Origin: Thermoguttaceae bacterium
GTDB lineage: Bacteria; Planctomycetota; Planctomycetia; Pirellulales; Thermoguttaceae
Assembly: GCA_017937485.1 (NCBI GenBank)
Contig: JAGBDN010000007.1
Span: 14,689-78,688, forward strand
Direction of reading: 5' to 3'
DNA length: 64,000 nt
Shown: positions 1 to 64,000 of the stretch, one piece after another
Layout: each line of letters begins with the position of its first letter
Position numbering within the stretch: position 1 is the first letter of the stretch
Program-made: the position numbers and the translations under genes
Notes under the pieces: generated by a model
What the model saw: the letters and a program-made list of their open reading frames with translations, nothing else
Told to the model about the DNA's origin: nothing
The model's database searches: none

Positions 1-1466
1 TTGCGACCGAGCGTCATATGCGCGATGTTCGAGCCGTATTTCGCCGAGGTCGCGCCCAACGCGGCGACGACGCCCGGTTGGTCGGGTTGCGTCGTAACGA
101 GAAGCGCGCCGTCGAGGTGCGCGTCGATGCGGAGCTTGTTGTAAAGGATCAGACGCGGAATCGATGCGCCGAACAACGCGCCCGCGAACGAGACGGAGCC
201 TTTGTCCGTTTCGAGTTCGATCGAAATGACGGAGTTGAAGTCGCCGGTTTTCGCGCATTTTTCTTCGACGACTTTCAAGCCGCGCTCTTGCATCATCGGC
301 GCCGCGCTGACGACGCTGATTTCTTCGCCCATCACGCCGCTCAAGTAACCGGAGCAGAAGGCCGAGGTAACGAGCGTCGTGTTTTTGCGCGCCAATTCGC
401 CCCTATACTCGATTTTGCAGGTCGAGACGGCGCCCGGCGCGACTTGTTGCGCGAAAACGCCGAGACGGTAGGCCAAGTCGAGCGAGCCGTGAAGTTCGGC
501 GAGCGTTTTCGGGTCGAGCGACGAGAAGTTGACCGCTTGACGAATGACGCCGTTTTTCAGGTAGTCGATCAAGAGTTCGACCGCTTCCAACGCGACGTTC
601 ATTTGCGCTTCGGCGGTGCTGGCGCCGAGGTGCGGGGTGCAGACGACGTTCGGACGGCCGAAGAGCGGGCTTTCGGTGTACGGCTCTTCCGGGTAAACGT
701 CGAGCGCGACGCCGCCGAGTTTGCCGGAGTCGAGGCCGCGGACGAGCGCGTCCATATTGTAAATCCCGCCGCGAGCGCAGTTGATCAAGCAGGCGCCTTG
801 TTTCATCGCGTCGATTTCCTTGTCGGAAATCAGGTTGCGGGTCGCGTCGGTCAACGGCGTGTGAACGGTCAAATAGTCGATAATCGGCAAAAATTCGGCG
901 ACGGAGTCGTAAAGTTTGACGTCCAATTCTTGCGCGCGAGCGGCGGAGAGATAGGGGTCGAACGCGACGATTTTCATATCGAACGCCTTCGCGAACTTGG
1001 CGACCGTTTGACCGATGCGCCCCATCCCGACGATACCGAGCGTTTTGCCGCCGAGTTGGCGACCGGTGAACTTTTTGCGATCCCAACGACCTTCGACGAG
1101 CGATTGGTTCGCGGCGCAGGTGTTGCGGCTCAACGCGAGCATCAACGCGAACGTTTGTTCGGCGGTCGAGACGGTGTTCCCGCCGGGAGTGTTCATAACG
1201 ACGACGCCCGCGCGGGTCGCCGCTTTAAGGTCGATATTGTCGACGCCGACGCCGGCGCGAGCGATCGCCTTGAGCCGTTTGTTGCCTTCGAGCGCTTCGG
1301 CGGTGATTTTGACGCCGCTGCGACAGATCGCGCCGTCGAATTCGGTCAACGTTTGGCGCAGTTCTTCGCCTTTGAGGCCGGTGCGAACTTCGTATTCGAG
1401 CCCGGCGTCTTGCATCATTTTCAAACCGTCTTCGGCCAAGGGGTCAAGAACGACAATTTTCGGCAT
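1..1466 (-). CDS. serA: D-3-phosphoglycerate dehydrogenase, long form with C-terminal ACT-like region (3' end beyond window start)
   Basis: The ORF runs off the window edge, so it is absent from the ORF track. Reverse translation from ATG at 1464-1466 gives MPKIVVLDPLAEDGLKMM..AGVGVDNIDL..LGIVGMGRIGQ..VCTPHLGAST, followed by a regulatory-domain-like tail. Confidence 0.9.
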   Translation of the reverse strand, partial: MPKIVVLDPLAEDGLKMMQDAGLEYEVRTGLKGEELRQTLTEFDGAICRSGVKITAEALEGNKRLKAIARAGVGVDNIDLKAATRAGVVVMNTPGGNTVSTAEQTFALMLALSRNTCAANQSLVEGRWDRKKFTGRQLGGKTLGIVGMGRIGQTVAKFAKAFDMKIVAFDPYLSAARAQELDVKLYDSVAEFLPIIDYLTVHTPLTDATRNLISDKEIDAMKQGACLINCARGGIYNMDALVRGLDSGKLGGVALDVYPEEPYTESPLFGRPNVVCTPHLGASTAEAQMNVALEAVELLIDYLKNGVIRQAVNFSSLDPKTLAELHGSLDLAYRLGVFAQQVAPGAVSTCKIEYRGELARKNTTLVTSAFCSGYLSGVMGEEISVVSAAPMMQERGLKVVEEKCAKTGDFNSVISIELETDKGSVSFAGALFGASIPRLILYNKLRIDAHLDGALLVTTQPDQPGVVAALGATSAKYGSNIAHMTLGR

Positions 1467-1881
1467 TGGTATTCTCCCGTGTTGCGTTATTCTGGCGTCG
1501 CGTCGCCCGCTCCCGCTTGGAATGCGGGCAAGGCGGCGCGTCGGAGCGATTTTCGTTTCGTCGTCGACTCGGGTTGCGTCGGGGGGGGAGAGGGCGCGCT
1601 TTTCAAAATTTGCCCGGCGACGAGGTAAAATCGATAAAATTTTAGCGCTTCTTGCGTTTTCGTCAAGGATACGTCGCGACGCGAACGGGGCGAACGCTCG
1701 ATTTTTTCCCGATTTTCTTGAAAAAAAGAAAGCCTTTTCTAACTGTAAGCCCTATATTTTGAATAAATTACCAATATTAACGTCGGCGGGAAAAGTTCTC
1801 GCTTTGAACGGCGCGGACGATGTGTTAACTTAGGTAAAATAAGAGGACTTGGCGGGGCGGGCGGCTCTTGGGCGTCGTTCG

Positions 1882-2355
1882 TCAAAGCGCGCCGAGAGAG
1901 CCGACTTCGATCGCCGTCGTTAAGATTATCCAAGCGAGCGAAAGCGCCATTTGGAGTCCGCCGACGACGAGGCCGACGATCAGAAGCGTTTTCGCCGTCG
2001 ACGAATGACGCTTGGCCGCTTCAAAATCGCATCGAGTTTTAGCCGAGTTCGTTTGAATCGAAAAAATAATCCCGGCGATTCCGAGCGGAGGACAGCAGAA
2101 AAGCGTCGACAAAACGTTCCAAATCAAGTAATCGGGAACGTTTGCGGCGTCGCTCCAATCGGACGGCGCGTAAGGGTCGGCTTCCGACGGCGCCGCGTAA
2201 GGGTTGGAGGCGTCGCGCTCTGCCGACGACCTTTCGAACGCCGAACCGAGCGGCGACTCCATTCCCGACGATGCGTTCGGGCGAACCGCGACGCCGCAAA
2301 GCGAGCAAAAACGCGCGTTGGCGGGGAGGGGATTTCCGCATTTAGGGCAAAACAT
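1882..2355 (-). CDS. Zinc-ribbon plus CD225/dispanin-family membrane protein
   Basis: An internal ATG at 2355 gives MFCPKCGNPLPANARFCSLCG (zinc ribbon). The C-terminal WNVLSTLFCCPPLGIAGIIFS..AKRHSSTAK resembles the IFITM/CD225 signature. The upstream part of the 189-aa ORF looks non-coding. Confidence 0.65.
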   Translation of the reverse strand: MFCPKCGNPLPANARFCSLCGVAVRPNASSGMESPLGSAFERSSAERDASNPYAAPSEADPYAPSDWSDAANVPDYLIWNVLSTLFCCPPLGIAGIIFSIQTNSAKTRCDFEAAKRHSSTAKTLLIVGLVVGGLQMALSLAWIILTTAIEVGSLGAL

Positions 2356-2569
2356 AACGAACCTCGAACGGCAAAATAGGGGAAATAGGGGGGCGGCAAA
2401 GTCGCCGTCGTAAAACGACGCGTTCGCGACGCTAATTAGTATTTTACTCAAAGCGGCGGAAAAAACAAGTTGGGGAACGCGGAAGCGAGCGACGCGTAAA
2501 GCCGATTCGCTCGTTATTTTGTTTCTTAACGCGTTGTTGGGGGGAATGGGTAAAATAGGGGAAACGTCG

Positions 2570-2992
2570 TCAACGCGACGTCGAGACGGAAGCGGCGGTC
2601 GGCGGGCGCAAGAAATCGAACGTCGGGTGCGGAACGTTGCGCAGAACGGTAAAGACGAGAACGACGACGCAAACGACGACGGCGAGACGGTAATAAAGGG
2701 CGCGAAATTGCGGACGGCGGAGAACGAAAAGAGTCGGAAGCGCGAAAAGAACGGCGATCGAGAACGGATTATAACGAAGCGCGGCGAAAAAATCGCCTGC
2801 GAACAACGCTCGCAGGGCCCGCGTCGAACCGCAACCGGGACAATAGATTCCGGTCGCTTTGCGGAAAACGCAAGGGGGCGGAAAGGCGGTCAAAACGCTC
2901 GGGTCGCGATAAACGGCGACGGCGAAAAGCGCGAACGTAGCGGCGGCGCACAAAACGACGAGACCGGCGAAGGAAAGACGCGGAGACGACAT
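2570..2992 (-). CDS. DUF2752-family membrane protein
   Basis: Contains the CPGCGSTRA motif between hydrophobic segments. Start chosen at MSSPRL (ATG 2990-2992), which is preceded by GAGGAG. Confidence 0.65.
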   Translation of the reverse strand: MSSPRLSFAGLVVLCAAATFALFAVAVYRDPSVLTAFPPPCVFRKATGIYCPGCGSTRALRALFAGDFFAALRYNPFSIAVLFALPTLFVLRRPQFRALYYRLAVVVCVVVLVFTVLRNVPHPTFDFLRPPTAASVSTSR

Positions 2993-3224
2993 AATACTCC
3001 TCGACGCTCCTCGAACGGACGAGCGGAAACCGCGTTGAAGTCGCTCTTGGAAACGACGCAAGAAAAACGCCGCCCGACGTTAAAAACGGCTCGGAATTCA
3101 AGCGACTTTTAACGTTGAGCGGAAGCGTCCGAATCGCGCGTCGAAATTTAACGAACGGGAAAGCGCGCCGCTTCGTCGGGAAACGTCGCGGCGCGAAGTC
3201 GTTCGATTTCGACGGTTAGCGAAT

Positions 3225-4229
<1,005 letters not shown>

Positions 4230-4321
4230 CTAGGGGAAAAGTCGGCGGCGCGTTAAATTGGGTAATTTAGAACGCCGTCGAAACGCTTCCGCGAGCGGTC
4301 GACGCAAAATTTTCTTCCGTT

Positions 4322-4349
4322 ATTTTAATCGTTTCGCTTTTTTTTACAA
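4322..4349 (-). promoter_or_regulatory. Sigma70-like promoter candidate for mdh (TTGTAA-16-TAAAAT)
   Basis: Hexamers read on the minus strand. The -10 lies about 153 nt upstream of the mdh ATG. Confidence 0.35.
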
Positions 4350-4739
4350 TCGGGGGAAAGGGGTGAAACGGTCTTTTTCCCTTCTTTTTTCCGATTTTAG
4401 GCGTTGATTGGCGCGGCGTGGAGAAAATGGATAAAATACGCAATTAGCGTAATTTTAGCGTCAAAAGGAGCGTCGCAGTCGATAAGTTTTGTTAATATAT
4501 AAGAAACTCTAATATATAAGCCGCGCTTATGATCTCTTGCGTCGACGAAGCGACGGGGCGATTTCGCGTTTTTCCGCAAGAAAGCGGGGCGCTCGGCTTC
4601 CATTTTGTTGGGCGTCGCGTACAATAGGGAAAAGCGGCGACGTTTCGCGTCGTCGGACGCGCTTCGCAAACGGCGAACGAACGGGAGCGCGTCGCTTTTC
4701 CGAACCGACGAAAACGCCGATAGATAAGGAGAACGACCA

Positions 4740-5951
4740 ATGATGGAAAAATATTTGAACTTGAACGACGTGAAGGAAATTCGGGCGCGTTCGTTGATTT
4801 ATTTCGGTTGCGGCGCGATTCAAAAGGTCGCCGACGTCGCTCGCGATATGAAGGCGCGAGGCGTCGACCGCGCAATCGTCGTTTCGTCGCCGTCGGCGTA
4901 CAAGAAGAGCGGCGCTTGGCCGACGATTACCGCGGCGTTCGAGGCGGCGGGCGTCGAGTACGTTCTCTTCGACAAAAACCGTCCGAATCCGGAGGTCGAG
5001 GCGATCGACGAAGCGTTGAAAGTCGCGGTCGAGTTCGGAGCGCAAGGCGTCGTCGGGATTGGCGGCGGGAGCCCGATCGACGCGGCCAAGAGCGTCGCGA
5101 TTCTGCTGAAGAACCCGGGTAAAACGGCGGAAGACCTTTACTCGTATGCGTTTGCGCCGACCGAAGCCGCGCCGATTCTCGCGATCAACCTGACGCACGG
5201 CACCGGCACCGAGGGGAACCGCGTCGCCGTCGCTTCGATTCCGGCCAAGCAACACAAACCGGCGATCGCTTACGAATGCATCTATCCGACGTGGTCGATC
5301 GACGATCCGGAATTGATGAAAACGTTGCCGAAAACGCAAATTTTGTACACGAGCGTCGACGCGTTGAATCACGCGGTCGAGGCGGCGACGACGACTTGTT
5401 CGAACCCGTTGGCGATCACGCTGGCCCGCGAAACGGTCAAGCTCGTCGTCGATTATTTGCCGGCGGCGCTGGAAAATCCGGAAGATATGGTCGCGCGTTA
5501 CAACTTGGCTTACGCCGCCTTGATCGCCGGGATTTCGTTCGACAACGGTTTCCTGCACTACACGCACGCGCTCGAACACCCGTTGAGCGGCGTCAATCCG
5601 GACGTTATTCACGGTTGCGGGCTCGGCGTTCTGTTGCCGGCGGTGTTGAAGGAAATTTATCCGAAATGCGCGGCGGTCTTGGCCGACGTCTTGGCGCCGA
5701 TCGTTCCGGGCTTGAAGGGTTGCGCTTGCGAAGCGGAAGACGTCGCGAAGGGCGTTGAAAAATGGCTCTTTAGCGTCGGCGCGAACCGCAAGCTGACCGA
5801 CGAAGGGTTCGGCGAAGCGGACGTTCCGAAGCTCGTCGACTTGGTCTTCTCGACGCCGTCGCTGACCGCGCTTCTCGCCGTCGCGCCGACCGAAGCGACC
5901 CGCGAAACGGTCGAGAAGATTTACCGCGAATCGTTGGCGCCGATGAACTAA
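4740..5951 (+). CDS. Iron-containing (group III) alcohol dehydrogenase
   Basis: GIGGGSPIDAAK motif and a His-rich metal site (HALEHPLSG..HG). AAGGAG lies 8 nt upstream of the ATG. Confidence 0.9.
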   Translation: MMEKYLNLNDVKEIRARSLIYFGCGAIQKVADVARDMKARGVDRAIVVSSPSAYKKSGAWPTITAAFEAAGVEYVLFDKNRPNPEVEAIDEALKVAVEFGAQGVVGIGGGSPIDAAKSVAILLKNPGKTAEDLYSYAFAPTEAAPILAINLTHGTGTEGNRVAVASIPAKQHKPAIAYECIYPTWSIDDPELMKTLPKTQILYTSVDALNHAVEAATTTCSNPLAITLARETVKLVVDYLPAALENPEDMVARYNLAYAALIAGISFDNGFLHYTHALEHPLSGVNPDVIHGCGLGVLLPAVLKEIYPKCAAVLADVLAPIVPGLKGCACEAEDVAKGVEKWLFSVGANRKLTDEGFGEADVPKLVDLVFSTPSLTALLAVAPTEATRETVEKIYRESLAPMN

Positions 5952-6208
5952 GCGTCGACGGCGGCTCGAAAAACGGCGCTTAACGGGCGACGAATCGAGC
6001 GGCGAAGCGGAAATTCGGAGGGAAAACGGAAACGCGACCGCGTTCGAGCGTCGGCGGTTCGAGGAGTCGAAGAGCCGAGCGTTCGGGCGAGCGGTCGCGT
6101 TCGCGTTAAAACGGAAGGTCGAGTCGGTCTTGAGAACGCGAGCGCGTAATTTTTTTGATTTTTGGATTGCGAAGTTTCTCTATTTTGCGCAAACTCTCGT
6201 CGCGGCGC

Positions 6209-6236
6209 TTGCGTCGCGTTAAATTTCCGTTATACT
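6209..6236 (+). promoter_or_regulatory. Sigma70-like promoter candidate (TTGCGT-16-TATACT) upstream of the Trk/Ktr gene
   Basis: Hexamer match read directly. About 116 nt upstream of the ATG at 6352. Confidence 0.3.
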
Positions 6237-6351
6237 TCGTTTCGGTTCTAATTCGGACGGGAGCCTTACGACCGCTTTTTAGAAGGCGGTTTCCGAACGC
6301 GCGGCGAGCGTCGTCGACGGCGGAACGTCCGTTCTTTATCGAGACGGAAAG

Positions 6352-7773
6352 ATGGATTATCGAGATCGGGCGCGCCGATTAAAGCGAAATTGGCGCGCCG
6401 AAAAAGTCGTTTGGCGAAGAAAATGGCGGCGCGCGACGCCGTTTCGTTTGTTGACCTTAGGATTCGCGACTTATGTTCTTATCGGTTTGGCGGCGATCGC
6501 GCTTCCTTGCTGTCGTCGCGGCGACGCGAGTTGCGTCGATTGTTTCTTCAACGTCGTTTCGGCGGCGACGACGACCGGGTTGACGGTCGGAGCGGTCGGC
6601 GAAACGTATACGTTTTGGGGAAATCTCGTTCTTTTAACGTTGATTCAGGTCGGCGGCGTCGGGTATATGACGTTGACCTCTTGCATTATCTTGGCGCGCG
6701 GCGACCGACTTTCGCCGACTCGAACGCGAATTTTGGGAGCGAGTTTTTCGTTGCCGGACGGTTTTTCGTTGCGGCGATTCGTCGTCGCGGTCGTTGTTTA
6801 CTCGGCGCTGATCGAGTCGATCGGCGCTTGGATTCTTTGGCGCGAGTTCAAAATCGTCGGCGTCGACCAACCGTTTTGGCAAGCCGTTTTTCACTCGATT
6901 TCCGCTTTCGCGACCGCCGGATTTAGCTTATTTTCCGACGGTTGCGTCGGTTTTAAAGACTCGGTCGCGATCAACGTCGCGCTGATGACGTTAAGTTGGG
7001 CGGGCGCGATCGGTTTTATCGTTCCGGTCGACTGCTGGGAAAATTTGCGCGGTCGACGGCAAGGGATTACGTTGACGTCGAAGACGATTCTTTACTTGAC
7101 GGCGGCGCTTTTTCTCGGCGGAACGGTCGCGTTTTGGTTGTTCGAGCGGTTGAGCGGCGGAGAATCGGCTTCCGACGCGACGCTGTTGGCGGCGGCGTTT
7201 CAGGCGACGGCGGCGTCGACGACCGGCGGGTTTAACACGCTCGACGTAGGCGCGCTCGGGCCGGCGACGCGAACGATTTTGGTCGCGTTAATGTTTGTCG
7301 GCGCGGCGCCGTCCGGTACCGGCGGGGGCGTTAAAACGACGACGGTCAGCGCGTTCGCGGCGATCGTCGCGAGCGTTGTGCGCGGACGTCCGGACGACGT
7401 AACCTTTTGGGGAAAAACGATACCGCCTTGCCGACTCTTCACCGCGGTCGCGTCGGCGGCGATTTTTGTCGTCGCGGGGAGCGTCGCGACGATTCTGCTT
7501 TGCGCGACGGAGCCCGATTTGCCTTTCGACGCGCTCTTTTTCGAAGCGATTTCCGCGATTTCAACCGCCGGGATGAGCGCGGGAATTACTTCGGAACTTT
7601 CGACCGTCGGAAAATTGATCGTCGCGGCGGCGATGTTCGTCGGGCGCGTCGGGCCGTTGACGTTTGCGTTGGCCGTTTGGAGCGACGCGAGCGGCGGCGA
7701 GAAGGAAAAGAGGCGCGATTCGTCGGAAAAAGCGTTTGGCAAAGAGCGGCAAATCGACGATTTAGCCGTCTGA
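6352..7773 (+). CDS. TrkH/KtrB-family potassium transporter membrane subunit
   Basis: Multi-pass membrane protein with repeated selectivity-filter-like segments (ATTTGLT, IQVGGVGYMT, ASTTGGFN, GTGGGVKTTT). No trkA/ktrA gene is adjacent. Confidence 0.88.
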   Translation: MDYRDRARRLKRNWRAEKVVWRRKWRRATPFRLLTLGFATYVLIGLAAIALPCCRRGDASCVDCFFNVVSAATTTGLTVGAVGETYTFWGNLVLLTLIQVGGVGYMTLTSCIILARGDRLSPTRTRILGASFSLPDGFSLRRFVVAVVVYSALIESIGAWILWREFKIVGVDQPFWQAVFHSISAFATAGFSLFSDGCVGFKDSVAINVALMTLSWAGAIGFIVPVDCWENLRGRRQGITLTSKTILYLTAALFLGGTVAFWLFERLSGGESASDATLLAAAFQATAASTTGGFNTLDVGALGPATRTILVALMFVGAAPSGTGGGVKTTTVSAFAAIVASVVRGRPDDVTFWGKTIPPCRLFTAVASAAIFVVAGSVATILLCATEPDLPFDALFFEAISAISTAGMSAGITSELSTVGKLIVAAAMFVGRVGPLTFALAVWSDASGGEKEKRRDSSEKAFGKERQIDDLAV

Positions 7774-7925
7774 CCCGCGTTGACCGACGACAAAATATCG
7801 ACAAACGGACGTTAATTTTTTAGCGTCGCGGTTTTTCGGTTGAGCGAAGCGTCGTCGGAGAAAGTTAGACGGCGGTTTGCGGCGCAAGGTAGGACGCCGG
7901 TTGGGTAGGGTCGGCGTTTTGCCCC

Positions 7926-7954
7926 TTGCGGCGAACGCGTCTCGGCGGTATAAT
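7926..7954 (+). promoter_or_regulatory. Sigma70-like promoter (TTGCGG-17-TATAAT)
   Basis: Perfect -10 and 17-nt spacer, about 138 nt upstream of the ATG at 8092. Confidence 0.45.
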
Positions 7955-8091
7955 GCGGAGCGGTAAACGAGGGCGCCGACGTTGAAAAAAAACGCGTTTG
8001 GACGAACGTCGGCGTTAAAGTTCGCGTAAATTTTGCCGTTTGACGGCGTTTTTTGGAAAAAAAGCGAAAATAGGAAAGTTGGGACGCTGAA

Positions 8092-9639
8092 ATGAGTTCG
8101 GAAGAGTCGCGACGAGAAGCGAAAGCGGAGACCGGCGTTTGGGGCGCCGCGTCGTTGGAAGGGGCGATTTCGGCGGCGGAGTACGTTCGCGGATTCGACG
8201 GCGGTTTCGGAGCGGACGCGCCGTTTTTCACGGAGTTTAACGCGAGCGGTTCGGCGGCGCTTTTGGGATTTCGGCGGTTAAACGACGGAAACGGGGCAAA
8301 CAGGACAAACGGGGAGGACGCGGCGGACTTTGCGGACGTCGCGGCGCGAACGACGGCGGAGGCTCGGGAGCGCGGCGTCGGAATCGCGGGGGCCGGGCTG
8401 ATGGGCGTTTCGATCGCGGCGGCGTTTTTGGGCGCCGGGTTCCCGGTGTTGGCGTTCGACTCTTTTCCGGCGGCGCTCGAAACGGCGCCGAAGCGAATCG
8501 AGGCGGAGTTGGCGGAACAGCGGCGGCGTCGCGGCGTCGCGGAAAACGATCCGGCGACCGAAAAACGGCTCGTCGCGGAGATTGTCGCGAACGGTTTGAC
8601 GACGTCCGATTCCTTCGCGGAATTGGCGGCGCGCCCGGTCGTCGTCGAAACGATTCCGGAAAAAATTAAGATTAAGTCGAAGTTTTACAAGACGTTGGCG
8701 AAGACCGCGACCGCGCCGATTCTGTTGACGTCGAACACGTCGTCGATTTGCGTTTCCGATTTGGCGGCGGCGCTCCCGACGGCGAGCGAGAACCCGAACG
8801 TCAACCGAGAACGCTTTTGCGGTTTTCACTTCTTTCACCCGGTTTGCCGTCGGTCGCTCGTCGAGGTAATGCGCGGCGATGCAACCGCTCCGGGAACGGT
8901 CGCGGAGGCGGCGGCGCTTGGCGCGGCGATTTTCAAAACGCCGATTATCGTCGGCGACGGGCCCGGTTTTTTGGTTAATCGGATGTTGCAACCTTATTTG
9001 AACGAAGGACTTGCGCTTCTCGACGAAGGCGTTCCGGCGGAGCGCGTCGAGGCGGTTTGCCGACGTTTCGGGTTTGAAGCGGGGCCGCTTCGAATAATGG
9101 ACGAAATTGGGCTCGACGTGTCGCTGCACGCGGGTTGGACGTTTTTGAAGGCGTTTCCGGAGCGGACGACGAGTTCGCCGATTTTGCCGGAATTGACGCG
9201 GCGCGAACGGCTCGGGCGCAAGACGCGGCGCGGCTTTTATCGGTTCGAAAGCGGGACGAGTTGGGCCGACGACGCGACGCTCGATTTCGACGCCGAAACG
9301 CTTGCCGAACTTCGCGGCGGAGAAACGTTCGCGACCGGCGCGGCGTCGGTCGACGTCGGAGCGAAAGACGCGTCGGACGAAGAACTTGCGTTGCGCGTCG
9401 CGACGGCGATTTTGTTCGAAAGCGCGCGGCTCGTCGAGGAGGGCGTCGTCGAAACGTTCCGCGAAGCGGACGCCGGGCTCGTTCTCGCGCTCGGATTTCC
9501 GCCGGAAAAAGGGGGGATTTTTTATTGGGCGGCGGCGTTCGGATTGCGGCGAATTTTGGCGGCGGCGGAGCGTTGGGCGGGCGCGGGCGCTCGGTTCGTC
9601 GCGCCGGAGTCGTTGCGTCGGTTGGCGAGCGAAGGTTAA
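8092..9639 (+). CDS. 3-hydroxyacyl-CoA dehydrogenase family protein with N-terminal extension
   Basis: GIAGAGLMGVSIA NAD-binding motif, TSNTSS, FCGFHFFHPV, GDGPGFLVNR. The first ~90 aa have no recognisable domain. Confidence 0.85.
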   Translation: MSSEESRREAKAETGVWGAASLEGAISAAEYVRGFDGGFGADAPFFTEFNASGSAALLGFRRLNDGNGANRTNGEDAADFADVAARTTAEARERGVGIAGAGLMGVSIAAAFLGAGFPVLAFDSFPAALETAPKRIEAELAEQRRRRGVAENDPATEKRLVAEIVANGLTTSDSFAELAARPVVVETIPEKIKIKSKFYKTLAKTATAPILLTSNTSSICVSDLAAALPTASENPNVNRERFCGFHFFHPVCRRSLVEVMRGDATAPGTVAEAAALGAAIFKTPIIVGDGPGFLVNRMLQPYLNEGLALLDEGVPAERVEAVCRRFGFEAGPLRIMDEIGLDVSLHAGWTFLKAFPERTTSSPILPELTRRERLGRKTRRGFYRFESGTSWADDATLDFDAETLAELRGGETFATGAASVDVGAKDASDEELALRVATAILFESARLVEEGVVETFREADAGLVLALGFPPEKGGIFYWAAAFGLRRILAAAERWAGAGARFVAPESLRRLASEG

Positions 9640-9858
9640 AACTGGGCGGTTTGGGCGTCTGAAAGCGTTGAGGTAAGAACGGCGACGCGCGCAAATTCGG
9701 CGGTTTAAACGCTGGAAGCGCGTTTGAAGAAATTGGGGAAAATGGGCGAACGGGGCGTCGAGCGCAAACTCGGCGGCTCGTTTTGCGGACGACGGCGCGA
9801 CAAAAATCGACAATGACGCCGAAAACTTAAAAACGTTTGAAAACGACGAGGCGCGGCG

Positions 9859-11364
9859 ATGAAAATTATCGGACTTTTGGACTGCGACAGCTTTTTCGCG
9901 TCTTGCGAGAAAGTTTTTCGGCCCGATTGGGCGAACCGGCCGGTCGTCGTTTTGTCGAACAACGACGGTTGCGTCGTCGCGCGGTCGCCGGAAGCGAAGG
10001 CGCTCGGAATCGCAATGGGGGCGCCGCTTTTTCAGATTCGCGAGTTGGCGCGGACGGCGGGCGTCGTCGTTCGCTCCGGAAATTTCGCGCTTTACGGCGA
10101 TTTGAGCCGCCGCGTCGTCGAGACGTTGGGACGCTGGACGCCGAACGTCGACGTTTACTCGATCGACGAAGCGTTTCTCGACTTGACCGGGCGGTTTTGC
10201 GACGCGTCGGGGCGGTTGCGCGTCGACGACGACGGAAAAGAAGAGGGAACGGCGGAGGAAAACGGCGGCGATTTAGGAGGTTTGCGCGGTTTAGACAACG
10301 TTAGCGGCGGCGGTATGGGCGAGTTGGAAAGAATCGGCAAGAACGGCGGCGTCGATTGGCGGGAGTTTTGCGTTTCGGACGAGCGGCTTTCGACGGCGAC
10401 GCGGCGGGAAATCGAGCGGACGGCGGCGGAAATCGTCGAAACGGTTCGGCGTTGGACGGGAATCCCGGTTTCGCTCGGACTCGGCCCGACCCGGACGTTG
10501 GCGAAGGCGGCGAGTCGAATCGCGAAACGAGACGGCGCGACGACCGGACGGAAGTTTGCGCTTCTTTTCGACCCGGAAGAGCGGGAACGAGAGTTGAAGC
10601 GGCTCCCGGTCGGCGACGTTTGGGGCGTCGGACGGCGGTTGCTCCCGGCGTTTTGGCGGCTCGGGCTCCGAACGGCGTTCGATTTGGCGCGCGTCGACCC
10701 GATTTATATGCGGAAAAATTTTTCGATCGTTCAAGAAAAAACGGTTCGCGAACTGCGCGGCGAGCGGACGTTCGACTCGAAGACGCGTCCGGAAGCGCAA
10801 AAATCGCTCCAAATTTCTCGTTCGTTCGGTTCGACCGTCGAAACGCTCGCCGAAATGGAGGAGGCCGTTTCGAGTTTCGCGTCGACGGCGGCGGCGAAGA
10901 TGCGCGCTCGAAAGATCGTCGCTTCCGGGGTTTACGTCTATATGTCGACGAGCGGGCGCGACCCGAACGCTCCGCGGCGCAACGTCGGCTTGGCGGTCAA
11001 TTTCGCGCGACCGACGAACTCGACGCCGGAGTTTTTGTCGGCGGCGCTCCGGCTAACGCGAACCCTGTTCGACCCGAAACTCGCTTGGCGGAAAGCGGGC
11101 GTCGTCGCGCTCGAAACGCTCGACGAAAGCGTCGCGGCGTCCCGGCGGTTTCTGTTCGAGCCCGACCCGGAACGACCCGCCGAACGGAGGGAGCGCGACC
11201 GGCGGCTCTGCGAAGCGCTCGACAAGGCGAACGTCGCGTTCGGGAAAAACGCCGTTTTTTTCGCGTCGGACGGAATCAAACCGCGTTGGACGCCGAACGC
11301 CCGCTTCGTTTCGCCGTCGTACACGACCGACTGGAACGCGCTCCCGGTCGTTCGGGCGAATTAG
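9859..11364 (+). CDS. umuC: Y-family translesion DNA polymerase, UmuC-like, with internal insertion
   Basis: N-terminus LLDCDSFFASCEKVFRPDWANRPVVVLSNNDGCVVARSPEAKALGI, plus SIDEAFLDLT. About 60 aa of Gly/Asp/Glu-rich sequence sit between the palm motifs. Confidence 0.85.
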   Translation: MKIIGLLDCDSFFASCEKVFRPDWANRPVVVLSNNDGCVVARSPEAKALGIAMGAPLFQIRELARTAGVVVRSGNFALYGDLSRRVVETLGRWTPNVDVYSIDEAFLDLTGRFCDASGRLRVDDDGKEEGTAEENGGDLGGLRGLDNVSGGGMGELERIGKNGGVDWREFCVSDERLSTATRREIERTAAEIVETVRRWTGIPVSLGLGPTRTLAKAASRIAKRDGATTGRKFALLFDPEERERELKRLPVGDVWGVGRRLLPAFWRLGLRTAFDLARVDPIYMRKNFSIVQEKTVRELRGERTFDSKTRPEAQKSLQISRSFGSTVETLAEMEEAVSSFASTAAAKMRARKIVASGVYVYMSTSGRDPNAPRRNVGLAVNFARPTNSTPEFLSAALRLTRTLFDPKLAWRKAGVVALETLDESVAASRRFLFEPDPERPAERRERDRRLCEALDKANVAFGKNAVFFASDGIKPRWTPNARFVSPSYTTDWNALPVVRAN

Positions 11365-11454
11365 TTAAACGGAGAAAGCGGGGGGATTGGGAAAAGCGGA
11401 CAAAGCGAAAGAAAGAAGGGAAATGACAAAACGGCGAAAATAGCGAGTTTGCGT

Positions 11455-11496
11455 AAAAACGCCGCGTCGAGTTTTAAGGCTCGACGCGGCGTTTTG
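11455..11496. terminator. Bidirectional intrinsic terminator between convergent umuC-like and lipoprotein genes
   Basis: 14-bp stem AACGCCGCGTCGAG / CTCGACGCGGCGTT, flanked by an A-run and a T-run. Confidence 0.6.
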
Positions 11497-11540
11497 GCGT
11501 TAACGCGGGACGGCGAAGGAAAACGTCGCCGGAAATCGCG

Positions 11541-12026
11541 TCAGGCGCCGCCGCCCGGACGACCGGTCGCCTCCGGTTCCGCGACCGGCGCGTCGGCGCG
11601 CGGAACGTCGAAATCGAAAACGTTTTTCTTCGGTTCGATCGTTACCTTTTGTTTCGAAAGGCGCCCCCAATCTTCCGGAACATACGAGACCATTTCGTCG
11701 TATTCGAACGTCCCTCCTTCGCCGTCGCTCCCTTGCAACTTTTGCCCGGACGGCTCTTCCGCGATCAAAACGACGGAATATTCGCCCGGAACGAGGCCTT
11801 TCGACGCGGGAATTTCAAATTTGCCCTTGATCACCTGCGCCGCCGAACTCGAAAGCGCGGTTCCGCCTCCGGTCGGTTGGAAGGAAATTTGCCCGTTCGA
11901 CAACGGTTCGCCGCCGAATTGAACGGTGCCGGAAATCGGGTAACGTCCGTCGACGCCCGCGTCGCAACCGAGCGCGGCGAGGCAAAGAAAGGCGAACGCG
12001 ATTTGAAATAAAACGCGAATTTTCAT
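11541..12026 (-). CDS. Small lipoprotein, partner of the DUF1559 gene
   Basis: Signal peptide with lipobox LAALGC. Mostly beta-type sequence. Lies 120 nt downstream of the DUF1559 gene on the same strand. Confidence 0.75.
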   Translation of the reverse strand: MKIRVLFQIAFAFLCLAALGCDAGVDGRYPISGTVQFGGEPLSNGQISFQPTGGGTALSSSAAQVIKGKFEIPASKGLVPGEYSVVLIAEEPSGQKLQGSDGEGGTFEYDEMVSYVPEDWGRLSKQKVTIEPKKNVFDFDVPRADAPVAEPEATGRPGGGA

Positions 12027-12145
12027 TAATCGTTGCTCCTAAATTAGCGCCGTCGCCGAAAATCGAGAAGCGGAAAACGCCGAAAAAAGCGTTCGCCGAC
12101 GTCGCGGCGACGGCGGTTAAAGCGTTAAAACGTCGAATCGACCGA

Positions 12146-13165
12146 TTAGAACGTTTCCGTTTCGCCGCCCTTGGCCGTGCTGGCGGCCGCCCAAACGTCG
12201 AGGTTGATCGTATCGCTGACGAAACGAACGGAACCGTCGGCCATCGCGACGTTGACGCCGCCGGAGTGTCGACTGCGCGCCGAGATAATGATCGCCGCGT
12301 CGAGCGTTTTGTCGGTCGCCGGCGCGAAAATCGCGTTCGCGGCGCGGGTCGGAATGCAGCCGAGATAGTCCATTTCTTGCGTGTTCGGCGTGAAGAACGC
12401 GGAGTAAGCGCACCCCCAAGGATACCAAAGGTTGCCGCGTTCGTCGGCGGTCGCTTTGCCGTTAATGTCTTGCGATTTGCTAACTTGGATGATTTCCGAC
12501 ATCGCCATCGTGTTCGACGTTCCGTCGGTGATCGCCGCCATCGGTTGGCAACGGTAACCTTGGCCCTGGTAGCTGCCGCAACGGAAAATCGCCTCTTTAT
12601 ACTGAACGACGCGGTCGCCGTAAGTTACCCATTCGCGCCAACCGTTAATAACGGTCGCGTCGCCGGACGAACTCCATTGCGACGTGCCGGTTTTGCCGAC
12701 GCAAACGACGTAATTGTGTTGGCACCAACCGTTCGCGTTGTCTTTGTACATCTGCCAAGAGTCGCTCGGGCAGCAGTACGTCGTAACGCGTTTTTTGCAG
12801 AAATAGGAGTCGTTGGCGCCCCAACCGGCGTTTCCGGCTTTGGTCGGAATGCCGTCGTAGAGCGTCGTTTGTTCGATGAACGGAAGCAAACAGCGCGCCC
12901 AGGTCGTTTCGTGCGCCCGTCCGGAGCCGGTGAAAGACGCGACCGGGAATTTTCCGTGCGCGTCGACGTAGTTGTGCATTCCGAGCATGCACTGCTTGAA
13001 ATTGTTCGTGCATTGCATTCGACGCGCGGCTTCGCGGGCCGCTTGCACCGCCGGGAGAAGAAGACCGATCAAAATACCGATGATCGCGATGACGACCAAC
13101 AGTTCGACAAGCGTAAAACCGAAACGTAATTCGCGACGCGATTTAACATTAGCGGCGTAATTCAT
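12146..13165 (-). CDS. DUF1559 protein with prepilin-type N-terminal cleavage/methylation segment
   Basis: N-terminus RFGFTLVELLVVIAIIGILIGLLLPAVQAAREAARRMQCTNNFKQ and C-terminal SRHSGGVNVAMADGSVRFV, the typical planctomycete family. AAGGAG RBS present. Confidence 0.9.
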   Translation of the reverse strand: MNYAANVKSRRELRFGFTLVELLVVIAIIGILIGLLLPAVQAAREAARRMQCTNNFKQCMLGMHNYVDAHGKFPVASFTGSGRAHETTWARCLLPFIEQTTLYDGIPTKAGNAGWGANDSYFCKKRVTTYCCPSDSWQMYKDNANGWCQHNYVVCVGKTGTSQWSSSGDATVINGWREWVTYGDRVVQYKEAIFRCGSYQGQGYRCQPMAAITDGTSNTMAMSEIIQVSKSQDINGKATADERGNLWYPWGCAYSAFFTPNTQEMDYLGCIPTRAANAIFAPATDKTLDAAIIISARSRHSGGVNVAMADGSVRFVSDTINLDVWAAASTAKGGETETF

Positions 13166-13309
13166 AAGACGCTCCTTGAATTAAATGTATAAAATATGGA
13201 AAACGACGCGCAAAATTATTAGAAAACAAAAGGAATACTAAAATTTACGGCGTCGTAAATCGTCTGGAAAATAGGATTAGGGGATTAACGAGAAAAGGTC
13301 GATAATTAA

Positions 13310-13338
13310 ATTATAAAAAGGCCGACGGCGAATTGCAA
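13310..13338 (-). promoter_or_regulatory. Sigma70-like promoter (TTGCAA-17-TATAAT) for the DUF1559/lipoprotein pair
   Basis: Read on the minus strand inside an AT-rich spacer. About 145 nt upstream of the ATG at 13165. Confidence 0.5.
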
Positions 13339-13400
13339 CTTTTTTTGTCTTAATTTTAAGTGATTTTTGGAAAAATTTTTATTTTTTGACGCGTTCGCCG

Positions 13401-13449
13401 AGAAAAAACGCCGCGTTCCGAATCAAAAATATTCCGAACGCGGCGTTTT
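13401..13449 (-). terminator. Intrinsic terminator after the Gfo/Idh/MocA gene
   Basis: Long stem AAAACGCCGCGTTCGGAAT / ATTCCGAACGCGGCGTTTT, followed by TTTTTTCT on the minus strand. Confidence 0.6.
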
Positions 13450-13523
13450 GGCGTTAAAATAGGCGGGCGGCGGGGAATAGCAGGTTCGCCGGTCGCGCCG
13501 CCGTTCTTGCGGAAAATGGGCGA

Positions 13524-14567
13524 TCAGCCGAGCTTCACCGTCGCGCCCTTGCGAGCGGCTTCGTACACGGCGCAAATGACTTCGACGCTGCGGCGGCCTT
13601 CGCGACCGTCGATTTTCGGCGTTCGACCGTTTTCGATCGCGTCGAGAACGTCGGCGAATTGCTTGGCGTGCGCGTGATGCCCGATCGCGGCCGGGTCGGC
13701 GGCGCCGCCTCCTCCGGACAGGCGGTTCGTCATCGACTCGCGAATTTCCGCGTCTTCCGGGCGCGACTCGGCGAAGTCCCACTTGACGACGTCTTCCTCT
13801 TCGATGACCGCGGAGCCCTTGTCGCCGTGCAGTTCGATGCGTTTCAGGTAGCCCGGGTAAGCCGCCGTCGTCGCTTCGAGCAAGCCGAGCGCGCCGCTTT
13901 TGAAACGCAACGACGCGACCGCGACGTCTTCGACTTCGATGTTCTCGTGCGCGACGAGCCCGGTCAGCGCGGCGACTTCCGCGACGTCGCCCATCAGCCA
14001 AAGGAGGAGGTCGACGCTGTGAATCGCTTGGTTCATCAGCGCGCCGCCGCCGTCGAGCTTCCAAGTGCCGCGCCAAACGCCGCTGTCGTAATATTGTTGG
14101 GTGCGGTACCACTTCACGATAGCGTCGCCGAGCGTTTGTTTGCCGAATCGGCCCGCTTCGACCGCTTCTTTCATCAATATACTAGAGGGGTGGAAGCGGC
14201 TCGGGAAGACGGTCGAAAGGACGACGCCCGCTTTGTCGCAAGCGTCGATGATTTCGTCGCAACGTTCCGGAGTGATTTCGAGCGGTTTTTCGACGATAAC
14301 GTGTTTGCCGGCTTTCGCGGCGGCGACCGCCGGGTCGAGGTGCGCGCCGCTCGGGGTTCCGATCGTAACGATTTCGACGTCCGGGTCGGCGAGGAAGGCT
14401 TTGAAGTCGGAGTAAGGTTTGCAACCGAATTCTTTCGCGAGGCGTTCGGCGGCCAGCGGAAGCGTGTCGTAGCAGGCGACGAGTTCGGCGCCGATTTCGC
14501 GAATGGCGCGGGCGTGAAAGGTCGCGATCATCCCGCAACCGACGATACCGAATTTTTTGATTTTCAT
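13524..14567 (-). CDS. Gfo/Idh/MocA-family NAD(P)-dependent oxidoreductase
   Basis: N-terminal KFGIVGCGMIA Rossmann motif, EKPL motif, and typical length of 347 aa. Confidence 0.9.
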   Translation of the reverse strand: MKIKKFGIVGCGMIATFHARAIREIGAELVACYDTLPLAAERLAKEFGCKPYSDFKAFLADPDVEIVTIGTPSGAHLDPAVAAAKAGKHVIVEKPLEITPERCDEIIDACDKAGVVLSTVFPSRFHPSSILMKEAVEAGRFGKQTLGDAIVKWYRTQQYYDSGVWRGTWKLDGGGALMNQAIHSVDLLLWLMGDVAEVAALTGLVAHENIEVEDVAVASLRFKSGALGLLEATTAAYPGYLKRIELHGDKGSAVIEEEDVVKWDFAESRPEDAEIRESMTNRLSGGGGAADPAAIGHHAHAKQFADVLDAIENGRTPKIDGREGRRSVEVICAVYEAARKGATVKLG

Positions 14568-14652
14568 CTTTGTTTTCTTTCGAAAGCGCGTTGTTTGAAT
14601 TTGTCGTCAAAAATAACGCCGGAACCGCGCCGCGGCGGGCGCCGATTTTTTG

Positions 14653-14681
14653 ATTATAACGGAATCGGAGCGAAAAAACAA
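14653..14681 (-). promoter_or_regulatory. Sigma70-like promoter (TTGTTT-17-TATAAT)
   Basis: Read on the minus strand, about 86 nt upstream of the ATG at 14567. Confidence 0.45.
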
Positions 14682-14874
14682 GCGGCGCGGCGATTTTCTT
14701 TTTTCTTGTCGACGTTCGGCTTGTAAAATCCGCGGAAACGGAAAAACGATTTTGTTTGTTAAAATCGTTTAATTTGAACGGCGTTTTGGCCGATATGTGA
14801 AGGGAAGGAGTCGACCGAAAGCGGCGCGCGGACGGTCGTCGGGCGTTATCGTTCATTTTTGCCAACGACGTTAT

Positions 14875-17490
14875 ATGCGAAAATTAAGCAATAAAGAGAG
14901 ACGCGGCGTTTCGTTGCCGAGCGGCGTTCGCCGCTTGAAAGGCGCGGTCGTTTTGACGGCGGCGTTAGCGGCTTTTTTTCCGTCTTCGCCGTTACAAGCG
15001 CAAGAATCGCCGAGCGTCGCGGTTCCGTTTTACTCGTTGGACGCTTCGAACGACGAGGCGCAAACGCCGCGACCGGCTCGAACGGCGTCGGCGTATTCGT
15101 CGAAAGCGATCGGCCCGACCGTCGAGGCGTCGCGACCGATTTCGTTGGGCCCGCGTCGCTCGACGTTGCCGATTGAGGACGTCGCGGAATTTTCAAGCGA
15201 ACCGGAATTGAACGGAGACGTTTTCGACGCCGATTTAACCGTCGACGCGAGTTTGGACGTCGCGGAGGACGCGTCCGTCGCCGATGAATCCGCGACCGTC
15301 GAGCAAATCGCCGACGAGTGTTTTTTCGCGCTCGATCCGTATTCGTCGCTCTTTATCGATTATCCGCCGACCGCCGATTGGACGAACGCGGCGCTGTTGC
15401 GCGTCGACGAGATTTTGCCGCTTCTGGCGACCGAGCCGGAGCGAGCGGCGGCGATTATTAAAAAGTTTCGCGCGGAAATCGCCGCCTCGGAGCGAATTAA
15501 GGACGCTATTGTCGCGGCCGATCCGGCGTCGAAGTCGATTTCCGTTTTCGGCGACGCGAACGACGGCGAATCGGCGAAGAAAGACGCCGCGCCGACGTTG
15601 GAAACGCGTTATTCGCTCGAACAACGTTTGACCCTTTTCGAAGCGTTCCGTTGCGCGCTCGACCGTCGGGCGTTCGTTTGGGGACGCGCCGCCGAGTTCT
15701 TCGCGGCGAAGAATCGAGGCGAACTTGTCGCGGCGGGAGAAATTTCGACCGCCGAACTCGCGCGGATTCGGGAAACGACCGCCGCGGCGCAAGCGTTTTT
15801 CGGCGATTCCGAAGTCGGGCGCAATTGGCGAACGAGTTTTGAAATCGACTTGTTGTTAATCGACGTCGAGCGAACGCTCGAACTCGCGACTTCGAAGTCG
15901 GCGACGGGCGGGACGGCGAACGGAAACGATTCTCGCGACGTCGAGCGAACGCGGCGGACGAACTTTTTGCGCGACCGTTTGAATTCCGTTTGTTATAAGA
16001 TCGAAAAAACGCCGATGACGCCGGAGCAACGCCGCGTCTTCGACCGTTCGCCGCTTAACGTTTGGGTCGCGACCGTCGCGCCGTTTGCTTGCGACCGCGC
16101 CGAACCGTTGGCGTTGTTGCTCGAATTTGAGAAATACGAACGCGACGCCGGGGGAGAAATCGGGCGAACGTTGCAACAAAGCGCGCGGCGGATGACGACT
16201 TCGCGTTCCGAAGTTTGCCGTCGTTTCGGGAAAGCGTTCGACGTCGTGTACGATAATCCGAACGCGAAGGCTTACGTTTCCGAAGCGTTAATCAATCGCT
16301 TGTTGCCGATTCGCGACCCGGAATTTTCGGTCGTTCAGGAAACGGTCTTGAACAATCCGGTCGCGGGACGCCGTCGCGCCGACACGCAGGTCGCGATCGA
16401 GCTGATTCCCGATCCGTCGCGTTTGCTAATGAACTTGAACGTTTTCGGGCGCGTCGTCGCGTCGACGAGTTCGAACGTTTTTCCGGCGAAACTTTACAAC
16501 CAAAGTTACGCGACGTATTTTGGACAAAAAACGCTTGAATGGCGCGACGACGGATTCGCGTATTCGCCCGCGGTCGTTTCGGCGGAGTCGATCAACAAAT
16601 TGGGCGGCGTTCAAACCGACGTCGACTTCATCCCGTTGGTCGGCGATTTGACGCGCGAAGTGGTGCGGAGCCAATACGAGGCGAAACAAGGGGCGATTCG
16701 CTCCGAAATGAAGACGAAAGTCGCTCGCGAAGCTCGAGCGCGCATCGACGCCGAAGCGAACGAGCGTTTCGACGCGGTCAACGCTCGAATGCGCGCGAAC
16801 TTTTTCGCCGATTTAGAGCGGCTCGGGCTTTCGCTCAAAACGCAACGTTCGAAGACGACCGACGAATGGTTGCTCGCGTCGTTGCGTTTGGGAACCGATT
16901 TTTCGCTCGGTTGCCAAACGACGGAGCCGCCGACGCTTCCGGGCGCGTTCGCCGACGTGAAGTTGCACGAGTCGGCGGTCAACGCCGCGTTGGAACGTTT
17001 GGAACTCGGCGGAAAAACGCTGACGCCGTCGGAAACGCTCGCGTATTTGGCCCAAAAATTGAATAAACCGGGGTTGGCCGAGGTCGCGATCGAGGAAAAC
17101 GAACTCGTTTTGGCGTTCGCCGAGACCGATCCGGTCGTCGTTCGGTTCTTTGAAGACCGCGTCGAATTGCGGTTGAAGTTCGCGGCGTTGACGCTTGGCG
17201 ATAAGAATTGGGAAAACGTCGACGTTTGCGTTTCGTATCGCCCGACCGTCGCCGACGACGGAACGACCGTTTTCGAACGAGACGGCGTCGTCGAACTCGA
17301 CGGCCCCGGCGGAATGCGGGCTCAACTCGCGTTGCGTTCGATCTTTTCGAAGGTTTTTCCGGCGTCGAAGGCGTTCGACTTGCGTCCGAAAATTTTCGAT
17401 TCCGACGAGCGTTTCGCCGGATTGGCGCTCGGATTGGCGCGCGTTTCGCGAGGCTGGTTCGCGGTTTCCGTCGTTAATTTGCAACAATAA
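14875..17490 (+). CDS. Large secreted protein of unknown function (871 aa)
   Basis: Coding-like composition throughout. Start set at ATG 14875 (MRKLSNKERR..), which is followed by a signal-like segment AVVLTAALAAFFPSSPLQAQ. The track ORF begins at an upstream GTG. I recognise no domain. Confidence 0.75.
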   Translation: MRKLSNKERRGVSLPSGVRRLKGAVVLTAALAAFFPSSPLQAQESPSVAVPFYSLDASNDEAQTPRPARTASAYSSKAIGPTVEASRPISLGPRRSTLPIEDVAEFSSEPELNGDVFDADLTVDASLDVAEDASVADESATVEQIADECFFALDPYSSLFIDYPPTADWTNAALLRVDEILPLLATEPERAAAIIKKFRAEIAASERIKDAIVAADPASKSISVFGDANDGESAKKDAAPTLETRYSLEQRLTLFEAFRCALDRRAFVWGRAAEFFAAKNRGELVAAGEISTAELARIRETTAAAQAFFGDSEVGRNWRTSFEIDLLLIDVERTLELATSKSATGGTANGNDSRDVERTRRTNFLRDRLNSVCYKIEKTPMTPEQRRVFDRSPLNVWVATVAPFACDRAEPLALLLEFEKYERDAGGEIGRTLQQSARRMTTSRSEVCRRFGKAFDVVYDNPNAKAYVSEALINRLLPIRDPEFSVVQETVLNNPVAGRRRADTQVAIELIPDPSRLLMNLNVFGRVVASTSSNVFPAKLYNQSYATYFGQKTLEWRDDGFAYSPAVVSAESINKLGGVQTDVDFIPLVGDLTREVVRSQYEAKQGAIRSEMKTKVAREARARIDAEANERFDAVNARMRANFFADLERLGLSLKTQRSKTTDEWLLASLRLGTDFSLGCQTTEPPTLPGAFADVKLHESAVNAALERLELGGKTLTPSETLAYLAQKLNKPGLAEVAIEENELVLAFAETDPVVVRFFEDRVELRLKFAALTLGDKNWENVDVCVSYRPTVADDGTTVFERDGVVELDGPGGMRAQLALRSIFSKVFPASKAFDLRPKIFDSDERFAGLALGLARVSRGWFAVSVVNLQQ

Positions 17491-17849
17491 CGGTAACGAC
17501 GAATAAAACGATCGCGCGGCGTCGGGAAGGAAAAAAATAACGTTGAAGTCGCGCGGTTGCGCGGATTATAACGACGCGGACTTGGGGATAAGACGTTTGT
17601 AACGTTTATGCGCGTTGGCTTGGTGGAAAATTTGACGTCAAAGGCGCTTTTCGAGGAAAACGGGGGGTTTTTTTCTTGCGGATTTACGATTATACTTTTA
17701 TCCGTCGTTCGCGCGGCGCGGCGATTCGCCGTCGTCGCGACGCGTTTTGAGGCGCGTCGGCGAAGCGAACGGCGACCGCAAGAAATGAACGCTCGACGGC
17801 GCGCGTCGCGTTCGAGCGAATTTTTAAACGTTCGAAAAGGTTTTCTAAA

Positions 17850-18044
17850 ATGATGAACGCTAAAAATCAACAAGCTGCTAAACAAAAGAACGCCGACGCT
17901 TACTTTGCTCCGACCGTTCGTCAGCTTCGCGTCGGCGCCTTCGCTCCGAAGCGCGTCGAAATTCCCGAGAGCGCGCGTTTGTCCGTCGCGACCGCCGAAG
18001 CGGAACGGTTTTTCGTTCTCGAAAAGTTGCTTGCGACGAAATAA
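17850..18044 (+). CDS. Possible small protein (64 aa), unknown function
   Basis: ATG-ATG start, non-Arg-rich composition, GCT-rich alanine codons unlike neighbouring genes. A 10-bp-stem hairpin follows at about 18175-18206. The RBS is weak. Confidence 0.3.
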   Translation: MMNAKNQQAAKQKNADAYFAPTVRQLRVGAFAPKRVEIPESARLSVATAEAERFFVLEKLLATK

Positions 18045-18252
18045 CGTCGATAAAAGTCGCAAAGCGCGGTATCTTCCGAATATTGCCGCGCATATCGAAC
18101 GCTCGTCGATTTTGGTTCGAACGGATCTTTGGTTCGAAACGGCGCGCGATTTGGCCGTCTGAAAATTCAATGAACGACGCGTTCGGAGAACGGTTTTCGA
18201 ACGCGTCGGAATTGTTTTGGCGCTTCGCTTTCGTTTGCGGATCGCGCCGCCG

Positions 18253-19062
18253 TCAACGACGAGACGCGTTTTGCAACATCGCGTAATTCTGGTAAGTTAG
18301 ATAAGCGAAGAAAAACGCCGCGAAAACGCTTCCTCGCGAAAAAAAGAAGTAAGCGAGTCCGCCGGCGCAAACGACCGAAAGAATCAACGCGTTGCGAACG
18401 CCGTTTTGCGGCGAAAGTTGCGCGCCCAACGCCGTCGCGATTTGGCCGCCGTCGAGCGGATAAACCGGAACGAGATTGACCGCGCCCCAAAAAACGCAAA
18501 TCCAAATAAAGCCGAAAACAAAATAACCGAGAAACGCCGCGAGCGGCGCGCCGGAGTCGACGCCGACGGCCCATTCGGTCGGAAAAACGATCGGAATCGG
18601 CGTTCCGGCGGCGATTCCGACGGTAAAATCGCAACCGCAAAGGAACGCGACCGCGAGAAGCGCGGCGACGCCGAGAAAACCCGCGCCCGCTCCCGCGAAC
18701 GAAACGGCCGCTTGACTCCAGTTCGTCGGCTTTTTCGAATAAATCGGCCGCCAGCTCGTAACGCCGCCGAAAACGGGCGCTCCGCTCGGCGAGGTTCCGA
18801 TTCCAAGCGCGATTTCCGGTTGGGCGTCCCAAAGGAATTTGGCCGCGAGCGCGTGTCCGAGTTCGTGCAACAGGAACGCGAGCGTCGTCGCCGCCGTCCA
18901 ACCGAAAAGTCCCCAAACCCAAGGCGTTTCCGGGTCGATTCGGCTCAAAAACGGGGAAAAAGCGACGCAAAGGAACCAAAAACTCGGCAAAACGGCGACC
19001 GGAACGCCGAACAAGCGAAATTTCCAAACGTATTGGGACAAGGGGCGAACCTCTACTTTCAA
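18253..19062 (-). CDS. M50 (site-2 protease-like) membrane metalloprotease
   Basis: HELGHAL zinc motif and NLVPVYPLDGG second motif in a polytopic membrane protein. The only in-frame start near the N-terminus is TTG. Confidence 0.8.
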   Translation of the reverse strand: MKVEVRPLSQYVWKFRLFGVPVAVLPSFWFLCVAFSPFLSRIDPETPWVWGLFGWTAATTLAFLLHELGHALAAKFLWDAQPEIALGIGTSPSGAPVFGGVTSWRPIYSKKPTNWSQAAVSFAGAGAGFLGVAALLAVAFLCGCDFTVGIAAGTPIPIVFPTEWAVGVDSGAPLAAFLGYFVFGFIWICVFWGAVNLVPVYPLDGGQIATALGAQLSPQNGVRNALILSVVCAGGLAYFFFSRGSVFAAFFFAYLTYQNYAMLQNASRR

Positions 19063-19178
19063 ACGACGAGAGCGCGACCGGCGAAAACGAACGTCGCGTC
19101 GCGCTCTTCGTTATTTTCAATAAGAACGTCTTTATTTTCGCCGCTCGACGAAGCGGGCGGACAAAAAAAGAAACGTTT

Positions 19179-19745
19179 TCACGCTTCCGGCGGGTCGATT
19201 CCGAAATCTTTGATCGTCAAGAGGGAGCGGAAACGGTAGCCGCGGTCGGCGAACGCTTGCGCGCCCCCTTCCATTCGGTCGATGATCGCGATAACGCCGG
19301 CGACCTTGATTCCGGCCGCTTCCAAACGTTCGATCGCGATCAGCGAGGAACCGCCGGTCGTAACGACGTCTTCGACGACGACGACTTCGTCGCCCGCCGC
19401 GACCGGGCCTTCGATGTATTTGTTGGTGCCGTGTCCCTTGCTTTCTTTGCGGACGAGGAACGCTTTCAGGTCGAGCCCGCGGAGCCCGGCGACGGTGATG
19501 ACCGCCGCGGCGATCGGGTCGGCGCCGATCGACATACCGCCGACCGCCTTCGGAAGCGCGCCGTCGGCGAGGAGCATTTCGAGAATCCCTTCGCCGACGA
19601 GCGTCGCGCCGCGCGAGTCGAGCGTCGTTTGCTTACCGTCGAGGTAGTATTTCGCTTTTTTGCCGGACGCGAGGGTAAAATCGCCGAACTTAAGGGATTT
19701 TTCGCGAACGATATTCAATAATTCGTCTTTGTTGTACATTAACAT
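19179..19745 (-). CDS. pyrE: Orotate phosphoribosyltransferase
   Basis: FGDFTLASGKKAKYYLD and VVVVEDVVTTGGS PRPP-binding motif. The true start is MLMYNK at 19745; the upstream 136 codons of the track ORF are Arg-rich non-coding sequence. Confidence 0.92.
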   Translation of the reverse strand: MLMYNKDELLNIVREKSLKFGDFTLASGKKAKYYLDGKQTTLDSRGATLVGEGILEMLLADGALPKAVGGMSIGADPIAAAVITVAGLRGLDLKAFLVRKESKGHGTNKYIEGPVAAGDEVVVVEDVVTTGGSSLIAIERLEAAGIKVAGVIAIIDRMEGGAQAFADRGYRFRSLLTIKDFGIDPPEA

Positions 19746-19848
19746 TTCCTCGAAGGTTGGAGGGAGACTCGAAAGGAACTCGGGAACTCGCAAATTGAGA
19801 ACTCGAAAGGCGCGCGGCGACCGGGCCGACGTCGCGCAAATTTCTTCT

Positions 19849-19876
19849 ATTATAAAGCGCTCGACGCATTTTTCAA
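19849..19876 (-). promoter_or_regulatory. Sigma70-like promoter (TTGAAA-16-TATAAT) for pyrE
   Basis: Read on the minus strand, about 104 nt upstream of the pyrE ATG. Confidence 0.45.
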
Positions 19877-20017
19877 CGGGGCGGGCGAAAATGGCGGCGC
19901 GGAGAACGGCGAGCGCCGCGCGAAAAACGACGCGACGTTCAAAAATAGGGACGCTCGTTCGACGAAAAAAGAGCGAACGCGCGGCGTTTCGAAGAATCGA
20001 AGTCGTTCGATTTCGCT

Positions 20018-21940
20018 TTAATTCGGCGTTTGCGCTTGAGAGGCGTCGTCGCGAATTTTCGAGCAAAAGAGGAAAGCGACCTGCAATCCGAGTCGAGCCC
20101 GCGACAATTCCTCCAACGCGTCTTCGTCTCCGGCTTGCGCGGCGACCGTCCAAGCGGCGAGCGCGCGGCGGCGGTCGAGCGGAACGCCGTCGCCTTCCCA
20201 GTAACGGAGCGCAAGACGCCGCGTCGCTTCAATTTCGCCGGCGGCGGCCGCGGCTTCGAGCCAAAAGATCGCGCAACGTCGGTTCGGTTCGCAACCGCGC
20301 CCTTCGAGCAAACGGTCGCTCAGTTCGACGGCGGCGCTTCCTTCGCCGAGTTCCGCCGCGACGCGCAAAAGATATTCGCCGCAAACCGCGTTTTGTTCGA
20401 CGCCGACGCCCCGTTCGCAGCAATAAGCAAGGTTCGCCGTCGCCGCCGCGTCGCCGCCGATCGCCGCCGCGCCGAAGAGTTCGAACGCCCGGCGGTCGTC
20501 GCGTTCGACGCCTTCGCAACCGCGGGAAAAGCGGAGTCCGAGTTCGTTTTGCGCTTCCGGAAAACCGCCGTCCGCCGCTTGTTCGAGCAGACGGAGTTCC
20601 TCGGCCGGGTCGCGCGGCGTTCCGCGACCGACGGCGGCGCAACGCGATAACAAAAACGCCGCTTCCGCCGAACCGGATTCCGTTTCCGAGCGGAGCCAAC
20701 GAACGCAATCTCGCGCCCGGCGGTCGTCGAACGAACCGTCCGCCGTTTCGCGACCGAGCGTCAAGCGAGCTTGCGCGTCGCCGCGTTCCGCCGCTTCGAA
20801 GAGCCAACGCGCCGCTTCGCGTTCGTTGGCGTCGCCGCCGATTTGGCGCAACTGATAAGCGAGTTCGGTTTGAGCCGTCGCGAAGCCGCCCGCCGCGCTT
20901 CGACGCAACAGCCGCGACGCTTCGTCGGCGTTCGCGTCGCGCCCCCAACCGTTCCAAGCGAAGATCGCGAGGAAGTAAAACGCCGGAGAAAAACCGGTCG
21001 CCGCCGCGCGTTCGAAGAGCCGAAACGCTTCGTCGCGGTCGACCGGGATTTCGAGCGGAACGTCGGTCGCCGTTTGCGGGGCGCTTGCGTCGCCCGATTG
21101 CGTCAACGAACGCCCGTAAAGACTCGCCAAGCCGAGCGAACAGAGCGCGTCCGGATTCTCGACGTCCGCCGCGCGCCGGTAAAATTCGAACGCTCGTCGC
21201 TCGTCGCGCTCGACGCCGAGACCCGTCTCGAACGCGAACCCGACGTCGTAAAGCGCGACGCCGAGCCCCGCTTCCGCCGCCCGCAAACTCCAAGCGAACG
21301 CTTGTTCCGGGCTCGACTCGACCCCGCGACCGTCCCGAAACGCGAACGAAACGAACGACGCGTCGACCGCCGAACCGAGTTCCGCCTTCCGCAACGCCCC
21401 TTCGAACGCTCGTTCGAGCCAATCGCGCTCCGCTTCGGCGTCTTGCGGAACGCCGATTCCGTCCCGATAACAAACGGCGAGACCTTCGAGCGCCGTCGCG
21501 TCGTCGCCGGTTCGCGCTTCCCAAAAGAACGAAAAAGCGCGGTCTCGGTCGCGCTCGACGACGCCTTCGCCGTCGAACAAGATTTCGCCGACGAGCCCGA
21601 GCGCCGCCGGACGCTCGTCGAACGCGCCTTGCTCCAACGCTTTAACGCCCCAATCGAACGCCGCTTGAACGTTCGGCGCGACGCCGAGTCCAAACCGAAA
21701 AGCGCGAGCGAGACCCGTTTGCGCGTTCGCGTCGCCCGCTTCCGCGCCGCGCCGCCGGAGTTCGAACGCTCGGCTCCAATCGCGCTCGACGCCGCGACCG
21801 TCTTCGTAAAGACGCGCCGTCGGTTCGAGCGCGGAGACGTCGCCCGCGTCGACGAGCGATTGCAAACGGCGCGCTTCTTGGCGCCAACGGGGCGCGTCGG
21901 CAAGATTCGTCGTTTCGAAACAATTCTCGGGAGCGTTCAT
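20018..21940 (-). CDS. Sel1-like repeat (SLR/TPR) protein, 640 aa
   Basis: More than a dozen repeats of the pattern A..W...AAE.GDA.A...LG..Y..G.GV..D...A. Confidence 0.88.
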   Translation of the reverse strand: MNAPENCFETTNLADAPRWRQEARRLQSLVDAGDVSALEPTARLYEDGRGVERDWSRAFELRRRGAEAGDANAQTGLARAFRFGLGVAPNVQAAFDWGVKALEQGAFDERPAALGLVGEILFDGEGVVERDRDRAFSFFWEARTGDDATALEGLAVCYRDGIGVPQDAEAERDWLERAFEGALRKAELGSAVDASFVSFAFRDGRGVESSPEQAFAWSLRAAEAGLGVALYDVGFAFETGLGVERDERRAFEFYRRAADVENPDALCSLGLASLYGRSLTQSGDASAPQTATDVPLEIPVDRDEAFRLFERAAATGFSPAFYFLAIFAWNGWGRDANADEASRLLRRSAAGGFATAQTELAYQLRQIGGDANEREAARWLFEAAERGDAQARLTLGRETADGSFDDRRARDCVRWLRSETESGSAEAAFLLSRCAAVGRGTPRDPAEELRLLEQAADGGFPEAQNELGLRFSRGCEGVERDDRRAFELFGAAAIGGDAAATANLAYCCERGVGVEQNAVCGEYLLRVAAELGEGSAAVELSDRLLEGRGCEPNRRCAIFWLEAAAAAGEIEATRRLALRYWEGDGVPLDRRRALAAWTVAAQAGDEDALEELSRARLGLQVAFLFCSKIRDDASQAQTPN

Positions 21941-22094
21941 TAATTCGATAAGGAGTCTCGTTAGACGTTGAATGAAAACAGTTGCAAAAAAACGTTGGTC
22001 GGGGCGGGGCGGGACGGAGCGAAAAGAACGGGCGGCGGGACGCGTTTTAAAACAACGGTAACGACCGCGCGTCCCAACGGCGTTCGTCGTCGCG

Positions 22095-23651
22095 TTACGT
22101 CCAAAGTTTGCGGTCGAGCGCGCGGTAACCGATCGCTTCGAAGAGGTGCGGCGTTTCGATATTTTCCGCGCCCTCCAAGTCGGCGATCGTTCGAGCGACG
22201 CGCAAAATCTTGTCGTGCGCCCGGGCCGAAAAGCCGAATTCGTTCATCGCCGACTCAAGAACGGAACGCCCGGCGTCGTCGAGCTTCGCCCAACGTTCGA
22301 GTTCGCGGCGGCGCATTTGCGCGTTCGTTCGAATCGTTGACCCGGCGTACCGCTTCGCTTGAATCGCTCGCGCTTTCAAGACTTGCTCGCGAACTTCGGC
22401 GCTCGACGTTCGCGGCGCGTCGGACGAAAGTTCGAGATAGGAAACCGGCGGCGTCTCGATGTGAATATCGATTCGGTCGAGGAGCGGGCCGCTAACGCGC
22501 GCCATATACTTCTCGATCTGCCCGACCGAACAGCGGCAAGCGCGGCGCGGGTCGTTGCGGTATCCGCAGGGGCAGGGGTTCATCGCCGCGATCAAGACGA
22601 AATTCGCCGGGAACGTTTCGCTCCGAGCGGCGCGCGAGATCGTCGCTTTGCCGTCTTCGAGCGGTTGACGCATCGCTTCGAGCGTCGTTCGGCGGAACTC
22701 CGGGAGTTCGTCGAGGAAAAGAACGCCGTTGTGCGCCAAGCTGATTTCGCCGGGCGTCGGCTTCGCTCCGCCTCCGACGAGACCGGGCGCGCTGATCGAG
22801 TGGTGCGGCTCGCGGAACGGTCGCGTCGCGACGAGGGGCGCTTCGCCGTTCAATTTGCCGACCGCGCTGTAAATTTGCGTCGTTTCGAGCGCTTCGTCGA
22901 GCGTCGGCGGCGGAAGAATCGTCGGGACGCGCTTGGCAAGCATCGTTTTTCCGGTTCCGGGCGGGCCGATCATCAGCATATTATGCGCGCCCGCCGCCGC
23001 GATGGTCGCCGCTCGTTTCGCGCTCTCTTGACCGAGAACGTCGGCGAAATCGACGTCGTATTGCGAAAGCCGCTCGAAAAGCGCGTCGGAAAGGCCCGCC
23101 TTCGGTTCGATTTCGAGCGTCCCGCTCAAAAAGCCGACCGCGTCGTTCAAGCGGGAAATCGGGATCGCGTCGATTCCGTCGACGATCGCCGCTTCGCTCG
23201 CGTTCGCCGCCGGAACGAGAATCCCGCGCAAACCGGCCCGCGCCGCCGCGAGCGCCGACGCCAAAACGCCCCGACAAGGCCGCGTCGAGCCGTCGAGCGC
23301 CAATTCGCCGACGACCGCGTATTCCGCCAACCGCTCCGACGAAAACTGACCCGACGCCGCGATCTCGCCGAGCGAAATCGGCAGGTCGAACGACGCCGCG
23401 TGTTTCGGCAAATCCGCCGGCGCCAAATTGACGACGACGTCTCCCGCCGGAACGCCGAATCCGCTGTTCGCGATCGCCAACTTGACGCGGAACGCGCTCT
23501 CGCGAACGACCGTCTCCGCCAAGCCGACGATCGTCGTTTTCCCTTCGTCTTCCTTACTTTTCGCGACGCCGCGCCCCGAAACGTCGACTTCGACCTCGAC
23601 CGGCGTCGCGGAAACGCCTTGAAGCGAAAACGTTTTAACTTTGATTAACAT
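22095..23651 (-). CDS. comM: YifB/ComM-family Mg-chelatase-like AAA+ ATPase
   Basis: Lon-protease-like N-domain, Walker A GPPGTGKT, FLDELPEF Walker B, and a C-terminal Mg-chelatase subunit ChlI-like tail. Confidence 0.92.
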   Translation of the reverse strand: MLIKVKTFSLQGVSATPVEVEVDVSGRGVAKSKEDEGKTTIVGLAETVVRESAFRVKLAIANSGFGVPAGDVVVNLAPADLPKHAASFDLPISLGEIAASGQFSSERLAEYAVVGELALDGSTRPCRGVLASALAAARAGLRGILVPAANASEAAIVDGIDAIPISRLNDAVGFLSGTLEIEPKAGLSDALFERLSQYDVDFADVLGQESAKRAATIAAAGAHNMLMIGPPGTGKTMLAKRVPTILPPPTLDEALETTQIYSAVGKLNGEAPLVATRPFREPHHSISAPGLVGGGAKPTPGEISLAHNGVLFLDELPEFRRTTLEAMRQPLEDGKATISRAARSETFPANFVLIAAMNPCPCGYRNDPRRACRCSVGQIEKYMARVSGPLLDRIDIHIETPPVSYLELSSDAPRTSSAEVREQVLKARAIQAKRYAGSTIRTNAQMRRRELERWAKLDDAGRSVLESAMNEFGFSARAHDKILRVARTIADLEGAENIETPHLFEAIGYRALDRKLWT

Positions 23652-23765
23652 TTCAATAATCCTTGGCGGGAGGGCGGCGAAACGACGTTCCCGTTTTCCG
23701 GTTTCGACGAGCGTTCCGACGGCGCGTCGGCGTTCGACGTTTTCGGAAAAGACCGATTCGGAGCG

Positions 23766-24758
23766 TTAATTTTGCGATTCTTGCGTCTCTTGCGCGTCGG
23801 TCGCCCATTCGAAAACGCCGAACTTGCGGAAACGTTGATACCGCTCTTCGACGAGGCGTTCGACCGGGATTTTCGTCAACTCGCGCAGTTGCGTCCGCAA
23901 ATATTGTTTCATTCGCAACCCCGCCAAGCGACAGTCGCGGTGCGCGCCGCCGACCGGCTCCTCGATCACGTCGTCGACGACGCCGAATTTAAGGAGGTCT
24001 TTCGACGTAAATTTGAGCGCTTCGGCCGCCTTGTCTTTGTGTTCGCCGCTCTTCCAAAGGATGCCCGCGCAACCCTCCGGACTGATGACGCTGTAATACG
24101 AGAATTCCAGCATCGCGACGCGGTCGCCGACGGCGATTCCGATCGCGCCGCCGCTCCCGCCTTCGCCGATAACGACCGCGATAATCGGCGTCGGCAGGGT
24201 CGCCATCTCGAACATCGACTCCGCGATCGTTTGCGCGACGCCGCGCTCCTCCGACGCGACGCCGGGATAAGCGCCGGGCGTGTCGACGAAACAAATAATC
24301 GGAAGGCCGAATTTCGCCGCCATTCGCATCTTCGCGATCGCCTTGCGGTAACCCTCCGGGTGCGCGCAACCGAAGTTGCATTGAACGCGTTCTTTAGCGT
24401 CGCGGCCCTTTTGGTGTCCGATCACCATCGCTTTAAATTCGTCGAGTTTCGCCCAACCGACGCGGATCGCTCGGTCGTCGCCGAAGGTTTTGTCGCCGTG
24501 CAGCTCGACGAACTCGTCGAACACGAGGTCGATGTAATCGAGCGTTTGCGGACGCTCCGGGTGCCGCGCGACTTCGACCGTTTCCCAAGCGTTGAGGTTC
24601 GCGTAAACTTTTTTCGTCAGCTCGGCCAAACCGAGACGCAGGCGCTGAACCTCTTCGTGAATTTCGGGCGAATCGGCTTTTTTGCGCAACGCTTCGAGGC
24701 GCGCTTCCATTTCAAAAATCGGTTGTTCGAACGAAAGGCGTTGGGCGACGGGCGACAT
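23766..24758 (-). CDS. accA: Acetyl-CoA carboxylase carboxyltransferase alpha subunit
   Basis: HPERPQTLDYI, FVDTPGAYPG, GEGGSGGA motifs. Confidence 0.93.
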   Translation of the reverse strand: MSPVAQRLSFEQPIFEMEARLEALRKKADSPEIHEEVQRLRLGLAELTKKVYANLNAWETVEVARHPERPQTLDYIDLVFDEFVELHGDKTFGDDRAIRVGWAKLDEFKAMVIGHQKGRDAKERVQCNFGCAHPEGYRKAIAKMRMAAKFGLPIICFVDTPGAYPGVASEERGVAQTIAESMFEMATLPTPIIAVVIGEGGSGGAIGIAVGDRVAMLEFSYYSVISPEGCAGILWKSGEHKDKAAEALKFTSKDLLKFGVVDDVIEEPVGGAHRDCRLAGLRMKQYLRTQLRELTKIPVERLVEERYQRFRKFGVFEWATDAQETQESQN

Positions 24759-25390
24759 ATCGCGGCTCTCCGGGAAACGAAAATATAAGGAAGTCGAAAC
24801 GTCGGGGCGGTCGCGTTCCGTTGCGTGAGCGCGTTGCGCGACGGCGGTTGAACGGCGTTAGGACTGGATGGTAAAATAGGGAAAACGCGACGTTTGGAGT
24901 CGGCGTTTTTTTCGTTTTTTTATTTGCGTCGGCGTTTTGCGCGGTTCCGTTTTAACATTTTTGGAAAAAATGAAGGAAAACGGAAACTTTTAATTTAAAA
25001 TAGGCGGCTATTTGCATATATAAAGAATATAGAGGCATTTTAGCGTCGCGGCGTTGCGAAAAGAAAAACGAAAATTTTGAAAATTTTTATTCGATTCTCG
25101 CGCAAATTTCACTCGCAAGTCGTCTATATATACGAGGGGGACGGTTCAACCGTCCAAAAAAACTCCGACATATGATAAATATATACGTGGGAAAGGCGCG
25201 GCGTCAAGAAGCGATTTTGGAAAAATAAAGAAAAAGGCGGGATTTTTTAGCAAGAAAAAAAAGAAGACGGCAACTAGCTTTGAAACTCGTCGACGCGCGT
25301 CGGGCGTTCGGTTCGACGGCGGCAAGAGTTGGTCGACGCAAAAGAAGAAACTTGCGCCGACTGGAAAATAGGAAATTTAGGACAACGACA

Positions 25391-26608
25391 ATGGTTAAGT
25401 CGATCGAAAAAAAGATCAAACGCGCCGAATGGGAATTCGCGAAAGTATGTCGCGAACGCGAAGCGTTTGAATTTGACGAAAAAATCGACGATTTGCGCGA
25501 ATCGTCGAGCGGAACGGTCGCGTCGTCGCGTTCCGAATTTTCGCGTAACGACGAAAGTATGAAGGAAGAAATTTATCAAGAGTTTTGTCGCGGCGTTTCG
25601 ATTAAGGAATTGGCGCAAAAGTTCGGTCGCGCCGTCGCGTCGATTTATCGAGCGGTCGGAGCGCGTCGCGCCGAGGTCGTTTTCGCGCTTCCGCTCGATT
25701 ACGTTCCGAGTCCGGAGTTTGAACGAGCGACGACGGCGAAAGCGGAGCGCGCGCTGCTCGTTTTCGGCGGCGAAAAACAGACGAACGCCGAGCAAACGCT
25801 CGCGATTCGCGTCGACGGCGGAACGAACGCGGCGAAGAAAAGCGAAAAATTAAGGGCGGCGGCGACCGTCGAATCGGCGTATTTGTCGCGTCTCGACGAT
25901 TCGCCCCTGTTGAGCGCCGCCGAAGAGGCGTTCCTCTTCCGAAAGTACAATTACCTCAAATTTAAAGCGTCGCGGCTTCGCGAAAAGCTCGACCCGAAAA
26001 AGCCGAAAATGTGCGCGATGGACGAAATCGAACGGCTTTGGAACGAAGCGGTCGCGACGAAAAAACGGTTGATTTCGGCGAACTTGCGGCTGGTCGTTTC
26101 GGTCGTGAAGAAGTACGGCGCCGGTTCGCTCCTTTCGTTTAACGAATTGGTGAGCGACGGGAACGTTTCGCTGATGAAGGCGGTTGAAAAATTCGATTAC
26201 ACGACCGGCAACCGATTCAGCACGTACGCGACTTGGGCGCTTTATCGGAATTTTGCGCGAACGATTCCGGACGAACGGAAACGCGTCGAACGGTACCGAC
26301 CTTGCGACGTCGCCTTGATGGAATTGAAGCAGGATCATCGCTCTTCGCCGTTGCAAGCGGAGCGCGTTTACGCCGAGCAAACGACGCAAGTGAATCGATT
26401 TATGCGCGAATTGAACGAACGCGAACGCAAAATCGTCGAGATGCGATACGGGTTTGGCTCCGTCGATTCGAAACCGCAAACGCTGCGGCAGGTCGGCCAA
26501 AATATGGGCGTAACGAAGGAACGCGTGCGGCAAATCGAAATTCGCGCGCTGGAAAAAATGCGTCGAGTCGCGGAAGAGGAAAAACTGGAAATTCCGGATT
26601 TTTACTAA
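25391..26608 (+). CDS. Sigma-70 family RNA polymerase sigma factor with long N-terminal extension
   Basis: Region 2 (ANLRLVVSVVKKY..GNVSLMKAVEKFDY..FSTYATWAL) and region 4 (TLRQVGQNMGVTKERVRQIE). Start uncertain: ATG at 25391 is preferred over TTG at 25280. Confidence 0.85.
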   Translation: MVKSIEKKIKRAEWEFAKVCREREAFEFDEKIDDLRESSSGTVASSRSEFSRNDESMKEEIYQEFCRGVSIKELAQKFGRAVASIYRAVGARRAEVVFALPLDYVPSPEFERATTAKAERALLVFGGEKQTNAEQTLAIRVDGGTNAAKKSEKLRAAATVESAYLSRLDDSPLLSAAEEAFLFRKYNYLKFKASRLREKLDPKKPKMCAMDEIERLWNEAVATKKRLISANLRLVVSVVKKYGAGSLLSFNELVSDGNVSLMKAVEKFDYTTGNRFSTYATWALYRNFARTIPDERKRVERYRPCDVALMELKQDHRSSPLQAERVYAEQTTQVNRFMRELNERERKIVEMRYGFGSVDSKPQTLRQVGQNMGVTKERVRQIEIRALEKMRRVAEEEKLEIPDFY

Positions 26609-26701
26609 ATCGCGGCAAGGCGACGTTTAACGTCGCGACGGCGGCGAAAATGTTTTACGTCGTCGAGTAAAAACGAACGAAACAAACGAAACGAACGCGT
26701 C

Positions 26702-26745
26702 GGCGAGCGAAAGCGAACCGGCGCGTTCGCTTTTTCTTGCTCGCC
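26702..26745 (+). terminator. Intrinsic terminator after the sigma factor gene
   Basis: Stem AAGCGAAC / GTTCGCTT followed by TTTTT, nested inside an outer GGCGAGC / GCTCGCC pairing. Confidence 0.5.
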
Positions 26746-26769
26746 GCGACGAGCGCCGACGAACGGCGG

Positions 26770-28191
26770 TCAGCGTTTAGCGGTTTTCGCCGTCGCTTTG
26801 ACCGCCGCCGCGAAGTAAAAGGAGCCGATCGCGCAAAGAACTTCGTCCGAACGGGGCGACCGCGCGAAATAGTCGGCGAGAAAAGCGCGAAAGTCCGGAA
26901 TGACGCGAATCTTGCGGCGCACCGGGTCGTCTTCCGCAAACCCTTCTTCCAAAACGCTTTCCGTCGCGCGGATTAACTCGTCGATCGGAAGGGCGCGCGC
27001 TTCTTGCGAACGCTCGGTGAGAAGAATTTCGTCGACGAACGGCGCCGCTTCGGCCAACATGCCGCGAACGTCTTTGCCGACCGTCGTCGCGAAAAGAATC
27101 TTAATTTTGCGGTTCGGGAAGCGTTCGAGCGCCGCTTGAACGAACGCCGCGACCGAAGCGCGGTTGTGCGCTCCGTCGACGTAAACCGCCGGCGACTGCG
27201 AAACTTGCTCGAAGCGGCAAGGCAAAACGATGCGCGTCGCCGCTTGGCGGAGCGTTTCCGGCGAAAAAGCGGGCGCGTCCGGTTCGAGAACGTTCGCGAT
27301 TTTTCGCGCGATTTCCAAGTTCCAACGTCGCGAATCGTCGAACGGCGGAGACGGAAGCGCCGCGACTTCGGGACTTATCGCGTCGATTTGATAAAGCGGA
27401 GCGCCAAATTCTTCCGCTCGACGGCGAACGACGGCGCGAACCGTTTCGACGTCGGCGGCGGAAATCGTCGTTTCCGGTTCGACGCGGCGCGACGCGGCGG
27501 CGCCCGGCAAGCGAGCGGTTCGAGCGTTCAAAATTTGCGAAAAACCGACGCCGCAAACGACCGGCGCGGGAGACTTGATAATACCCGCTTTCTCGGCGGC
27601 GATCTCTTCGAGCGTCGAACCGAGAACGTCGCAATGGTCGTAACTGACGCTCGTGATCGCGGCGACGTCGGCGTCGCAAACGTTGGTCGCGTCGAACTTG
27701 CCGCCGAGCCCGACTTCGAGAATCGCGACGTCGACTTCGGCGCGAGCGAACAAAACGAGCGCGACGACGAGCGACCATTCGAAGAACGTCAACGGGCGAG
27801 AGTCGCCGCGTTCCTTTTCAAAACGGGCGTAAAGTCGAGCGAGTTCGAGAAGCGTTTCCGCGAAAAACGTTTTGCCGCAACGCTTTCCGTTGATTTGGAA
27901 CCGCTCGGTCAACTCTTCGATGTGCGGCGACGTAAAAAGGCCGACGCGACGGCCCCGTGCGCGAAGGAGCGCGTCGAGCGAAGCGCAAACCGTGCCTTTT
28001 CCTTTGGTTCCGGCGATATGAACGATTTTGAAATTCTTTTCCGGATTGCCGAGAAACGCGAGGAAGTCTTTAAGCCGCAAAAGGTTGCGTTGCATTTCCT
28101 CGTAAGGGATTTTTTGAAACGTTTCGTAATTCGTGCGTTTGTAAAGAAAGTCGAGAGCGCGGCGGTAAAGATCGTTTTCTTTGGCGGACAT
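26770..28191 (-). CDS. folC: Bifunctional folylpolyglutamate synthase / dihydrofolate synthase
   Basis: HIAGTKGKGT P-loop, TSPHI, EVGLGG motifs. 473 aa. Confidence 0.9.
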   Translation of the reverse strand: MSAKENDLYRRALDFLYKRTNYETFQKIPYEEMQRNLLRLKDFLAFLGNPEKNFKIVHIAGTKGKGTVCASLDALLRARGRRVGLFTSPHIEELTERFQINGKRCGKTFFAETLLELARLYARFEKERGDSRPLTFFEWSLVVALVLFARAEVDVAILEVGLGGKFDATNVCDADVAAITSVSYDHCDVLGSTLEEIAAEKAGIIKSPAPVVCGVGFSQILNARTARLPGAAASRRVEPETTISAADVETVRAVVRRRAEEFGAPLYQIDAISPEVAALPSPPFDDSRRWNLEIARKIANVLEPDAPAFSPETLRQAATRIVLPCRFEQVSQSPAVYVDGAHNRASVAAFVQAALERFPNRKIKILFATTVGKDVRGMLAEAAPFVDEILLTERSQEARALPIDELIRATESVLEEGFAEDDPVRRKIRVIPDFRAFLADYFARSPRSDEVLCAIGSFYFAAAVKATAKTAKR

Positions 28192-28293
28192 CGCAAAAAA
28201 TAGGGCAAACGACGCGGAAAAGTCGGGGCGGCGAAAGGTTGCAAAAATAACGACAAGGCGAAAATTTCAAAATAGCGTTGTCAAAAACAGCGC

Positions 28294-28330
28294 GAAAAAC
28301 GTCGCGTTCCGCGGAACAAAACGCGACGTT
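28294..28330 (-). terminator. Intrinsic terminator after the fumarase-family gene
   Basis: Stem AACGTCGCGT / ACGCGACGTT with a T-run on the minus strand. A second 10-bp hairpin lies at 28350-28382. Confidence 0.5.
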
Positions 28331-28446
28331 GAGACAAAACGCCCCCGTTCCGTCGAGCGATTCGCGGTGAAACGCTCGACGGAGGAAACGTTAAGTCGCT
28401 AAATAAAACGGTTAAGCGACGAAGCGCCGCGTTTGCCGTTTTCCGC

Positions 28447-29871
28447 TCAGCTTTGGAGCGGTTTCGTCATACGCATCGGGTCGAGACCTTCGGCGAGTTG
28501 ATCCGGCGGAAGAATTTCTTTTTCTTCGCAGAGTTGGCGGATCGTTTTGCCGGTTTTGAAGGCTTCTTTCGCGAGCGCGGCGGCTTTTTCGTACCCGATG
28601 TACGGGTTGAGGCCGGTAACGATCGAGAGGCTTTGTTCGACGGCGGACGCGCATTTTTCGCGGTTCGCTTGGATGTCTTGGAGGCACTTGTCGGCGAAAA
28701 CGTCGGCGCCGCCGGCCAAAATGCGGACGGATTCGAGCGCGGCGTCGGCCATCACCGGCATCAAAATGTTAAGTTGGAATTGACCGCCCGAAACGCCGGA
28801 GAGGCCGAGCGTCGTATCGTTCCCGACGACCTTCGCCGCGAGTTGCATGACGCTTTCGCAGACGACCGGGTTGACTTTGCCCGGCATAATCGAGCTGCCC
28901 GGTTGGAGGTCTTTGAGGATGATTTCGTAGTAGCCGCAGCGCGGGCCGGAGCCGAGCCAACGGATGTTGTTCGCGACGTTCGAAAGGGTCGTGGCGACCG
29001 CTTTGAGGAGCGAGTGCGCGGCGACGAGGCCGTCGCGTTGGGCGTTCGCTTCGAAGTGGTCGGCGGCTTCGCGGAAGGCGATGCCGGTTTCTTTTTCGAG
29101 AATCGCGGCGACGGTGGAACCGAATTTCGGGTCGCAGTTGATGCCGCTGCCGACGGCGGTGCCGCCGCACGGGAGTTCGCAAACTTGTTCGATCGCGAGA
29201 TGGCAGCGTTCGATCGCGAGTTCGAATTGACGGGCGAAACCGCCGAATTCTTGACCGAGGGTCAACGGGGTCGCGTCGGCCAAGTGGGTGCGGCCGATTT
29301 TGAGAACGTCTTGCCATTCGGCGGATTGACGTTTGAGAATCGCGAGGCATTTTTCGAGCGCCGGGATAAGGCGTTCTTTAATGGCGACCGCGACCGCGAC
29401 GTGAATCGCCGTCGGGAAGGAGTCGTTCGTCGATTGACCGCAGTTGACGTGATCGTTCGGGTGAATCGGTTTTTCTTGCGAGAAGCGGTCGTAACCGGCG
29501 AGTTCGAGCGCGCGGTTCGAGATGACTTCGTTCGCGTTCATATTCGACGAGGTGCCGGAACCGGTTTGATAAACGTCGATCGGGAATTCGGCGTCGAGTT
29601 TGCCGTCGGCGACTTCGCGAGCGGCTTGGTACAACGCGGCGAGTTCTTTTTCACCGAGCGGAGCGCGACCTTTCGTCAAGCGGCCGAGTTGGGCGTTCGC
29701 TTGAGCGGCGGCCCATTTGAAGAGGCCGATCGCGTGAATCAGTTCCGGAGCGATGCGCGAACCGGAAACCGGGAAGTTTTCGACGGCGCGTTGCGTTTGC
29801 GCTCCGTAATAAGCGTCGTGAGGAAGGCGGACTTCGCCCATCGTGTCGCGTTCGACTCGGTATTCGGACAT
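28447..29871 (-). CDS. fumC: Class II fumarate hydratase (fumarase/aspartase superfamily)
   Basis: GSSIMPGKVNP signature and YQTGSGTSSNMNANEV. QTGSGT favours fumarase, but the PVV after the signature is aspartase-like, so the subfamily call is tentative. Confidence 0.8.
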   Translation of the reverse strand: MSEYRVERDTMGEVRLPHDAYYGAQTQRAVENFPVSGSRIAPELIHAIGLFKWAAAQANAQLGRLTKGRAPLGEKELAALYQAAREVADGKLDAEFPIDVYQTGSGTSSNMNANEVISNRALELAGYDRFSQEKPIHPNDHVNCGQSTNDSFPTAIHVAVAVAIKERLIPALEKCLAILKRQSAEWQDVLKIGRTHLADATPLTLGQEFGGFARQFELAIERCHLAIEQVCELPCGGTAVGSGINCDPKFGSTVAAILEKETGIAFREAADHFEANAQRDGLVAAHSLLKAVATTLSNVANNIRWLGSGPRCGYYEIILKDLQPGSSIMPGKVNPVVCESVMQLAAKVVGNDTTLGLSGVSGGQFQLNILMPVMADAALESVRILAGGADVFADKCLQDIQANREKCASAVEQSLSIVTGLNPYIGYEKAAALAKEAFKTGKTIRQLCEEKEILPPDQLAEGLDPMRMTKPLQS

Positions 29872-30215
29872 TTATGGTCTCCTTGGAGAGATAAAATGGG
29901 GGTAATAGGTGAAAAACGTAAGCCGGCGCGGTCGGGCGGCGAAAAGTCGGCGTTCGAGGCGCGGCGTCGGGCGTCGGCTTGCAACGGCCCGACGCTACCG
30001 TCCATTATACGCCTTTTTTGAAAAGCGACAAGAGGACGGCGGCCCTTCGAACGGCGTTCCGGAACGAAAAAAACGCTTGAAAACGCGCCGGTTAGGTAAA
30101 ATGGAACGAATGAAGCGAAAAAACGTCGTCGACGAACCGCGAACGGGGAACGTTCGACGGCGCAAATCGGCGTTGGTTTGGGGGAAACGGCGAAAATAGG
30201 CGGTTTGCGGCGGCG

Positions 30216-30351
30216 GACGTAAAAGCGGCAAGCGGCGCGGCTTGCGTAGATTGCGGCGGCAGGCGTAAAACGGCAAGCGGCGCAAGTCGCGTAAATTGCG
30301 TCGATAGGCGTAAAACGGCAAGCGGCGCAAGTCGCGTGAATTGCGTCGACA
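30216..30351. repeat. Tandem repeat, about 45-bp unit x3
   Basis: Units begin near 30217, 30262 and 30307. The last two copies are nearly identical (GGCGTAAAACGGCAAGCGGCGCAAGTCGCGT[A/G]AATTGCGTCGA[T/C]A). The array lies between the SMR gene stop and the fumC upstream region. Confidence 0.8.
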
Positions 30352-30367
30352 AGAGCGGCGAAAAGCG

Positions 30368-30682
30368 TCAACCGAAGCGGCGCAACCCGACGATTCCGGC
30401 GAGAATTAGCGCGACGCAGATTGTTTTGGGAAGCGAAACCGGCGCGCCGAAAAGAACGACGTCCAAAACCGCCGCGCCGACGATTCCGATTCCGGTCCAA
30501 ATTGGGTACGCGACGCCCATCGGGAGCGTTTTCATCGCGACCGAGAGGAGCCAAACGCTGCCGAACATCGCCGCAAGCGTCGCCAACGACGGCCAAAAAG
30601 CGGAAAAACCGCGCGAATACTTCATTCCGACCGTCCAAGCGCACTCGAGAAGACCGGCGATAAAGAGCAAAATCCAATTCAT
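30368..30682 (-). CDS. sugE: SMR-family small multidrug resistance protein, Gdx/SugE-type (guanidinium exporter-like)
   Basis: 104 aa with four TM segments. MNWILLFIAGLLECAWTVGMKYS carries the conserved membrane Glu. Start taken at the internal ATG 30682, directly downstream of the riboswitch. Confidence 0.85.
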   Translation of the reverse strand: MNWILLFIAGLLECAWTVGMKYSRGFSAFWPSLATLAAMFGSVWLLSVAMKTLPMGVAYPIWTGIGIVGAAVLDVVLFGAPVSLPKTICVALILAGIVGLRRFG

Positions 30683-30708
30683 CGTTAAAGGGTTGATTTT
30701 TGTCTCGT

Positions 30709-30757
30709 TTAGGGTCGTCCCTAAGGAAACGGAACCGCATCGAGGTCGTCCCCGACG
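30709..30757 (-). promoter_or_regulatory. Guanidine-II (mini-ykkC) riboswitch
   Basis: The minus strand reads CGTCGGGG-ACGA-CCTCGATG, a 13-nt linker, then TTAGGG-ACGA-CCCTAA. That is two hairpins, each with an ACGR tetraloop closed by G-C pairs. They lie 26 nt upstream of an SMR/Gdx gene, the canonical genetic context. Confidence 0.75.
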
Positions 30758-30810
30758 CGGGCGCTTAACGCGCTTCAAGAGCGAAACGACGTCGAAACGG
30801 GTTTCACTAC

Positions 30811-31018
30811 TTTGCCTAAAACGCCAAGTTTAACGCGCTTCGACGGAAGCGAAAGCGGGCGAAACCGGCGATTTTGTCAATCTGTTAATAAGCGATAAAC
30901 TTGGCGGCGAAAAAAGGAAAAAACGTTGGCAAAGCGAGTTTTGCTAATTTGCCTAAAACGCCGAGTTTGACGCGCTTCGACGGAAGCGAAAGCGGGGTAA
31001 AACGGCGATTTTGTCAAT
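30811..31018. repeat. Two copies of a ~71-bp element (30811-30881 and 30948-31018), period 137 bp
   Basis: TTTGCCTAAAACGCC[A/G]AGTTT[A/G]ACGCGCTTCGACGGAAGCGAAAGCGGG..CGGCGATTTTGTCAAT. About 90 percent identity by eye. Each copy contains the hairpin CGCTTC-GACG-GAAGCG. Confidence 0.8.
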
Positions 31019-31110
31019 ATATATTAATAGCGGCGAAAACGGGCGGCGGTTCGCGGGAGAAAACGCCGCAAACGCGAACGAACGCGGCGTTTTCTCCGTC
31101 GCGGAAGTTT

Positions 31111-33756
31111 TTACTCGGCGGCGAGCGTCGCCGGGGCGGGCCAACGGTAAACGCGGACGTCGAATCCTTCGAAACGGTCGACGAGGAAACCGCCGTCGAG
31201 CGTCGCCGTCGCGCCGTCTTCGAAGAGGCGTTCGACGGGGATTTGAGCGTCGCTCGGCGCGGTCGCGGAGAAGTCGAAACGGACTTCGACCGGTTTCGGG
31301 GACGCGTTGACGGCGACAACGGTAATTTCGCCGCCGCTAACTTTCAGGAGCGAAACGACCGACGGGCCGCCGAGCGGGTCGAGTTCCGGGCCGTTTAAAA
31401 CGGTCGCGGTCGGTTGGAGTTCCGGGCGCGTTCGCTCGACGAGAACCGTTTGAAGGGACGCGATTCGTTTCGAGACGGTCGTCAAGTTTCCCCAAACTTC
31501 CGAGTTTGCGCAGCTTCCGTAATTCGGCAAGTTCCGCTCCGGCTCGACTTGGTCGCCGTAAGTGTACCAAACGATCCCGTTCGCTCCGGCGACGAGCGCG
31601 GCGAAACTGGTCGCGTTCAGCTCGCGGAACGTCGGAAAGCGCGTCCAACCCCAACCTTTGAACGACTGCAAAATCGGCCAAATCGCTTTCGGGCCGTCTC
31701 CGGCGAGCGCGGCGTCGCGGCGGCTGATTCGCATATCGCGGAGCGTCGCGGCGACGGAGCGTTCGCCCCATTCCGGCTCGTCGCGGCGGAACGGGTAAAT
31801 TTCCGGCAAAAACGCGTCCGTTCCGTCGGCGTAAAAGAGGTAGTTCGAAACTTCCGGCGCCGAAACGACGTCCGCTTGCGTCGAAAGGCGGGTCGGGTCG
31901 ACGGCGCGCAAGGAGTCGCTCCGGTCGCGGAGTTCTTCGGGGGTGAAGTACATCGCGGTGTCGTCGCCGACGTACCAAGCGAGAATCGCCGGAGAATGAC
32001 GCTCGACGTCGAGAAGGCGTTCGTCCGGGCCGTCGACGCCGACCCAAAGTTTGAAGTCGTGTTTCTCCGCGGCGGCGAGGAACGCGTCCGTTCGCCCGTC
32101 GAAATAAGATTGGGCGAAGTTGAATCCGGCGGCTTTCAAGTCGGCGAAGGCGCGGTTCAGGTCGAAACCGTTCGACGGATAGGGCGAAACCCCGTATATG
32201 CCGATCGGGAAGAACGGGACGCCGTCGATTAGCGTCGTCCCGTCGTCGCGGAGCGTGTAACGCGGCGTTTCCGGCGCGTCGCCGACGAAGAAAAATTTGC
32301 GCGCGGCGACCGAGTTGCCGCCGACGTCGGCGATTTCGACGGCGACCGAATGAAGGCCCGGCGACCAAGGCGCGTTTTCCGGCGGCGTCAGCGAAAGGCG
32401 CGAAGCGGCGAAGTCGACGTTCAAACGCGGCGCGGCGGCGTCGGACACGTTGGAATTTGCGTTGGATTGGGCGGTTTGGACGGTTTGGGTAAAGTCGGCG
32501 ATTTCGGTTTCGTCGACGGCGAGTTTGAACGTCGACCAGCGGAGCGGGGACGCGTCGTCGAGTTGGATTTCGACGGCGGCGCTTCCGTCGCGGGACGGGG
32601 CGGCGAACTGGCCGACGACGCTAACCTTCGGCGCTTGGTCGTCTCCGCCGACGCGGAAGCGGGCGTCGACGCGGTCGCCGATCGAAACGGAGCGGAGCGT
32701 CGGCGCGCTCGAGCCGTCGGCGTTCGGAACGAGCGTCGCTTTGTATCGGAAAAAGGGCGCGTCGACGGCGAACGGCGCGTCGAAAAAGGTCGCGGCGGTT
32801 CCGTCCGGGCCGACGAACTCGCCGAAGTCGCCGGGGATTTGGGGGAGTTGAGGAAGTTGGTTGGGCTGGGAAGCGTCGGCGGTTTGCGCGGTTTCGGCGT
32901 TCTGGGACGTTTCGGCGGTTTGCGGGACGTCGGGGAGCGCCGGAGCGGTCGCGATTTGGAAACGAACGGCGGTTCCGGCGGGAACGTCGGCGTCCCAATT
33001 TACTCGCGAACCGGCGCCGGGGAGAATTTCCGAAATAAATTCGCCCGAACGGCGGAACGGCGCGGCGGCGTCGACCGGCGTTTCGAACTCGACGGAGCGA
33101 ATCGCGACCCAATCGCCGAGCGCGAGGTCGGGAATATCGAATCCGAGCCGAATCGCGAACGAGGCCGCCGCGTCCGGAACGCGACCGGAAAAAGCGCGGG
33201 AACCGAAAAAGTCGCCGACGCCCGCCGCGAAGAGGAACGGCGTTTCGCCGCAAGGCTCGCCGTCGCCGTCGAACCAAAGAACGGCGCAACCCTTCCAAGT
33301 CGCGTCGTCGTTCCCGGCCAACGCGGTTTTCGAACTTTTCGCCGCGACGCGAACGACGAACTCGCCGCCGGGCGCGCCTTGCGGGAGCGGGCGACGAACG
33401 CTCGTCGCGTTCCAAGCGGTATCGCCGTCCTCCGGGTCGTCCGGGTTCGTCGTTTTGCGAGCGACGACGAGCGCCGGAGCGCCGTCGAACTCGGCGCCGA
33501 CTTCGATCGAGAGCGCGTCGCGGTAATTTTTGATTTCCGGCCAAGCGTCCGGAGCGTCGAAACGGTCGACGAGCGCGACCGGGCCGGAGCGCGACGGTTG
33601 CGCGACGCCGTTCGGGAAAGCGACGTTGAACGGCGAATAAACGCCGCCCGCGAAGAGCGGCGTCGGCGCGAGCGCCGCTAAAAGCGTTGAAATAGCGGCG
33701 ACGGCGCGTTTATTTAACGTTGGTAAACGGCGTTTCGAACGGTTGAACGTCGGCAT
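31111..33756 (-). CDS. Large secreted protein (881 aa); C-terminal half possibly a TIM-barrel glycosidase-like fold
   Basis: Signal-like N-terminus AVAAISTLLAALAPTPLFAGG. Internal low-complexity PN/PQ tract. The functional call for the C-terminal region (GVPFFPIGIYGV..AGFNFAQSY..LWVGV) is weak. Confidence 0.75.
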   Translation of the reverse strand: MPTFNRSKRRLPTLNKRAVAAISTLLAALAPTPLFAGGVYSPFNVAFPNGVAQPSRSGPVALVDRFDAPDAWPEIKNYRDALSIEVGAEFDGAPALVVARKTTNPDDPEDGDTAWNATSVRRPLPQGAPGGEFVVRVAAKSSKTALAGNDDATWKGCAVLWFDGDGEPCGETPFLFAAGVGDFFGSRAFSGRVPDAAASFAIRLGFDIPDLALGDWVAIRSVEFETPVDAAAPFRRSGEFISEILPGAGSRVNWDADVPAGTAVRFQIATAPALPDVPQTAETSQNAETAQTADASQPNQLPQLPQIPGDFGEFVGPDGTAATFFDAPFAVDAPFFRYKATLVPNADGSSAPTLRSVSIGDRVDARFRVGGDDQAPKVSVVGQFAAPSRDGSAAVEIQLDDASPLRWSTFKLAVDETEIADFTQTVQTAQSNANSNVSDAAAPRLNVDFAASRLSLTPPENAPWSPGLHSVAVEIADVGGNSVAARKFFFVGDAPETPRYTLRDDGTTLIDGVPFFPIGIYGVSPYPSNGFDLNRAFADLKAAGFNFAQSYFDGRTDAFLAAAEKHDFKLWVGVDGPDERLLDVERHSPAILAWYVGDDTAMYFTPEELRDRSDSLRAVDPTRLSTQADVVSAPEVSNYLFYADGTDAFLPEIYPFRRDEPEWGERSVAATLRDMRISRRDAALAGDGPKAIWPILQSFKGWGWTRFPTFRELNATSFAALVAGANGIVWYTYGDQVEPERNLPNYGSCANSEVWGNLTTVSKRIASLQTVLVERTRPELQPTATVLNGPELDPLGGPSVVSLLKVSGGEITVVAVNASPKPVEVRFDFSATAPSDAQIPVERLFEDGATATLDGGFLVDRFEGFDVRVYRWPAPATLAAE

Positions 33757-33850
33757 TTTGCGGTTCCTTTGCGGCTGTTCGCGGAAAAGCGGCTGTTAAA
33801 ACGGGCGGTTTCGGCAGATTAGGCGGGCGTCGCTGCGTCGGCGGCGAGCG

Positions 33851-34732
33851 TTAAAACGCTTTTTTGCGACCGACGGCGGTCATTATCTTCGCGACCAAGC
33901 GAGCCGCGGCGAACTCGGTAACAAGGTGCCGACCGCCGAGGGGCGCCGTCTCGACGACGTCCGCTCCGACGACGTTTTTCGCCGCGACGACCGCTTGAAC
34001 GAAACGAACGAGCTGCCGCCAAGAAAGCCCGCCCGGTTCCGGCGTCCCGACGCCCGGAGCGACCGCCGGGTCGAACGCGTCCATGTCGACGGTAATGTAA
34101 ACGTTTTTCGTTAAACGAGTTAACGCTTTTTCGACGCAGCCGTCGAAATCGTCCTCCAACATCGTCGGCGTCAAGAAGTTTTCGACCTGTTTCGGGAAAC
34201 GCTCCAAATCTTCCTCCGAAAAACTGCGGATTCCGACCTGGACGACCGTCTCGACCGAGTCGAGGGCCCGCGCCATTACCGACGCGTGCGAGTCGCGACC
34301 GCCGGGGCCGAACGCGTCGCGCAGGTCGCTGTGCGCGTCGAACTGCAGAACGCTCAAGTCGTCGTATTTTTCCGCCGCGACGCGAATAATCGGGCCGGAA
34401 ACGGAGTGTTCGCCGCCGAGCGCGATCGGGAAACGGTCGGGACGGAAAAGGTCGAGGCGGCGGACGGTCGCTTCGATTCGCTCCATTTCTTCGCGGGGCG
34501 TTTCCGCGGCGGGGATCGGGTCGCAGGTGAAGACGCCGCGTTTGTAAAACGGGTAAAGCGTCTCTTCGTCGATATACTCCATTTGGTCGGAGACGGCGAG
34601 AATCGCGTCCGGGCCCTCGTCCGTTCCCTTGCCGAAACAAACGGTTCCTTCGTAAGGAATCGGGAGAATGTGAAAATAGGCGGTTTCCGGGTTGCAAAGT
34701 TCCGGTTCGAGTTCTAAAAACGTTTTTTTCAT
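33851..34732 (-). CDS. speB: Agmatinase / ureohydrolase (arginase family)
   Basis: Mn-site motifs GGEHS, FDAHSDL, DMDAFDP, and PEPGGLS. Confidence 0.85.
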   Translation of the reverse strand: MKKTFLELEPELCNPETAYFHILPIPYEGTVCFGKGTDEGPDAILAVSDQMEYIDEETLYPFYKRGVFTCDPIPAAETPREEMERIEATVRRLDLFRPDRFPIALGGEHSVSGPIIRVAAEKYDDLSVLQFDAHSDLRDAFGPGGRDSHASVMARALDSVETVVQVGIRSFSEEDLERFPKQVENFLTPTMLEDDFDGCVEKALTRLTKNVYITVDMDAFDPAVAPGVGTPEPGGLSWRQLVRFVQAVVAAKNVVGADVVETAPLGGRHLVTEFAAARLVAKIMTAVGRKKAF

Positions 34733-35054
34733 CGGTCGGAGCGATTCGAGTTGGACGCGAAAACGGACGGCGCGACGAGCGGCGAAAAGCCGAACGAATG
34801 GGAAGCGAACAAGGCGCCGGGAACCGTCGTCGGCGCGCGTCGTTTAGGCGTTATTAATATATATGGGCAAAACGGCGGCAAAAATCGACGAAAGCTCTCC
34901 GTTTCGCTCCGATTATACGCGCTCCGACGACGGTTTCAAGCGGGGCAAGGCGGCGGAGGGGCGCTTTTCTCCGAGAAATCGACGCGAGCGAGCGACCGTT
35001 TCGAGCCGAAGTCGAAGCGCGGCGAAAAAGTTGAGAAAAATTTCGGTTCGGCTC

Positions 35055-35082
35055 TTTACAAAGGGGGCGTTTGCGTTATAAT
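35055..35082 (+). promoter_or_regulatory. Sigma70-like promoter (TTTACA-16-TATAAT) for tRNA-Leu
   Basis: The -10 ends 13 nt before the first tRNA nucleotide. Confidence 0.55.
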
Positions 35083-35095
35083 AACGAGCAGAGTA

Positions 35096-35181
35096 GCCGA
35101 AGTGGCGGAACTGGCAGACGCGCTAGGTTCAGGTCCTAGTCCTCGTAACTGGGGGTGGAGGTTCGAGTCCTCTCTTCGGCA
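35096..35181 (+). tRNA. tRNA-Leu (anticodon CAG)
   Basis: Hand-folded cloverleaf. Acceptor GCCGAAG / CTTCGGC plus discriminator A. Anticodon stem CTAGG / CCTAG with loop TTCAGGT (CAG at 35130-35132). Long variable arm, and T-arm GGAGG-TTCGAGT-CCTCT. No encoded CCA. Confidence 0.92.
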
Positions 35182-35188
35182 TTCGTTT

Positions 35189-35221
35189 AAGAGTTCGTTT
35201 TCGCGACGAACTCTTTTTTTA
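35189..35221 (+). terminator. Intrinsic terminator after tRNA-Leu
   Basis: Stem AAGAGTTCG / CGAACTCTT followed by a T-run of 7. Confidence 0.7.
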
Positions 35222-35495
35222 TTTCTTGACGGCGAGAAAAAACGACGGTCGCAAGGGCGGCGTTTGTAAAAAAGCGGCGAACCGAACGATTTTTGAACGG
35301 CGAAAACGCGCTTGCGTCGACGGCCCCCCTTTTTTTTCGCGCTTGTCCGGATACAATGAAAACGACGATTTTGCGGGAACTCGTCTTTTCGCGAAACAAA
35401 CGTCGATTTTGGTTTTGTTTTTTGTTCGCGTTCATTTGGCGAAGTTGCGAACGACGTTCGAGAAAACCGGCGGCGACCGGGCGGAGGCGTTTTCA

Positions 35496-36365
35496 ATGAT
35501 CGATTTTAAGAAAAATTGCGATTTTCTCGTCGGTATCGACTCCGACGGTTGCGCGTTCGACACGATGGAGCTGAAACATAAAGAATGTTTCGTTCCGAAT
35601 ATTATCGAACATTGGGGCTTGAAGGGGGTCAGCAAGTACGCTCGCGAAGCGGCGGAGTTCGTCAACCTTTATTCGAAAACGCGCGGAATCAACCGCTTTC
35701 CGGCGTTGGTCGAGGTCTTCCGCCTTTTAAACGAGCGACCGGAAGTCGCGAGTCGCGGCGTCTCGATCGAAATTCCGCAAGTTTTGGTCGACTGGATGAA
35801 CGCCGAAACGAAGTTGGGGAACGTCGCGCTGACCGAATACGTCGAGAAAACGGGCGATCCGCTGATGAAGAAAACGCTCGCTTGGTCGATCGCGGTTAAC
35901 GAAACGATCGACCGCATTGTCGGCGAGGGCGTGCCGCCGTTCCCGAAAGTCGCGGATTCGTTGCGCAAGTTGCAAGGGAAAGCGGACGTGTTGGTCGTCT
36001 CCGCGACGCCGCAAGCCGCGTTGATTAAAGAATGGGAAAACCAAGGGCTTCTTCCGCTCGTGCAAGCGATCTGCGGGCAAGAAATCGGGACGAAGAAGGA
36101 ATCGCTGGCGTTCGCGAAGTTGTACGCGAAGAACCGAACGCTGATGATCGGCGACGCTCCGGGCGACTATAAGGCGGCGTTGGCGAACGACGCGCTCTTC
36201 TATCCGATCAATCCGGGCGCCGAAGAAGCGAGCTGGGCGCGTTTTTACGACGAAGCGATCGACAAATTCCTTAACGAGGAGTTCGCGGGCGCGTACCAAC
36301 AAGCGTTGCTCGACGAGTTCGACGCGCATTTGCCGGTTTTGCCGCCTTGGAAGCGAAACGCTTGA
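35496..36365 (+). CDS. HAD-superfamily hydrolase
   Basis: N-terminal DxD motif in LVGIDSDGCAF and a late GDAPGD motif. Start at ATG 35496; the upstream part of the track ORF looks non-coding. Confidence 0.8.
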   Translation: MIDFKKNCDFLVGIDSDGCAFDTMELKHKECFVPNIIEHWGLKGVSKYAREAAEFVNLYSKTRGINRFPALVEVFRLLNERPEVASRGVSIEIPQVLVDWMNAETKLGNVALTEYVEKTGDPLMKKTLAWSIAVNETIDRIVGEGVPPFPKVADSLRKLQGKADVLVVSATPQAALIKEWENQGLLPLVQAICGQEIGTKKESLAFAKLYAKNRTLMIGDAPGDYKAALANDALFYPINPGAEEASWARFYDEAIDKFLNEEFAGAYQQALLDEFDAHLPVLPPWKRNA

Positions 36366-36452
36366 GCGAAAAGCGACGCGAACGAAAAGTTTGACGACCG
36401 AATAAGTAACGACGATTGAAAAGCGCGACGGCGACGAGAGGAGGCGCGGCGA

Positions 36453-36947
36453 ATGAAATGTCCGTTTTGTCGAGGCGACAACGACCGAGTAATCGAAACG
36501 AGAACGAGCGACGACGGGTTCGTTATCCGGCGTCGCCGCGCGTGTCAGTCTTGCAAAAAGCGTTACACAACTTACGAGCGGATTGAGATCGTAAATATTC
36601 GCGTCGTTAAACGAGACGGAACCCGCGTTCCGTTCGACCGCGAAAAGTTGCGACACGGAATCGAGCGCGCTTGTTGGAAACGCCCGGTGCGGGAAGCGCA
36701 AATTTCGGAACTGGTCGCGAGTTTGGAAACGCGGCTCGAGGGCGAAACGGAAGTTTCGACGCAACGCGTCGGCGAATTGGCGATGGAGTTGTTGCGAAAA
36801 CTGGACGAAATCGCTTATATTCGTTTCGCGAGCGTTTATCAAGATTTTGCGAACGTCCAAGACTTTGCGCGAGCGTTGCAGTCGATGACGGGGGAAAAAG
36901 ACGGCGACGGGCAAGAGGTCGAGTCGTCGGAAAACGATTCCTTGTAA
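36453..36947 (+). CDS. nrdR: Transcriptional repressor NrdR
   Basis: MKCPFCRGDNDRVIETR .. CQSCKKRYTTYER zinc ribbon plus an ATP-cone. GAGGAGG RBS present. Confidence 0.93.
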   Translation: MKCPFCRGDNDRVIETRTSDDGFVIRRRRACQSCKKRYTTYERIEIVNIRVVKRDGTRVPFDREKLRHGIERACWKRPVREAQISELVASLETRLEGETEVSTQRVGELAMELLRKLDEIAYIRFASVYQDFANVQDFARALQSMTGEKDGDGQEVESSENDSL

Positions 36948-37160
36948 CTCGGCGTCCGCAAAAACTGGGAGGTTTGGCGAGTTTGCGCGATTTGAATCGA
37001 CCGCGCCGGTCGTCGCGGCGTTTTTTTTAAGAGAAACGGCGTTTTTATCGAGATTCGGCGTCGTTTTTTTAGAAATCGTCTTTAAAATAAGGGCGTCGGG
37101 GCGGCGGATTGTCCCGAAATAAAACAATGGGCGTTTCGGCGCCGACGGAGAATATGGACG

Positions 37161-38039
37161 ATGGGCAAACTTGACGCTTTTAAAGAAATCGTGCGAACGA
37201 ACGCGCCGACGTCGGCGTTGACTTGGTTGCGTTTGGGCGGCCCGATCGAGTATCTTGCGGAACCGCGCGACGAAGAAGAGTTGGTCGGCGTGTTGAAGGC
37301 GTGTCGCGAAGACGGCGTCCGCGCTCGCGTTTTGGGCGACGGTTCGAACTTGCTCGTTTCCGACGTCGGCGCGCCGGGCTTGGCGATTCGTTTGACGGCG
37401 CCGGCCTTTGGCGATATTCAAATCGACGCGCCTTTCGTCGTCGCCGGCGGCGGAGCGAAGGTCGGGCGGTTGGCGACCGCGACCGCGACCGCGGGACTGG
37501 CCGGGCTCGAAGGATTGATCGGGATTCCCGGGACGGTCGGCGCCGGAGTCGCGCGCAACGTTTCGACGAACGACGCGTCCTTCGAGGAATACGTCGAGTC
37601 GGTGCGCGTCGCTTATTTTAACGGGGAAATCGCCGAACTTTCTAAGAACGACATTGTGTTCGGCGACGGCGTCAGCTCCCTGGAGAACGCGATCGTGTTG
37701 TCGGCGAAGTTCCGGTTGACGCCGGAAAATCCGGAAGAATTGGCGAAACGGTTGCAAAAAATTTGGATTGTTCGCAAACAAACGACGCCGGACGCGACCG
37801 AGGGATGCGCGCGGATGTTCAAGAATCCGCGAGGGCAACGAGCGGCCGACTTGATCGCCGACGCCGGTTTTCGAGGCGCGCGAATCGGCGGCGCCGTCGT
37901 TAGCGAGCGCAACCCGAACTTCGTCGAAGCGTCGGAGGGGTGCGTCGGCGAGGACGTGAAACGCTTGCTCAACTTGATTCAAACGCAGGCGCGCGAACGC
38001 CTTGGCGTCGAGTTGGAGCGCGAACTGGAAATTTGGTGA
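37161..38039 (+). CDS. murB: UDP-N-acetylenolpyruvoylglucosamine reductase
   Basis: FAD-binding domain LGGPIEYLAEP .. VLGDGSNLLVSD, and C-terminal SAGCMFKNP-like MFKNPRG. Confidence 0.9.
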   Translation: MGKLDAFKEIVRTNAPTSALTWLRLGGPIEYLAEPRDEEELVGVLKACREDGVRARVLGDGSNLLVSDVGAPGLAIRLTAPAFGDIQIDAPFVVAGGGAKVGRLATATATAGLAGLEGLIGIPGTVGAGVARNVSTNDASFEEYVESVRVAYFNGEIAELSKNDIVFGDGVSSLENAIVLSAKFRLTPENPEELAKRLQKIWIVRKQTTPDATEGCARMFKNPRGQRAADLIADAGFRGARIGGAVVSERNPNFVEASEGCVGEDVKRLLNLIQTQARERLGVELERELEIW

Positions 38040-38074
38040 AACCGGGTAAAACTGGGTGAAACTGGGTAAAATGA
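38035..38074 (+). repeat. Four phased 10-bp repeats GGTRAAAYYG overlapping the murB stop codon
   Basis: GGTGAAACCG GGTAAAACTG GGTGAAACTG GGTAAAATGA. A-tracts are spaced at exactly 10 bp, about 70 nt upstream of purC. Confidence 0.7.
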
Positions 38075-38143
38075 GGCGGCGTTTTACGTCCGATTGGGAC
38101 GGCGGACGGCGTCGAGGTTGATTAATCCGTCGAAGGTTGAAAA

Positions 38144-39046
38144 ATGAGCGGTAACGTTGTTTTGAAAACGTCGATTCCCGGTATGACCGCGAAAAGCGGC
38201 AAAGTGCGGGACGTTTACGATTTTGGCGATCAAATTTTGCTGGTCAGCACGGACCGCGTCAGCGCGTTCGACTGGATTTTGCCGAGCGGGATTCCGGACA
38301 AAGGGAAGACGCTCAACCAAATCGCCGAATTTTGGTTCGAAACGCTCGGCGTCCGCAATCATATGATAACGACCGACGTCGAGAAAATGCCCTTCCCGGA
38401 AGGAACCGACCTCAAAATGTTCGAAGGTCGCTCCGTTCTTTGCGAAAAGACGAAGGTCGTTCCGATCGAATGCGTCGTTCGCGGTTACCTCTCCGGCTCC
38501 GGTTGGAAGGAATATCAAGCGTCGCAATCGGTTTGCGGCGTGAAGTTGCCGGCAGGGTTGGTGGAAAGTTCTCGCCTCGAAGAGCCGATTTTCACCCCGT
38601 CGACGAAGGCGGAAGTCGGGCACGACGAAAATATTTCGTTCGAACAAACGGTTGAAATCGTCGGTCGCGACGTCGCCGAAAAACTCCGCGATCTTTCGCT
38701 CGATATTTTCCGTCGCGGGAGCGAATACGCCCTGAAACGCGGCGTTATCGTCGCCGACACCAAGTTCGAATTCGGCGTCGCGGCGGACGGCGAAATTATC
38801 CTTATCGACGAAGCGTTGACGCCGGACTCGTCCCGTTTTTGGCCGCTCGACCAATACGAACCGGGGAAAGGCCAACCGTCGTTCGACAAGCAAATCGTCC
38901 GCGACTGGCTCCTGCAATCCGGTTGGGATCGCAACTCGACGCCGCCGGAACTCCCGGAAGAAGTGATCGCGAAGACGCGCGCCAAATATCTGGAAGCGTT
39001 CGAACGTTTGACCGACCGCAAACTGAAGTTCCAAAGCGAACTTTAA
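38144..39046 (+). CDS. purC: Phosphoribosylaminoimidazole-succinocarboxamide (SAICAR) synthase
   Basis: GKVRDVY, STDRVSAFD, GVIVADTKFEFG motifs. Confidence 0.93.
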   Translation: MSGNVVLKTSIPGMTAKSGKVRDVYDFGDQILLVSTDRVSAFDWILPSGIPDKGKTLNQIAEFWFETLGVRNHMITTDVEKMPFPEGTDLKMFEGRSVLCEKTKVVPIECVVRGYLSGSGWKEYQASQSVCGVKLPAGLVESSRLEEPIFTPSTKAEVGHDENISFEQTVEIVGRDVAEKLRDLSLDIFRRGSEYALKRGVIVADTKFEFGVAADGEIILIDEALTPDSSRFWPLDQYEPGKGQPSFDKQIVRDWLLQSGWDRNSTPPELPEEVIAKTRAKYLEAFERLTDRKLKFQSEL

Positions 39047-39272
39047 GGCGCGGTTTGCCGACTCGCCGCGTTCCCGGGGTTGGAAAAACGTCGGGAACGC
39101 GCGGCGATCGGTCGACGATAAATTTTGCTCGGCGCGGCGGCGCTTTTCGTTTGGACGTTAAAATTTAACGGAGGAAAAGACGAAAAACGGCGGCGCGTCG
39201 ACGTTAAATTGGGCGTTTAGAGAAAAACGTTCGATATTAATAAAACGCGGCAATCTTGGAAGGGCGCGTAAA

Positions 39273-39572
39273 ATGGGCGAAATAGCGACGGTCTTTCTCG
39301 CGACGTTGGCGTTCGCTTGCGTCGCGTTTTCCGGAATGTGTTTGGCGTTGATTTTTCCGAAATTTTTCGGACGCAAAACGAAACGCCGGTGCGCTTGCGC
39401 CGCGTCGCGGGAAGCGATGCGGATTTACAACGAACGGGAGCGCGCCGCTTTAGACGCGAAGCGGTATCGCCCGGAAACGGTCGATTTGCGCGATTTGCCG
39501 CAAGTTTCGCCCGAGTTGGCCGAATTTGCGCAAGTTTCGAGTCGGTCGAACGAAAAGGCCGGCGCGGAGTAA
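39273..39572 (+). CDS. Small membrane-anchored protein, unknown function
   Basis: One N-terminal TM segment, then a basic CAC-containing linker and an acidic tail. Coding-like composition only. Confidence 0.45.
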   Translation: MGEIATVFLATLAFACVAFSGMCLALIFPKFFGRKTKRRCACAASREAMRIYNERERAALDAKRYRPETVDLRDLPQVSPELAEFAQVSSRSNEKAGAE

Positions 39573-39653
39573 ACGGCTCTTGATCGTTAACAAGTCGGCG
39601 GTCGTCTAAAAAACTTCGAAAAACACGAGACGCTAAGAAAAACGGCGCGGATT

Positions 39654-40664
39654 TTGGATAAAACGACGGAAAACGCGGAAACGACGACCGCCGACGAAGC
39701 GCGAGAGAAGCGGACTCCGTCGCGTTGGCGCAAACCGCTCCTTTTGTACGCGGCGACTTGGGCGACGACGACTTTCGTCGGGTTCGTTTTTTACGGCGGC
39801 GGTTCTTGGCTCGGCGCGGCTCTTTTTTCCGTTCCGTTGATGATTATTTTGACGGCGCACGAGTTGGGCCATTATTGGCAAACGCGGCGTTACGATATTC
39901 CTTCTTCGCCGCCTTTTTTCATTCCGTTTCCGCTTCCGCCGTTCGGAACGTTGGGCGCGTTGATTCGGATGAGCGGACGCGTCCCGAACGCGAAGGCTCT
40001 TTTCGACGTCGGCGTTTCCGGGCCGTTGGCGGGATTCGCGGCGACGCTCGTTTTTTTAGCGATCGGGTTGGCGAATTCGACGCTTGTCGACGCGCGTCCG
40101 GCGACGGGCGAAACGTTGGTTTTCGGCGAGCCGCTTTTGTTCCGTTGGGCCTCCCTTCTTTTTTTCGACCGTTCCGATCCGACGCAAGTTTTGACGATGC
40201 ATCCGACCGCGGCGGCGGCTTGGGTCGGGCTTTTCTTGACGACGTTGAACTTGTTTCCGATGGGACAGCTCGACGGCGGGCACGTCCTTTACGCGCTGTT
40301 GCGGCGCCGCGCCGTTTATTTTTCGACGGCGCTTTTTATCGCGGCGGCGGGCGCGGTTTTCCTTTTCGAGCGTTGGAATTGGCTTGTAATGCTCTTTTTG
40401 ATCGCGTTCTTTGGGCTCGAACATCCGCCGACCGCCGACGATTCGACGCGTCTTGGGCCGTTGCGAACGGCGATCGGTTGGGGAACGCTCGCGTTGGTCG
40501 CGATCGGTTTTACGCCGAATCCGGTCGACGTCGAGAGCGTCGCGCCGGATTCGGAAAAGAGCGTTTTTTTCCGGAACGAACCGTCGGAGCGAGCGGCGGT
40601 CGCCGACTTGGGCGCGAGAAGCGGGAATTTTGGGAACGAAAGAAGCGAACAAAGGAAAAGTTAG
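39654..40664 (+). CDS. M50 (site-2 protease-like) membrane metalloprotease, second paralogue
   Basis: HELGHYW and NLFPMGQLDGGH motifs. TTG start inferred because no earlier ATG is available. Confidence 0.8.
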   Translation: MDKTTENAETTTADEAREKRTPSRWRKPLLLYAATWATTTFVGFVFYGGGSWLGAALFSVPLMIILTAHELGHYWQTRRYDIPSSPPFFIPFPLPPFGTLGALIRMSGRVPNAKALFDVGVSGPLAGFAATLVFLAIGLANSTLVDARPATGETLVFGEPLLFRWASLLFFDRSDPTQVLTMHPTAAAAWVGLFLTTLNLFPMGQLDGGHVLYALLRRRAVYFSTALFIAAAGAVFLFERWNWLVMLFLIAFFGLEHPPTADDSTRLGPLRTAIGWGTLALVAIGFTPNPVDVESVAPDSEKSVFFRNEPSERAAVADLGARSGNFGNERSEQRKS

Positions 40665-40696
40665 AACGTTTTTAACGAAAATTCGATGAAAACGCC

Positions 40697-40725
40697 TTGT
40701 TATTCGCAAAGCGGCGTCGTATAAT
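40697..40725 (+). promoter_or_regulatory. Sigma70-like promoter (TTGTTA-17-TATAAT)
   Basis: About 72 nt upstream of the ATG at 40797. Confidence 0.45.
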
Positions 40726-40796
40726 CGACCGACGGAGGCGCGCTTTGACGGAGAACGGCGGCGCGATTTCGCTCGATATAACGGACGAGGCGAACG

Positions 40797-42086
40797 ATGC
40801 AACACGAGACGAAAAACGAACGGCGCGAGAAAAAAGCGCTCGGATATAAACACGAATGGACCGACACCGGCGGACATTCTCATCGCGTTATTTTCGATAA
40901 AAAAACGTTGGAGCGACCGCAAACGACTTGGAAAGCGTTGACGTTTGTCGCCGCGTTGGGGTTGTTGATCGGCGGCGTCGCGATTTTAACGGCGCCGCGC
41001 AAGGACGCCGGACGTTTGCCGTTGGCGCCGACGAATATTCGACCTGATTTTGCGTTGACGACGACGTTGCGGAACTTGACGACGGAACGTCCGGTCGCTT
41101 TGGCCGCCGGTTGGGGCGACGAGTTCTTCTTAGCCGATCGCGGCGGGGTCGGCCTGTATCGCGTCGGAAACGGCGAGCGATTGCAGTATTGGAAAAGCGA
41201 CGCCGGGAGCGCGCCGACCGCGCTGACGTTTATCGCCGACGAAACGAGCGAGAAAAACGGCGCGCTTTTGATCGCGTATCCGGAGCGAATCGACGCGATT
41301 TACTTCGCGACCGACCGCGTTTTGAACGAAGCGGCGGCGAACGCGAAGGAAAACAACGGCGAAGGCGAAGATAAGAAAAACGTCTCCGCCGAAGAAAACA
41401 AACCGGCGCGAACCGCTCAAAACGCCGCGCTTGGCGAAGCGACGACGATTTTGGCGATTCCGGGCGCCTCGATCGCGGCGGTCGCGGCGTCGCCGGAACG
41501 GCTTTTTGTCGGCGATTTTAACGCGGGGCGCATTTGGCGATACTCTTGGCGAACGCTCGACGCGTTGCGCGGCGCCGAGAAAAAAGAAACGCCGCCCGAT
41601 TGCGAGATCGGCGCGCCGGACGGCGGGCTGGCTTATCCCGGTTTTCGACCGGCGACGGAGCCGTATATGAGCGTCGTTTATTCGCCGGAGACCAACGAAA
41701 TCGTCGTCGCGAATTCCGGGCTTTTCCGCGTCGACGCGTTCAACGTCGATTCCGGCGTTTGGAACGCGGCGCATTCTTGGAGCAAAACACCCGGAATGGA
41801 ACGCGCGTTCGCGGGCGCGGCGAACCCGATCGCGCTCGTCGTTTCGCCGAGCGGTTGGGTCGCGACCGCCGAAACCGGAAAAATCGACGCCGCGAGCGGA
41901 AAAAAGTCGCCGTTGCAAATTTTCGACGCGAAAAACGGAAATTGGATTTCCGAAATTTTGCTCGGCGTTCCGACGCAAGACGAAGCGCGCGTCGCGACGC
42001 CGATCGGTTTGGCGCTTAGCGAAGACGGTCGCCAAATTTGGGCGTTGAAATCGAACGGCGAGGTGGAGATTTACGCAAGTCGTTAA
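40797..42086 (+). CDS. Membrane-anchored protein, possibly beta-propeller fold
   Basis: One TM segment (ALTFVAALGLLIGGVAIL), followed by repetitive beta-rich sequence. No catalytic motif recognised. Confidence 0.7.
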   Translation: MQHETKNERREKKALGYKHEWTDTGGHSHRVIFDKKTLERPQTTWKALTFVAALGLLIGGVAILTAPRKDAGRLPLAPTNIRPDFALTTTLRNLTTERPVALAAGWGDEFFLADRGGVGLYRVGNGERLQYWKSDAGSAPTALTFIADETSEKNGALLIAYPERIDAIYFATDRVLNEAAANAKENNGEGEDKKNVSAEENKPARTAQNAALGEATTILAIPGASIAAVAASPERLFVGDFNAGRIWRYSWRTLDALRGAEKKETPPDCEIGAPDGGLAYPGFRPATEPYMSVVYSPETNEIVVANSGLFRVDAFNVDSGVWNAAHSWSKTPGMERAFAGAANPIALVVSPSGWVATAETGKIDAASGKKSPLQIFDAKNGNWISEILLGVPTQDEARVATPIGLALSEDGRQIWALKSNGEVEIYASR

Positions 42087-42134
42087 CGTCGACGCAAATC
42101 GCCGTTTTAACGAATCGGCGAGCGCAAACTTAGA

Positions 42135-42182
42135 AAGACCGCGAAAAACTTCCGACAACGGGAGATTTCGCGGTCTTTTTTT
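42135..42182 (+). terminator. Intrinsic terminator
   Basis: Stem AAAGACCGCGAAA / TTTCGCGGTCTTT followed by a T-run. Confidence 0.65.
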
Positions 42183-42253
42183 ACGTCGTCGCGCCGACGT
42201 TCGAAAAAAACGCGGAAGCGACGTTAAATTGGGAGAAATAGGAAAGACGGCGT

Positions 42254-43225
42254 TTAGCGCGTCCAGCAAGGCGAGCGTTTTTCGAGGAACGCGGCGATTC
42301 CCTCGCGCCCGGCGTCCGACGCCCAAGAACGGCAATGTTCGAGCCAACCGGCGCGGATTTCGGCGTCGGTCGGGAGAAGCGCGGCGTTGAAAAGGCGTTT
42401 GGCGGTCGCGAGGGAACGCGGTTCGTTCGCGAGGAATCGGGCGACGGCGGCGTCGACGGTCGCGTCGAAGTCGTCGGGGGCGGCGAGCGTTTGAACGAGC
42501 CCGACGTCGGCGGCGCGAGAAGCGTCGAACGGCGCGGCGGTCAAAACGAACTCTTGGAGCGCGGCGAGCGGCAATTTTCGGCGCAAAAACGGGAAAAGAA
42601 GACTCGGCGAAAGACCGCGTTTCGTTTCGGTGAAGACGGCGCGGAACGTCGAGTCGGCGACGACGAAATCGCAAGCGGAAACGAACCCGGCGCCGCCTCC
42701 GCAAGCCGCGCCGCGAACCGCCGCGACGATCGGTTTCGGCGTTAAGCGAATTTGACGCAAAAGCTCCAACACAAGACGCGGCAAGACTTGGAAACGCGAT
42801 AGTTTCGTCGGGAAGTCGACTTCTCGCGGCGCGAACGTTTGCGCCGCGAGGTCGAGCGGCGTCGCGGCGCGGTTTGAGGGAACGAACGGAGCGGCTGTTT
42901 CGGCGGTTTGAACGCGAAAATCGTCGAGAGCGAGGTTCGCGGCCTGGAGCGTTTCGAGCGGAATCGACGCGCCGTTCGTCGCCTCGTCGAGGTCGAGTCC
43001 GGCGCAAAAATGCTTGCCGGCGCCGCGCAGGACGACGAGACGCGTCGAAGCGTCGTCGGCGATTTGGCGCAGTTCGGCGAGAAGACGGCGCAACAGCTCG
43101 AACGAAAGCGCGTTGCAACGTTCCGGACGGTTCAGCGTTAACGTCGCGACGCCGCGGTCGTCGTCGGTTCGCGTCAACGGAGCGGATAAATCGGGAAGAT
43201 TGGGGGAATTAGGGGAGGCGGTCAT
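42254..43225 (-). CDS. Enoyl-CoA hydratase/isomerase (crotonase) family protein with internal insertion
   Basis: LTLNRPERCNAL, GAGKHFCAGLDL, KPIVAAVRGAACGGGAGFVSACD. Start MTASPNSPN at 43225; its ATG overlaps the xerC-like stop codon as ATGA. Confidence 0.85.
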   Translation of the reverse strand: MTASPNSPNLPDLSAPLTRTDDDRGVATLTLNRPERCNALSFELLRRLLAELRQIADDASTRLVVLRGAGKHFCAGLDLDEATNGASIPLETLQAANLALDDFRVQTAETAAPFVPSNRAATPLDLAAQTFAPREVDFPTKLSRFQVLPRLVLELLRQIRLTPKPIVAAVRGAACGGGAGFVSACDFVVADSTFRAVFTETKRGLSPSLLFPFLRRKLPLAALQEFVLTAAPFDASRAADVGLVQTLAAPDDFDATVDAAVARFLANEPRSLATAKRLFNAALLPTDAEIRAGWLEHCRSWASDAGREGIAAFLEKRSPCWTR

Positions 43226-44565
43226 TGGAATTGCGCGGGGTTGGCGAAGTTGGGGGGAACGTCGACGGAAAACGCGGCGGACGACGGGGAGTCCGCGGAG
43301 GGAAGCGTCGAGGAATTTAAACCGAGGCGGGCGCGCGGGTGCGATTTTTCGTAAATCGCGCGCAGCGACGCCGTCGAGACGTGCGTGTAAATTTGCGTCG
43401 TAACAATGTTTTTGTGTCCCAATAGTTCCTGGATGGAACGAATATCGGCGCCGGAGTCGAGCAGGTGCGTCGCGAAACAATGTCGGAGCGTGTGCGGCGA
43501 CGCTTTGGAGTCGAGGCCGGTTTCTTGCAGATAAGCGTCGAGTTTGCGCCCGATGCTGCGAACGTTGAGGCGACCGCCGTTTTTGTTGATAAAAATCGGT
43601 TCCGCGAGGAACGCTTCCCAACGCCGTCGCGCCGCCGGGTCTTGGAAGTCGACGAAAGGAACGTTGGGCGGCGAGGAAACGTCGGCGTCGGGGGCGGAAA
43701 CGGCGGAATCGGACGGAACGCCGACCGCTTCGTCGCCGGAATTGGGCGAGTTGGTTAGGTTGGCGAAATGCGTCGACGCTAATAAGTGGGAAAGGTTGGG
43801 AAAGTTGGGAAGCGACGAGTCGGCGGACGAGCGAACAAAAAGAGCGACGAAAGCGCGTTCTTCGTTCGACGGCGGCGACGCGGCGGCGAAATAATCGCGG
43901 TTGCGGCGCCCGCGCTCGGCGGAAGCGACGCGGAGATACCGTCGCGACGTCAGCAAGTAGCGGAGAATCGCCTCTTTAGCGAACGAACCTAAAAAAGCGA
44001 ACCGTTCGCGGCGGCCTTTCCCGCGGATTTTGAGGAGGTCTTCGTCGAGAACGACGTCGGAAAAATTGAGCCCGACCAACTCGCCGACGCGCAAACCGGC
44101 GGAGTAAATCGTTTCGAGAATCGCCCGGTCGCGGAGGCCGAGCGGGTCGTCTTCCGGAGGCGCCGACAAAAGTTTGAGAACGTCGTCGGTCGACATCACT
44201 CGAGGAAGGGGGCGTCGACCGCGCGGATTGCGAAGCGCCGCCGCCGGATTCTCGACCGCCCAACCTTCGCGCTCGCCGAATTTATAAAAACCGCGCAACG
44301 ACGCTAAACGTCGTGAAATCGTCGCTTTAGAATAGTCGGCTTCCCGCATCGCCGAGAGATAGCCGCGCAGTTCGAGAACCGAAACTTGATCCGGACGCGG
44401 GCAAACGCCGTCGCGGGCGGCCAGTTCGTACTCGAGCCAAGCCTCCAAGTCTTCGCGGTAACTTTTGATCGTATAATCGGAAAAGTTGCGCTCGACGGCG
44501 AGGAAACGGAGAAATCGGGCGATGGGAACGCGCAGGTTTCTTTCGTTAGACGGCGGTGTCGGCAT
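43222..44565 (-). CDS. Tyrosine recombinase XerC/XerD-like with ~100-aa low-complexity insertion and C-terminal tail
   Basis: N-terminal SAM-like core-binding domain (FLRFLAVERNFSDYTIKSYREDL). Catalytic AGLRVGEL, HTLRHCFATH, LGHKNIVTTQIYTHV. The insert lies between LRYL and PIFINKNGGRL. Confidence 0.88.
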   Translation of the reverse strand: MPTPPSNERNLRVPIARFLRFLAVERNFSDYTIKSYREDLEAWLEYELAARDGVCPRPDQVSVLELRGYLSAMREADYSKATISRRLASLRGFYKFGEREGWAVENPAAALRNPRGRRPLPRVMSTDDVLKLLSAPPEDDPLGLRDRAILETIYSAGLRVGELVGLNFSDVVLDEDLLKIRGKGRRERFAFLGSFAKEAILRYLLTSRRYLRVASAERGRRNRDYFAAASPPSNEERAFVALFVRSSADSSLPNFPNLSHLLASTHFANLTNSPNSGDEAVGVPSDSAVSAPDADVSSPPNVPFVDFQDPAARRRWEAFLAEPIFINKNGGRLNVRSIGRKLDAYLQETGLDSKASPHTLRHCFATHLLDSGADIRSIQELLGHKNIVTTQIYTHVSTASLRAIYEKSHPRARLGLNSSTLPSADSPSSAAFSVDVPPNFANPAQFQ

Positions 44566-44701
44566 TGCGAACGACGCTCAAAAAAAACGCGGCGGTCGAA
44601 AACGTTTCGACGCGCCGCCGGCGTATAAAATGGGGGAATAAAAGCAAGTTGCGAATAAAGTCGGTAAAAACGCCGAAAACCGGCGCGCGGAAAACGACCG
44701 C

Positions 44702-44965
44702 TTAATCTTCAAGTTTCAATTCAAGTTCGTTCGACGTCGCGTTTTCATTTTTCGACGCGATCAACGTCGCGACTTCGTTGCGTTGCGCTTTGCGGCGAAG
44801 TTTTTGGCTCAAAACGGCGGCGTCGTACCAGCTGAAGCTTAATTCCGGGTCGGAGGCGTAGCGCCCAAAGGTGCGAAGCATTTCGGATTGATTCGAGTCG
44901 CTGTAAAGAAAAACGTAACGTTCTTTACCTTTGACAAGCGCTAAAACGTTGACTTCTTGGTTCAT
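44702..44965 (-). CDS. Small hypothetical protein (87 aa)
   Basis: Balanced non-Arg-rich composition and an ATG start. Lower GC than the shadow frames. Confidence 0.55.
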   Translation of the reverse strand: MNQEVNVLALVKGKERYVFLYSDSNQSEMLRTFGRYASDPELSFSWYDAAVLSQKLRRKAQRNEVATLIASKNENATSNELELKLED

Positions 44966-45459
44966 GGGACGCGCCTCTATCGACGGCGGCGTTCGGCGGA
45001 ACGTCGCAATTGGGGTTCGGGGTTCAAGGGGGGGAAGGAAACGGAGCGAGCGCGCGAAACGCCGTTTTTTACGAGCGTCGCGTTGCGTTTGGCCTCCGCT
45101 ACTTAGTTATATCGACCGCCGCCGCGAAAACTTGACTGAAAAATCGGCGAGAAAAAACGCTTTTTTCTCTTTTATTGTCCGAAAAGCGCGTCGCGACGAC
45201 GGCGGTATTGTCGACGTATCTTATCTATTTTCGGGTTGGCTTTCTGTTTAGAAGAGGAAATAACGGAAAAAATTGGAAAATTCGTCGATTTTTTGACGTT
45301 TTATAAGCAACGAGACGCGTCGACTTTGCCGATTGAAAAGAAGTCGGTCGGTTGCGGAGTCGCGACGCTTCGAACGCAACGGCGCAAGTCCGGTTAATAA
45401 GGGCCGGTCGATCAACGAAAGCGTCGAAAAAAGACGGCGAAGAAAGAGCGAGGAGCTTG

Positions 45460-46275
45460 ATGGGGAGCGTTTTGCGAATTTTAACGGTCGGCGACGTCGT
45501 CGGCAAACCGGGGCGCGATATTTTGATTCGACGAGCGCGGGAGATTCGCGAACGCTTCAAGCTCGATTTTGTCGTCGCCAACGCCGAAAACGCGGCGGGC
45601 GGCTCCGGTTTGACGCCGGAAATTTACAAGGCGATTATCGAAAACGGCGTCGACTGCGTTACGCTCGGCGATCACGCGTTCCGGCAGAAGGCGATTTTCT
45701 CGATTTTGAACTCCGACGACCCGCGAATCGTTCGACCGGGAAACTATCCGCCGGAAGCGCCGGGACGCGGTTGGACCGTTTTGGAAGTTCCGGCGACGGC
45801 GGAGCGCCCGGCGGTTCGCGTCGCGGTCGGAGCGCTTTTGGGGCGCGTCTTTATGCAGCCGATCGACTGTCCGCTTCGCGCCGCCGACAAGATGCTGGAT
45901 CGGATTCCGTCGGACGTTCGGGCGCGTATCGTCGACTTTCACGCCGAAGCGACGAGCGAAAAACAGACGATGGGACGCTACCTCGACGGGCGCGTCTCCG
46001 CCGTTCTCGGGACGCATACGCACGTCGCGACAGCCGACGAAACGATTTTGCCCGGCGGAACCGCGTTCCAATGCGATATCGGAATGACCGGCCCGTTCGA
46101 CGGAATCATCGGGCGGCGTTACGACCGCGTCTTGGAGACGACGAAGACGTTCCGCCCGACCGTTTTCGAAGTCGCGACCGGCGACGCGCGCCTCAACGGA
46201 ACGATCGTCGACGTCGATTCGGCGACCGGAAAAGCGGTTAAAATCGAACGGCTCGTCTTTCGCGCCGACGATTGA
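45460..46275 (+). CDS. ymdB: YmdB-family metallophosphoesterase (2',3'-cyclic-nucleotide 2'-phosphodiesterase-like)
   Basis: LTVGDVVGKPGR, NAENAAGGSGLT, TLGDH, DFHAEATSEK, GTHTHVATAD motifs. AGGAG lies 5 nt upstream of ATG 45460. Confidence 0.9.
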   Translation: MGSVLRILTVGDVVGKPGRDILIRRAREIRERFKLDFVVANAENAAGGSGLTPEIYKAIIENGVDCVTLGDHAFRQKAIFSILNSDDPRIVRPGNYPPEAPGRGWTVLEVPATAERPAVRVAVGALLGRVFMQPIDCPLRAADKMLDRIPSDVRARIVDFHAEATSEKQTMGRYLDGRVSAVLGTHTHVATADETILPGGTAFQCDIGMTGPFDGIIGRRYDRVLETTKTFRPTVFEVATGDARLNGTIVDVDSATGKAVKIERLVFRADD

Positions 46276-46321
46276 CGCTTCTTTTAGCGAAGAGCGGGGA
46301 AAATAGGCAAAATAAAAAAGA

Positions 46322-46357
46322 AACGCGGCGGTTCCGAGCGGTTCCGTCGCGTTTTTT
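46322..46357. terminator. Bidirectional terminator between convergent ymdB and the alpha/beta hydrolase gene
   Basis: Stem ACGCGGCGG / CCGTCGCGT, flanked by an A-run and TTTTTT. Confidence 0.55.
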
Positions 46358-46381
46358 AAGCGCCGATAATCGATAGACGTT

Positions 46382-47242
46382 TTATTTGTTGAATTTCTCG
46401 ACGAACTCGACGATCGGCGTCGGGTCTTTCAGCGAGTGCGGGTGATGGTCGTTGCCGGGTTTAAGAATCAACTCGACCGGGCCGCCGACCGCTTCGTAAC
46501 GCTCTTTGAAGAGTTTCGCGTTTTCCGGGAACGGAACGACGCGGTCGGAGTCGCCGCAAACGAGGAAGACGCCGACTTTCGCCGCCGCCATCTTCTTTTG
46601 GCCGTCGGTATTGTCGATCGGGTTGAGCGAGTATTTCATCGCTTCTTCTTGCGTCAACTCGTAACTTTGCAGGACGGAGTTCCAGTCGCCGTCGCTGCGC
46701 TTTCCTTCGCCGTATCCGCCGGGCCAACTTTTGAAGTCGAGAACCGGGTTGTCGATGTAAATCGTCGCGACTTGCTCCGGATACGCCATCGCCCAGTTGA
46801 CGGTGTAAAGGCCGCCGCGGCTCATCCCTTCGAGGTTCGTTTTCTTGGCGAAGCCGTGTTCTTTCGTCAGATAAAGGTAAAAATCTTGCCAAAGCGCGAC
46901 CGATTTCGGCGACCCCATCAGCGGCGCGGAATTAATGTAAGCGACGGCGTAACCGCGGTTTAACATCGCGACGTCGAATTGCGGTTCGTGTCCGAAGAAA
47001 CGAGCGCGCCAAATCCAAGGCTTGCCGGGCGCCGCCTCTTTCGGGAAGACGAGTTTCGCGGCGCGCCCTTGGAATTGGAAGTCGTTGCATTGGAAACCGT
47101 TCCATTGGCCGACTTTGCCGGGGAAGGTCGAAACCGGCGCGGCGGGCGTTTCTTGCGCGAGCGTTTGCGTCGGCGAACAAAGAGCGGTCGCGGCGGTCAA
47201 CGCGGCGACGATTAACGACGTGAAAAATTGTTTGCGGTTCAT
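46382..47242 (-). CDS. Secreted alpha/beta hydrolase (esterase-like)
   Basis: Signal peptide MNRKQFFTSLIVAALTAATALCSP, nucleophile elbow GMSRGG, and late D and H residues. AAAGGAG RBS. The upstream 275 codons of the track ORF overlap the activase gene and are spurious. Confidence 0.82.
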   Translation of the reverse strand: MNRKQFFTSLIVAALTAATALCSPTQTLAQETPAAPVSTFPGKVGQWNGFQCNDFQFQGRAAKLVFPKEAAPGKPWIWRARFFGHEPQFDVAMLNRGYAVAYINSAPLMGSPKSVALWQDFYLYLTKEHGFAKKTNLEGMSRGGLYTVNWAMAYPEQVATIYIDNPVLDFKSWPGGYGEGKRSDGDWNSVLQSYELTQEEAMKYSLNPIDNTDGQKKMAAAKVGVFLVCGDSDRVVPFPENAKLFKERYEAVGGPVELILKPGNDHHPHSLKDPTPIVEFVEKFNK

Positions 47243-47424
47243 AAAGCTCCTTTCGAAACGCTTGGAACGCGTCGATTGCGGGATTGGTTGGGGAAAATGT
47301 TCGTATTGTTCGGCGGGTTGGGCGAAATAGGGCGGCGGGGGAAGCGGCGCAAACGGTGAAAACAACGGAAATTGCGGGGGTGGCGGAAACAACAAAAGCG
47401 GCGAAAGCGGCGGGGGCGGCGACG

Positions 47425-48300
47425 CTAAGGCAAATCGGGGTCGAATCGGCGGTCTAAAAGGGCGTATTTCGCGCCCGCCGCGACGTTGTACGGGAGGAAC
47501 TCGACGCCGAGCGCCGACGGAACGCCGTCGACGAGCCGCTCGACCGCCGCGCGCTCCGCCGGGGAGTCGTTGACGCCGGGAATTAACGGCGTTCGGACGA
47601 CGAACGGACGACCGCTCGCGCAAAGTCGCCGCAGATTCGCCAAAATCGGCGCGGAGTCGACGCCGGTCCAACGCCGCGAACGCTCCGGGTCGAGAATCTT
47701 GACGTCGAAGTAAACTAAGTCGACGCAAGACGTTAGCGCGTCGAAGACTTCCGGCGACGCGAACCCGCAAGTTTCGAGCGCGACGTGAATTCCGGCGTCG
47801 CGCAACGACCGCGCCAGTTCGACGGCGAACTCCGGTTGGAAAAGCGGTTCGCCGCCGGTCAAGGTAACGCCGCCGCCGGAAAGCTCGAACAGGTCGCGTT
47901 GCCGCAAGAGCCGCTCGACGAGCGTCGGGACGTCCGTTTCCCAACCGCAAAGGTTCCGCGCGCCTTGCGGGCAAAGGTCGACGCAACGTCCGCAAGCGAC
48001 GCAAACGTCGCGACGGGAACGGCTTAACGCCGCGTCGCAAATTTTCTCGCAAGCGCCGCAACCCGAACAACGCGAACGGTTTAGCAAAAGCTCCGGCGTC
48101 GGCGCTTGACTCTCCGGATTATGACACCAACGGCAGCGGAGCGGGCAGCCTTTGAAAAAAACGCTCGTTCGAACGCCGGGGCCGTCGTGCAGCGCGAACT
48201 CGCGAACTTCGAAAATAAGGCCGCGAACCGGTCGAGGCGGGCGGTCGGACGCGGCGATTTCGGCGGAGTTGGCGGCGGATTTTCGGGAAAAATCGGACAT
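47425..48300 (-). CDS. Glycyl-radical enzyme activating enzyme (radical SAM)
   Basis: CPLRCRWCHN (CxxxCxxC, 48124-48147) plus two ferredoxin-like motifs, CSGCGACEKIC and CVACGRCVDLC. GGVTLTGGEP SAM motif. Confidence 0.9.
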   Translation of the reverse strand: MSDFSRKSAANSAEIAASDRPPRPVRGLIFEVREFALHDGPGVRTSVFFKGCPLRCRWCHNPESQAPTPELLLNRSRCSGCGACEKICDAALSRSRRDVCVACGRCVDLCPQGARNLCGWETDVPTLVERLLRQRDLFELSGGGVTLTGGEPLFQPEFAVELARSLRDAGIHVALETCGFASPEVFDALTSCVDLVYFDVKILDPERSRRWTGVDSAPILANLRRLCASGRPFVVRTPLIPGVNDSPAERAAVERLVDGVPSALGVEFLPYNVAAGAKYALLDRRFDPDLP

Positions 48301-48389
48301 TCGGCGAACGACGGGGAGCGAGAACGGCGGACGGGCGGGCGATTAAGCGTTGAATTGGGCGGTTTGGGGGAACGGGGAAGGATGCGGCG

Positions 48390-50507
48390 TTACGTCGGGA
48401 ACGTCGTTTCGGCGCGGCGGAGGATTTGATCTTGGTAAGGCCGGTCGAGTTCGACGAAGTAACCGCTCCAACCCCAAACGCGAACGATCAGGTTGCGATA
48501 TTTTTCCGGATTTTTTTGCGCGTCGAGAAGGCGGTCGCGGTTAACGGCGTTCAGTTGCATCTGCGCGCCTCCCCGTTTGACGAAAAATTGAACGAGCCGA
48601 GCGACCTTTTCGACGCCGTCGGCGAACGCGAAAACGGAGTCGTGCAGTTCGAGCGTCAACGGGCCGCCGTTGACGACGCGGGTTAAGTCCGGCTTGGCGA
48701 AGGACGCGACGACGCCGACCGGGCCGCGAATCGGAACGCCGAGCGACGGCGCGTAATTCGCCGGAAACGGCTCGCCGCGCCGCCGACCGTCCGGGGACGC
48801 CGGGAGTTCGTTCGCGTGCCAAAGGTAATACATCGCCGAACCGGTTCCGGGACGGAAGACGCCGCCGCGGCAGTTGCGCCGCCCTTCCCAAGAATCGGCG
48901 AAGTCGGCGAGAAGGCGAACCGCGAGCGCGTCCGGTTCCGGCTCGTCGTTTCCCATTTTCGGGAGGCGGCGGGCCCGGGCGAGGAGTTCGGCGGCTTCCG
49001 GGAAGCGCTCGGCGTCGAAATCGGCGTCGAGAATTTCGACGAAACGCGCCGGGCTAACGCGTTTTTCGTCGAAAACGAGCCGCTTGATCGCGAAAAGGGA
49101 GTCGACCGCCGGCGCGACGCCGGTTCCGTGTATTCCGAAATTGACATACTTGCCGCCGGACGCCGCGTCGCGAGCCGCTTCGACGCGACCGTCGCAAAGG
49201 AGCGAAACGAGCGGGCAAGGGAGAACGTCGAAACGTTCGAGCGACTCGGCGATTTCGTCGGCGCGGCGGAAAAGCTCCGCTCGGAAGAGCGCGAGGAAAG
49301 CGTCGAAGTCGTTGTTTTCCGCCGCTTGCGTCGCTTCCGGGGAACGGAGAACCGCGTCGACCGCCGCCGGGAAAGAGACCGCCGCGACGTTCGGAACGTC
49401 GCTCCCGACGCCGGGGATAACGAATTCCCAACAAGCGGCGACGGTGTAATCGCGGGCGTCGGCGAGGTCGTAACCGAGTTTCGTTAAGCCGGGGATAACG
49501 ACGTCGTCGTTGGCGTATTGCGGGAAGCCGAGTCCGAGGCGCGTCAGATCGGTCGCCTTTTTCAGCAAGTCGAACGACGTCGCCGACGAAACGCGGAGGT
49601 TAATTTTCGGGTCGATTAAGCGATTTTGGCCGCAAGCCTCTAAGGCGAGTTCCGTCAAGAGGTTCGACGCGTCGGCGCCGGTCGAATCGCACCCGCCGAG
49701 CATCAAACTTTGACCGTTGTCCCCTTGTTGGACGCCGACGTAAAGGTCGGAATCGCGGTTGAACGAGAGGAAAAATTCGGCGACCAACTCGCGCGCGCCG
49801 TCGCGGTCGAGCCGTCCGGCGGCGAGGTCGGCGTCCAAATACGGAGCGAAAATTTGGTCGAACCGCCCGACGCCGTTGTGATACGCGCCTTCGCACCAAA
49901 GGGAATAATGCAAAATTCGGAAAAATTGGAACGCTTCGAGGAGGGTTCGCGCTCCGCGGCGCGGAACTTGCGCGAGCGTTTCGGCGATTTCGGTCAGTCC
50001 GGCTTGCTCGGCGGCGGCGCGGTACGACTCGGCGAGACGGAGAATCGCGTCGACGCTTGCGAGAGTCGCGGTCAAAAAGTCGATTCCTTCGGCGTCGGAT
50101 TCGGTTTGCGCTTGTTCAAGTCGTTCGACGATTTCGGCGCGGCGAGCGTCGAGCCCGACGGCGATCGTCGCGGCGTAATTCGGACTGACGTTGAAAACGA
50201 CGCCCAACTCGTGTAAATACGCCGACTTGCGCAGCTCCGCCGTTTCCGCGTCGGAACAGCGCGGCGGGAGGTTGCGAACCGTTCGGGTTAGCGCGATTCG
50301 TTCGTCGGGGAGAAAAACGGGCGTCTTCGCTTCTTCGTCGAGGACGGCGATTAAGCCTTCGGCGGCGCGGGCGCAACGGGCGGTCGTTAGGTCGGCGCGG
50401 TTCGGGAGGGCGGCGTTCCAATCGACGTCGCGGCGGAAAGCGGCTTGTTTCTTGGCGACGATAAAGTCGCGCAGGGCGGTTAAACGTTCGCTAAGCGGGG
50501 CGGTCAT
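48390..50507 (-). CDS. Glycyl-radical enzyme, PFL2/eliminase-like, short form (705 aa), substrate unknown
   Basis: C-terminal glycyl motif IVRVWGWSGYFVEL (Gly codon 48471-48473). Thiyl loop TVAACWEFVIPG (Cys codon 49431-49433, Glu two residues later). Directly followed by a dedicated activase. Confidence 0.9.
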   Translation of the reverse strand: MTAPLSERLTALRDFIVAKKQAAFRRDVDWNAALPNRADLTTARCARAAEGLIAVLDEEAKTPVFLPDERIALTRTVRNLPPRCSDAETAELRKSAYLHELGVVFNVSPNYAATIAVGLDARRAEIVERLEQAQTESDAEGIDFLTATLASVDAILRLAESYRAAAEQAGLTEIAETLAQVPRRGARTLLEAFQFFRILHYSLWCEGAYHNGVGRFDQIFAPYLDADLAAGRLDRDGARELVAEFFLSFNRDSDLYVGVQQGDNGQSLMLGGCDSTGADASNLLTELALEACGQNRLIDPKINLRVSSATSFDLLKKATDLTRLGLGFPQYANDDVVIPGLTKLGYDLADARDYTVAACWEFVIPGVGSDVPNVAAVSFPAAVDAVLRSPEATQAAENNDFDAFLALFRAELFRRADEIAESLERFDVLPCPLVSLLCDGRVEAARDAASGGKYVNFGIHGTGVAPAVDSLFAIKRLVFDEKRVSPARFVEILDADFDAERFPEAAELLARARRLPKMGNDEPEPDALAVRLLADFADSWEGRRNCRGGVFRPGTGSAMYYLWHANELPASPDGRRRGEPFPANYAPSLGVPIRGPVGVVASFAKPDLTRVVNGGPLTLELHDSVFAFADGVEKVARLVQFFVKRGGAQMQLNAVNRDRLLDAQKNPEKYRNLIVRVWGWSGYFVELDRPYQDQILRRAETTFPT

Positions 50508-50666
50508 CGGCGGCTCTCTTGGGAAAAAAGGCTGAATGGGAAGATTGGGAAAACGGCGCGAAAAATTGGACGGGAAAACGGAGCGGAAATTTAGGGACGC
50601 GAAACGGCGGCGCCGCGACGGCGGGAAAGCGCGTCGCGGCGTTGTTAAACGGCTAAGTCGCGGGTT

Positions 50667-52088
50667 TTACGCGGCTTTGTCGGCTTTCGGCTTCCAACGC
50701 TCTTCGACGTTTTCGATCGTGCCGCCCTTCGTTTCCGGCATCAATTTCCAAGCGAAGAAGAACTGGAGCGCCGTCATCGACGCGAAGAAGTAAAACGCGT
50801 ATTGCCCGGACGTTTCGGCGATCATCGGGAACGTCCAGCTAACGGCGGCGCACATAAACCAGTGGGTGAAACTGCCGAGCGCTTGGCCCTTCGCCCGAAC
50901 GGCGTTCGGGAAAATTTCCGAGATAAAGACCCAAATGACCGCGCCTTGCGAGACGCCGAAAAAGGCGATGAAGCCCAAAATCGCCGGAACGACGATAAAG
51001 GAGTTCGCCGCGTCGCCGAGCCCGATTTGCCAAGCGGCCAAGAGGTGCATAATCGTCGTGCCGACGGCGCCGAACATCAGCAGGAAACGGCGGCCGAAAC
51101 GGTCGATTAAGAAGAGCGCGGCGATCGTCGCCAAAAGGTTGACCGCGCCGAGCCCGATCGTAACGCCGAGCGCGGCTTGCTTGCCGATGAACATTTCGAA
51201 AATGCGCGGCGCGTAATAGTTGATCGCGTTGATGCCGGAAACTTGGTTGAACATCGCGACGGCCCAAGCGAGGAAAATCGGCGTAAAGTAAGCCTTTTGG
51301 AAGAGCGGAACGTTTTGGCCGCCTTCGGCTTTCGCAAGGGACGCGGAGATTTCGCCGAGCGTCGTTTCGGGGGAAACGTCGCCGATGCGCGCGAGAACTT
51401 TCTTCGCTTCTTCCGGGCGACCGAAGCGGACGAGTTGGCGCGGGCTTTCCGGAATCGTGAAGAGGAGGAAGAAGAAGAGCGCCGCCGGGAACGCCTCGAC
51501 GCCGAGTTGGAGCCGCCAAATAATCGACTCGAACGGAAGCGGCGTCGACGTAAAGCAAGCCGCGAGGCTTTCGCAAGCGCCGCCGAGCGCGCCGTTCGGG
51601 TTGATTTGCGCGACGTAATAGTTCGAAATGTAAGAAACGAGAATGCCGAGAACGATATTCAATTGGTTCAGCGCGACCAAACGACCGCGCATCGGGCCCG
51701 GCGCCGATTCGACGATGTAAAGCGGAACGACGACCGACGAACCGCCGATCGCGAGACCGCCGAGCCAACGCATAAAGACGAGCGTCGCCCAGTTCGGCGC
51801 GAACGCGCAACCGACCGCCGAAACGAAGTAAAAGACCGCCATAACGATCAAAATCGGCTTGCGTCCAAAAACGTCGGTCGGACGGCCGATTCCGAACGCG
51901 CCGATAATCGTCCCGATCAGCGCGACCGCGACCGTGAAGCCGTGCCAAAAACCGTCCAAACCGTATTCGGTTTGAATCGCTTTTTCGCAGCCGGAAATGA
52001 CGCCGGAGTCGAAACCGAAGAGGAGACCGCCGAGCGCGGAAACGATAACGATGTAAAACAAGTAAGTGCGACCAACGGCGGACGACAT
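50667..52088 (-). CDS. MFS transporter, sugar porter family
   Basis: GGLLFGFDSGVISG, GRKPILIV, PESPRQL .. and 12 predicted TM segments. Start MSSAVGR at 52088. Confidence 0.9.
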   Translation of the reverse strand: MSSAVGRTYLFYIVIVSALGGLLFGFDSGVISGCEKAIQTEYGLDGFWHGFTVAVALIGTIIGAFGIGRPTDVFGRKPILIVMAVFYFVSAVGCAFAPNWATLVFMRWLGGLAIGGSSVVVPLYIVESAPGPMRGRLVALNQLNIVLGILVSYISNYYVAQINPNGALGGACESLAACFTSTPLPFESIIWRLQLGVEAFPAALFFFLLFTIPESPRQLVRFGRPEEAKKVLARIGDVSPETTLGEISASLAKAEGGQNVPLFQKAYFTPIFLAWAVAMFNQVSGINAINYYAPRIFEMFIGKQAALGVTIGLGAVNLLATIAALFLIDRFGRRFLLMFGAVGTTIMHLLAAWQIGLGDAANSFIVVPAILGFIAFFGVSQGAVIWVFISEIFPNAVRAKGQALGSFTHWFMCAAVSWTFPMIAETSGQYAFYFFASMTALQFFFAWKLMPETKGGTIENVEERWKPKADKAA

Positions 52089-52320
52089 AACGCAAACCTC
52101 GTAAAATAACGGATTAAAACGGGAGCGGTTGGGGAATAAAACTCTCGTCGCGGAAAAGAAAACGAAAACGGCGGTTCGCGGGCGGTCGGCGGTTGGGACG
52201 AGCGGCGCGAAACGGCGAAAGCGCAAGGACGTTGAAAACTCCTAATTTGCCCCGCTTGCCTAAACCGACGAAGCGTCGACAAAAACGCAAAAAAGCGAGC
52301 CCGACGAACGGAACTCGCTT

Positions 52321-52349
52321 ATTATAACGCGACTAAGGGGCGGCGTCAA
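52321..52349 (-). promoter_or_regulatory. Near-consensus sigma70 promoter (TTGACG-17-TATAAT) for the MFS/GRE operon
   Basis: Read on the minus strand. The -10 lies 233 nt upstream of the MFS ATG. A hairpin plus T-run follows immediately at 52281-52320. Confidence 0.55.
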
Positions 52350-52382
52350 ATTTTTTCTCGACAAAATCGTCGACGCGACGCA

Positions 52383-52425
52383 AGAAAAACGCGCCGACGC
52401 TTCGCGGTTGAAACGTCGGCGCGTT
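52383..52425 (-). terminator. Intrinsic terminator after the beta-propeller gene
   Basis: Stem AACGCGCCGACG / CGTCGGCGCGTT, followed by TTTTCTTG on the minus strand. Confidence 0.55.
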
Positions 52426-52466
52426 AAGTTCTGCGCTAATAAACGGTTAAGCGGGACGAGGCGCGA

Positions 52467-53684
52467 TTATTTTTTCGCGTCGGCTTTCTTGTATTGCGCT
52501 TTCAGGACGGCGTAATCGATTCCGGAGAGCGTCCCCGGCGGGTCGACCTTGCTGTTTTTGAGGCCCGGGAACGGCCAGTCGAAGTTCGCGAAAATCATCT
52601 TGTCGCCGAAACGGCAGGCTTCGCAAGGTTGGTCGAGGAGACCGTCCATCCCGTCGACGTCGCCGTTGATCAGAACGATTTGCGGGTCGACTTTTTGCCC
52701 CTTGGCGACCGGCGCGAACGCCCAAACGGCGTTGTTGCAAGAGTCGTTGATGAGAACGCGGTCGGCTTCCGCGTCGTAAAGCATTCCGTCGCAGCATTCG
52801 AGACGAACGCCCTTGAACGCGCCCGCGTCGACGCCGGTTTGCTTCGTCGCGTCGAAAACGACGACTTCTTGGTTGCGCGGGTACGTGCCGTCGGCGTTCG
52901 GGTAAACGGCGTAAACGAAGCCGTTGCCGAAGTTGCCGAACCAAACGACGCCGTTTTTGTCGACCGCCAAACCGTCCGCGCCGGTGTTGTCGCCGCGACC
53001 GAGCTTAACGACTTTCGGCGCCGCCAAGCAACGCGGATCGTCCGGAGTCGCCGAGATTTTGATCGGCGCGACGCCGTCGCGGCCCGCTTTCGTCGCTTCT
53101 TTAGCGTCGATCATGAAGAGACCGCCGGAACCGACGATTCCGTTCGTCCCGTCTTCGAGGTCGAAACAGGAGTCGGTGTAGAACATCTTGTCGCCGCTCC
53201 AAACGATTCCGTTCGCGAGCTTGCACCCTTCGACGACCGTTTGGATTTCGCCGGTCGCTTTGCCGTCTTTGAAAACGACGCGCAAAATGCGGGATTGGAA
53301 GTCTTTAGAGTGGAAATATTGGTTGTCGCAAACGTAAAGGTCGCCGTCCGGGCCGAAGTCGAGCCCCATCGGGCCGCATTGACCGGTCGACTTCAAAATC
53401 GGGTAGTCGAGAACCTTTTTAAAGGAACCGTCTTTCGCGACCGCGACGAGATAACCGCCCTGCGCCGAGTCGGCTTTCTTCATATCGGCGTCCATTCGCC
53501 CGAAGTTCGGGACGTTCAGATAAAGAACGTTCGGGTCGAAGTCGGCGACCGTCATTCCGTCCGGCGTGTAGTTGGCGGCGCCGAGGTCGGAGAAGAGGGT
53601 CGTTTTCGGTTCGGCGGCAAACGCGACGGCGCCGCAAAGGAGAACGCTCGTCGAAAGAGCGAGGGTCGTTTTCGAAATTTTCAT
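52467..53684 (-). CDS. Secreted beta-propeller protein (SMP-30/gluconolactonase/LRE-like or NHL-like)
   Basis: Signal peptide MKISKTTLALSTSVLLCGAVAFA. Repeated blade-like segments (PMGLDFGPDGDLYV, ANGIVWSGDKMFYTD, ADGLAVDKNGVVWFGN). The family call is moderate. Confidence 0.78.
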   Translation of the reverse strand: MKISKTTLALSTSVLLCGAVAFAAEPKTTLFSDLGAANYTPDGMTVADFDPNVLYLNVPNFGRMDADMKKADSAQGGYLVAVAKDGSFKKVLDYPILKSTGQCGPMGLDFGPDGDLYVCDNQYFHSKDFQSRILRVVFKDGKATGEIQTVVEGCKLANGIVWSGDKMFYTDSCFDLEDGTNGIVGSGGLFMIDAKEATKAGRDGVAPIKISATPDDPRCLAAPKVVKLGRGDNTGADGLAVDKNGVVWFGNFGNGFVYAVYPNADGTYPRNQEVVVFDATKQTGVDAGAFKGVRLECCDGMLYDAEADRVLINDSCNNAVWAFAPVAKGQKVDPQIVLINGDVDGMDGLLDQPCEACRFGDKMIFANFDWPFPGLKNSKVDPPGTLSGIDYAVLKAQYKKADAKK

Positions 53685-53856
53685 CTTAAACCTCGTGTAA
53701 ACGTTGAAACGTCGACGCTTCCGGAAAAGCGAAAAACGTCGGAAAAGCGTTTAAAGGGGAATGCGTCGGAGCGGAAAACGGCCCGCTCCGACGCGGTTTT
53801 TAGCGTTTTTTAACGATTTTGAACGTTTTTTAGCGGCGATTAACCGCGACGCCCCG

Positions 53857-56800
53857 TCATTCGAGCGTCGGAACGACGACTTCGCCGCGACGTTGCGCGT
53901 CGAGCGACTCCATCTCGTAAGCGCCGAAGAAGTCGCAGTTGTTGTCCATCCAAAGGGCGAGCGCGCGTTTTTCCTCGTCGGAAAGTTTGACGTCGTAGTG
54001 CCCTTCTTTCAGGACTTGCCAAAGTCGGGAGCGGTTGGCGCCGAATTGGCCCGGGAACGTGCGCGCCGGAGCGAAGCTGTTCCAAGCGCCGCCGTGCGTC
54101 GGTTGTTCCTTCATCGGCGCGCTCGGGTTGTTGTTCCCGTTGCCGGCGACGTAAACGTAAGGACGCAGGTTGAAATACGACGTCGTGAAGTATTGGCCTT
54201 CCGGACCGCGACCGAGTTCGAACGTTTCGCCGGCTTTCGCTTTTTCGGCGTGGCAGTCGACGCAATGACGGTCGAGAATCGGTTGCACTAAGCGCGGGAA
54301 ATTGAACGGGTTCGAACCGGGAACGTCCGGCTTGATTTGCGACGGCGCGCGTTGGAACGCGAGCGGCGCCGCGACGTCGGCGTTTTGCGCCGTGTTGTGG
54401 CGACCTTCGTGGCAGCCGAGGCAGGTCAGCGTTTCGCCCGGGTGAACGTAAGCGGCGCTTCGCATCGTTTGCACCGCGACGCCGTTTTCGTCCAACGCTT
54501 GGAAGTAGAACGGAACGCCGGTCGGCGCTTCGAAACGAACGCTCCCGTCTTCCTCGACCGGAACCGTGCCGAGAACCTTGCGGGCGCCGTTTTCGCCGGC
54601 GTAACCGATCCAAGGCTGGTTCGCGTTCCAAGTCGTTTTCGGGAGAACTTGGACGATTCGCAACTCCTTAATTTTCGTTCCTTCCGGGAACGGACGGTTC
54701 GTTTTGTAAACGTCGACGACGCCGATGGTCGCGGTTTTCGGCAACTCGGCGGGGATTTCGAAACGGTCTTTTTGCGCTTCCGGAATCCCGACGAGCGTTT
54801 GGTGCGGAACGACCGGCGGAACCGGGCGCGTCTCGACCGCTCGCGGCCATTGGCAGCTGATTTTCTCGTCGCGGTGCAGGAGAACCTTGTTCCCGAACGC
54901 GTCGAGGAGGTAAAGACCGTAACGGTTCCCTTCGCCCTTGGCCGAACCGCTGAACGCGTCGTAAACGACGAGGAAGAAGTCTTCGCTAAGCGGGTAAGGT
55001 TGACCGAAGTTGTGCGGCGGGCCGTGCGTGCCGATCTCCGCTTCCGGGAAGAGCTGTTCCGGCGTGATTCGTTGAATCGGCCCCATCGGGTCGCCGCCGT
55101 TTTCGTCGTCTTCGGCGGTCGGGTCGATCAAAATGACGGAGCCGAAGTTTTGCGTGTGGTGCCCGGACGCCGTCCCGGAGAGGAGAACGGAGTCGGGAAC
55201 TTGGTTCAACGTCGTTTCGAAGTGCGGGCGCGAACGTTCGTTTTCGGAGTAGTTCCCCTGAATCGCGCGAGCGTCGCGACCGTCCGGGAACGTAACCCAA
55301 GGATGGTGCGCTTGGTTGAAACCGCGGTCGACGTAATCCCAACGGGTGTAAACGATCATCCCGGCGGCGTCGATCGTCGGCGCCCATTCGTTCGTTTCGT
55401 GAACGCTAAGCGGAACAATGTCGCTTCCGTCGGCGTTCATCGAGTGGAGCGTGTAACTCGGGCAGGGGCGCGCGTGGCAGCGACCGTAACCGCCGCGACG
55501 TTCCGAGATAAAGACGATTCGACCGTTCGGCATAAGGTAAGGATCGAAGTCGTTCCAAGGGCCGTCGGTCAGTTGAATGAGGTCGGTTCCGTCGATATTG
55601 ACGCGGAAGAGGTGGTAGCAGTTGTCTTCCGTCCAAACGTAGGAGTGGCGTTGCGGCGACGTGTCCGCGGCGGCGAAGTAAATCGTTTTGCCGTCGTAAG
55701 TTAAGTGCGGCGAGAGGAAACCCCAGCTCGAGTCGAGCTTGCGCCCCTTCAAGCGACCGTTCGAAACGACCGCGTTTTCGAGGACGTTAACGACTTCCGG
55801 CTTCTCCGAAAAGGCGTTTTTGAGGACGTAAAGGCCGCCGCCCGGGCGCGCGTGGAAACCGAAGAACTGGTCGCACATATGGTTCCCTTGCTTCTCCGGC
55901 TCCGGATTGTAGTGACGCTTGATGAAGAGAATATCGTCGAACGTCAAGAGCGGGTTTTTGAGCGCGACGGAGCGGCGAATCTTAACCGCTTCGACGAAAA
56001 GGGTTTGGCGTTCCGCTTTTTGCTCGACCGGGGTCGCGTCGGCGCGTTTTTTGAGGTCGGCGAGCGTCGCGACGTCGGCGGCGAGTTCCTTTTCGTCGAG
56101 CGTTTCGAGGAGCGCTTCGACGAGACGGTCGATTCGGCGCAACGCGACGTCGAGCGGGTCGCGGTCGGTTTTGAGAATCGTCGAAGCCGGGTCGCGGGCG
56201 TCTTTGGCGACGTAATCGCTCGTCGGCCCGGCGGCGATTTGTCGCGTCAACGAAAGAAATTCGCGCGCCGCTTCGAGCGTTTGCGGGTCGGTGGTTTCGT
56301 CGTAAATTTTGCCGTCGGCGCCGACGAAGAGCGGGCGAACGATCGCGAGGTCGTCCGCGCCTTCCGCCGAAACTTCAAAGCGCGCGTCGCCGTAAACCGC
56401 GTGGTCGTGGGCGTAACCTTCCGTTCCGGTTTCGAGTTCGAGGAGAAGCGTCGACTTGCCGGTCAAGTCGAGTTCGCAAACTTTCGCCGCTTCTTTCCCC
56501 TTCATAAACCCGCTGCGCCAAACGAGTTGACCGTCGGCGAACGCGAGAAACTCCATATGGCCCTGACCGTTCGTTTCGTCGGCGATTCCGACTTCGGTAA
56601 TGAAGCGAACCGAGCCGGTTTCCGGGAGGCGAACGACGAGGCGGCCCGGCGAGTGCGAGCCGACGCCGCGTTCGAAGGTTTTTCCGGCGACGATCAGCGG
56701 GTTGCCGTCGACCGTTTTGCCGTCTTGGGCGGCTTTGTAACCGCATTCGACGGCGCTTAAGTCGAGGTCGTCGAGATAGACGGTCGTTTTACCGTCGTTG

Positions 56801-56865
56801 GAAAAGGCGGTCGCGGCGCCGAGCGTCGCGGCGAGGACAGCGGATAGGAAAACGGGGACGCGCAT
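53857..56865 (-). CDS. Secreted multidomain protein: NPCBM-like carbohydrate-binding module, PD40/TolB-like beta-propeller region, C-terminal domain with two CxxCH motifs
   Basis: Start MRVPVFLSAVLAATLGAATA at 56865. DDLDLSAVECGYKAAQDGKTVDGNPL..GVGSHSP is NPCBM-like. YDGKTIYFAA..PNGRIVFISER..NADGSDIVPLS are PD40-like. CLGCH is at 54409-54423 and CVDCH at 54250-54264. Confidence 0.85.
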   Translation of the reverse strand: MRVPVFLSAVLAATLGAATAFSNDGKTTVYLDDLDLSAVECGYKAAQDGKTVDGNPLIVAGKTFERGVGSHSPGRLVVRLPETGSVRFITEVGIADETNGQGHMEFLAFADGQLVWRSGFMKGKEAAKVCELDLTGKSTLLLELETGTEGYAHDHAVYGDARFEVSAEGADDLAIVRPLFVGADGKIYDETTDPQTLEAAREFLSLTRQIAAGPTSDYVAKDARDPASTILKTDRDPLDVALRRIDRLVEALLETLDEKELAADVATLADLKKRADATPVEQKAERQTLFVEAVKIRRSVALKNPLLTFDDILFIKRHYNPEPEKQGNHMCDQFFGFHARPGGGLYVLKNAFSEKPEVVNVLENAVVSNGRLKGRKLDSSWGFLSPHLTYDGKTIYFAAADTSPQRHSYVWTEDNCYHLFRVNIDGTDLIQLTDGPWNDFDPYLMPNGRIVFISERRGGYGRCHARPCPSYTLHSMNADGSDIVPLSVHETNEWAPTIDAAGMIVYTRWDYVDRGFNQAHHPWVTFPDGRDARAIQGNYSENERSRPHFETTLNQVPDSVLLSGTASGHHTQNFGSVILIDPTAEDDENGGDPMGPIQRITPEQLFPEAEIGTHGPPHNFGQPYPLSEDFFLVVYDAFSGSAKGEGNRYGLYLLDAFGNKVLLHRDEKISCQWPRAVETRPVPPVVPHQTLVGIPEAQKDRFEIPAELPKTATIGVVDVYKTNRPFPEGTKIKELRIVQVLPKTTWNANQPWIGYAGENGARKVLGTVPVEEDGSVRFEAPTGVPFYFQALDENGVAVQTMRSAAYVHPGETLTCLGCHEGRHNTAQNADVAAPLAFQRAPSQIKPDVPGSNPFNFPRLVQPILDRHCVDCHAEKAKAGETFELGRGPEGQYFTTSYFNLRPYVYVAGNGNNNPSAPMKEQPTHGGAWNSFAPARTFPGQFGANRSRLWQVLKEGHYDVKLSDEEKRALALWMDNNCDFFGAYEMESLDAQRRGEVVVPTLE

Positions 56866-57061
56866 AAAGTTTCTCCGAAGTTGCAAAGCTCCGTCGCCGA
56901 ACGCCGCCGAGGACGGGCGCGGCGACTCGATGTAACGACGCGGTTGCGAATAGATAAATTGGGGAAAACGGGGAAACAAGGCGAGCGAAAACGGTCGCGC
57001 TTGCCCGTTCGCCGTCGGCGGTCGCGGGGAATTGGGCGACAGTCGGCGGCGATCAACCGAT

Positions 57062-57090
57062 ATTGTAGCGAATTTAGCGCGGCAAGTCAA
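57062..57090 (-). promoter_or_regulatory. Sigma70-like promoter (TTGACT-17-TACAAT)
   Basis: Read on the minus strand, about 197 nt upstream of the ATG at 56865. Confidence 0.5.
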
Positions 57091-57215
57091 GGAAAAGACC
57101 GCGTCAAACGGAATTTTGCGGCTTTGTCGGCCGGTTTTAGCGGTCGGGCGTTTGAGTGAAATTGGACAAAACGGCGTTCCGAGGAGTTTTGGGCGATTTG
57201 CGTAAACCGGGCGCT

Positions 57216-58593
57216 TTAAGCGTCGGCTTCGTCGGCGATTTGGAACCGGATTCCGGCGTTTTTCGCGAACCGCTCCGCCGCCGAACCGGCGTCGACGACG
57301 AGCGTTAGCGCGGCGGAACAACCGTCGAACGCCGACGGGTCGAGCGACTTAACGCTCGCCGGAACGCGAACTTCCCTAAGCGCGGCGCAGTCGGAAAACG
57401 CAAGATTCTCGATCGTTTCAAGACCGTTCGGAAGCGCGACGTTTTGGAGCGCGGCGCAACGAGCGAACGCCTTGCCCGGAAGCGTTTTCAGGCCGTTCGC
57501 GTCGGGCGCAAACTCGACTTGGCGAAGGGCTTCGCAACGGTAAAACGCGCTGTAACCGAGTTCGCAAAGCGCCGCCGGGAAACGGATCGCGGTTAAGCCG
57601 GAACATTCGTAAAACGCGTAAGCGCCGACGCTTCGAACGCTTTCCGGGAGAACGATTTCGGCAAGTCGCGGCGAAAACTCGAACGCGCCGTAAGCGATTC
57701 GCTCGACGCCGTTCGGGACGACGCAACGTTCCGGGGAACGCGAGGAGCGCCTTCGTTTCCGCGTCGAAGAGAACGCCGTCGACGCTCCGAAAGCGCGGGT
57801 TTTCCGGGGCGACGTCGAAACGCTGGGCGGCGCAACCGACGAACGGCTCGTCCCCCAGCGTTTCGAGCGACGTCGGAAAACGGAGCGCCGATAACGCCGA
57901 ACAATCGGAAAAAGCGCGGTCGCCGACCTTTTTAACGCCTTCCGGAATAACGATTTGCGTCAACGACGCGCAGGCGCCGAACGCCTCGACGCCGACGTCG
58001 CGGAGGCTCGCCGGGAGCCGGATTTCAACGAGACGCTCCGCGCCGTAAAACGCTTTGGCGGCGATTCGTTCGACGCCGTCCGGGACGACGTAAACGGTCG
58101 CGTCGTTTCCGGCGGGAAAGGCGAGGAGCGTCTTCGTTTCCGCGTCGAAAAGAACGCCGTCGACGCTCCGAAAGCGCGTGTTTTCCGGGGCGACGTCGAT
58201 TTTCGCAAGCGCGGCGCAACGCGCGAACGCGCCGAAATCGATTTCGCGAACGTTCGCCGGAATAACGAGTTGCGTTAACGCCGAACAACCTTCGAACGCT
58301 TCGACGCCGACTTCTGCGAGGCTCGACGGAAAAACGAGCGACGACAAACGTTTGCAATCGGCGAACGCGCAGTCGCCGATTCGTTCGAGACCGGCGGGAA
58401 GTCGAACCGACGTTAGCGTTTTGCCCGAGTCGGCGGAGAAAAAATCGCCGAGCGCCTTGACCGGACGTCCGGAGATTTCGGCGGGAATTTCGAGCGACGA
58501 CGCGTTGTAATCGGTCGCGTCGAAAGAGGTTAACTCGAGCGAACCGTCGGGAAGGACGTTCGTTTTAAAACGGGAGGCAAGGGAGCGCGGCAT
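57216..58593 (-). pseudogene. BspA-type leucine-rich-repeat surface protein interrupted by a +1 frameshift near 57733-57736
   Basis: The frame used by ORF 57418..58593 turns Arg-rich after ..LLAFP. Shifting one nucleotide at the CCCC run restores ..PERCVVPNGVERIAYGAFEFSPRLAEIVLPESVRSVGAYAFYECSGL.. through to TAA at 57216-57218. That matches the upstream repeat LLAFPAGNDATVYVVPDGVERIAAKAFYG. Confidence 0.8.
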
Positions 58594-58647
58594 ACGGGGG
58601 CCTTTCCGGGAAAGAAGAAAAAAGAGGGAGAAAGGAGAAAGAAAGAC

Positions 58648-58684
58648 GTAAAAAACGCCGCGACGCGTTAAACGTCGCGGCGTC
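58648..58684 (-). terminator. Intrinsic terminator after the GH2 gene
   Basis: Stem ACGCCGCGACG / CGTCGCGGCGT, followed by TTTTTA on the minus strand. Confidence 0.6.
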
Positions 58685-58746
58685 TCGCGCTTAGTCGGCG
58701 GTCAACGGAGCGCGACCGCCGAGGGAAAAAGCGTTAATCGGTCGAC

Positions 58747-61020
58747 TTATTTCGTCGCCGGGATTTCGCGAATGATACCGAAGTCGATGTATTGACCGCC
58801 TTTGGTTTGCTTGCAGTGGATCGCGATCGTGTTTTTGCCCGCTTTCAGCGCTTTTTTCAGCGCGACGGCGTCCAAACCGAGGTAACCGTAGGAAGCGTAG
58901 CTCGTGCATTTCGCGACTTCGACGCCGTTGACGTAGATTTCGCAATCTTCGTCGTGGTAGCCGTAACCGACGAGTTGGGTAACGTCGGCGATATCTTCGG
59001 CGGCGATTTCAACGTCGCGGCGAATCCAAATGTCGCTCGTGTCCCAAACGGTGCGGACGTTCGTGTCCGGCGTGTCTTTCGTGCCGAACCCGGCTTCGCC
59101 GACTTTCCAAGCGGAAGCGTCGAAATCGACGGCGGCCCAGTTATCGGCCGGTTTTTCGAAGGTGTAGCTCCATTTTTGAGCGTTCGTCTTCGAGCAAGGA
59201 ACGACGACTTTGACTTCCGGAGCCGGAAGGCGGAGCGCTTCGTTCGATTTGCGCATCGCGTCGACCGGGAACTTAATGACGGCGCGGTCGTAGGTCATGA
59301 AACCGTTGAGTTCGATTTCGACGTCGGTCGTTTGGGTGTAAACGGCCGCCGAGAGACCGGCTTCGATGAGCGCGCGCATTTCGCGGTTTTGGTTGTTGTA
59401 GAACGAGAAGAGCGCTTCCGGAGTTTCGAACAGACCGCCGTAACCCCAGTTCGAGTCTTCTTGCCAAACGTGGCCGCTGACCTTCAGGCCGAGACCGCCG
59501 TATTCGCCGAGGACGGACGCGCGGTTTTCTTCGGCCGGGAACATGCCCGGGCCGCGATATTTGTGCATATCGTGGATATCGCCGCATTCGGCGCGGTCGG
59601 CCCAACCGGACGTGCAGATGATCGGACGGGTCGAGTCCAGTTTACGGCAGAGGTCGACGATGCGGTAGGTGTCGAATTGGCCCCAACCTTCGTTGAACGG
59701 AACCCAAACGACGATGCACGGGTAAACGTCGAGCGCGTCGAACATTTGACGGAGTTCGGTTTCGTAGTAGGAAACCGATTCCGGCGTGCGTTCGGCGTCC
59801 GGAGCGTTCGGCGCGATGTAGTTTTTCGTGTCGCCGCTCGGCATGTCTTGCCACATCAGGAAGCCCAAGCGGTCGCATTCGTAGTAGTAGCGCGCCGGTT
59901 CGACTTTGATGTGCTTACGAATCATATTGTAGCCGAGGTCTTTGAGGACTTTCATGTCGTAGACCATCGCTTCGTAAGTCGGCGGGGTGAGGAGACCGTC
60001 CGGCCACCAACCTTGGTCGAGCGGACCGTGTTGGAAGAGGAACTCGTTGTTCAGCATAAGACGGGTGATACCCTTGGCGTCTTTGCCGATCGAGGTTTTG
60101 CGCATCGCGTAATACGACTTGACCGTGTCGACCGTCGCGTCGCCCTTGACGAGCGAAACTTCGAGGTCGTGGAGGTTCGGCGTATCCGGCGTCCAGAGGG
60201 CCTTGCCTTTGGCGTCGAGCGTGATCGTCGCTTTGTTGGAAACGACTTTCGCGGTTTGGTCGCCGATTTTGACCGCGCAACCTTCGGCGTTCGCGACTTC
60301 GACGACGACGGCGCAGGTCATATCGTCGATATCCGGAATCGGGCGAACCTTAACGATGTGCGCCTTCGAAACCGGTTCGAGCCAAACGGTTTGCCAAATA
60401 CCCGAGACCGGCGTGTACCAAATGCCGTGCGGGTTTTCGATTTGTTTGCCGATCGGTTGCGGGCCTTTGTTCGTCGGGTCCCAAACTTTGACGACGAGCG
60501 TTTGAGCGCCTTCTTTTTTGAGCGCGCGGGTAACGTCGACCGTGAACGGGGTGAAGCCGCCTTGGTGGTGGCCGACTTTAACGTCGTTGACGAAGACGTC
60601 GGCGCGCCAGTCGACGGCGCCGAAGTTCAGCATAATTTCTTTGCCGGCCCAGTCGGCGGGAACTTCGAACGTCGTTTTGTACCAAAGGTTGTTTTCCGCG
60701 CCGACTTTTTTACCGACGCCGGAGAGCGCGGATTCGGCGCAGAACGGAACGAGGATTTGACCTTGCGGCGCTTCGAATTTGTCGGCGACCGGAAGAATCG
60801 CGTAGTCCCAAAGGCCGTTCAGGTTGACCCAATCGGCGCGAACCATTTGCGGACGCGGGTATTCCGGAAGCGGTTTGGCCGGGTCGACGTCTTTCGCGAA
60901 TTTCGAAAGCAAAATACCTTCGACCGGCTTCCAGTCGGCCGAGAAGACGTTTTGAGCGCTCGCGATCGCGACGACGCCCAAGAGAGCCGAAACGACTCCC
61001 GTCAGGAACGATTTTTTCAT
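58747..61020 (-). CDS. Glycoside hydrolase family 2 enzyme with C-terminal carbohydrate-binding-like domain
   Basis: Signal peptide MKKSFLTGVVSALLGVVAIASA. GH2 sugar-binding domain (LNFGAVDWRADVFVNDVKVGHHQGGFTPF). Acid/base WVPFNEGWG and nucleophile region LGEYGG. The track ORF's upstream 377 codons overlap the next gene and are spurious. Confidence 0.9.
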   Translation of the reverse strand: MKKSFLTGVVSALLGVVAIASAQNVFSADWKPVEGILLSKFAKDVDPAKPLPEYPRPQMVRADWVNLNGLWDYAILPVADKFEAPQGQILVPFCAESALSGVGKKVGAENNLWYKTTFEVPADWAGKEIMLNFGAVDWRADVFVNDVKVGHHQGGFTPFTVDVTRALKKEGAQTLVVKVWDPTNKGPQPIGKQIENPHGIWYTPVSGIWQTVWLEPVSKAHIVKVRPIPDIDDMTCAVVVEVANAEGCAVKIGDQTAKVVSNKATITLDAKGKALWTPDTPNLHDLEVSLVKGDATVDTVKSYYAMRKTSIGKDAKGITRLMLNNEFLFQHGPLDQGWWPDGLLTPPTYEAMVYDMKVLKDLGYNMIRKHIKVEPARYYYECDRLGFLMWQDMPSGDTKNYIAPNAPDAERTPESVSYYETELRQMFDALDVYPCIVVWVPFNEGWGQFDTYRIVDLCRKLDSTRPIICTSGWADRAECGDIHDMHKYRGPGMFPAEENRASVLGEYGGLGLKVSGHVWQEDSNWGYGGLFETPEALFSFYNNQNREMRALIEAGLSAAVYTQTTDVEIELNGFMTYDRAVIKFPVDAMRKSNEALRLPAPEVKVVVPCSKTNAQKWSYTFEKPADNWAAVDFDASAWKVGEAGFGTKDTPDTNVRTVWDTSDIWIRRDVEIAAEDIADVTQLVGYGYHDEDCEIYVNGVEVAKCTSYASYGYLGLDAVALKKALKAGKNTIAIHCKQTKGGQYIDFGIIREIPATK

Positions 61021-61179
61021 TGAAAACCTTTCGAAAAAAGGGAACTTGCGCGTTTCGAGCGGTTGAACAAACGGAAAGTCGGCGTTCGTCGCGAAGCGCG
61101 CGGGTTGTTGTTTTTCGACGGTTCCGCGTCGACGTTCGCCGCGAAACGACGGAAAGCGCGACGTCGGAACAATTTCTTT

Positions 61180-61208
61180 AATATAACGGATTTTGCGCCG
61201 TTCTTCAA
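61180..61208 (-). promoter_or_regulatory. Sigma70-like promoter (TTGAAG-17-TATATT) for the GH2 gene
   Basis: Read on the minus strand, about 160 nt upstream of the ATG at 61020. Confidence 0.45.
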
Positions 61209-61337
61209 GCGGGCGGAGCGATATTTTTGCCGATTTTAACAATAAACCGTATTTTAACGCAAAACGACGGAAATCGACGGCGTAAAAATCGACGGCGCGA
61301 GCGTTTGAAAAAGGCGCGTTGGAGGCGGCGGAGCGCG

Positions 61338-62384
61338 TCAGTTCCAACCGCATTCGGTTCGGACGTTTTTCATCGTTTCGAGAACGTCGTTCCAAGTTTG
61401 CGGGTCGAGCATCGCCGCGTTCGGGAACATGCAGCCGTCCCAGCAGAGGTGGTTGAAACGCTTCGACGGTTTGCCGGTATCTTCGTCGAGGAGCCAATAT
61501 TTCGCGTACTTGACGACGTCGAGTTTGCCGTTCGGGTCTTTCGGGAGGCAGTGGCGCCCGGTTTTGTCGTGCGCGCCGGAACCGAAGACGGTGCCGTCGT
61601 TCTGCGCGACGTGGAAATCGACCGTCCAAGGGCGGAGCGCTTTCGTCATTTTGGCGTAAGCGGCGTCGAACGTTTCGACGTCGGCCCAATCGAAATCTTC
61701 CGGAACGAGGCGGTCTTCCGGAGCGTTCGCGCCGAGAAGGAAGAGGAGCGTGTGCGACATATCCGCTTGGAAACCGAGAACTTGCGGCAGGTCGACCTTT
61801 TCGAGAACTTCGACGCAACGTCGCCAGCTGTGCATCCCGCCCCAACAGATTTCGCCTTCCATCGCGAGCATTTCGTCGTATTTCATCGCGATTTCGCAAG
61901 CGGCTTTGAACGTTTCGACGAGTTGCGCTTGGTTCGCTTCCGGGTCGCGCGCCCAATCGTCGACGGAGCAAGAGGAGTCGATGCGAACGCAGCCGTTCGG
62001 GCGGATTCCGGCGTCGCGGAGTTTGCGCCCGATCGCGCAAGCCTCTTCGACCGCTCCGAGGAACGCGGCGCGCTTCTCTTCGGCGCCGATCGCGGAACCG
62101 CTCCAAACGTTGGCGACGAGCGAGCCGATTTCGAGTTGGTAATCGGCGCAATATTGGGCGAGTTTAGCGATTTCGGCGTCCGGGTTGGCGAGGTCGAAGT
62201 GCGGCGGCGCGAGGAAGAGGTCGAACCCGTCGAACTTCGTTCCGTCGACGTCGGCGCCGCTCGTCAGGTCGAGCATCGTTTTGAGGTCGACGCAAGGTTC
62301 GCCGTCGCCGCAACCTTTGCCGACGACGCCGGGCCAAGTCGCGTTGTGAAGTTTCGGGAATTTTTTAGCGGCTCGCTTCGCCAT
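61338..62384 (-). CDS. Sugar phosphate isomerase/epimerase (xylose isomerase-like TIM barrel) family protein
   Basis: 348 aa from MAKRAAKKFPKLHNATWPG. The pattern of conserved acidic/His positions (..MEGE.., ..FQADMSH.., ..DFHVAQND..) is typical of AP-endonuclease-2/xylose-isomerase-like barrels. Confidence 0.8.
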   Translation of the reverse strand: MAKRAAKKFPKLHNATWPGVVGKGCGDGEPCVDLKTMLDLTSGADVDGTKFDGFDLFLAPPHFDLANPDAEIAKLAQYCADYQLEIGSLVANVWSGSAIGAEEKRAAFLGAVEEACAIGRKLRDAGIRPNGCVRIDSSCSVDDWARDPEANQAQLVETFKAACEIAMKYDEMLAMEGEICWGGMHSWRRCVEVLEKVDLPQVLGFQADMSHTLLFLLGANAPEDRLVPEDFDWADVETFDAAYAKMTKALRPWTVDFHVAQNDGTVFGSGAHDKTGRHCLPKDPNGKLDVVKYAKYWLLDEDTGKPSKRFNHLCWDGCMFPNAAMLDPQTWNDVLETMKNVRTECGWN

Positions 62385-62598
62385 CGGCTGGGTCTCCGGA
62401 GGGTTGGACGGACGTCGCGCGGCGGTCGGAAGCGGTTGCGAAGCGCCGACGAACGTCGCGAACGGTCGTGTTTCAAGGAACGGGGAAAACGACGCGAAAT
62501 AGGCGGTTTGCGTCGACTTGGTAAAACGAAAAGGGAGGGCGAAACGGCGAACGTCGGCGGTTCGGAAACGGCGCCGGTTCGACGATTCTCCTAACTCG

Positions 62599-62627
62599 AG
62601 TATATCAAAACTTGAGCGAATTTTCAA
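62599..62627 (-). promoter_or_regulatory. Sigma70-like promoter (TTGAAA-17-TATACT)
   Basis: Read on the minus strand, about 215 nt upstream of the ATG at 62384. Confidence 0.5.
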
Positions 62628-62669
62628 GGAAAAAGCCGCTTTTTTGAATTTTTTTGGCGATTTCGCGAA

Positions 62670-62714
62670 GAAAAAAGCGCCGCCGTCGTTGGCTTTAGGC
62701 TCGACGGCGGCGCT
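62670..62714 (-). terminator. Intrinsic terminator after the U32-family gene
   Basis: 13-bp stem AGCGCCGCCGTCG / CGACGGCGGCGCT, followed by TTTTTTC on the minus strand. Confidence 0.65.
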
Positions 62715-62761
62715 TTAGATAAGACGCGCAATTTAGGCGGTTTTATCGACTTCGCGAACGG

Positions 62762-64000
62762 TCAAAAAACGCCGTTGCGGGAGTACCCGTAAGAGAAAAC
62801 GGAGTAATCGCGGCTCGACGGCGGCGTCGGCGCGAGCGCGCGGCGCAAGACGCGTTCGACTTCGGCGGGCGTTTCGTTGGTGAAGTCGAAACGAACGGCG
62901 CCGATTCCGGAACGCAAAATCGCCGGGATCGCGTCGAGAAGGTCGACCGGGTCGGCGAGGTAAACGGCGCTTCCGACGACCGGGCGCGCGTCGACGGCGG
63001 CGTCGCCGGTCGGCGGGAGGCGGTTCGCGTTCTTTTCGACGAGGAAACGGCGTTCGTCGGCGTTCGTCAGTCGAACGAACGGCGCGTCGAAGAGCGTTTT
63101 TTGAGTAAACATCGCCAAAAGCCGCCCGAAAACCGGGAGACCGAGCGTTAAGCGGCGCTTCGCGAGGTAATCGTCGGCGGCGAGGTCGGCGAAAATCGCG
63201 TCGACGGCCCGGTCGGAAATTTCCGGCGAAAGGTAAAGGAGGTCGGCGCTTGCGAAACGGTCGGCCAAATAACGGACGGCGCGGGCGTTTCCGACGTTGA
63301 AAGTCCAGTCGAGCGCGAACGGAGGGCGCGGTTGCGAGTCGAGCGGCGAGTCGATCGACGCTTGCGAACGTTCGAAACGAACCGCGGAAGCGAGGGAACC
63401 GGCCAGCGGCGCGACGTCGGCGTCGCGTTGGAACGCCTCTTGATAACGCGGGCGATTTTCGAACTGAACCGGTTGCGTTTCGAAGTGAACGCGGTCGATT
63501 CCGAAGCGGCGGCAAACGTCGAACTGGGCGCGGTTGCGGACGACGGCGGTAAAATAGGGGATTAGGGCGTCGCCGGCAAGCGGGGCGCTTTCGTTGATCG
63601 GGGAAGTTGGGGCGGTTCGGCGAATTTCGGCGACCGGTTCCTGGCAAACGCGGCGGTACGACTCGACGATTTTCCGCTCGAGCGCTTCGACCGCCTCTTG
63701 CCGCAAGCCGTTGAGGAGCGATTTCGGAACGAAAACGTCGGCGTCGAAACGGATTTCCGCGTCGTCGAGGTAAAACGGCGTTTCGCCGAAGCGGTCGAGA
63801 CCGTCGCGGAGCGTCGCTTCGTCCGCCGGGCGCTTTTGCGAATGTTCGAGCGACTGTTCCGAACGAACGGTCGCGACGGCGCGGGCGGTTTTGAGCGTCA
63901 ACTCGAGCGGGCGGTCGACGCGAGCGGTCAAACGGGCGGAAATCGGTTCGCGGCGGCGGATTTGTTTGAGCGCGTTTTCGACCGTTTTGTTCAGCCGATG
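62762..64000 (-). CDS. Peptidase U32-family protein, C-terminal part including a DUF3656-like region (5' end beyond window)
   Basis: The frame stays open from 63931 to the window end (..HRLNKTVENALKQIRRREPISARL TARVD..), so the TTG 'start' in the track is internal. The segment LRDGLDRFGETPFYLDDAEIRFDADVFVPKSLLNGLRQEAVEAL resembles DUF3656 of long U32 proteins. Confidence 0.55.
   Translation of the reverse strand, partial: HRLNKTVENALKQIRRREPISARLTARVDRPLELTLKTARAVATVRSEQSLEHSQKRPADEATLRDGLDRFGETPFYLDDAEIRFDADVFVPKSLLNGLRQEAVEALERKIVESYRRVCQEPVAEIRRTAPTSPINESAPLAGDALIPYFTAVVRNRAQFDVCRRFGIDRVHFETQPVQFENRPRYQEAFQRDADVAPLAGSLASAVRFERSQASIDSPLDSQPRPPFALDWTFNVGNARAVRYLADRFASADLLYLSPEISDRAVDAIFADLAADDYLAKRRLTLGLPVFGRLLAMFTQKTLFDAPFVRLTNADERRFLVEKNANRLPPTGDAAVDARPVVGSAVYLADPVDLLDAIPAILRSGIGAVRFDFTNETPAEVERVLRRALAPTPPSSRDYSVFSYGYSRNGVF

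Follow-up and report, generated by a model that had tools for sequence, protein, structure and literature searches.

The window, by which we mean the whole 64,000-nucleotide stretch analysed, comes from a ruminant-gut Thermoguttaceae genome. ORF, domain and motif scans located four genes on the minus strand, encoding an MFS sugar porter (50667..52088, 473 aa), a glycyl radical enzyme (GRE; 48390..50507, 705 aa), a radical SAM GRE activase (47425..48300, 291 aa) and an alpha/beta hydrolase expected to be secreted from its signal-like N-terminus (46382..47242, 286 aa). The positions given for them in the initial annotation were all confirmed, as were those of the near-consensus promoter, the two terminators and the spacers rich in pyrimidines.

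The sigma-70-type promoter TTGACG-17-TATAAT (52321..52349, minus strand) matched the consensus at 11/12 positions. Four promoter-like sites of at least 11/12 were present in the whole window whereas 0.017 were expected from first-order Markov simulations, indicating that such sites are not due to chance in this genome. A hairpin with a 10-bp stem followed by TTTTGCGTTT (52293..52320, minus strand) starts directly 3' of the -10 box and may serve as a second terminator or as an insulator against read-through of the gene upstream. RNA initiated at this promoter would begin within the left arm of the hairpin. The full 5' leader of the MFS gene is about 230 nt long; its remaining part (52089..52292, minus strand) carries a GAGG Shine-Dalgarno sequence 8 nt upstream of the MFS ATG, and an Rfam search of the leader gave no family match. 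Upstream, the SGL-type gene is set apart from the operon by a predicted terminator (52388..52425, minus strand) with a 16-bp stem containing 10 GC pairs and a subsequent T-run. At the other end, between the hydrolase gene and a convergent YmdB-like gene, lies a bidirectional intrinsic terminator (46313..46357, hairpin 46322-46352) with the stem AACGCGaCGG/CCGcCGCGTT; the T-run TCTTTTTT follows the stem and an A-run lies on the opposite side, so that it reads on both strands.

The three internal spacers are 159, 89 and 182 nt long with a C+T content of 66-71%. No promoter-like site of at least 9/12 and no hairpin combined with a T-run was detected in them by the motif scan. The MFS-GRE spacer contains a GC-rich stem-loop (50611..50641, minus strand; spacer fold z = -2.5 relative to shuffled sequences), which is not an intrinsic terminator since the T-run is lacking. 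This arrangement suggests that the operon genes are co-transcribed.

The transporter showed a Pfam Sugar_tr match (4e-102) and a TIGR00879 score of 304 bits (cutoff 238), and is assigned by sequence to the sugar-porter family as a XylE/GLUT-like protein. It matched XylE with 232 bits and retains seven of the nine XylE sugar-contact residues (F24, Q168, Q289, N294, Y298, W392 and W416), whereas Q288 and Q415 are replaced by Asn and His, respectively, and the XylE equivalog model, with a cutoff of 608, gave only 316 bits. Unlike XylE, GlcP and the GLUTs, this subfamily has been inherited together with a GRE. The activase exceeded the TIGR02494 cutoff (285 bits versus 174), and has Radical_SAM, Fer4_12 and Fer4 domains, the motif CPLRCRWC and two ferredoxin-type Cys motifs.

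The GRE contains the Pfam PFL-like (5e-83) and Gly_radical (1e-16) domains, with the catalytic residues Cys359 and Glu361 in AACWEF and Gly679 in RVWGWS. It belongs to a large and tightly conserved clade of 679-709 aa proteins from Planctomycetota, Kiritimatiellae, Lentisphaerae, Verrucomicrobia and Clostridia. At least 120 homologues were listed at 834 bits or more (55-97% identity), and family-specific motif matches confirmed by tblastn gave about 585 stretches in species-representative genomes. The clade retains the glycyl site RVWGWS and the Cys-x-Glu loop typical of GRE eliminases and isomerases: C359, W360, E361, N106, H210 and N373 were invariant in 80/80 family members, and G679 was present in 78/78 members with complete C-termini. 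It also has motifs of its own, namely YVGVQQGDNGQS, GTGSAMYY and NGGPLTxExHDS, and an active-site His conserved elsewhere is Asn in all 80 members.

Comparison with characterised GREs placed the protein outside every known isofunctional group. Identities were only 22-32%, and the NCBIfam equivalog models all scored far under their cutoffs, at about a quarter or less. The AF2 model (pLDDT 82.8) matched GRE eliminase and isomerase structures in Foldseek with TM values of 0.78-0.83, but the value of about 0.8 was equal for glycerol dehydratase (GD), 1,2-propanediol dehydratase (PD), CutC, PflD and HypD and thus did not discriminate among them. CutC, HypD, HpyG/HpzG, HplG, IslA/IseG and HpsG/HpfG share the fold and the CXE logic (TM 0.71-0.81); however, their models reached less than a quarter of the cutoffs, and the genes of the genomic context here include none for amine, proline or sulfonate pathways.

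The neighbourhood is conserved. Of the 68 assessable loci, 28 have an MFS ortholog directly upstream of the GRE gene and in the same orientation (28/56 in PVC), and the activase adjoins the GRE in 48/73. The full MFS-GRE-activase trio was observed at 25 of 80 loci and recurs across four PVC lineages: Planctomycetota, Kiritimatiellae, Lentisphaerae and Verrucomicrobia. In the relatives L001 and L093, stop and start codons overlap within the module, and the identities of GRE and MFS to those of the window co-vary (r = 0.90, n = 26). Searching from the MFS side, we found GRE-activase pairs in two of four assessable loci; another MFS-side locus carries a Melibiase gene, and the GRE of that MAG is on another contig. 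None of the Clostridial loci and only about half of the PVC loci have an adjacent MFS gene, and some GRE genes are isolated among housekeeping genes, as in the Lentisphaerae arrangement tlyA-GRE-yciO. Microcompartment (BMC) shell genes were searched for and none was found, in agreement with the initial annotation.

The fourth gene of the proposed conserved unit did not hold up. The hydrolase has the N-terminal signal-like sequence MNRKQFFTSLIVAALTAATALCSPTQTLAQE, a GMSRG nucleophile motif, a weak Peptidase_S9 match (4e-7) and a strong AGGAG Shine-Dalgarno sequence. At the GRE locus it is present only in L008 and L009, whose genomes are 97-99% identical to the window, and its family is very common in planctomycetes (4527 matches). 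It is a lineage-specific passenger outside the conserved module, although in the window's lineage it is probably co-transcribed with it, as judged from the gene arrangement.

The initial annotation had also assumed glycosidase genes around the operon. A Pfam scan of the ORFs in roughly 22-62 kb of the window found no canonical glycoside hydrolase; nearby are genes for an NPCBM/beta-propeller protein and an SGL-type propeller, together with housekeeping genes. In more than 20 loci of other genomes, from two unrelated phyla, the module is flanked by GH36 alpha-galactosidase-type genes, which fits a carbohydrate-derived substrate. Of the 16 PVC loci carrying such a gene, 15 have it right beside the module and in the same direction; in five Clostridia loci it directly follows the activase, and a classical GH36 occurs in five further loci. 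Signal peptides are present on the PVC copies and absent from the Clostridial copies, in parallel with the presence and absence of the MFS gene. The window has no such GH36 gene. Because the neighbouring glycosidases differ between loci (GH127, GH63-like, GH78 and GH28), a connection with alpha-galactosides in particular is only suggestive.

Taken together, these findings make it probable that the three genes for the MFS transporter, the GRE and the activase form a conserved catabolic module of strict anaerobes, most of them associated with the gut, and that the GRE acts as a 1,2-eliminase or isomerase on an imported monosaccharide-like molecule. The eliminase-type chemistry and the sugar-like, carbohydrate-derived substrate class are what we infer from the motifs and the context, and the substrate is probably none of those assigned to a GRE so far. 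In the proposed route, GH36-type enzymes, exported in PVC and cytoplasmic in Clostridia, would release the substrate from plant or host glycosides. The XylE/GLUT-like proton symporter would bring in a neutral monosaccharide-like molecule, possibly a hexose or pentose analogue, an anhydro- or deoxy-sugar, or a cyclitol or polyol. The activase would then place the glycyl radical on Gly679, and the Cys359 thiyl radical would take a hydrogen from a carbinol carbon of the substrate. Glu361 would deprotonate the hydroxyl, a beta leaving group (OH, ring or ether O, or amine) would depart, and Cys359 would give the hydrogen back. Across loci, no aldolase, kinase or dehydrogenase dedicated to a downstream step is consistently linked, which prevents reconstruction of the pathway.

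The initial proposal of radical chemistry on a sugar-like molecule taken up by the cell thus stands in outline. Its claim of novelty is dated, and the view that no GRE is linked to sugar uptake or acts on sugars no longer holds, since YbiW and PflD (2024) already connect GREs with sugar transport: their substrates, 1,5-anhydroglucitol-6-P and 1,5-anhydromannitol-6-P, are supplied by PTS transporters (PMC13450708, PMC12441222). What is new is the pairing of a GRE with an MFS importer. The module is a good lead for enzyme discovery.

YbiW and PflD also provide the first alternative, in which the GRE would be their functional analogue, opening the ring of 1,5-anhydroglucitol or 1,5-anhydromannitol to 1-deoxyfructose(-6-P), either unmodified or after phosphorylation by a kinase encoded elsewhere; the MFS protein would import the substrate because these bacteria use no PTS here. 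PflD was among the best PDB sequence matches (235 bits, 31.5% identity; YbiW, 27.9%). Like the GRE here, both enzymes have the CXE loop, the same fold and an adjacent dedicated activase, lack a microcompartment, and are encoded in gut anaerobes in operons that also specify sugar uptake (PMC13450708). Furthermore, 1,5-anhydrohexitols would be expected cargo for a GLUT/XylE-type transporter, GLUTs having been proposed as passive carriers of 1,5-AG (PMC12441222), and an FGGY kinase and a class II aldolase lie near one Clostridial locus. However, the PflD model NF007437 gave 255 bits, 23% of its cutoff of 1109, and the His of PflD (GQGH) and YbiW (GDAH), shared with GD and PD, is the residue replaced by Asn. 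The GRE here also lacks about 50-60 N-terminal residues. The importer is a proton-coupled MFS protein and not a PTS, so that the substrate should enter unphosphorylated. In contrast to E. coli, where the pflD locus reads frwCB-pflDC-frwD, the module has neither an FSA-type aldolase nor a sugar phosphatase linked to it, and the recurrent partner GH36 yields no anhydrohexitols. We consider this reading unlikely.

Somewhat more doubtful is that the MFS gene is adjacent without functional coupling, the GRE acting on a non-carbohydrate such as an amino-acid derivative or a sulfonate, and MFS and GH36 genes being frequent neighbours in carbohydrate-rich genomes. The many loci lacking the MFS gene, the Lentisphaerae GRE copies among housekeeping genes and one close MFS homolog standing alone would agree with this. 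The recurrence of the trio in four phyla or classes, the overlapping codons and the co-varying divergence argue against it, as do linked AraC and GntR/LacI-type sugar regulators and the flanking of the GRE by GH36-type genes in PVC and Clostridia despite differing gene orders and transporters.

A divergent B12-independent glycerol or 1,2-propanediol dehydratase, acting for instance on glycerol released from galactosylglycerol or galactolipids by esterases and galactosidases, appears very unlikely. GD (1R8W) and PD (5I2A, 9RCO) were the best sequence and structure matches, with GD as the top PDB match (253 bits), TIGR01774 as the top HMM (311 bits) and both as top Foldseek matches, and they share the CXE motif, H281 (H210 here) and the glycyl loop. 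Esterases or lipases from different families occur near the GRE in the window, in L089 and L003 (GDSL), in L093 (AXE1) and in L082 (S9-like), and galactolipids are abundant in rumen forage. Nevertheless, the TIGR01774 cutoff is 678 bits, identity in the structural alignments was 24-26%, and Foldseek cannot tell GD and PD from CutC, PflD and HypD. GD His164 and Asp447 correspond to the invariant Asn106 and Asn373, and Ser282 to Asn or Cys at position 211, besides the family-specific motifs. Neither BMC shell genes nor a linked aldehyde or 1,3-propanediol dehydrogenase was found, and bacterial glycerol uptake normally proceeds via GlpF rather than a sugar porter.

Finally, a pyruvate or 2-ketobutyrate formate-lyase, as implied by the public names 'pyruvate formate lyase family protein' and 'formate C-acetyltransferase' and by the Pfam PFL-like domain, can practically be discarded, because the family has no Cys-Cys pair but Ala358-Cys359 followed by the eliminase-type Glu361, TIGR01255 gave 53.6 bits against a cutoff of 994, and PFL reached only 64-65 bits in the PDB search.

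The operon anatomy was confirmed, since the four minus-strand ORFs, the promoter, the spacers and the terminators were all found as the initial annotation had described them. The first gene (50667-52088) encodes a sugar-porter MFS protein of 473 aa (Pfam Sugar_tr, 4e-102; TIGR00879, 304 bits against a cutoff of 238). It is followed by the genes for a 705-aa glycyl radical enzyme (GRE; 48390-50507) with PFL-like and Gly_radical domains, for a 291-aa GRE activase (47425-48300; TIGR02494, 285 bits against a cutoff of 174) containing CPLRCRWC and two ferredoxin-type motifs, and for a 286-aa alpha/beta hydrolase (46382-47242) whose N-terminus resembles a signal sequence and which matched Peptidase_S9 weakly. 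The promoter (TTGACG-17-TATAAT; 52349-52321, minus strand) matched the consensus at 11 of 12 positions. Four sites with at least 11 matches were observed in the whole window against 0.017 expected from Markov simulations; near-consensus sigma-70 promoters thus seem to be a genuine feature of this planctomycete genome. The three other sigma-70-type sites, each with 11 of 12 matches, were located at 35055-35082 (plus), 34939-34912 (minus) and 19876-19849 (minus), the former two being a divergent pair around 35 kb.

The intergenic spacers of 159, 89 and 182 nt were 66-71% pyrimidine, and neither a promoter-like site nor a hairpin followed by a T-run was found in these three spacers. Both the GRE-activase (48301-48389) and the activase-hydrolase (47243-47424) spacers were C/U-rich and less structured than their dinucleotide shuffles (z = +2.5 and +1.05, respectively). 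No Shine-Dalgarno sequence was evident before the activase gene, and a strong AGGAG preceded the hydrolase gene. A hairpin with a T-run lay between convergent genes at 46322-46352, and the gene upstream of the operon had its own terminator with a 16-bp stem (52425-52388, minus). From this arrangement we infer that the four genes are probably co-transcribed. A 10-bp hairpin with a T-run (52293-52320, minus) started at the first base past the -10 hexamer of the operon promoter. Since the transcript would start inside its left arm, this hairpin looks like a second terminator or insulator against upstream read-through, not an attenuator. In the MFS-GRE spacer, a stable GC-rich stem-loop (10+2 bp; 50611-50641, minus) without a T-run may be a processing or stability element; the MFS and GRE genes overlap or lie 9 nt apart in several relatives, and the spacer and its hairpin are therefore lineage-specific. 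No riboswitch was detected in the 230-nt leader when 45-54 kb was searched against Rfam at a permissive threshold, which gave two sub-threshold chance matches, both outside the leader. A sub-threshold match to cow-rumen-1 at 47841-47893 (plus), antisense within the activase gene, is most likely due to chance (22.8 bits against a gathering score of 53.4, E = 0.12).

Subsequently, the GRE was compared with its relatives. Over the GRE gene, the window was 97-99% identical to contigs from Thermoguttaceae MAGs of the ruminant gut, and at least 120 matches to the protein, 679-709 aa long, were obtained at 834 bits or more with 55-97% identity, all unnamed or generically named. Scanning species-representative genomes with two family-specific peptide motifs gave at least 585 confirmed stretches. 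The carriers were Planctomycetota, Kiritimatiellae, Lentisphaerae, including the cultured Oligosphaera ethanolica DSM 24202, and unclassified Verrucomicrobia (hereafter PVC lineages), together with Clostridia at 47-50% identity, and most of them came from the rumen, hindgut, human gut or anaerobic digesters. The sequence features of the GRE superfamily were present, namely the glycyl radical motif, the catalytic Cys on the Cys loop of the 10-stranded barrel and a nearby radical SAM activase (CX3CX2C). Gly679 lies in RVWGWS, which conforms to RVxG[FWY] (Pfam Gly_radical, 1e-16), and was kept in all 78 complete C-termini. Cys359 aligned with Cys433 of the B12-independent glycerol dehydratase (GD) as well as with the Cys on the corresponding loop in PflD and YbiW of E. 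coli. The loop AAC359-W-E361-F was invariant in 80 of 80 clade members and contains the Cys-x-Glu motif that defines the 1,2-eliminase/isomerase class of GREs (PMC13450708). Other invariant motifs were peculiar to the clade (YVGVQQGDNGQS, PQYxNDD, NFGxHG, GTGSAMYY and NGGPLTxExHDS), and its N-terminus was about 50-60 residues shorter than those of PflD, YbiW and GD. Invariant polar residues that may line the pocket are N106, H210, Q260, Q261, D263, N264, Q266, Q330, Y331, N333, D334, D370, N373, N456, H460, T555, Y561, H564, E620 and H622. Foldseek searches with an AlphaFold2 model (pLDDT 82.8, pTM 0.86) returned GD, 1,2-propanediol dehydratase (PD), CutC, PflD, HypD and others at TM 0.78-0.83 and 21-26% identity with none clearly closest; as all eliminases and isomerases look alike in this comparison, no subfamily can be told from the fold. 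In the 2026 superfamily review (PMC13450708), no function is assigned to a clade of this kind, and a full-text literature search found no paper on it.

The conservation of the neighbourhood was examined with the window proteins as tblastn queries against 80 genome loci. Of 68 loci that could be assessed, 28 had an MFS ortholog with 54-72% identity directly upstream of the GRE gene and in the same orientation (28/56 in PVC lineages, 0/12 in Clostridia), and the activase gene was adjacent in 48 of 73. The full MFS-GRE-activase trio was present in 25 loci from four PVC lineages. Of the four genes in the initial annotation, the trio was thus conserved, whereas the gene of the esterase, that is, the alpha/beta hydrolase, occurred only in two near-identical genomes (L008 and L009). 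In three Lentisphaerae loci (L004-L006, approximately 8001-10061), the GRE gene overlapped its neighbours on both sides, a TlyA/FtsJ-type methyltransferase gene at its 5' end and a Sua5/YciO gene at its 3' end; with no MFS or activase gene within 8 kb, the activase must be encoded elsewhere. The Oligosphaera locus was broken by restriction-modification and Schlafen-type genes and gave no pathway information. Three loci labelled Clostridiales, Barnesiella and Faecalibacterium (L052, L056 and L064, respectively) encoded a GRE 53-54% identical to that of the window, as in PVC loci. The latter two had the PVC-type order GH36-MFS-GRE-activase and the first had no adjacent MFS or activase gene; all three would seem to be PVC contigs that were wrongly binned with other genomes.

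The MFS protein matched Sugar_tr over residues 14-465 and exceeded the cutoff of the sugar porter (SP) family. XylE was its closest relative (232 bits), and of the nine sugar-contact residues of XylE, F24, Q168, Q289, N294, Y298, W392 and W416 were kept, whereas Q288 and Q415 were replaced by Asn and His, respectively. The equivalog of the XylE D-xylose:H+ symporter (NF007484) gave 316.6 bits against a cutoff of 608. The conservation of the contact residues points to a neutral, pyranose-like or polyol-like molecule as the predicted cargo.

De novo clustering of the neighbouring genes revealed that the recurring third partner of the module is a GH36-type glycosidase, of which three groups were found. 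Of the 16 PVC loci with a gene for a divergent Melibiase-like protein of 700-1000 aa, 15 had it immediately next to the module and in the same direction, raffinose-synthase/Sip1-like GH36 genes lay directly 3' of the activase gene in five Clostridial loci, and classical GH36 genes were found in five more loci. PDB searches with the GH36-type neighbours hit Thermotoga GalA (222 bits) and the plant alkaline alpha-galactosidase/raffinose synthase RS6 (158 bits). Signal peptides were present in the PVC copies and absent from the Clostridial ones, which fits cleavage outside the cell followed by MFS import in PVC bacteria versus cleavage inside the cell in Clostridia, where no such MFS would be needed. 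Other linked genes encoded AraC and GntR/LacI-hybrid regulators, glycosidases (GH127, GH63-like, GH78 and GH28) and esterases (GDSL, AXE1 and S9-like). Among 82 loci (the 80 genome loci plus L003 and L005), the clustering found no conserved kinase, aldolase or dehydrogenase. One Clostridia MAG (L082, 291-17003) carried a co-directional cluster of FGGY kinase, GH36, FucI-like isomerase, class II aldolase, GHL6, S9-like hydrolase, glycerate kinase, GRE, activase and two raffinose-synthase-like GH36 genes, which looks like a complete isomerase/kinase/aldolase route beside the GRE. Most of this cluster recurred in L079. The kinase, isomerase, aldolase and glycerate kinase were rejected as a shared pathway, the set being confined to L082 and this close relative; a glycerate kinase gene was also seen in L069, and a fragment of one in L076.

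The link with GH36 suggests that the GRE substrate is a product of alpha-galactoside breakdown. The most far-reaching interpretation, to which we give slightly less than an even chance, is that the GRE performs a radical C-O (or C-N) elimination or a ring-opening directly on a GH36-released monosaccharide, cyclitol or glycoside fragment in its free, unphosphorylated form. Candidate substrates would be a galacto-configured sugar, inositol or O-methyl-inositol from galactosyl-cyclitols, and a galactosyl-glycerol fragment.

Other readings were weighed, and each is disfavoured by the absent His described below, the missed family cutoffs and the genomic context. The GRE might catalyse an unphosphorylated counterpart of the reaction of YbiW and PflD, the anhydrohexitol-6-phosphate C-O lyases. 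Their operons likewise combine a sugar importer, a GRE and an activase without a microcompartment, so that the earlier view of GREs as unconnected with sugar uptake no longer applies; what remains new is the pairing of a GRE with an MFS importer and, probably, the substrate. The E. coli loci (frwCB-pflDC-frwD with fsaB, and ybiWY with fsaA) have a PTS and an FSA-type aldolase, whereas the present clade has an MFS protein and no consistently linked aldolase. The GRE is also set apart by the PflD equivalog NF007437 (255 bits against a cutoff of 1109), its identity being 31.5% to PflD and 27.9% to YbiW.

A divergent glycerol or propanediol dehydratase was also considered. GD and PD were, with PflD, the best solved relatives in a PDB sequence search (253, 239 and 235 bits, respectively), but the broad subfamily model TIGR01774 gave only 311 bits against a cutoff of 678. 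His164 of GD, the general acid conserved in PD, PflD and YbiW, is replaced by Asn106 in 80 of 80 clade members. Furthermore, the ligands of the C3-OH and C2-OH groups in GD, Asp447 and Ser282, are both missing, the former being Asn373 in 80 of 80 members and the latter Asn or Cys at position 211. Of the usual GD/PD context, no microcompartment (BMC), aldehyde dehydrogenase or alcohol dehydrogenase gene was found in the Pfam-annotated contexts, and tblastn with a PduA query found no BMC-H match in the window or in 86 loci (L001-L086).

The adjacency of the MFS and GRE genes might also be non-functional. However, the divergences of GRE and MFS from the window co-varied (r = 0.90), as expected for co-inheritance, to which shared phylogeny also adds, and 4-nt gene overlaps were present in some relatives. 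Viewed from the MFS side, two of four assessable close homologs were followed by the GRE and activase genes, one by a Melibiase-family gene, with the GRE of the same MAG on another contig, and one stood alone. A formate-lyase is contradicted by the absence of the adjacent Cys-Cys pair of PFL/TdcE (Ala358-Cys359 here) and by TIGR01255 (53.6 bits against a cutoff of 994).

The GRE thus failed the membership tests for GD/PD, PFL, CutC and HypD. Every NCBIfam equivalog scored about a quarter of its cutoff or less (CutC, 209/1050; HypD, 249/1100; HpfG, 232/1000; HpsG, 201/1000; IAD, 173/1100; HPAD, 138/1150), in agreement with the proposal in the initial annotation of a GRE function not yet described. 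Taken together, the Cys-x-Glu loop, the absent Cys-Cys pair, the failed NCBIfam cutoffs and the replaced His place the clade, as judged from sequence, in the predicted eliminase/isomerase class and within no characterised isofunctional group. For the proposed reaction, the conserved catalytic residues and established GRE chemistry (PMC13450708) suggest the following course. The activase would put the radical on Gly679, and the imported molecule would lose a hydrogen atom from a carbinol carbon to the Cys359 thiyl radical. The hydroxyl group would be deprotonated by Glu361, the beta substituent would depart, and the hydrogen atom would be handed back by Cys359.

If the GRE does act on such a GH36-released molecule, a new anaerobic carbohydrate pathway would be common to gut Planctomycetota, Kiritimatiellae, Lentisphaerae and some Clostridia. 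Hundreds of species-level genomes carry the clade, mainly those of PVC bacteria that live in ruminant and human guts and have received little study, and the active site is both distinctive and strongly conserved. To our knowledge, every new GRE substrate class so far has exposed an unrecognised anaerobic pathway of the gut (choline, hydroxyproline, isethionate and anhydrohexitols). With a monosaccharide-type importer and alpha-galactosidase-type genes as fixed partners of the GRE, a substrate panel of manageable size can be drawn up, and the cultured O. ethanolica makes the function directly testable. We regard the MFS-GRE-activase system as a moderate-to-good target for enzyme discovery.

Around the window operon itself, where the initial annotation had placed glycosidase genes, scanning of the ORFs over roughly 22-62 kb found no canonical glycosidase; the genes nearby encoded an NPCBM/HZS-alpha/PD40 protein and an SGL-type propeller, both secreted, as well as a BspA-LRR protein and housekeeping functions. 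The esterase gave nothing closer than E = 9e-4 in a PDB sequence search and nothing in NCBIfam. Its family consists of generic planctomycete alpha/beta hydrolases (4527 matches) with no tie to the GRE and hence offers no clue to the substrate; we treated it as a lineage-specific passenger that is possibly co-transcribed. The secreted SMP-30/gluconolactonase/LRE-like beta-propeller (SGL) gene immediately upstream of the operon (52467-53684, minus) was ruled out as a pathway partner, having its own terminator and a signal peptide and being conserved only in the near-identical L007 and L008. The large secreted protein (53857-56901, minus) combines an N-terminal carbohydrate-binding NPCBM module with PD40 beta-propeller repeats and a 'hydrazine synthase alpha middle domain'. 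In the MFS-homolog locus L094, a related HZS_alpha domain was fused to an FGE-sulfatase domain upstream of the MFS homolog.

Follow-up and report, generated by a model that had tools for sequence, protein, structure and literature searches.

The gene at 48390..50507 on the minus strand of the window (the whole 64,000-nucleotide stretch of Thermoguttaceae DNA that was analysed) encodes a glycyl radical enzyme (GRE) of 705 aa. Judged from sequence comparison, it is intact and belongs to a GRE branch of its own that is compact, widespread and uncharacterised, the RVWGWS / C-W-E clade. The enzyme is predicted to be functional, and on balance we favor the reading that it is a Cys-x-Glu eliminase/isomerase variant whose substrate is a free sugar taken up from outside, perhaps L-arabinose or D-galactose. 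GREs perform chemistry otherwise closed to anaerobes, and newly assigned GRE clades have each revealed a new pathway of the gut or the environment, as with choline to TMA, hydroxyproline, isethionate and anhydro-sugars. At least 523 species genomes, spread over Bacteroidota, Bacillota and the PVC bacteria, carried relatives; the 145 members that were full-length (641-709 aa) shared 112 invariant or near-invariant positions, and no NCBIfam equivalog or curated functional model was reached by the 705-aa protein. These results bear out the distinct clade proposed in an earlier note on this DNA. The public source names of homologues were 'pyruvate formate lyase family protein' and 'formate C-acetyltransferase'. 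The clade is misannotated as pyruvate formate-lyase; its carriers comprise hundreds of herbivore-gut, human-gut, rumen and sediment species in at least three phyla, among them the cultured Acetatifactor aquisgranensis DSM 110981. A 2026 review of all characterised GREs contained nothing resembling this clade. A literature search for the clade, or for a GRE with galactosidase, arabinofuranosidase, Planctomycetes or Kiritimatiellae, returned nothing relevant beyond that review.

The open reading frame started with ATG, and none of the 53 in-frame codons upstream of it was ATG, GTG or TTG before a stop, in agreement with the length and the lack of an upstream start reported earlier. The stop bounding this stretch was the stop codon of the preceding MFS gene. 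When homologues of 678-709 aa were aligned, their own residue 2 paired with residue 5-6 of the query, indicating that the start was called correctly. A miscalled start as the reason for the small size was ruled out by the empty upstream frame and the homologue ends. Compared with YbiW, PflD and propanediol-dehydratase-like enzymes, 9, 25 and 32-33 residues were missing after residues 29, 78 and 98, respectively (approximately 66 in sum), showing that the bulk of the lost length is N-terminal, as had been suspected from the length of the protein. Further internal deletions were smaller (11, 5, 11 and 5 residues). The architecture is the shortest within the PFL-like branch. In other GREs the dimer interface is built by the N-terminal region, from which segments are lost here.

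The protein matched PFL-like PF02901 over residues 107-555 (4.8e-83) and Gly_radical PF01228 over residues 586-685 (1e-16), and its top sequence match among solved structures was glycerol dehydratase 1r8w (E 5e-74). The AlphaFold model (pLDDT 88.2, pTM 0.90) fitted propanediol dehydratase, glycerol dehydratase, CutC and PflD in Foldseek with TM 0.84-0.87 (about 0.86) at 22-26% identity. Cys359 and Glu361 paired with C433/E435 of glycerol dehydratase (C-V-E) and with C441/E443 of YbiW and C419/E421 of PflD from E. coli, and the catalytic Cys and Glu of propanediol dehydratase aligned with them likewise. The C-W-E cysteine thus falls on the catalytic Cys of known GREs. The Cys-Cys pair of pyruvate formate-lyase was absent from the Cys loop, in which a single Cys is followed by Trp-Glu, and the score on the pyruvate formate-lyase model TIGR01255 was 53.6 bits against a cut-off of 994.2. 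The assignment to the Cys-x-Glu class (defined in PMC13450708) therefore stood. Cys-x-Glu alone does not make an enzyme a dehydratase or lyase, because the GRE isomerases YbiW, PflD and HplG keep it. The score was 311.4 bits for TIGR01774 (PFL2-3; glycerol/propanediol dehydratase; cut-off 678.2) and 255 bits for NF007437 (PflD equivalog; cut-off 1109).

The glycyl loop RVWGWSGYF (48456..48482, minus strand; translation checked) holds the radical Gly679 between Trp678 and Trp680, and the Cys loop AACWEFVIPG (49410..49439, minus strand) holds Cys359-Trp360-Glu361. Both loops, as read earlier, were present in the translation of 48390-50507. Of the 120 closest database proteins, 119 contained RVWGWSGYF and approximately 114 contained AACWEF[IVL][IV]PG, indicating that the motifs did not arise by chance; W678, G679, W680, C359, W360 and E361 were all invariant among the 145 full-length family members. 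The canonical GRE fingerprint is RVxG[FWY]x6-8[FL]x4Qx2[IV]x2R (PMC13450708), and RVWGWSGYFVELDRPYQDQILRR of this protein was a complete match to it. Trp on either side of the radical Gly had been described as unusual. This held for the Trp before the Gly; it did not hold for the Trp after it, which the canonical fingerprint allows and which is also found in the solved structure 2f3o from A. fulgidus (RVAGWSAYF). Compared with the solved and characterised enzymes, the Trp before the Gly is the sole loop feature that lies outside them. Trp before Gly together with C-W-E was also present in a neighboring uncharacterised clade (RVWGFSAYF with ACWEP), and C-W-E without Trp before Gly in another (NDGCWE). 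The Archaeoglobus fulgidus protein, PFL2 (2F3O), is a GRE of debated function with Trp right after the radical Gly (RVAGWSAYFVEL), and its Gly radical domain was the closest to this GRE among solved structures. Unlike this GRE, it has Ala before the Gly, is 776 aa long and archaeal, and has no sugar-porter context. The clade could show how the barrel tolerates a bulky Trp near the radical Gly and how an activase recognizes such a loop.

The catalytic site was altered as well. In the known C-O-cleaving dehydratases and isomerases (glycerol dehydratase, propanediol dehydratase, HypD, YbiW and PflD) the beta1 His is the general acid, protonating or contacting the leaving oxygen. Asn106 (50190..50192, minus strand), at the beta1 substrate/leaving-group site, aligned with H164 of glycerol dehydratase, H165 of YbiW and H156 of PflD. 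It was Asn in 145 of 145 clade members; the His was kept in YbiW, in PflD and in 12 of the 13 canonical representatives that were aligned. CutC has Asp at the beta1 site and IslA has Gln, against the His of dehydratases and isomerases; the role of the site is described in PMC8473560 and PMC13450708. The change from His to Asn at beta1 was missed by the earlier note. Asn106 co-varied with the Trp before the radical Gly, C-W-E, the QQGDNGQ loop and Arg552. An invariant clade-specific loop, YVGVQQGDNGQS (residues 256-267; 49707..49742, minus strand), was located at the Tyr339 loop of glycerol dehydratase, where it aligned with residues 335-340; Q260, G262, D263, N264, G265 and Q266 were invariant, and the loop was the lowest-confidence part of the AlphaFold model. 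Arg552-Pro-Gly-Thr-Gly556 (48840..48854, minus strand) lay on the strand that bears Tyr640 in glycerol dehydratase, with the Tyr replaced by Gly and the Arg invariant. Ser282, Tyr640 and Asp447, which we take to be substrate-binding residues of glycerol dehydratase, were replaced in the alignment by Asn211, Gly556 and Asn373.

A radical-SAM activase of 291 aa (47425..48300, minus strand) was encoded 89 bp downstream of the GRE gene and scored 285 bits on TIGR02494 (cut-off 174). It contained the radical-SAM motif CPLRCRWC and the auxiliary motifs CSGCGACEKIC and CVACGRCVDLC, which are the two extra CxxCxxCxxxC motifs previously noticed. By these motifs it is an activase of the three-cluster radical-SAM type, predicted to generate the radical at the conserved glycine, Gly679 in this GRE. 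An activase gene adjoined the GRE gene in 45 of 84 loci. Directly upstream of the GRE gene was an MFS sugar-porter transporter (50667..52088, minus strand; 473 aa from the likely ATG; Sugar_tr 5.9e-102) with XylE as its closest solved structure, and one orthologous transporter cluster stood beside the GRE in 24 loci (the window and 23 related loci). The transporter kept 9 of 11 sugar-binding positions of XylE, and Q288N and Q415H were found in 25 of 25 members, which gives the GRE-linked transporters a binding-site signature of their own. A loss of XylE Trp392, read from a pairwise HMMER alignment, was refuted by the multiple alignment, in which Trp392 was kept. No PTS genes were present in the 64-kb window, which has the MFS porter instead. 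A strong terminator-like hairpin of 16 pairs (52388..52425, minus strand) ended the upstream SGL gene, and a sigma-70-like promoter, TTGACG-17-TATAAT (52321..52349, minus strand; 11/12, a consensus match only), preceded the transporter. Together the hairpin and promoter indicate an operon boundary at the start of the transporter-GRE-activase unit, and the predicted transcription unit runs in the order sugar porter, GRE, activase.

The order transporter-GRE-activase recurred in Planctomycetia, Kiritimatiellia, Lentisphaerae and Bacteroidales. Same-strand neighbors of relatives in three phyla included Melibiase/GH36 (8 loci), GH51 arabinofuranosidase (5), LacI (5) and AraC (4), with GalM-type mutarotase (3-4 loci), FGGY kinase (2) and DUF4867 (2-3) in addition. 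The GH36 neighbors matched only the beta-L-arabinopyranosidase model. Some adjacency to glycoside hydrolases is expected by chance because genomes of PVC bacteria, Bacteroidales and gut Clostridia are rich in them. In one Bacteroidales operon, a FucI-like isomerase, a class II aldolase, an FGGY kinase, a transporter, the activase and the GRE were encoded together. Only the mutarotase, IolB and MDP-1-like HAD phosphatase matches exceeded curated cut-offs, the rest being below. In Lentisphaerae, the GRE gene was flanked by an FtsJ-like and a Sua5/YciO-like gene and had neither transporter nor activase in its vicinity, and many loci had no informative neighbors. No microcompartment shell, aldehyde dehydrogenase or 1,3-propanediol dehydrogenase was seen among the annotated neighbors, which covered the loci partially.

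A radical reaction on an imported sugar is probable, since the GRE shares its operon with an activase and a sugar importer. The imported sugar or sugar-like substrate, unphosphorylated, would bind the clade-invariant polar pocket, whose residues, as placed by alignment, would be Asn106, His210, Gln260, Asp263, Asn264, Gln266, Asn373 and Arg552; Gly556 in place of Tyr would enlarge this pocket. The Cys359 thiyl radical may then take a hydrogen from a hydroxyl-bearing carbon, and Glu361 may deprotonate the hydroxyl on the radical carbon. A radical 1,2-elimination would cleave the adjacent C-O (or other C-X) bond, after which Cys359 would hand the hydrogen back. Without a general-acid His, the leaving group might be protonated by Asp263, or it might need no proton. 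Judged from the conserved neighbors, the most likely substrate class would be a free L-arabinose- or D-galactose-configured aldose or a close derivative, and the product would enter an isomerase, kinase and aldolase route. It is possible, though we hold this tentatively, that the enzyme acts directly on the free aldose (most plausibly L-arabinose or D-galactose that arabinofuranosidases and arabinopyranosidase/galactosidase-like GH36 enzymes set free) and dehydrates it or opens its ring to give a deoxy-keto sugar. If so, this would be a previously unknown way for anaerobes to break down pentoses/hexoses, widespread among bacteria of the rumen and gut, with a catalytic set (Cys-Trp-Glu, Asn106, Asp263 and Arg552) unlike that of every studied GRE. 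The dedicated importer partner, the lost general-acid His and the short architecture make the clade tractable for function discovery.

Among the alternatives, the one that survived best, although unlikely, was a C-X lyase acting on a sugar whose leaving group is anionic or good for another reason (sulfonate, sulfate ester, phosphate or acyl). Desulfonation of sulfoquinovose or desulfation of sulfated galactose would be examples, and Asn106 and Arg552 would act as Gln193 and Arg678 do in IslA. The beta1 site of this GRE is an amide, like IslA Gln193, in place of the dehydratase His, and the invariant Arg552, on the beta8-equivalent strand, falls at about IslA residues 678-680, a placement given by alignment offset only. 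From sequence, these two residues resemble the sulfonate binders of C-S lyases and would favor an anionic substrate over a neutral one. However, in C-S lyases the sulfonate is anchored by two Arg and one Gln (PMC8473560), and no equivalent of the second Arg, IslA Arg189, was assigned in the clade. The C-S-cleaving enzymes IslA, IseG and HpsG were also distant (approximately 20-21% identity, TM 0.73-0.79). A sulfatase was encoded downstream in one locus (L064), and herbivore-gut and PVC hosts encounter sulfoquinovose and sulfated glycans; however, no GH31 sulfoquinovosidase and no sulfite reductase were seen among the neighbors examined, and no sulfite-handling genes lay near this GRE. In some loci the neighbors included an SftI-like isomerase and DUF4867, which is known from sulfoglycolysis clusters, but the SftI match scored 148 bits where the cut-off is 700, and DUF4867 is without known activity, its largest cluster belonging to general aldose/ketose metabolism. 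The sulfoquinovose lead through these two families was weakened by the SftI score and by the lack of a sulfoquinovosidase nearby. Transporters of the sugar-porter type, moreover, normally move neutral sugars.

An isomerase of the YbiW/PflD type, opening the ring of an unphosphorylated 1,5-anhydro-alditol imported through the MFS porter to yield a 1-deoxy-ketose for kinase and aldolase, was judged quite improbable. YbiW and PflD cleave the rings of 1,5-anhydroglucitol-6-P and 1,5-anhydromannitol-6-P, and like the present enzyme combine Cys-x-Glu with carbohydrate catabolism. The E. coli proteins showed 28-31.5% identity to this GRE, PflD being closer than YbiW (31.5% over 571 aa in pairwise BLASTP of these two only). 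The context of sugar metabolism fits, and an HAD phosphatase, a kinase and an aldolase appeared in some clade neighborhoods: the FGGY kinase and class II aldolase are neighbors, and the HAD phosphatase adjoins the GRE in Bacteroidales as YbiV adjoins YbiW. By contrast, YbiW and PflD receive phosphorylated substrates from the PTS and retain the beta1 His (H165 and H156), and this clade has an MFS importer, no PTS genes in the window and Asn at that site; this GRE is also approximately 60-105 residues shorter and scored far below the PflD cut-off (255 vs 1109 bits). Anhydro-alditols would in addition leave the arabinofuranosidase and GH36 neighbors unexplained.

We gave little credence to a B12-independent glycerol or 1,2-propanediol dehydratase, which would use glycerol or propanediol set free from glycosides or by deoxy-sugar fermentation. 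In both sequence and fold, the best matches were indeed glycerol dehydratase 1r8w and propanediol dehydratases 5i2a and 9rco, and GDSL-type esterases and glycosidases nearby could free glycerol from galactolipids. The known enzymes (C. butyricum 1R8W/1R9D; 5I2A/5I2G and 9RCO) share with this GRE the ten-stranded barrel (TM approximately 0.86), the retained Cys-x-Glu loop, the Gly radical domain and the three-cluster activase. Nevertheless, identity was just 24-26%, the TIGR01774 score was 311 bits against 678, and His164, Ser282, Tyr640 and Asp447 were replaced by Asn, Asn, Gly and Asn. This GRE also differs in its Trp before the radical Gly and in being approximately 80-140 residues shorter, mainly at the N-terminus. 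The conserved partner was a sugar porter and not a glycerol facilitator, in place of microcompartment or diol genes, and the annotated neighbors, with their partial coverage, held no shell protein, aldehyde dehydrogenase or 1,3-propanediol dehydrogenase. Pyruvate formate-lyase, the name given to homologues in their sources, is practically untenable given Cys-Trp-Glu with no Cys-Cys, 53.6 bits on TIGR01255 against 994, a three-cluster activase and eliminases as the top structural matches; this identity and that of glycerol dehydratase were rejected by motifs and curated cut-offs.

The 705-aa protein encoded at 48390-50507 (minus strand, ATG start) is a genuine glycyl radical enzyme (GRE) of the Cys-x-Glu class, as indicated by its fingerprint, the alignment of its Cys and Glu residues, its Pfam domains and its modeled structure. 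The PFL-like domain covered residues 107-555 and the Gly_radical domain residues 586-685, and the GRE fingerprint RVxG[FWY]x6-8[FL]x4Qx2[IV]x2R (PMC13450708) was matched in full. Both loops described in the earlier note were located in the translated ORF, RVWGWSGYF at 48456-48482 and AACWEFVIPG at 49410-49439 (both minus strand). The top sequence match among solved structures was B12-independent glycerol dehydratase (1r8w, E 5e-74), followed by propanediol dehydratase, PflD, HypD and CutC. C359-W-E361 paired with C433-V-E435 of glycerol dehydratase in that alignment, and C359/E361 paired with C441/E443 of E. coli YbiW and C419/E421 of PflD in the multiple alignment, showing that the cysteine of the C-W-E motif occupies the catalytic position of known GREs. 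When an AlphaFold2 model (40 homologues; pLDDT 88.2, pTM 0.90) was submitted to Foldseek, propanediol dehydratase, glycerol dehydratase, CutC and PflD were recovered with query-normalised TM scores of 0.84-0.87 and 22-26% identity. The original observation was confirmed, and its interpretation as a compact, eliminase-type GRE holds. Pyruvate formate-lyase was rejected: the protein has a single Cys in place of a pair, and TIGR01255 scored only 53.6 bits versus a cut-off of 994. The partner activase, directly downstream (47425-48300, minus strand), scored 285 bits with TIGR02494 (cut-off 174) and carried CPLRCRWC together with the two extra CxxCxxCxxxC motifs previously ascribed to it.

The short length of the enzyme is real, because no ATG, GTG or TTG was present in the 53 in-frame codons 5' of the start, back to a stop that is the stop codon of the preceding transporter gene, and because the nearest database proteins (678-709 aa) aligned from their residue 2 with residue 5-6 of the GRE. 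The enzyme was smaller than every strongly matching solved catalytic GRE (759-1150 aa); a 687-aa formate acetyltransferase chain (38la) was a weak match. Deletions were mapped against YbiW (810 aa), PflD (765 aa) and propanediol-dehydratase-like representatives. Those of 9, 25 and 32-33 residues after positions 29, 78 and 98 (YbiW 27-35, 81-105 and 125-157) placed approximately 66 of the 60-105 missing residues within the first 160 residues of the canonical proteins, at the N-terminus, where the loss had been suspected; smaller deletions of 11, 5, 11 and 5 residues followed positions 167, 260, 393 and 421. The N-terminal helices form the conserved GRE dimer interface (PMC13450708), and dimerisation may be affected by these deletions.

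The catalytic Gly, Cys and Glu were all present, and the general-acid His was replaced by Asn. In pairwise and multiple alignments, His164 of glycerol dehydratase corresponded to Asn106, Ser282 to Asn211, Asp447 to Asn373 and Tyr640 to Gly556, while His281 was retained as His210. The loop bearing Tyr339 was replaced by an invariant YVGVQQGDNGQS, the lowest-confidence segment of the AlphaFold2 model. Asn106 lies at beta1, a common substrate/leaving-group site of GREs, where HypD, glycerol dehydratase, YbiW and PflD have His, CutC has Asp216 and IslA (isethionate sulfite-lyase) has Gln193 (PMC13450708, PMC8473560). The co-variation of Asn at beta1 was perfect both for a Trp preceding the radical Gly and for a G-D-x-G loop, and held with few exceptions for Arg/Lys at 552. 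By contrast, a clade with the motif NDGCWE retained the beta1 His and had Ala or Ser preceding the Gly. This covariation shows that the unusual Gly loop belongs to a catalytic centre that has changed in a coordinated way. Trp on both sides of the radical Gly had been considered unusual. The Trp before Gly was found in none of the solved structures with loops displayed, whereas the Trp after Gly is shared with A. fulgidus 2f3o and is allowed by the fingerprint, so that only the former sets the protein apart from solved and characterised enzymes.

The clade to which the GRE belongs is compact, widespread and uncharacterised; its catalytic centre is remodelled, and its sugar-import partner is conserved. 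The GRE approached no NCBIfam equivalog in the curated-model search, and the broad PFL2/glycerol dehydratase subfamily model failed (311 bits versus a cut-off of 678). The best 120 matches among 5.8 billion proteins were all 678-709 aa and 55-97% identical to the GRE, with hosts in Planctomycetia/Thermoguttaceae, Kiritimatiellae and Lentisphaerae; a Thermoguttaceae genome from water-deer rectum was 99% identical to the window. Scanning one genome per species confirmed at least 523 relatives, including Bacteroidales and Bacillota (Acutalibacteraceae, Ruminococcaceae and the cultured Acetatifactor aquisgranensis). Across 145 full-length members (641-709 aa, with a median of 689), conservation reached at least 97% at 112 positions, among them N106, H210, Q260, D263, N264, Q266, C359, W360, E361, F362, N373, R552, G556, Y561, E620 and W678-G679-W680. 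These results bear out the proposal of a distinct clade. An exhaustive search of 50%-identity representatives revealed a gradient from RVWGWS with AACWEF (to approximately 38% identity), through sister clades with RVWGFSAYF and ACWEP, which reached no curated model, and the NDGCWE clade with an ordinary RVAGW or RVSGW loop, to canonical RVAGYSA with GCVE. A June 2026 review that covers every characterised GRE contains nothing of this type and states that entire GRE clades are still unvalidated (PMC13450708). One 787-aa homologue in the representative library (P0262) reads RVAAYVA, with Ala at the radical Gly position; it probably belongs to the recently described aminoacyl radical enzymes (PMC13450708).

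The genes for the sugar importer, GRE and activase form one minus-strand unit. Directly upstream, the secreted SMP-30/gluconolactonase-like (SGL) beta-propeller gene (52467-53684) ends in a strong terminator-like hairpin (52425-52388), which is followed by a near-consensus promoter (52349-52321, 11/12 matches), the MFS sugar-porter gene (52088-50667), the GRE gene and the activase gene. The lactonase-like SGL gene, set off by terminator and promoter, may or may not be meaningful beside a candidate sugar-radical enzyme. A secreted alpha/beta-hydrolase (46382-47242; Peptidase_S9 just above the Pfam cut-off, no NCBIfam match) lies downstream of the activase, and a secreted NPCBM-domain protein of approximately 1002 aa (53857-56865) and a secreted GH2-like glycosidase (58747-61020; best matches to beta-glucuronidase and beta-galactosidase models, all far below cut-off) lie on the upstream side, all on the minus strand. 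These surroundings resemble a glycan-utilisation locus. Across 84 loci (7 from exact-protein lookup, the 76 of 80 species-genome loci with a callable GRE ORF, and the window), the activase adjoined the GRE in 45 and one orthologous sugar-porter cluster (41-72% identity) in 24. GRE-linked porters retained 9 of 11 XylE sugar-binding positions. All 25 carried Q288N and Q415H (XylE numbering), a signature absent from XylE, AraE and GalP, which suggests that their substrate differs from xylose, arabinose or galactose as recognised by those porters.

Among 115 same-strand neighbours scanned, the recurrent families were Melibiase/GH36 (8), GH51 alpha-L-arabinofuranosidase (5), LacI (5), AraC (4), Sua5 (4), FtsJ (3), aldose 1-epimerase (3, with a fourth found separately at locus L078), MDP-1-like HAD phosphatase (3), FGGY kinase (2) and DUF4867 (2; inside the operon at 4 loci). 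The GH36-like proteins matched only the beta-L-arabinopyranosidase model (76-212 bits, well under its cut-off), one GH51 protein scored 564 bits versus the ArfA cut-off of 625, and the mutarotase was GalM-type, above cut-off. One Bacteroidales operon comprised MFS, FucI-like isomerase, class II aldolase, FGGY kinase, MFS, activase and GRE; one Ruminococcaceae operon added IolB, mutarotase, DUF4867, FGGY kinase and an ETF/FAD-oxidase pair. The Sua5 and FtsJ neighbours were encoded in genomes of Lentisphaerae and related PVC bacteria (Victivallales, Verrucomicrobia). At seven loci (L001-L003, L025, L030, L054, L067) the GRE gene lay directly between FtsJ/TlyA-like methyltransferase and Sua5/YciO/YrdC genes with no activase or transporter nearby; of these loci only L001-L003 had gene calls, and there the GRE gene overlapped each flanking gene by 4 bp. 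This context is housekeeping-like and gives no functional hint.

In the proposed mechanism, a free sugar would be imported, the Cys359 thiyl radical would take hydrogen from one of its carbinol carbons, Glu361 would deprotonate the hydroxyl, and the adjacent C-O (or C-X) bond would be eliminated before the hydrogen is given back. Asp263 may serve in the acid role of the lost His, or the leaving group may need none. A pocket larger and more polar than in diol dehydratases is suggested by Gly556 and the abundance of Asn, Gln and Asp. L-arabinose, or the stereochemically equivalent D-galactose, is a tentative and rather doubtful choice of substrate, made because it is the product common to the two glycosidase families found most often as neighbours. 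A lyase acting on an anionic leaving group was also considered; the amide at beta1 and Arg552 would fit, the latter falling at about IslA 678-680 by alignment offset alone. A YbiW/PflD-like isomerase acting on an anhydro-alditol was considered as well, the beta1 His of both being Asn106 here. A diol dehydratase has the closest fold, but its substrate residues and genomic context differ. A sulfoquinovose-linked role, raised by DUF4867 and an SftI-like match, was weakened by the source paper.

Elsewhere in the window, long ORFs with coding-like composition at 31111-33756 (minus strand, 881 aa), 35226-36365 (plus strand, 379 aa) and 40797-42086 (plus strand, 429 aa) had no Pfam match at E 0.001. 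Phage_integrase matched a 447-aa XerC/XerD-like tyrosine recombinase (43222-44565, minus strand) in two separate stretches, indicating a Ser/Pro/Ala-rich insertion of approximately 150 aa within the catalytic domain. In the protein at 53857-56865, the NPCBM carbohydrate-binding domain is accompanied by a hydrazine synthase alpha middle domain (PF18582, 3e-24; the NCBIfam model hydrazine_alpha scored 48 bits versus 800) and by a PD40 beta-propeller repeat, which is an odd combination in a gut planctomycete.
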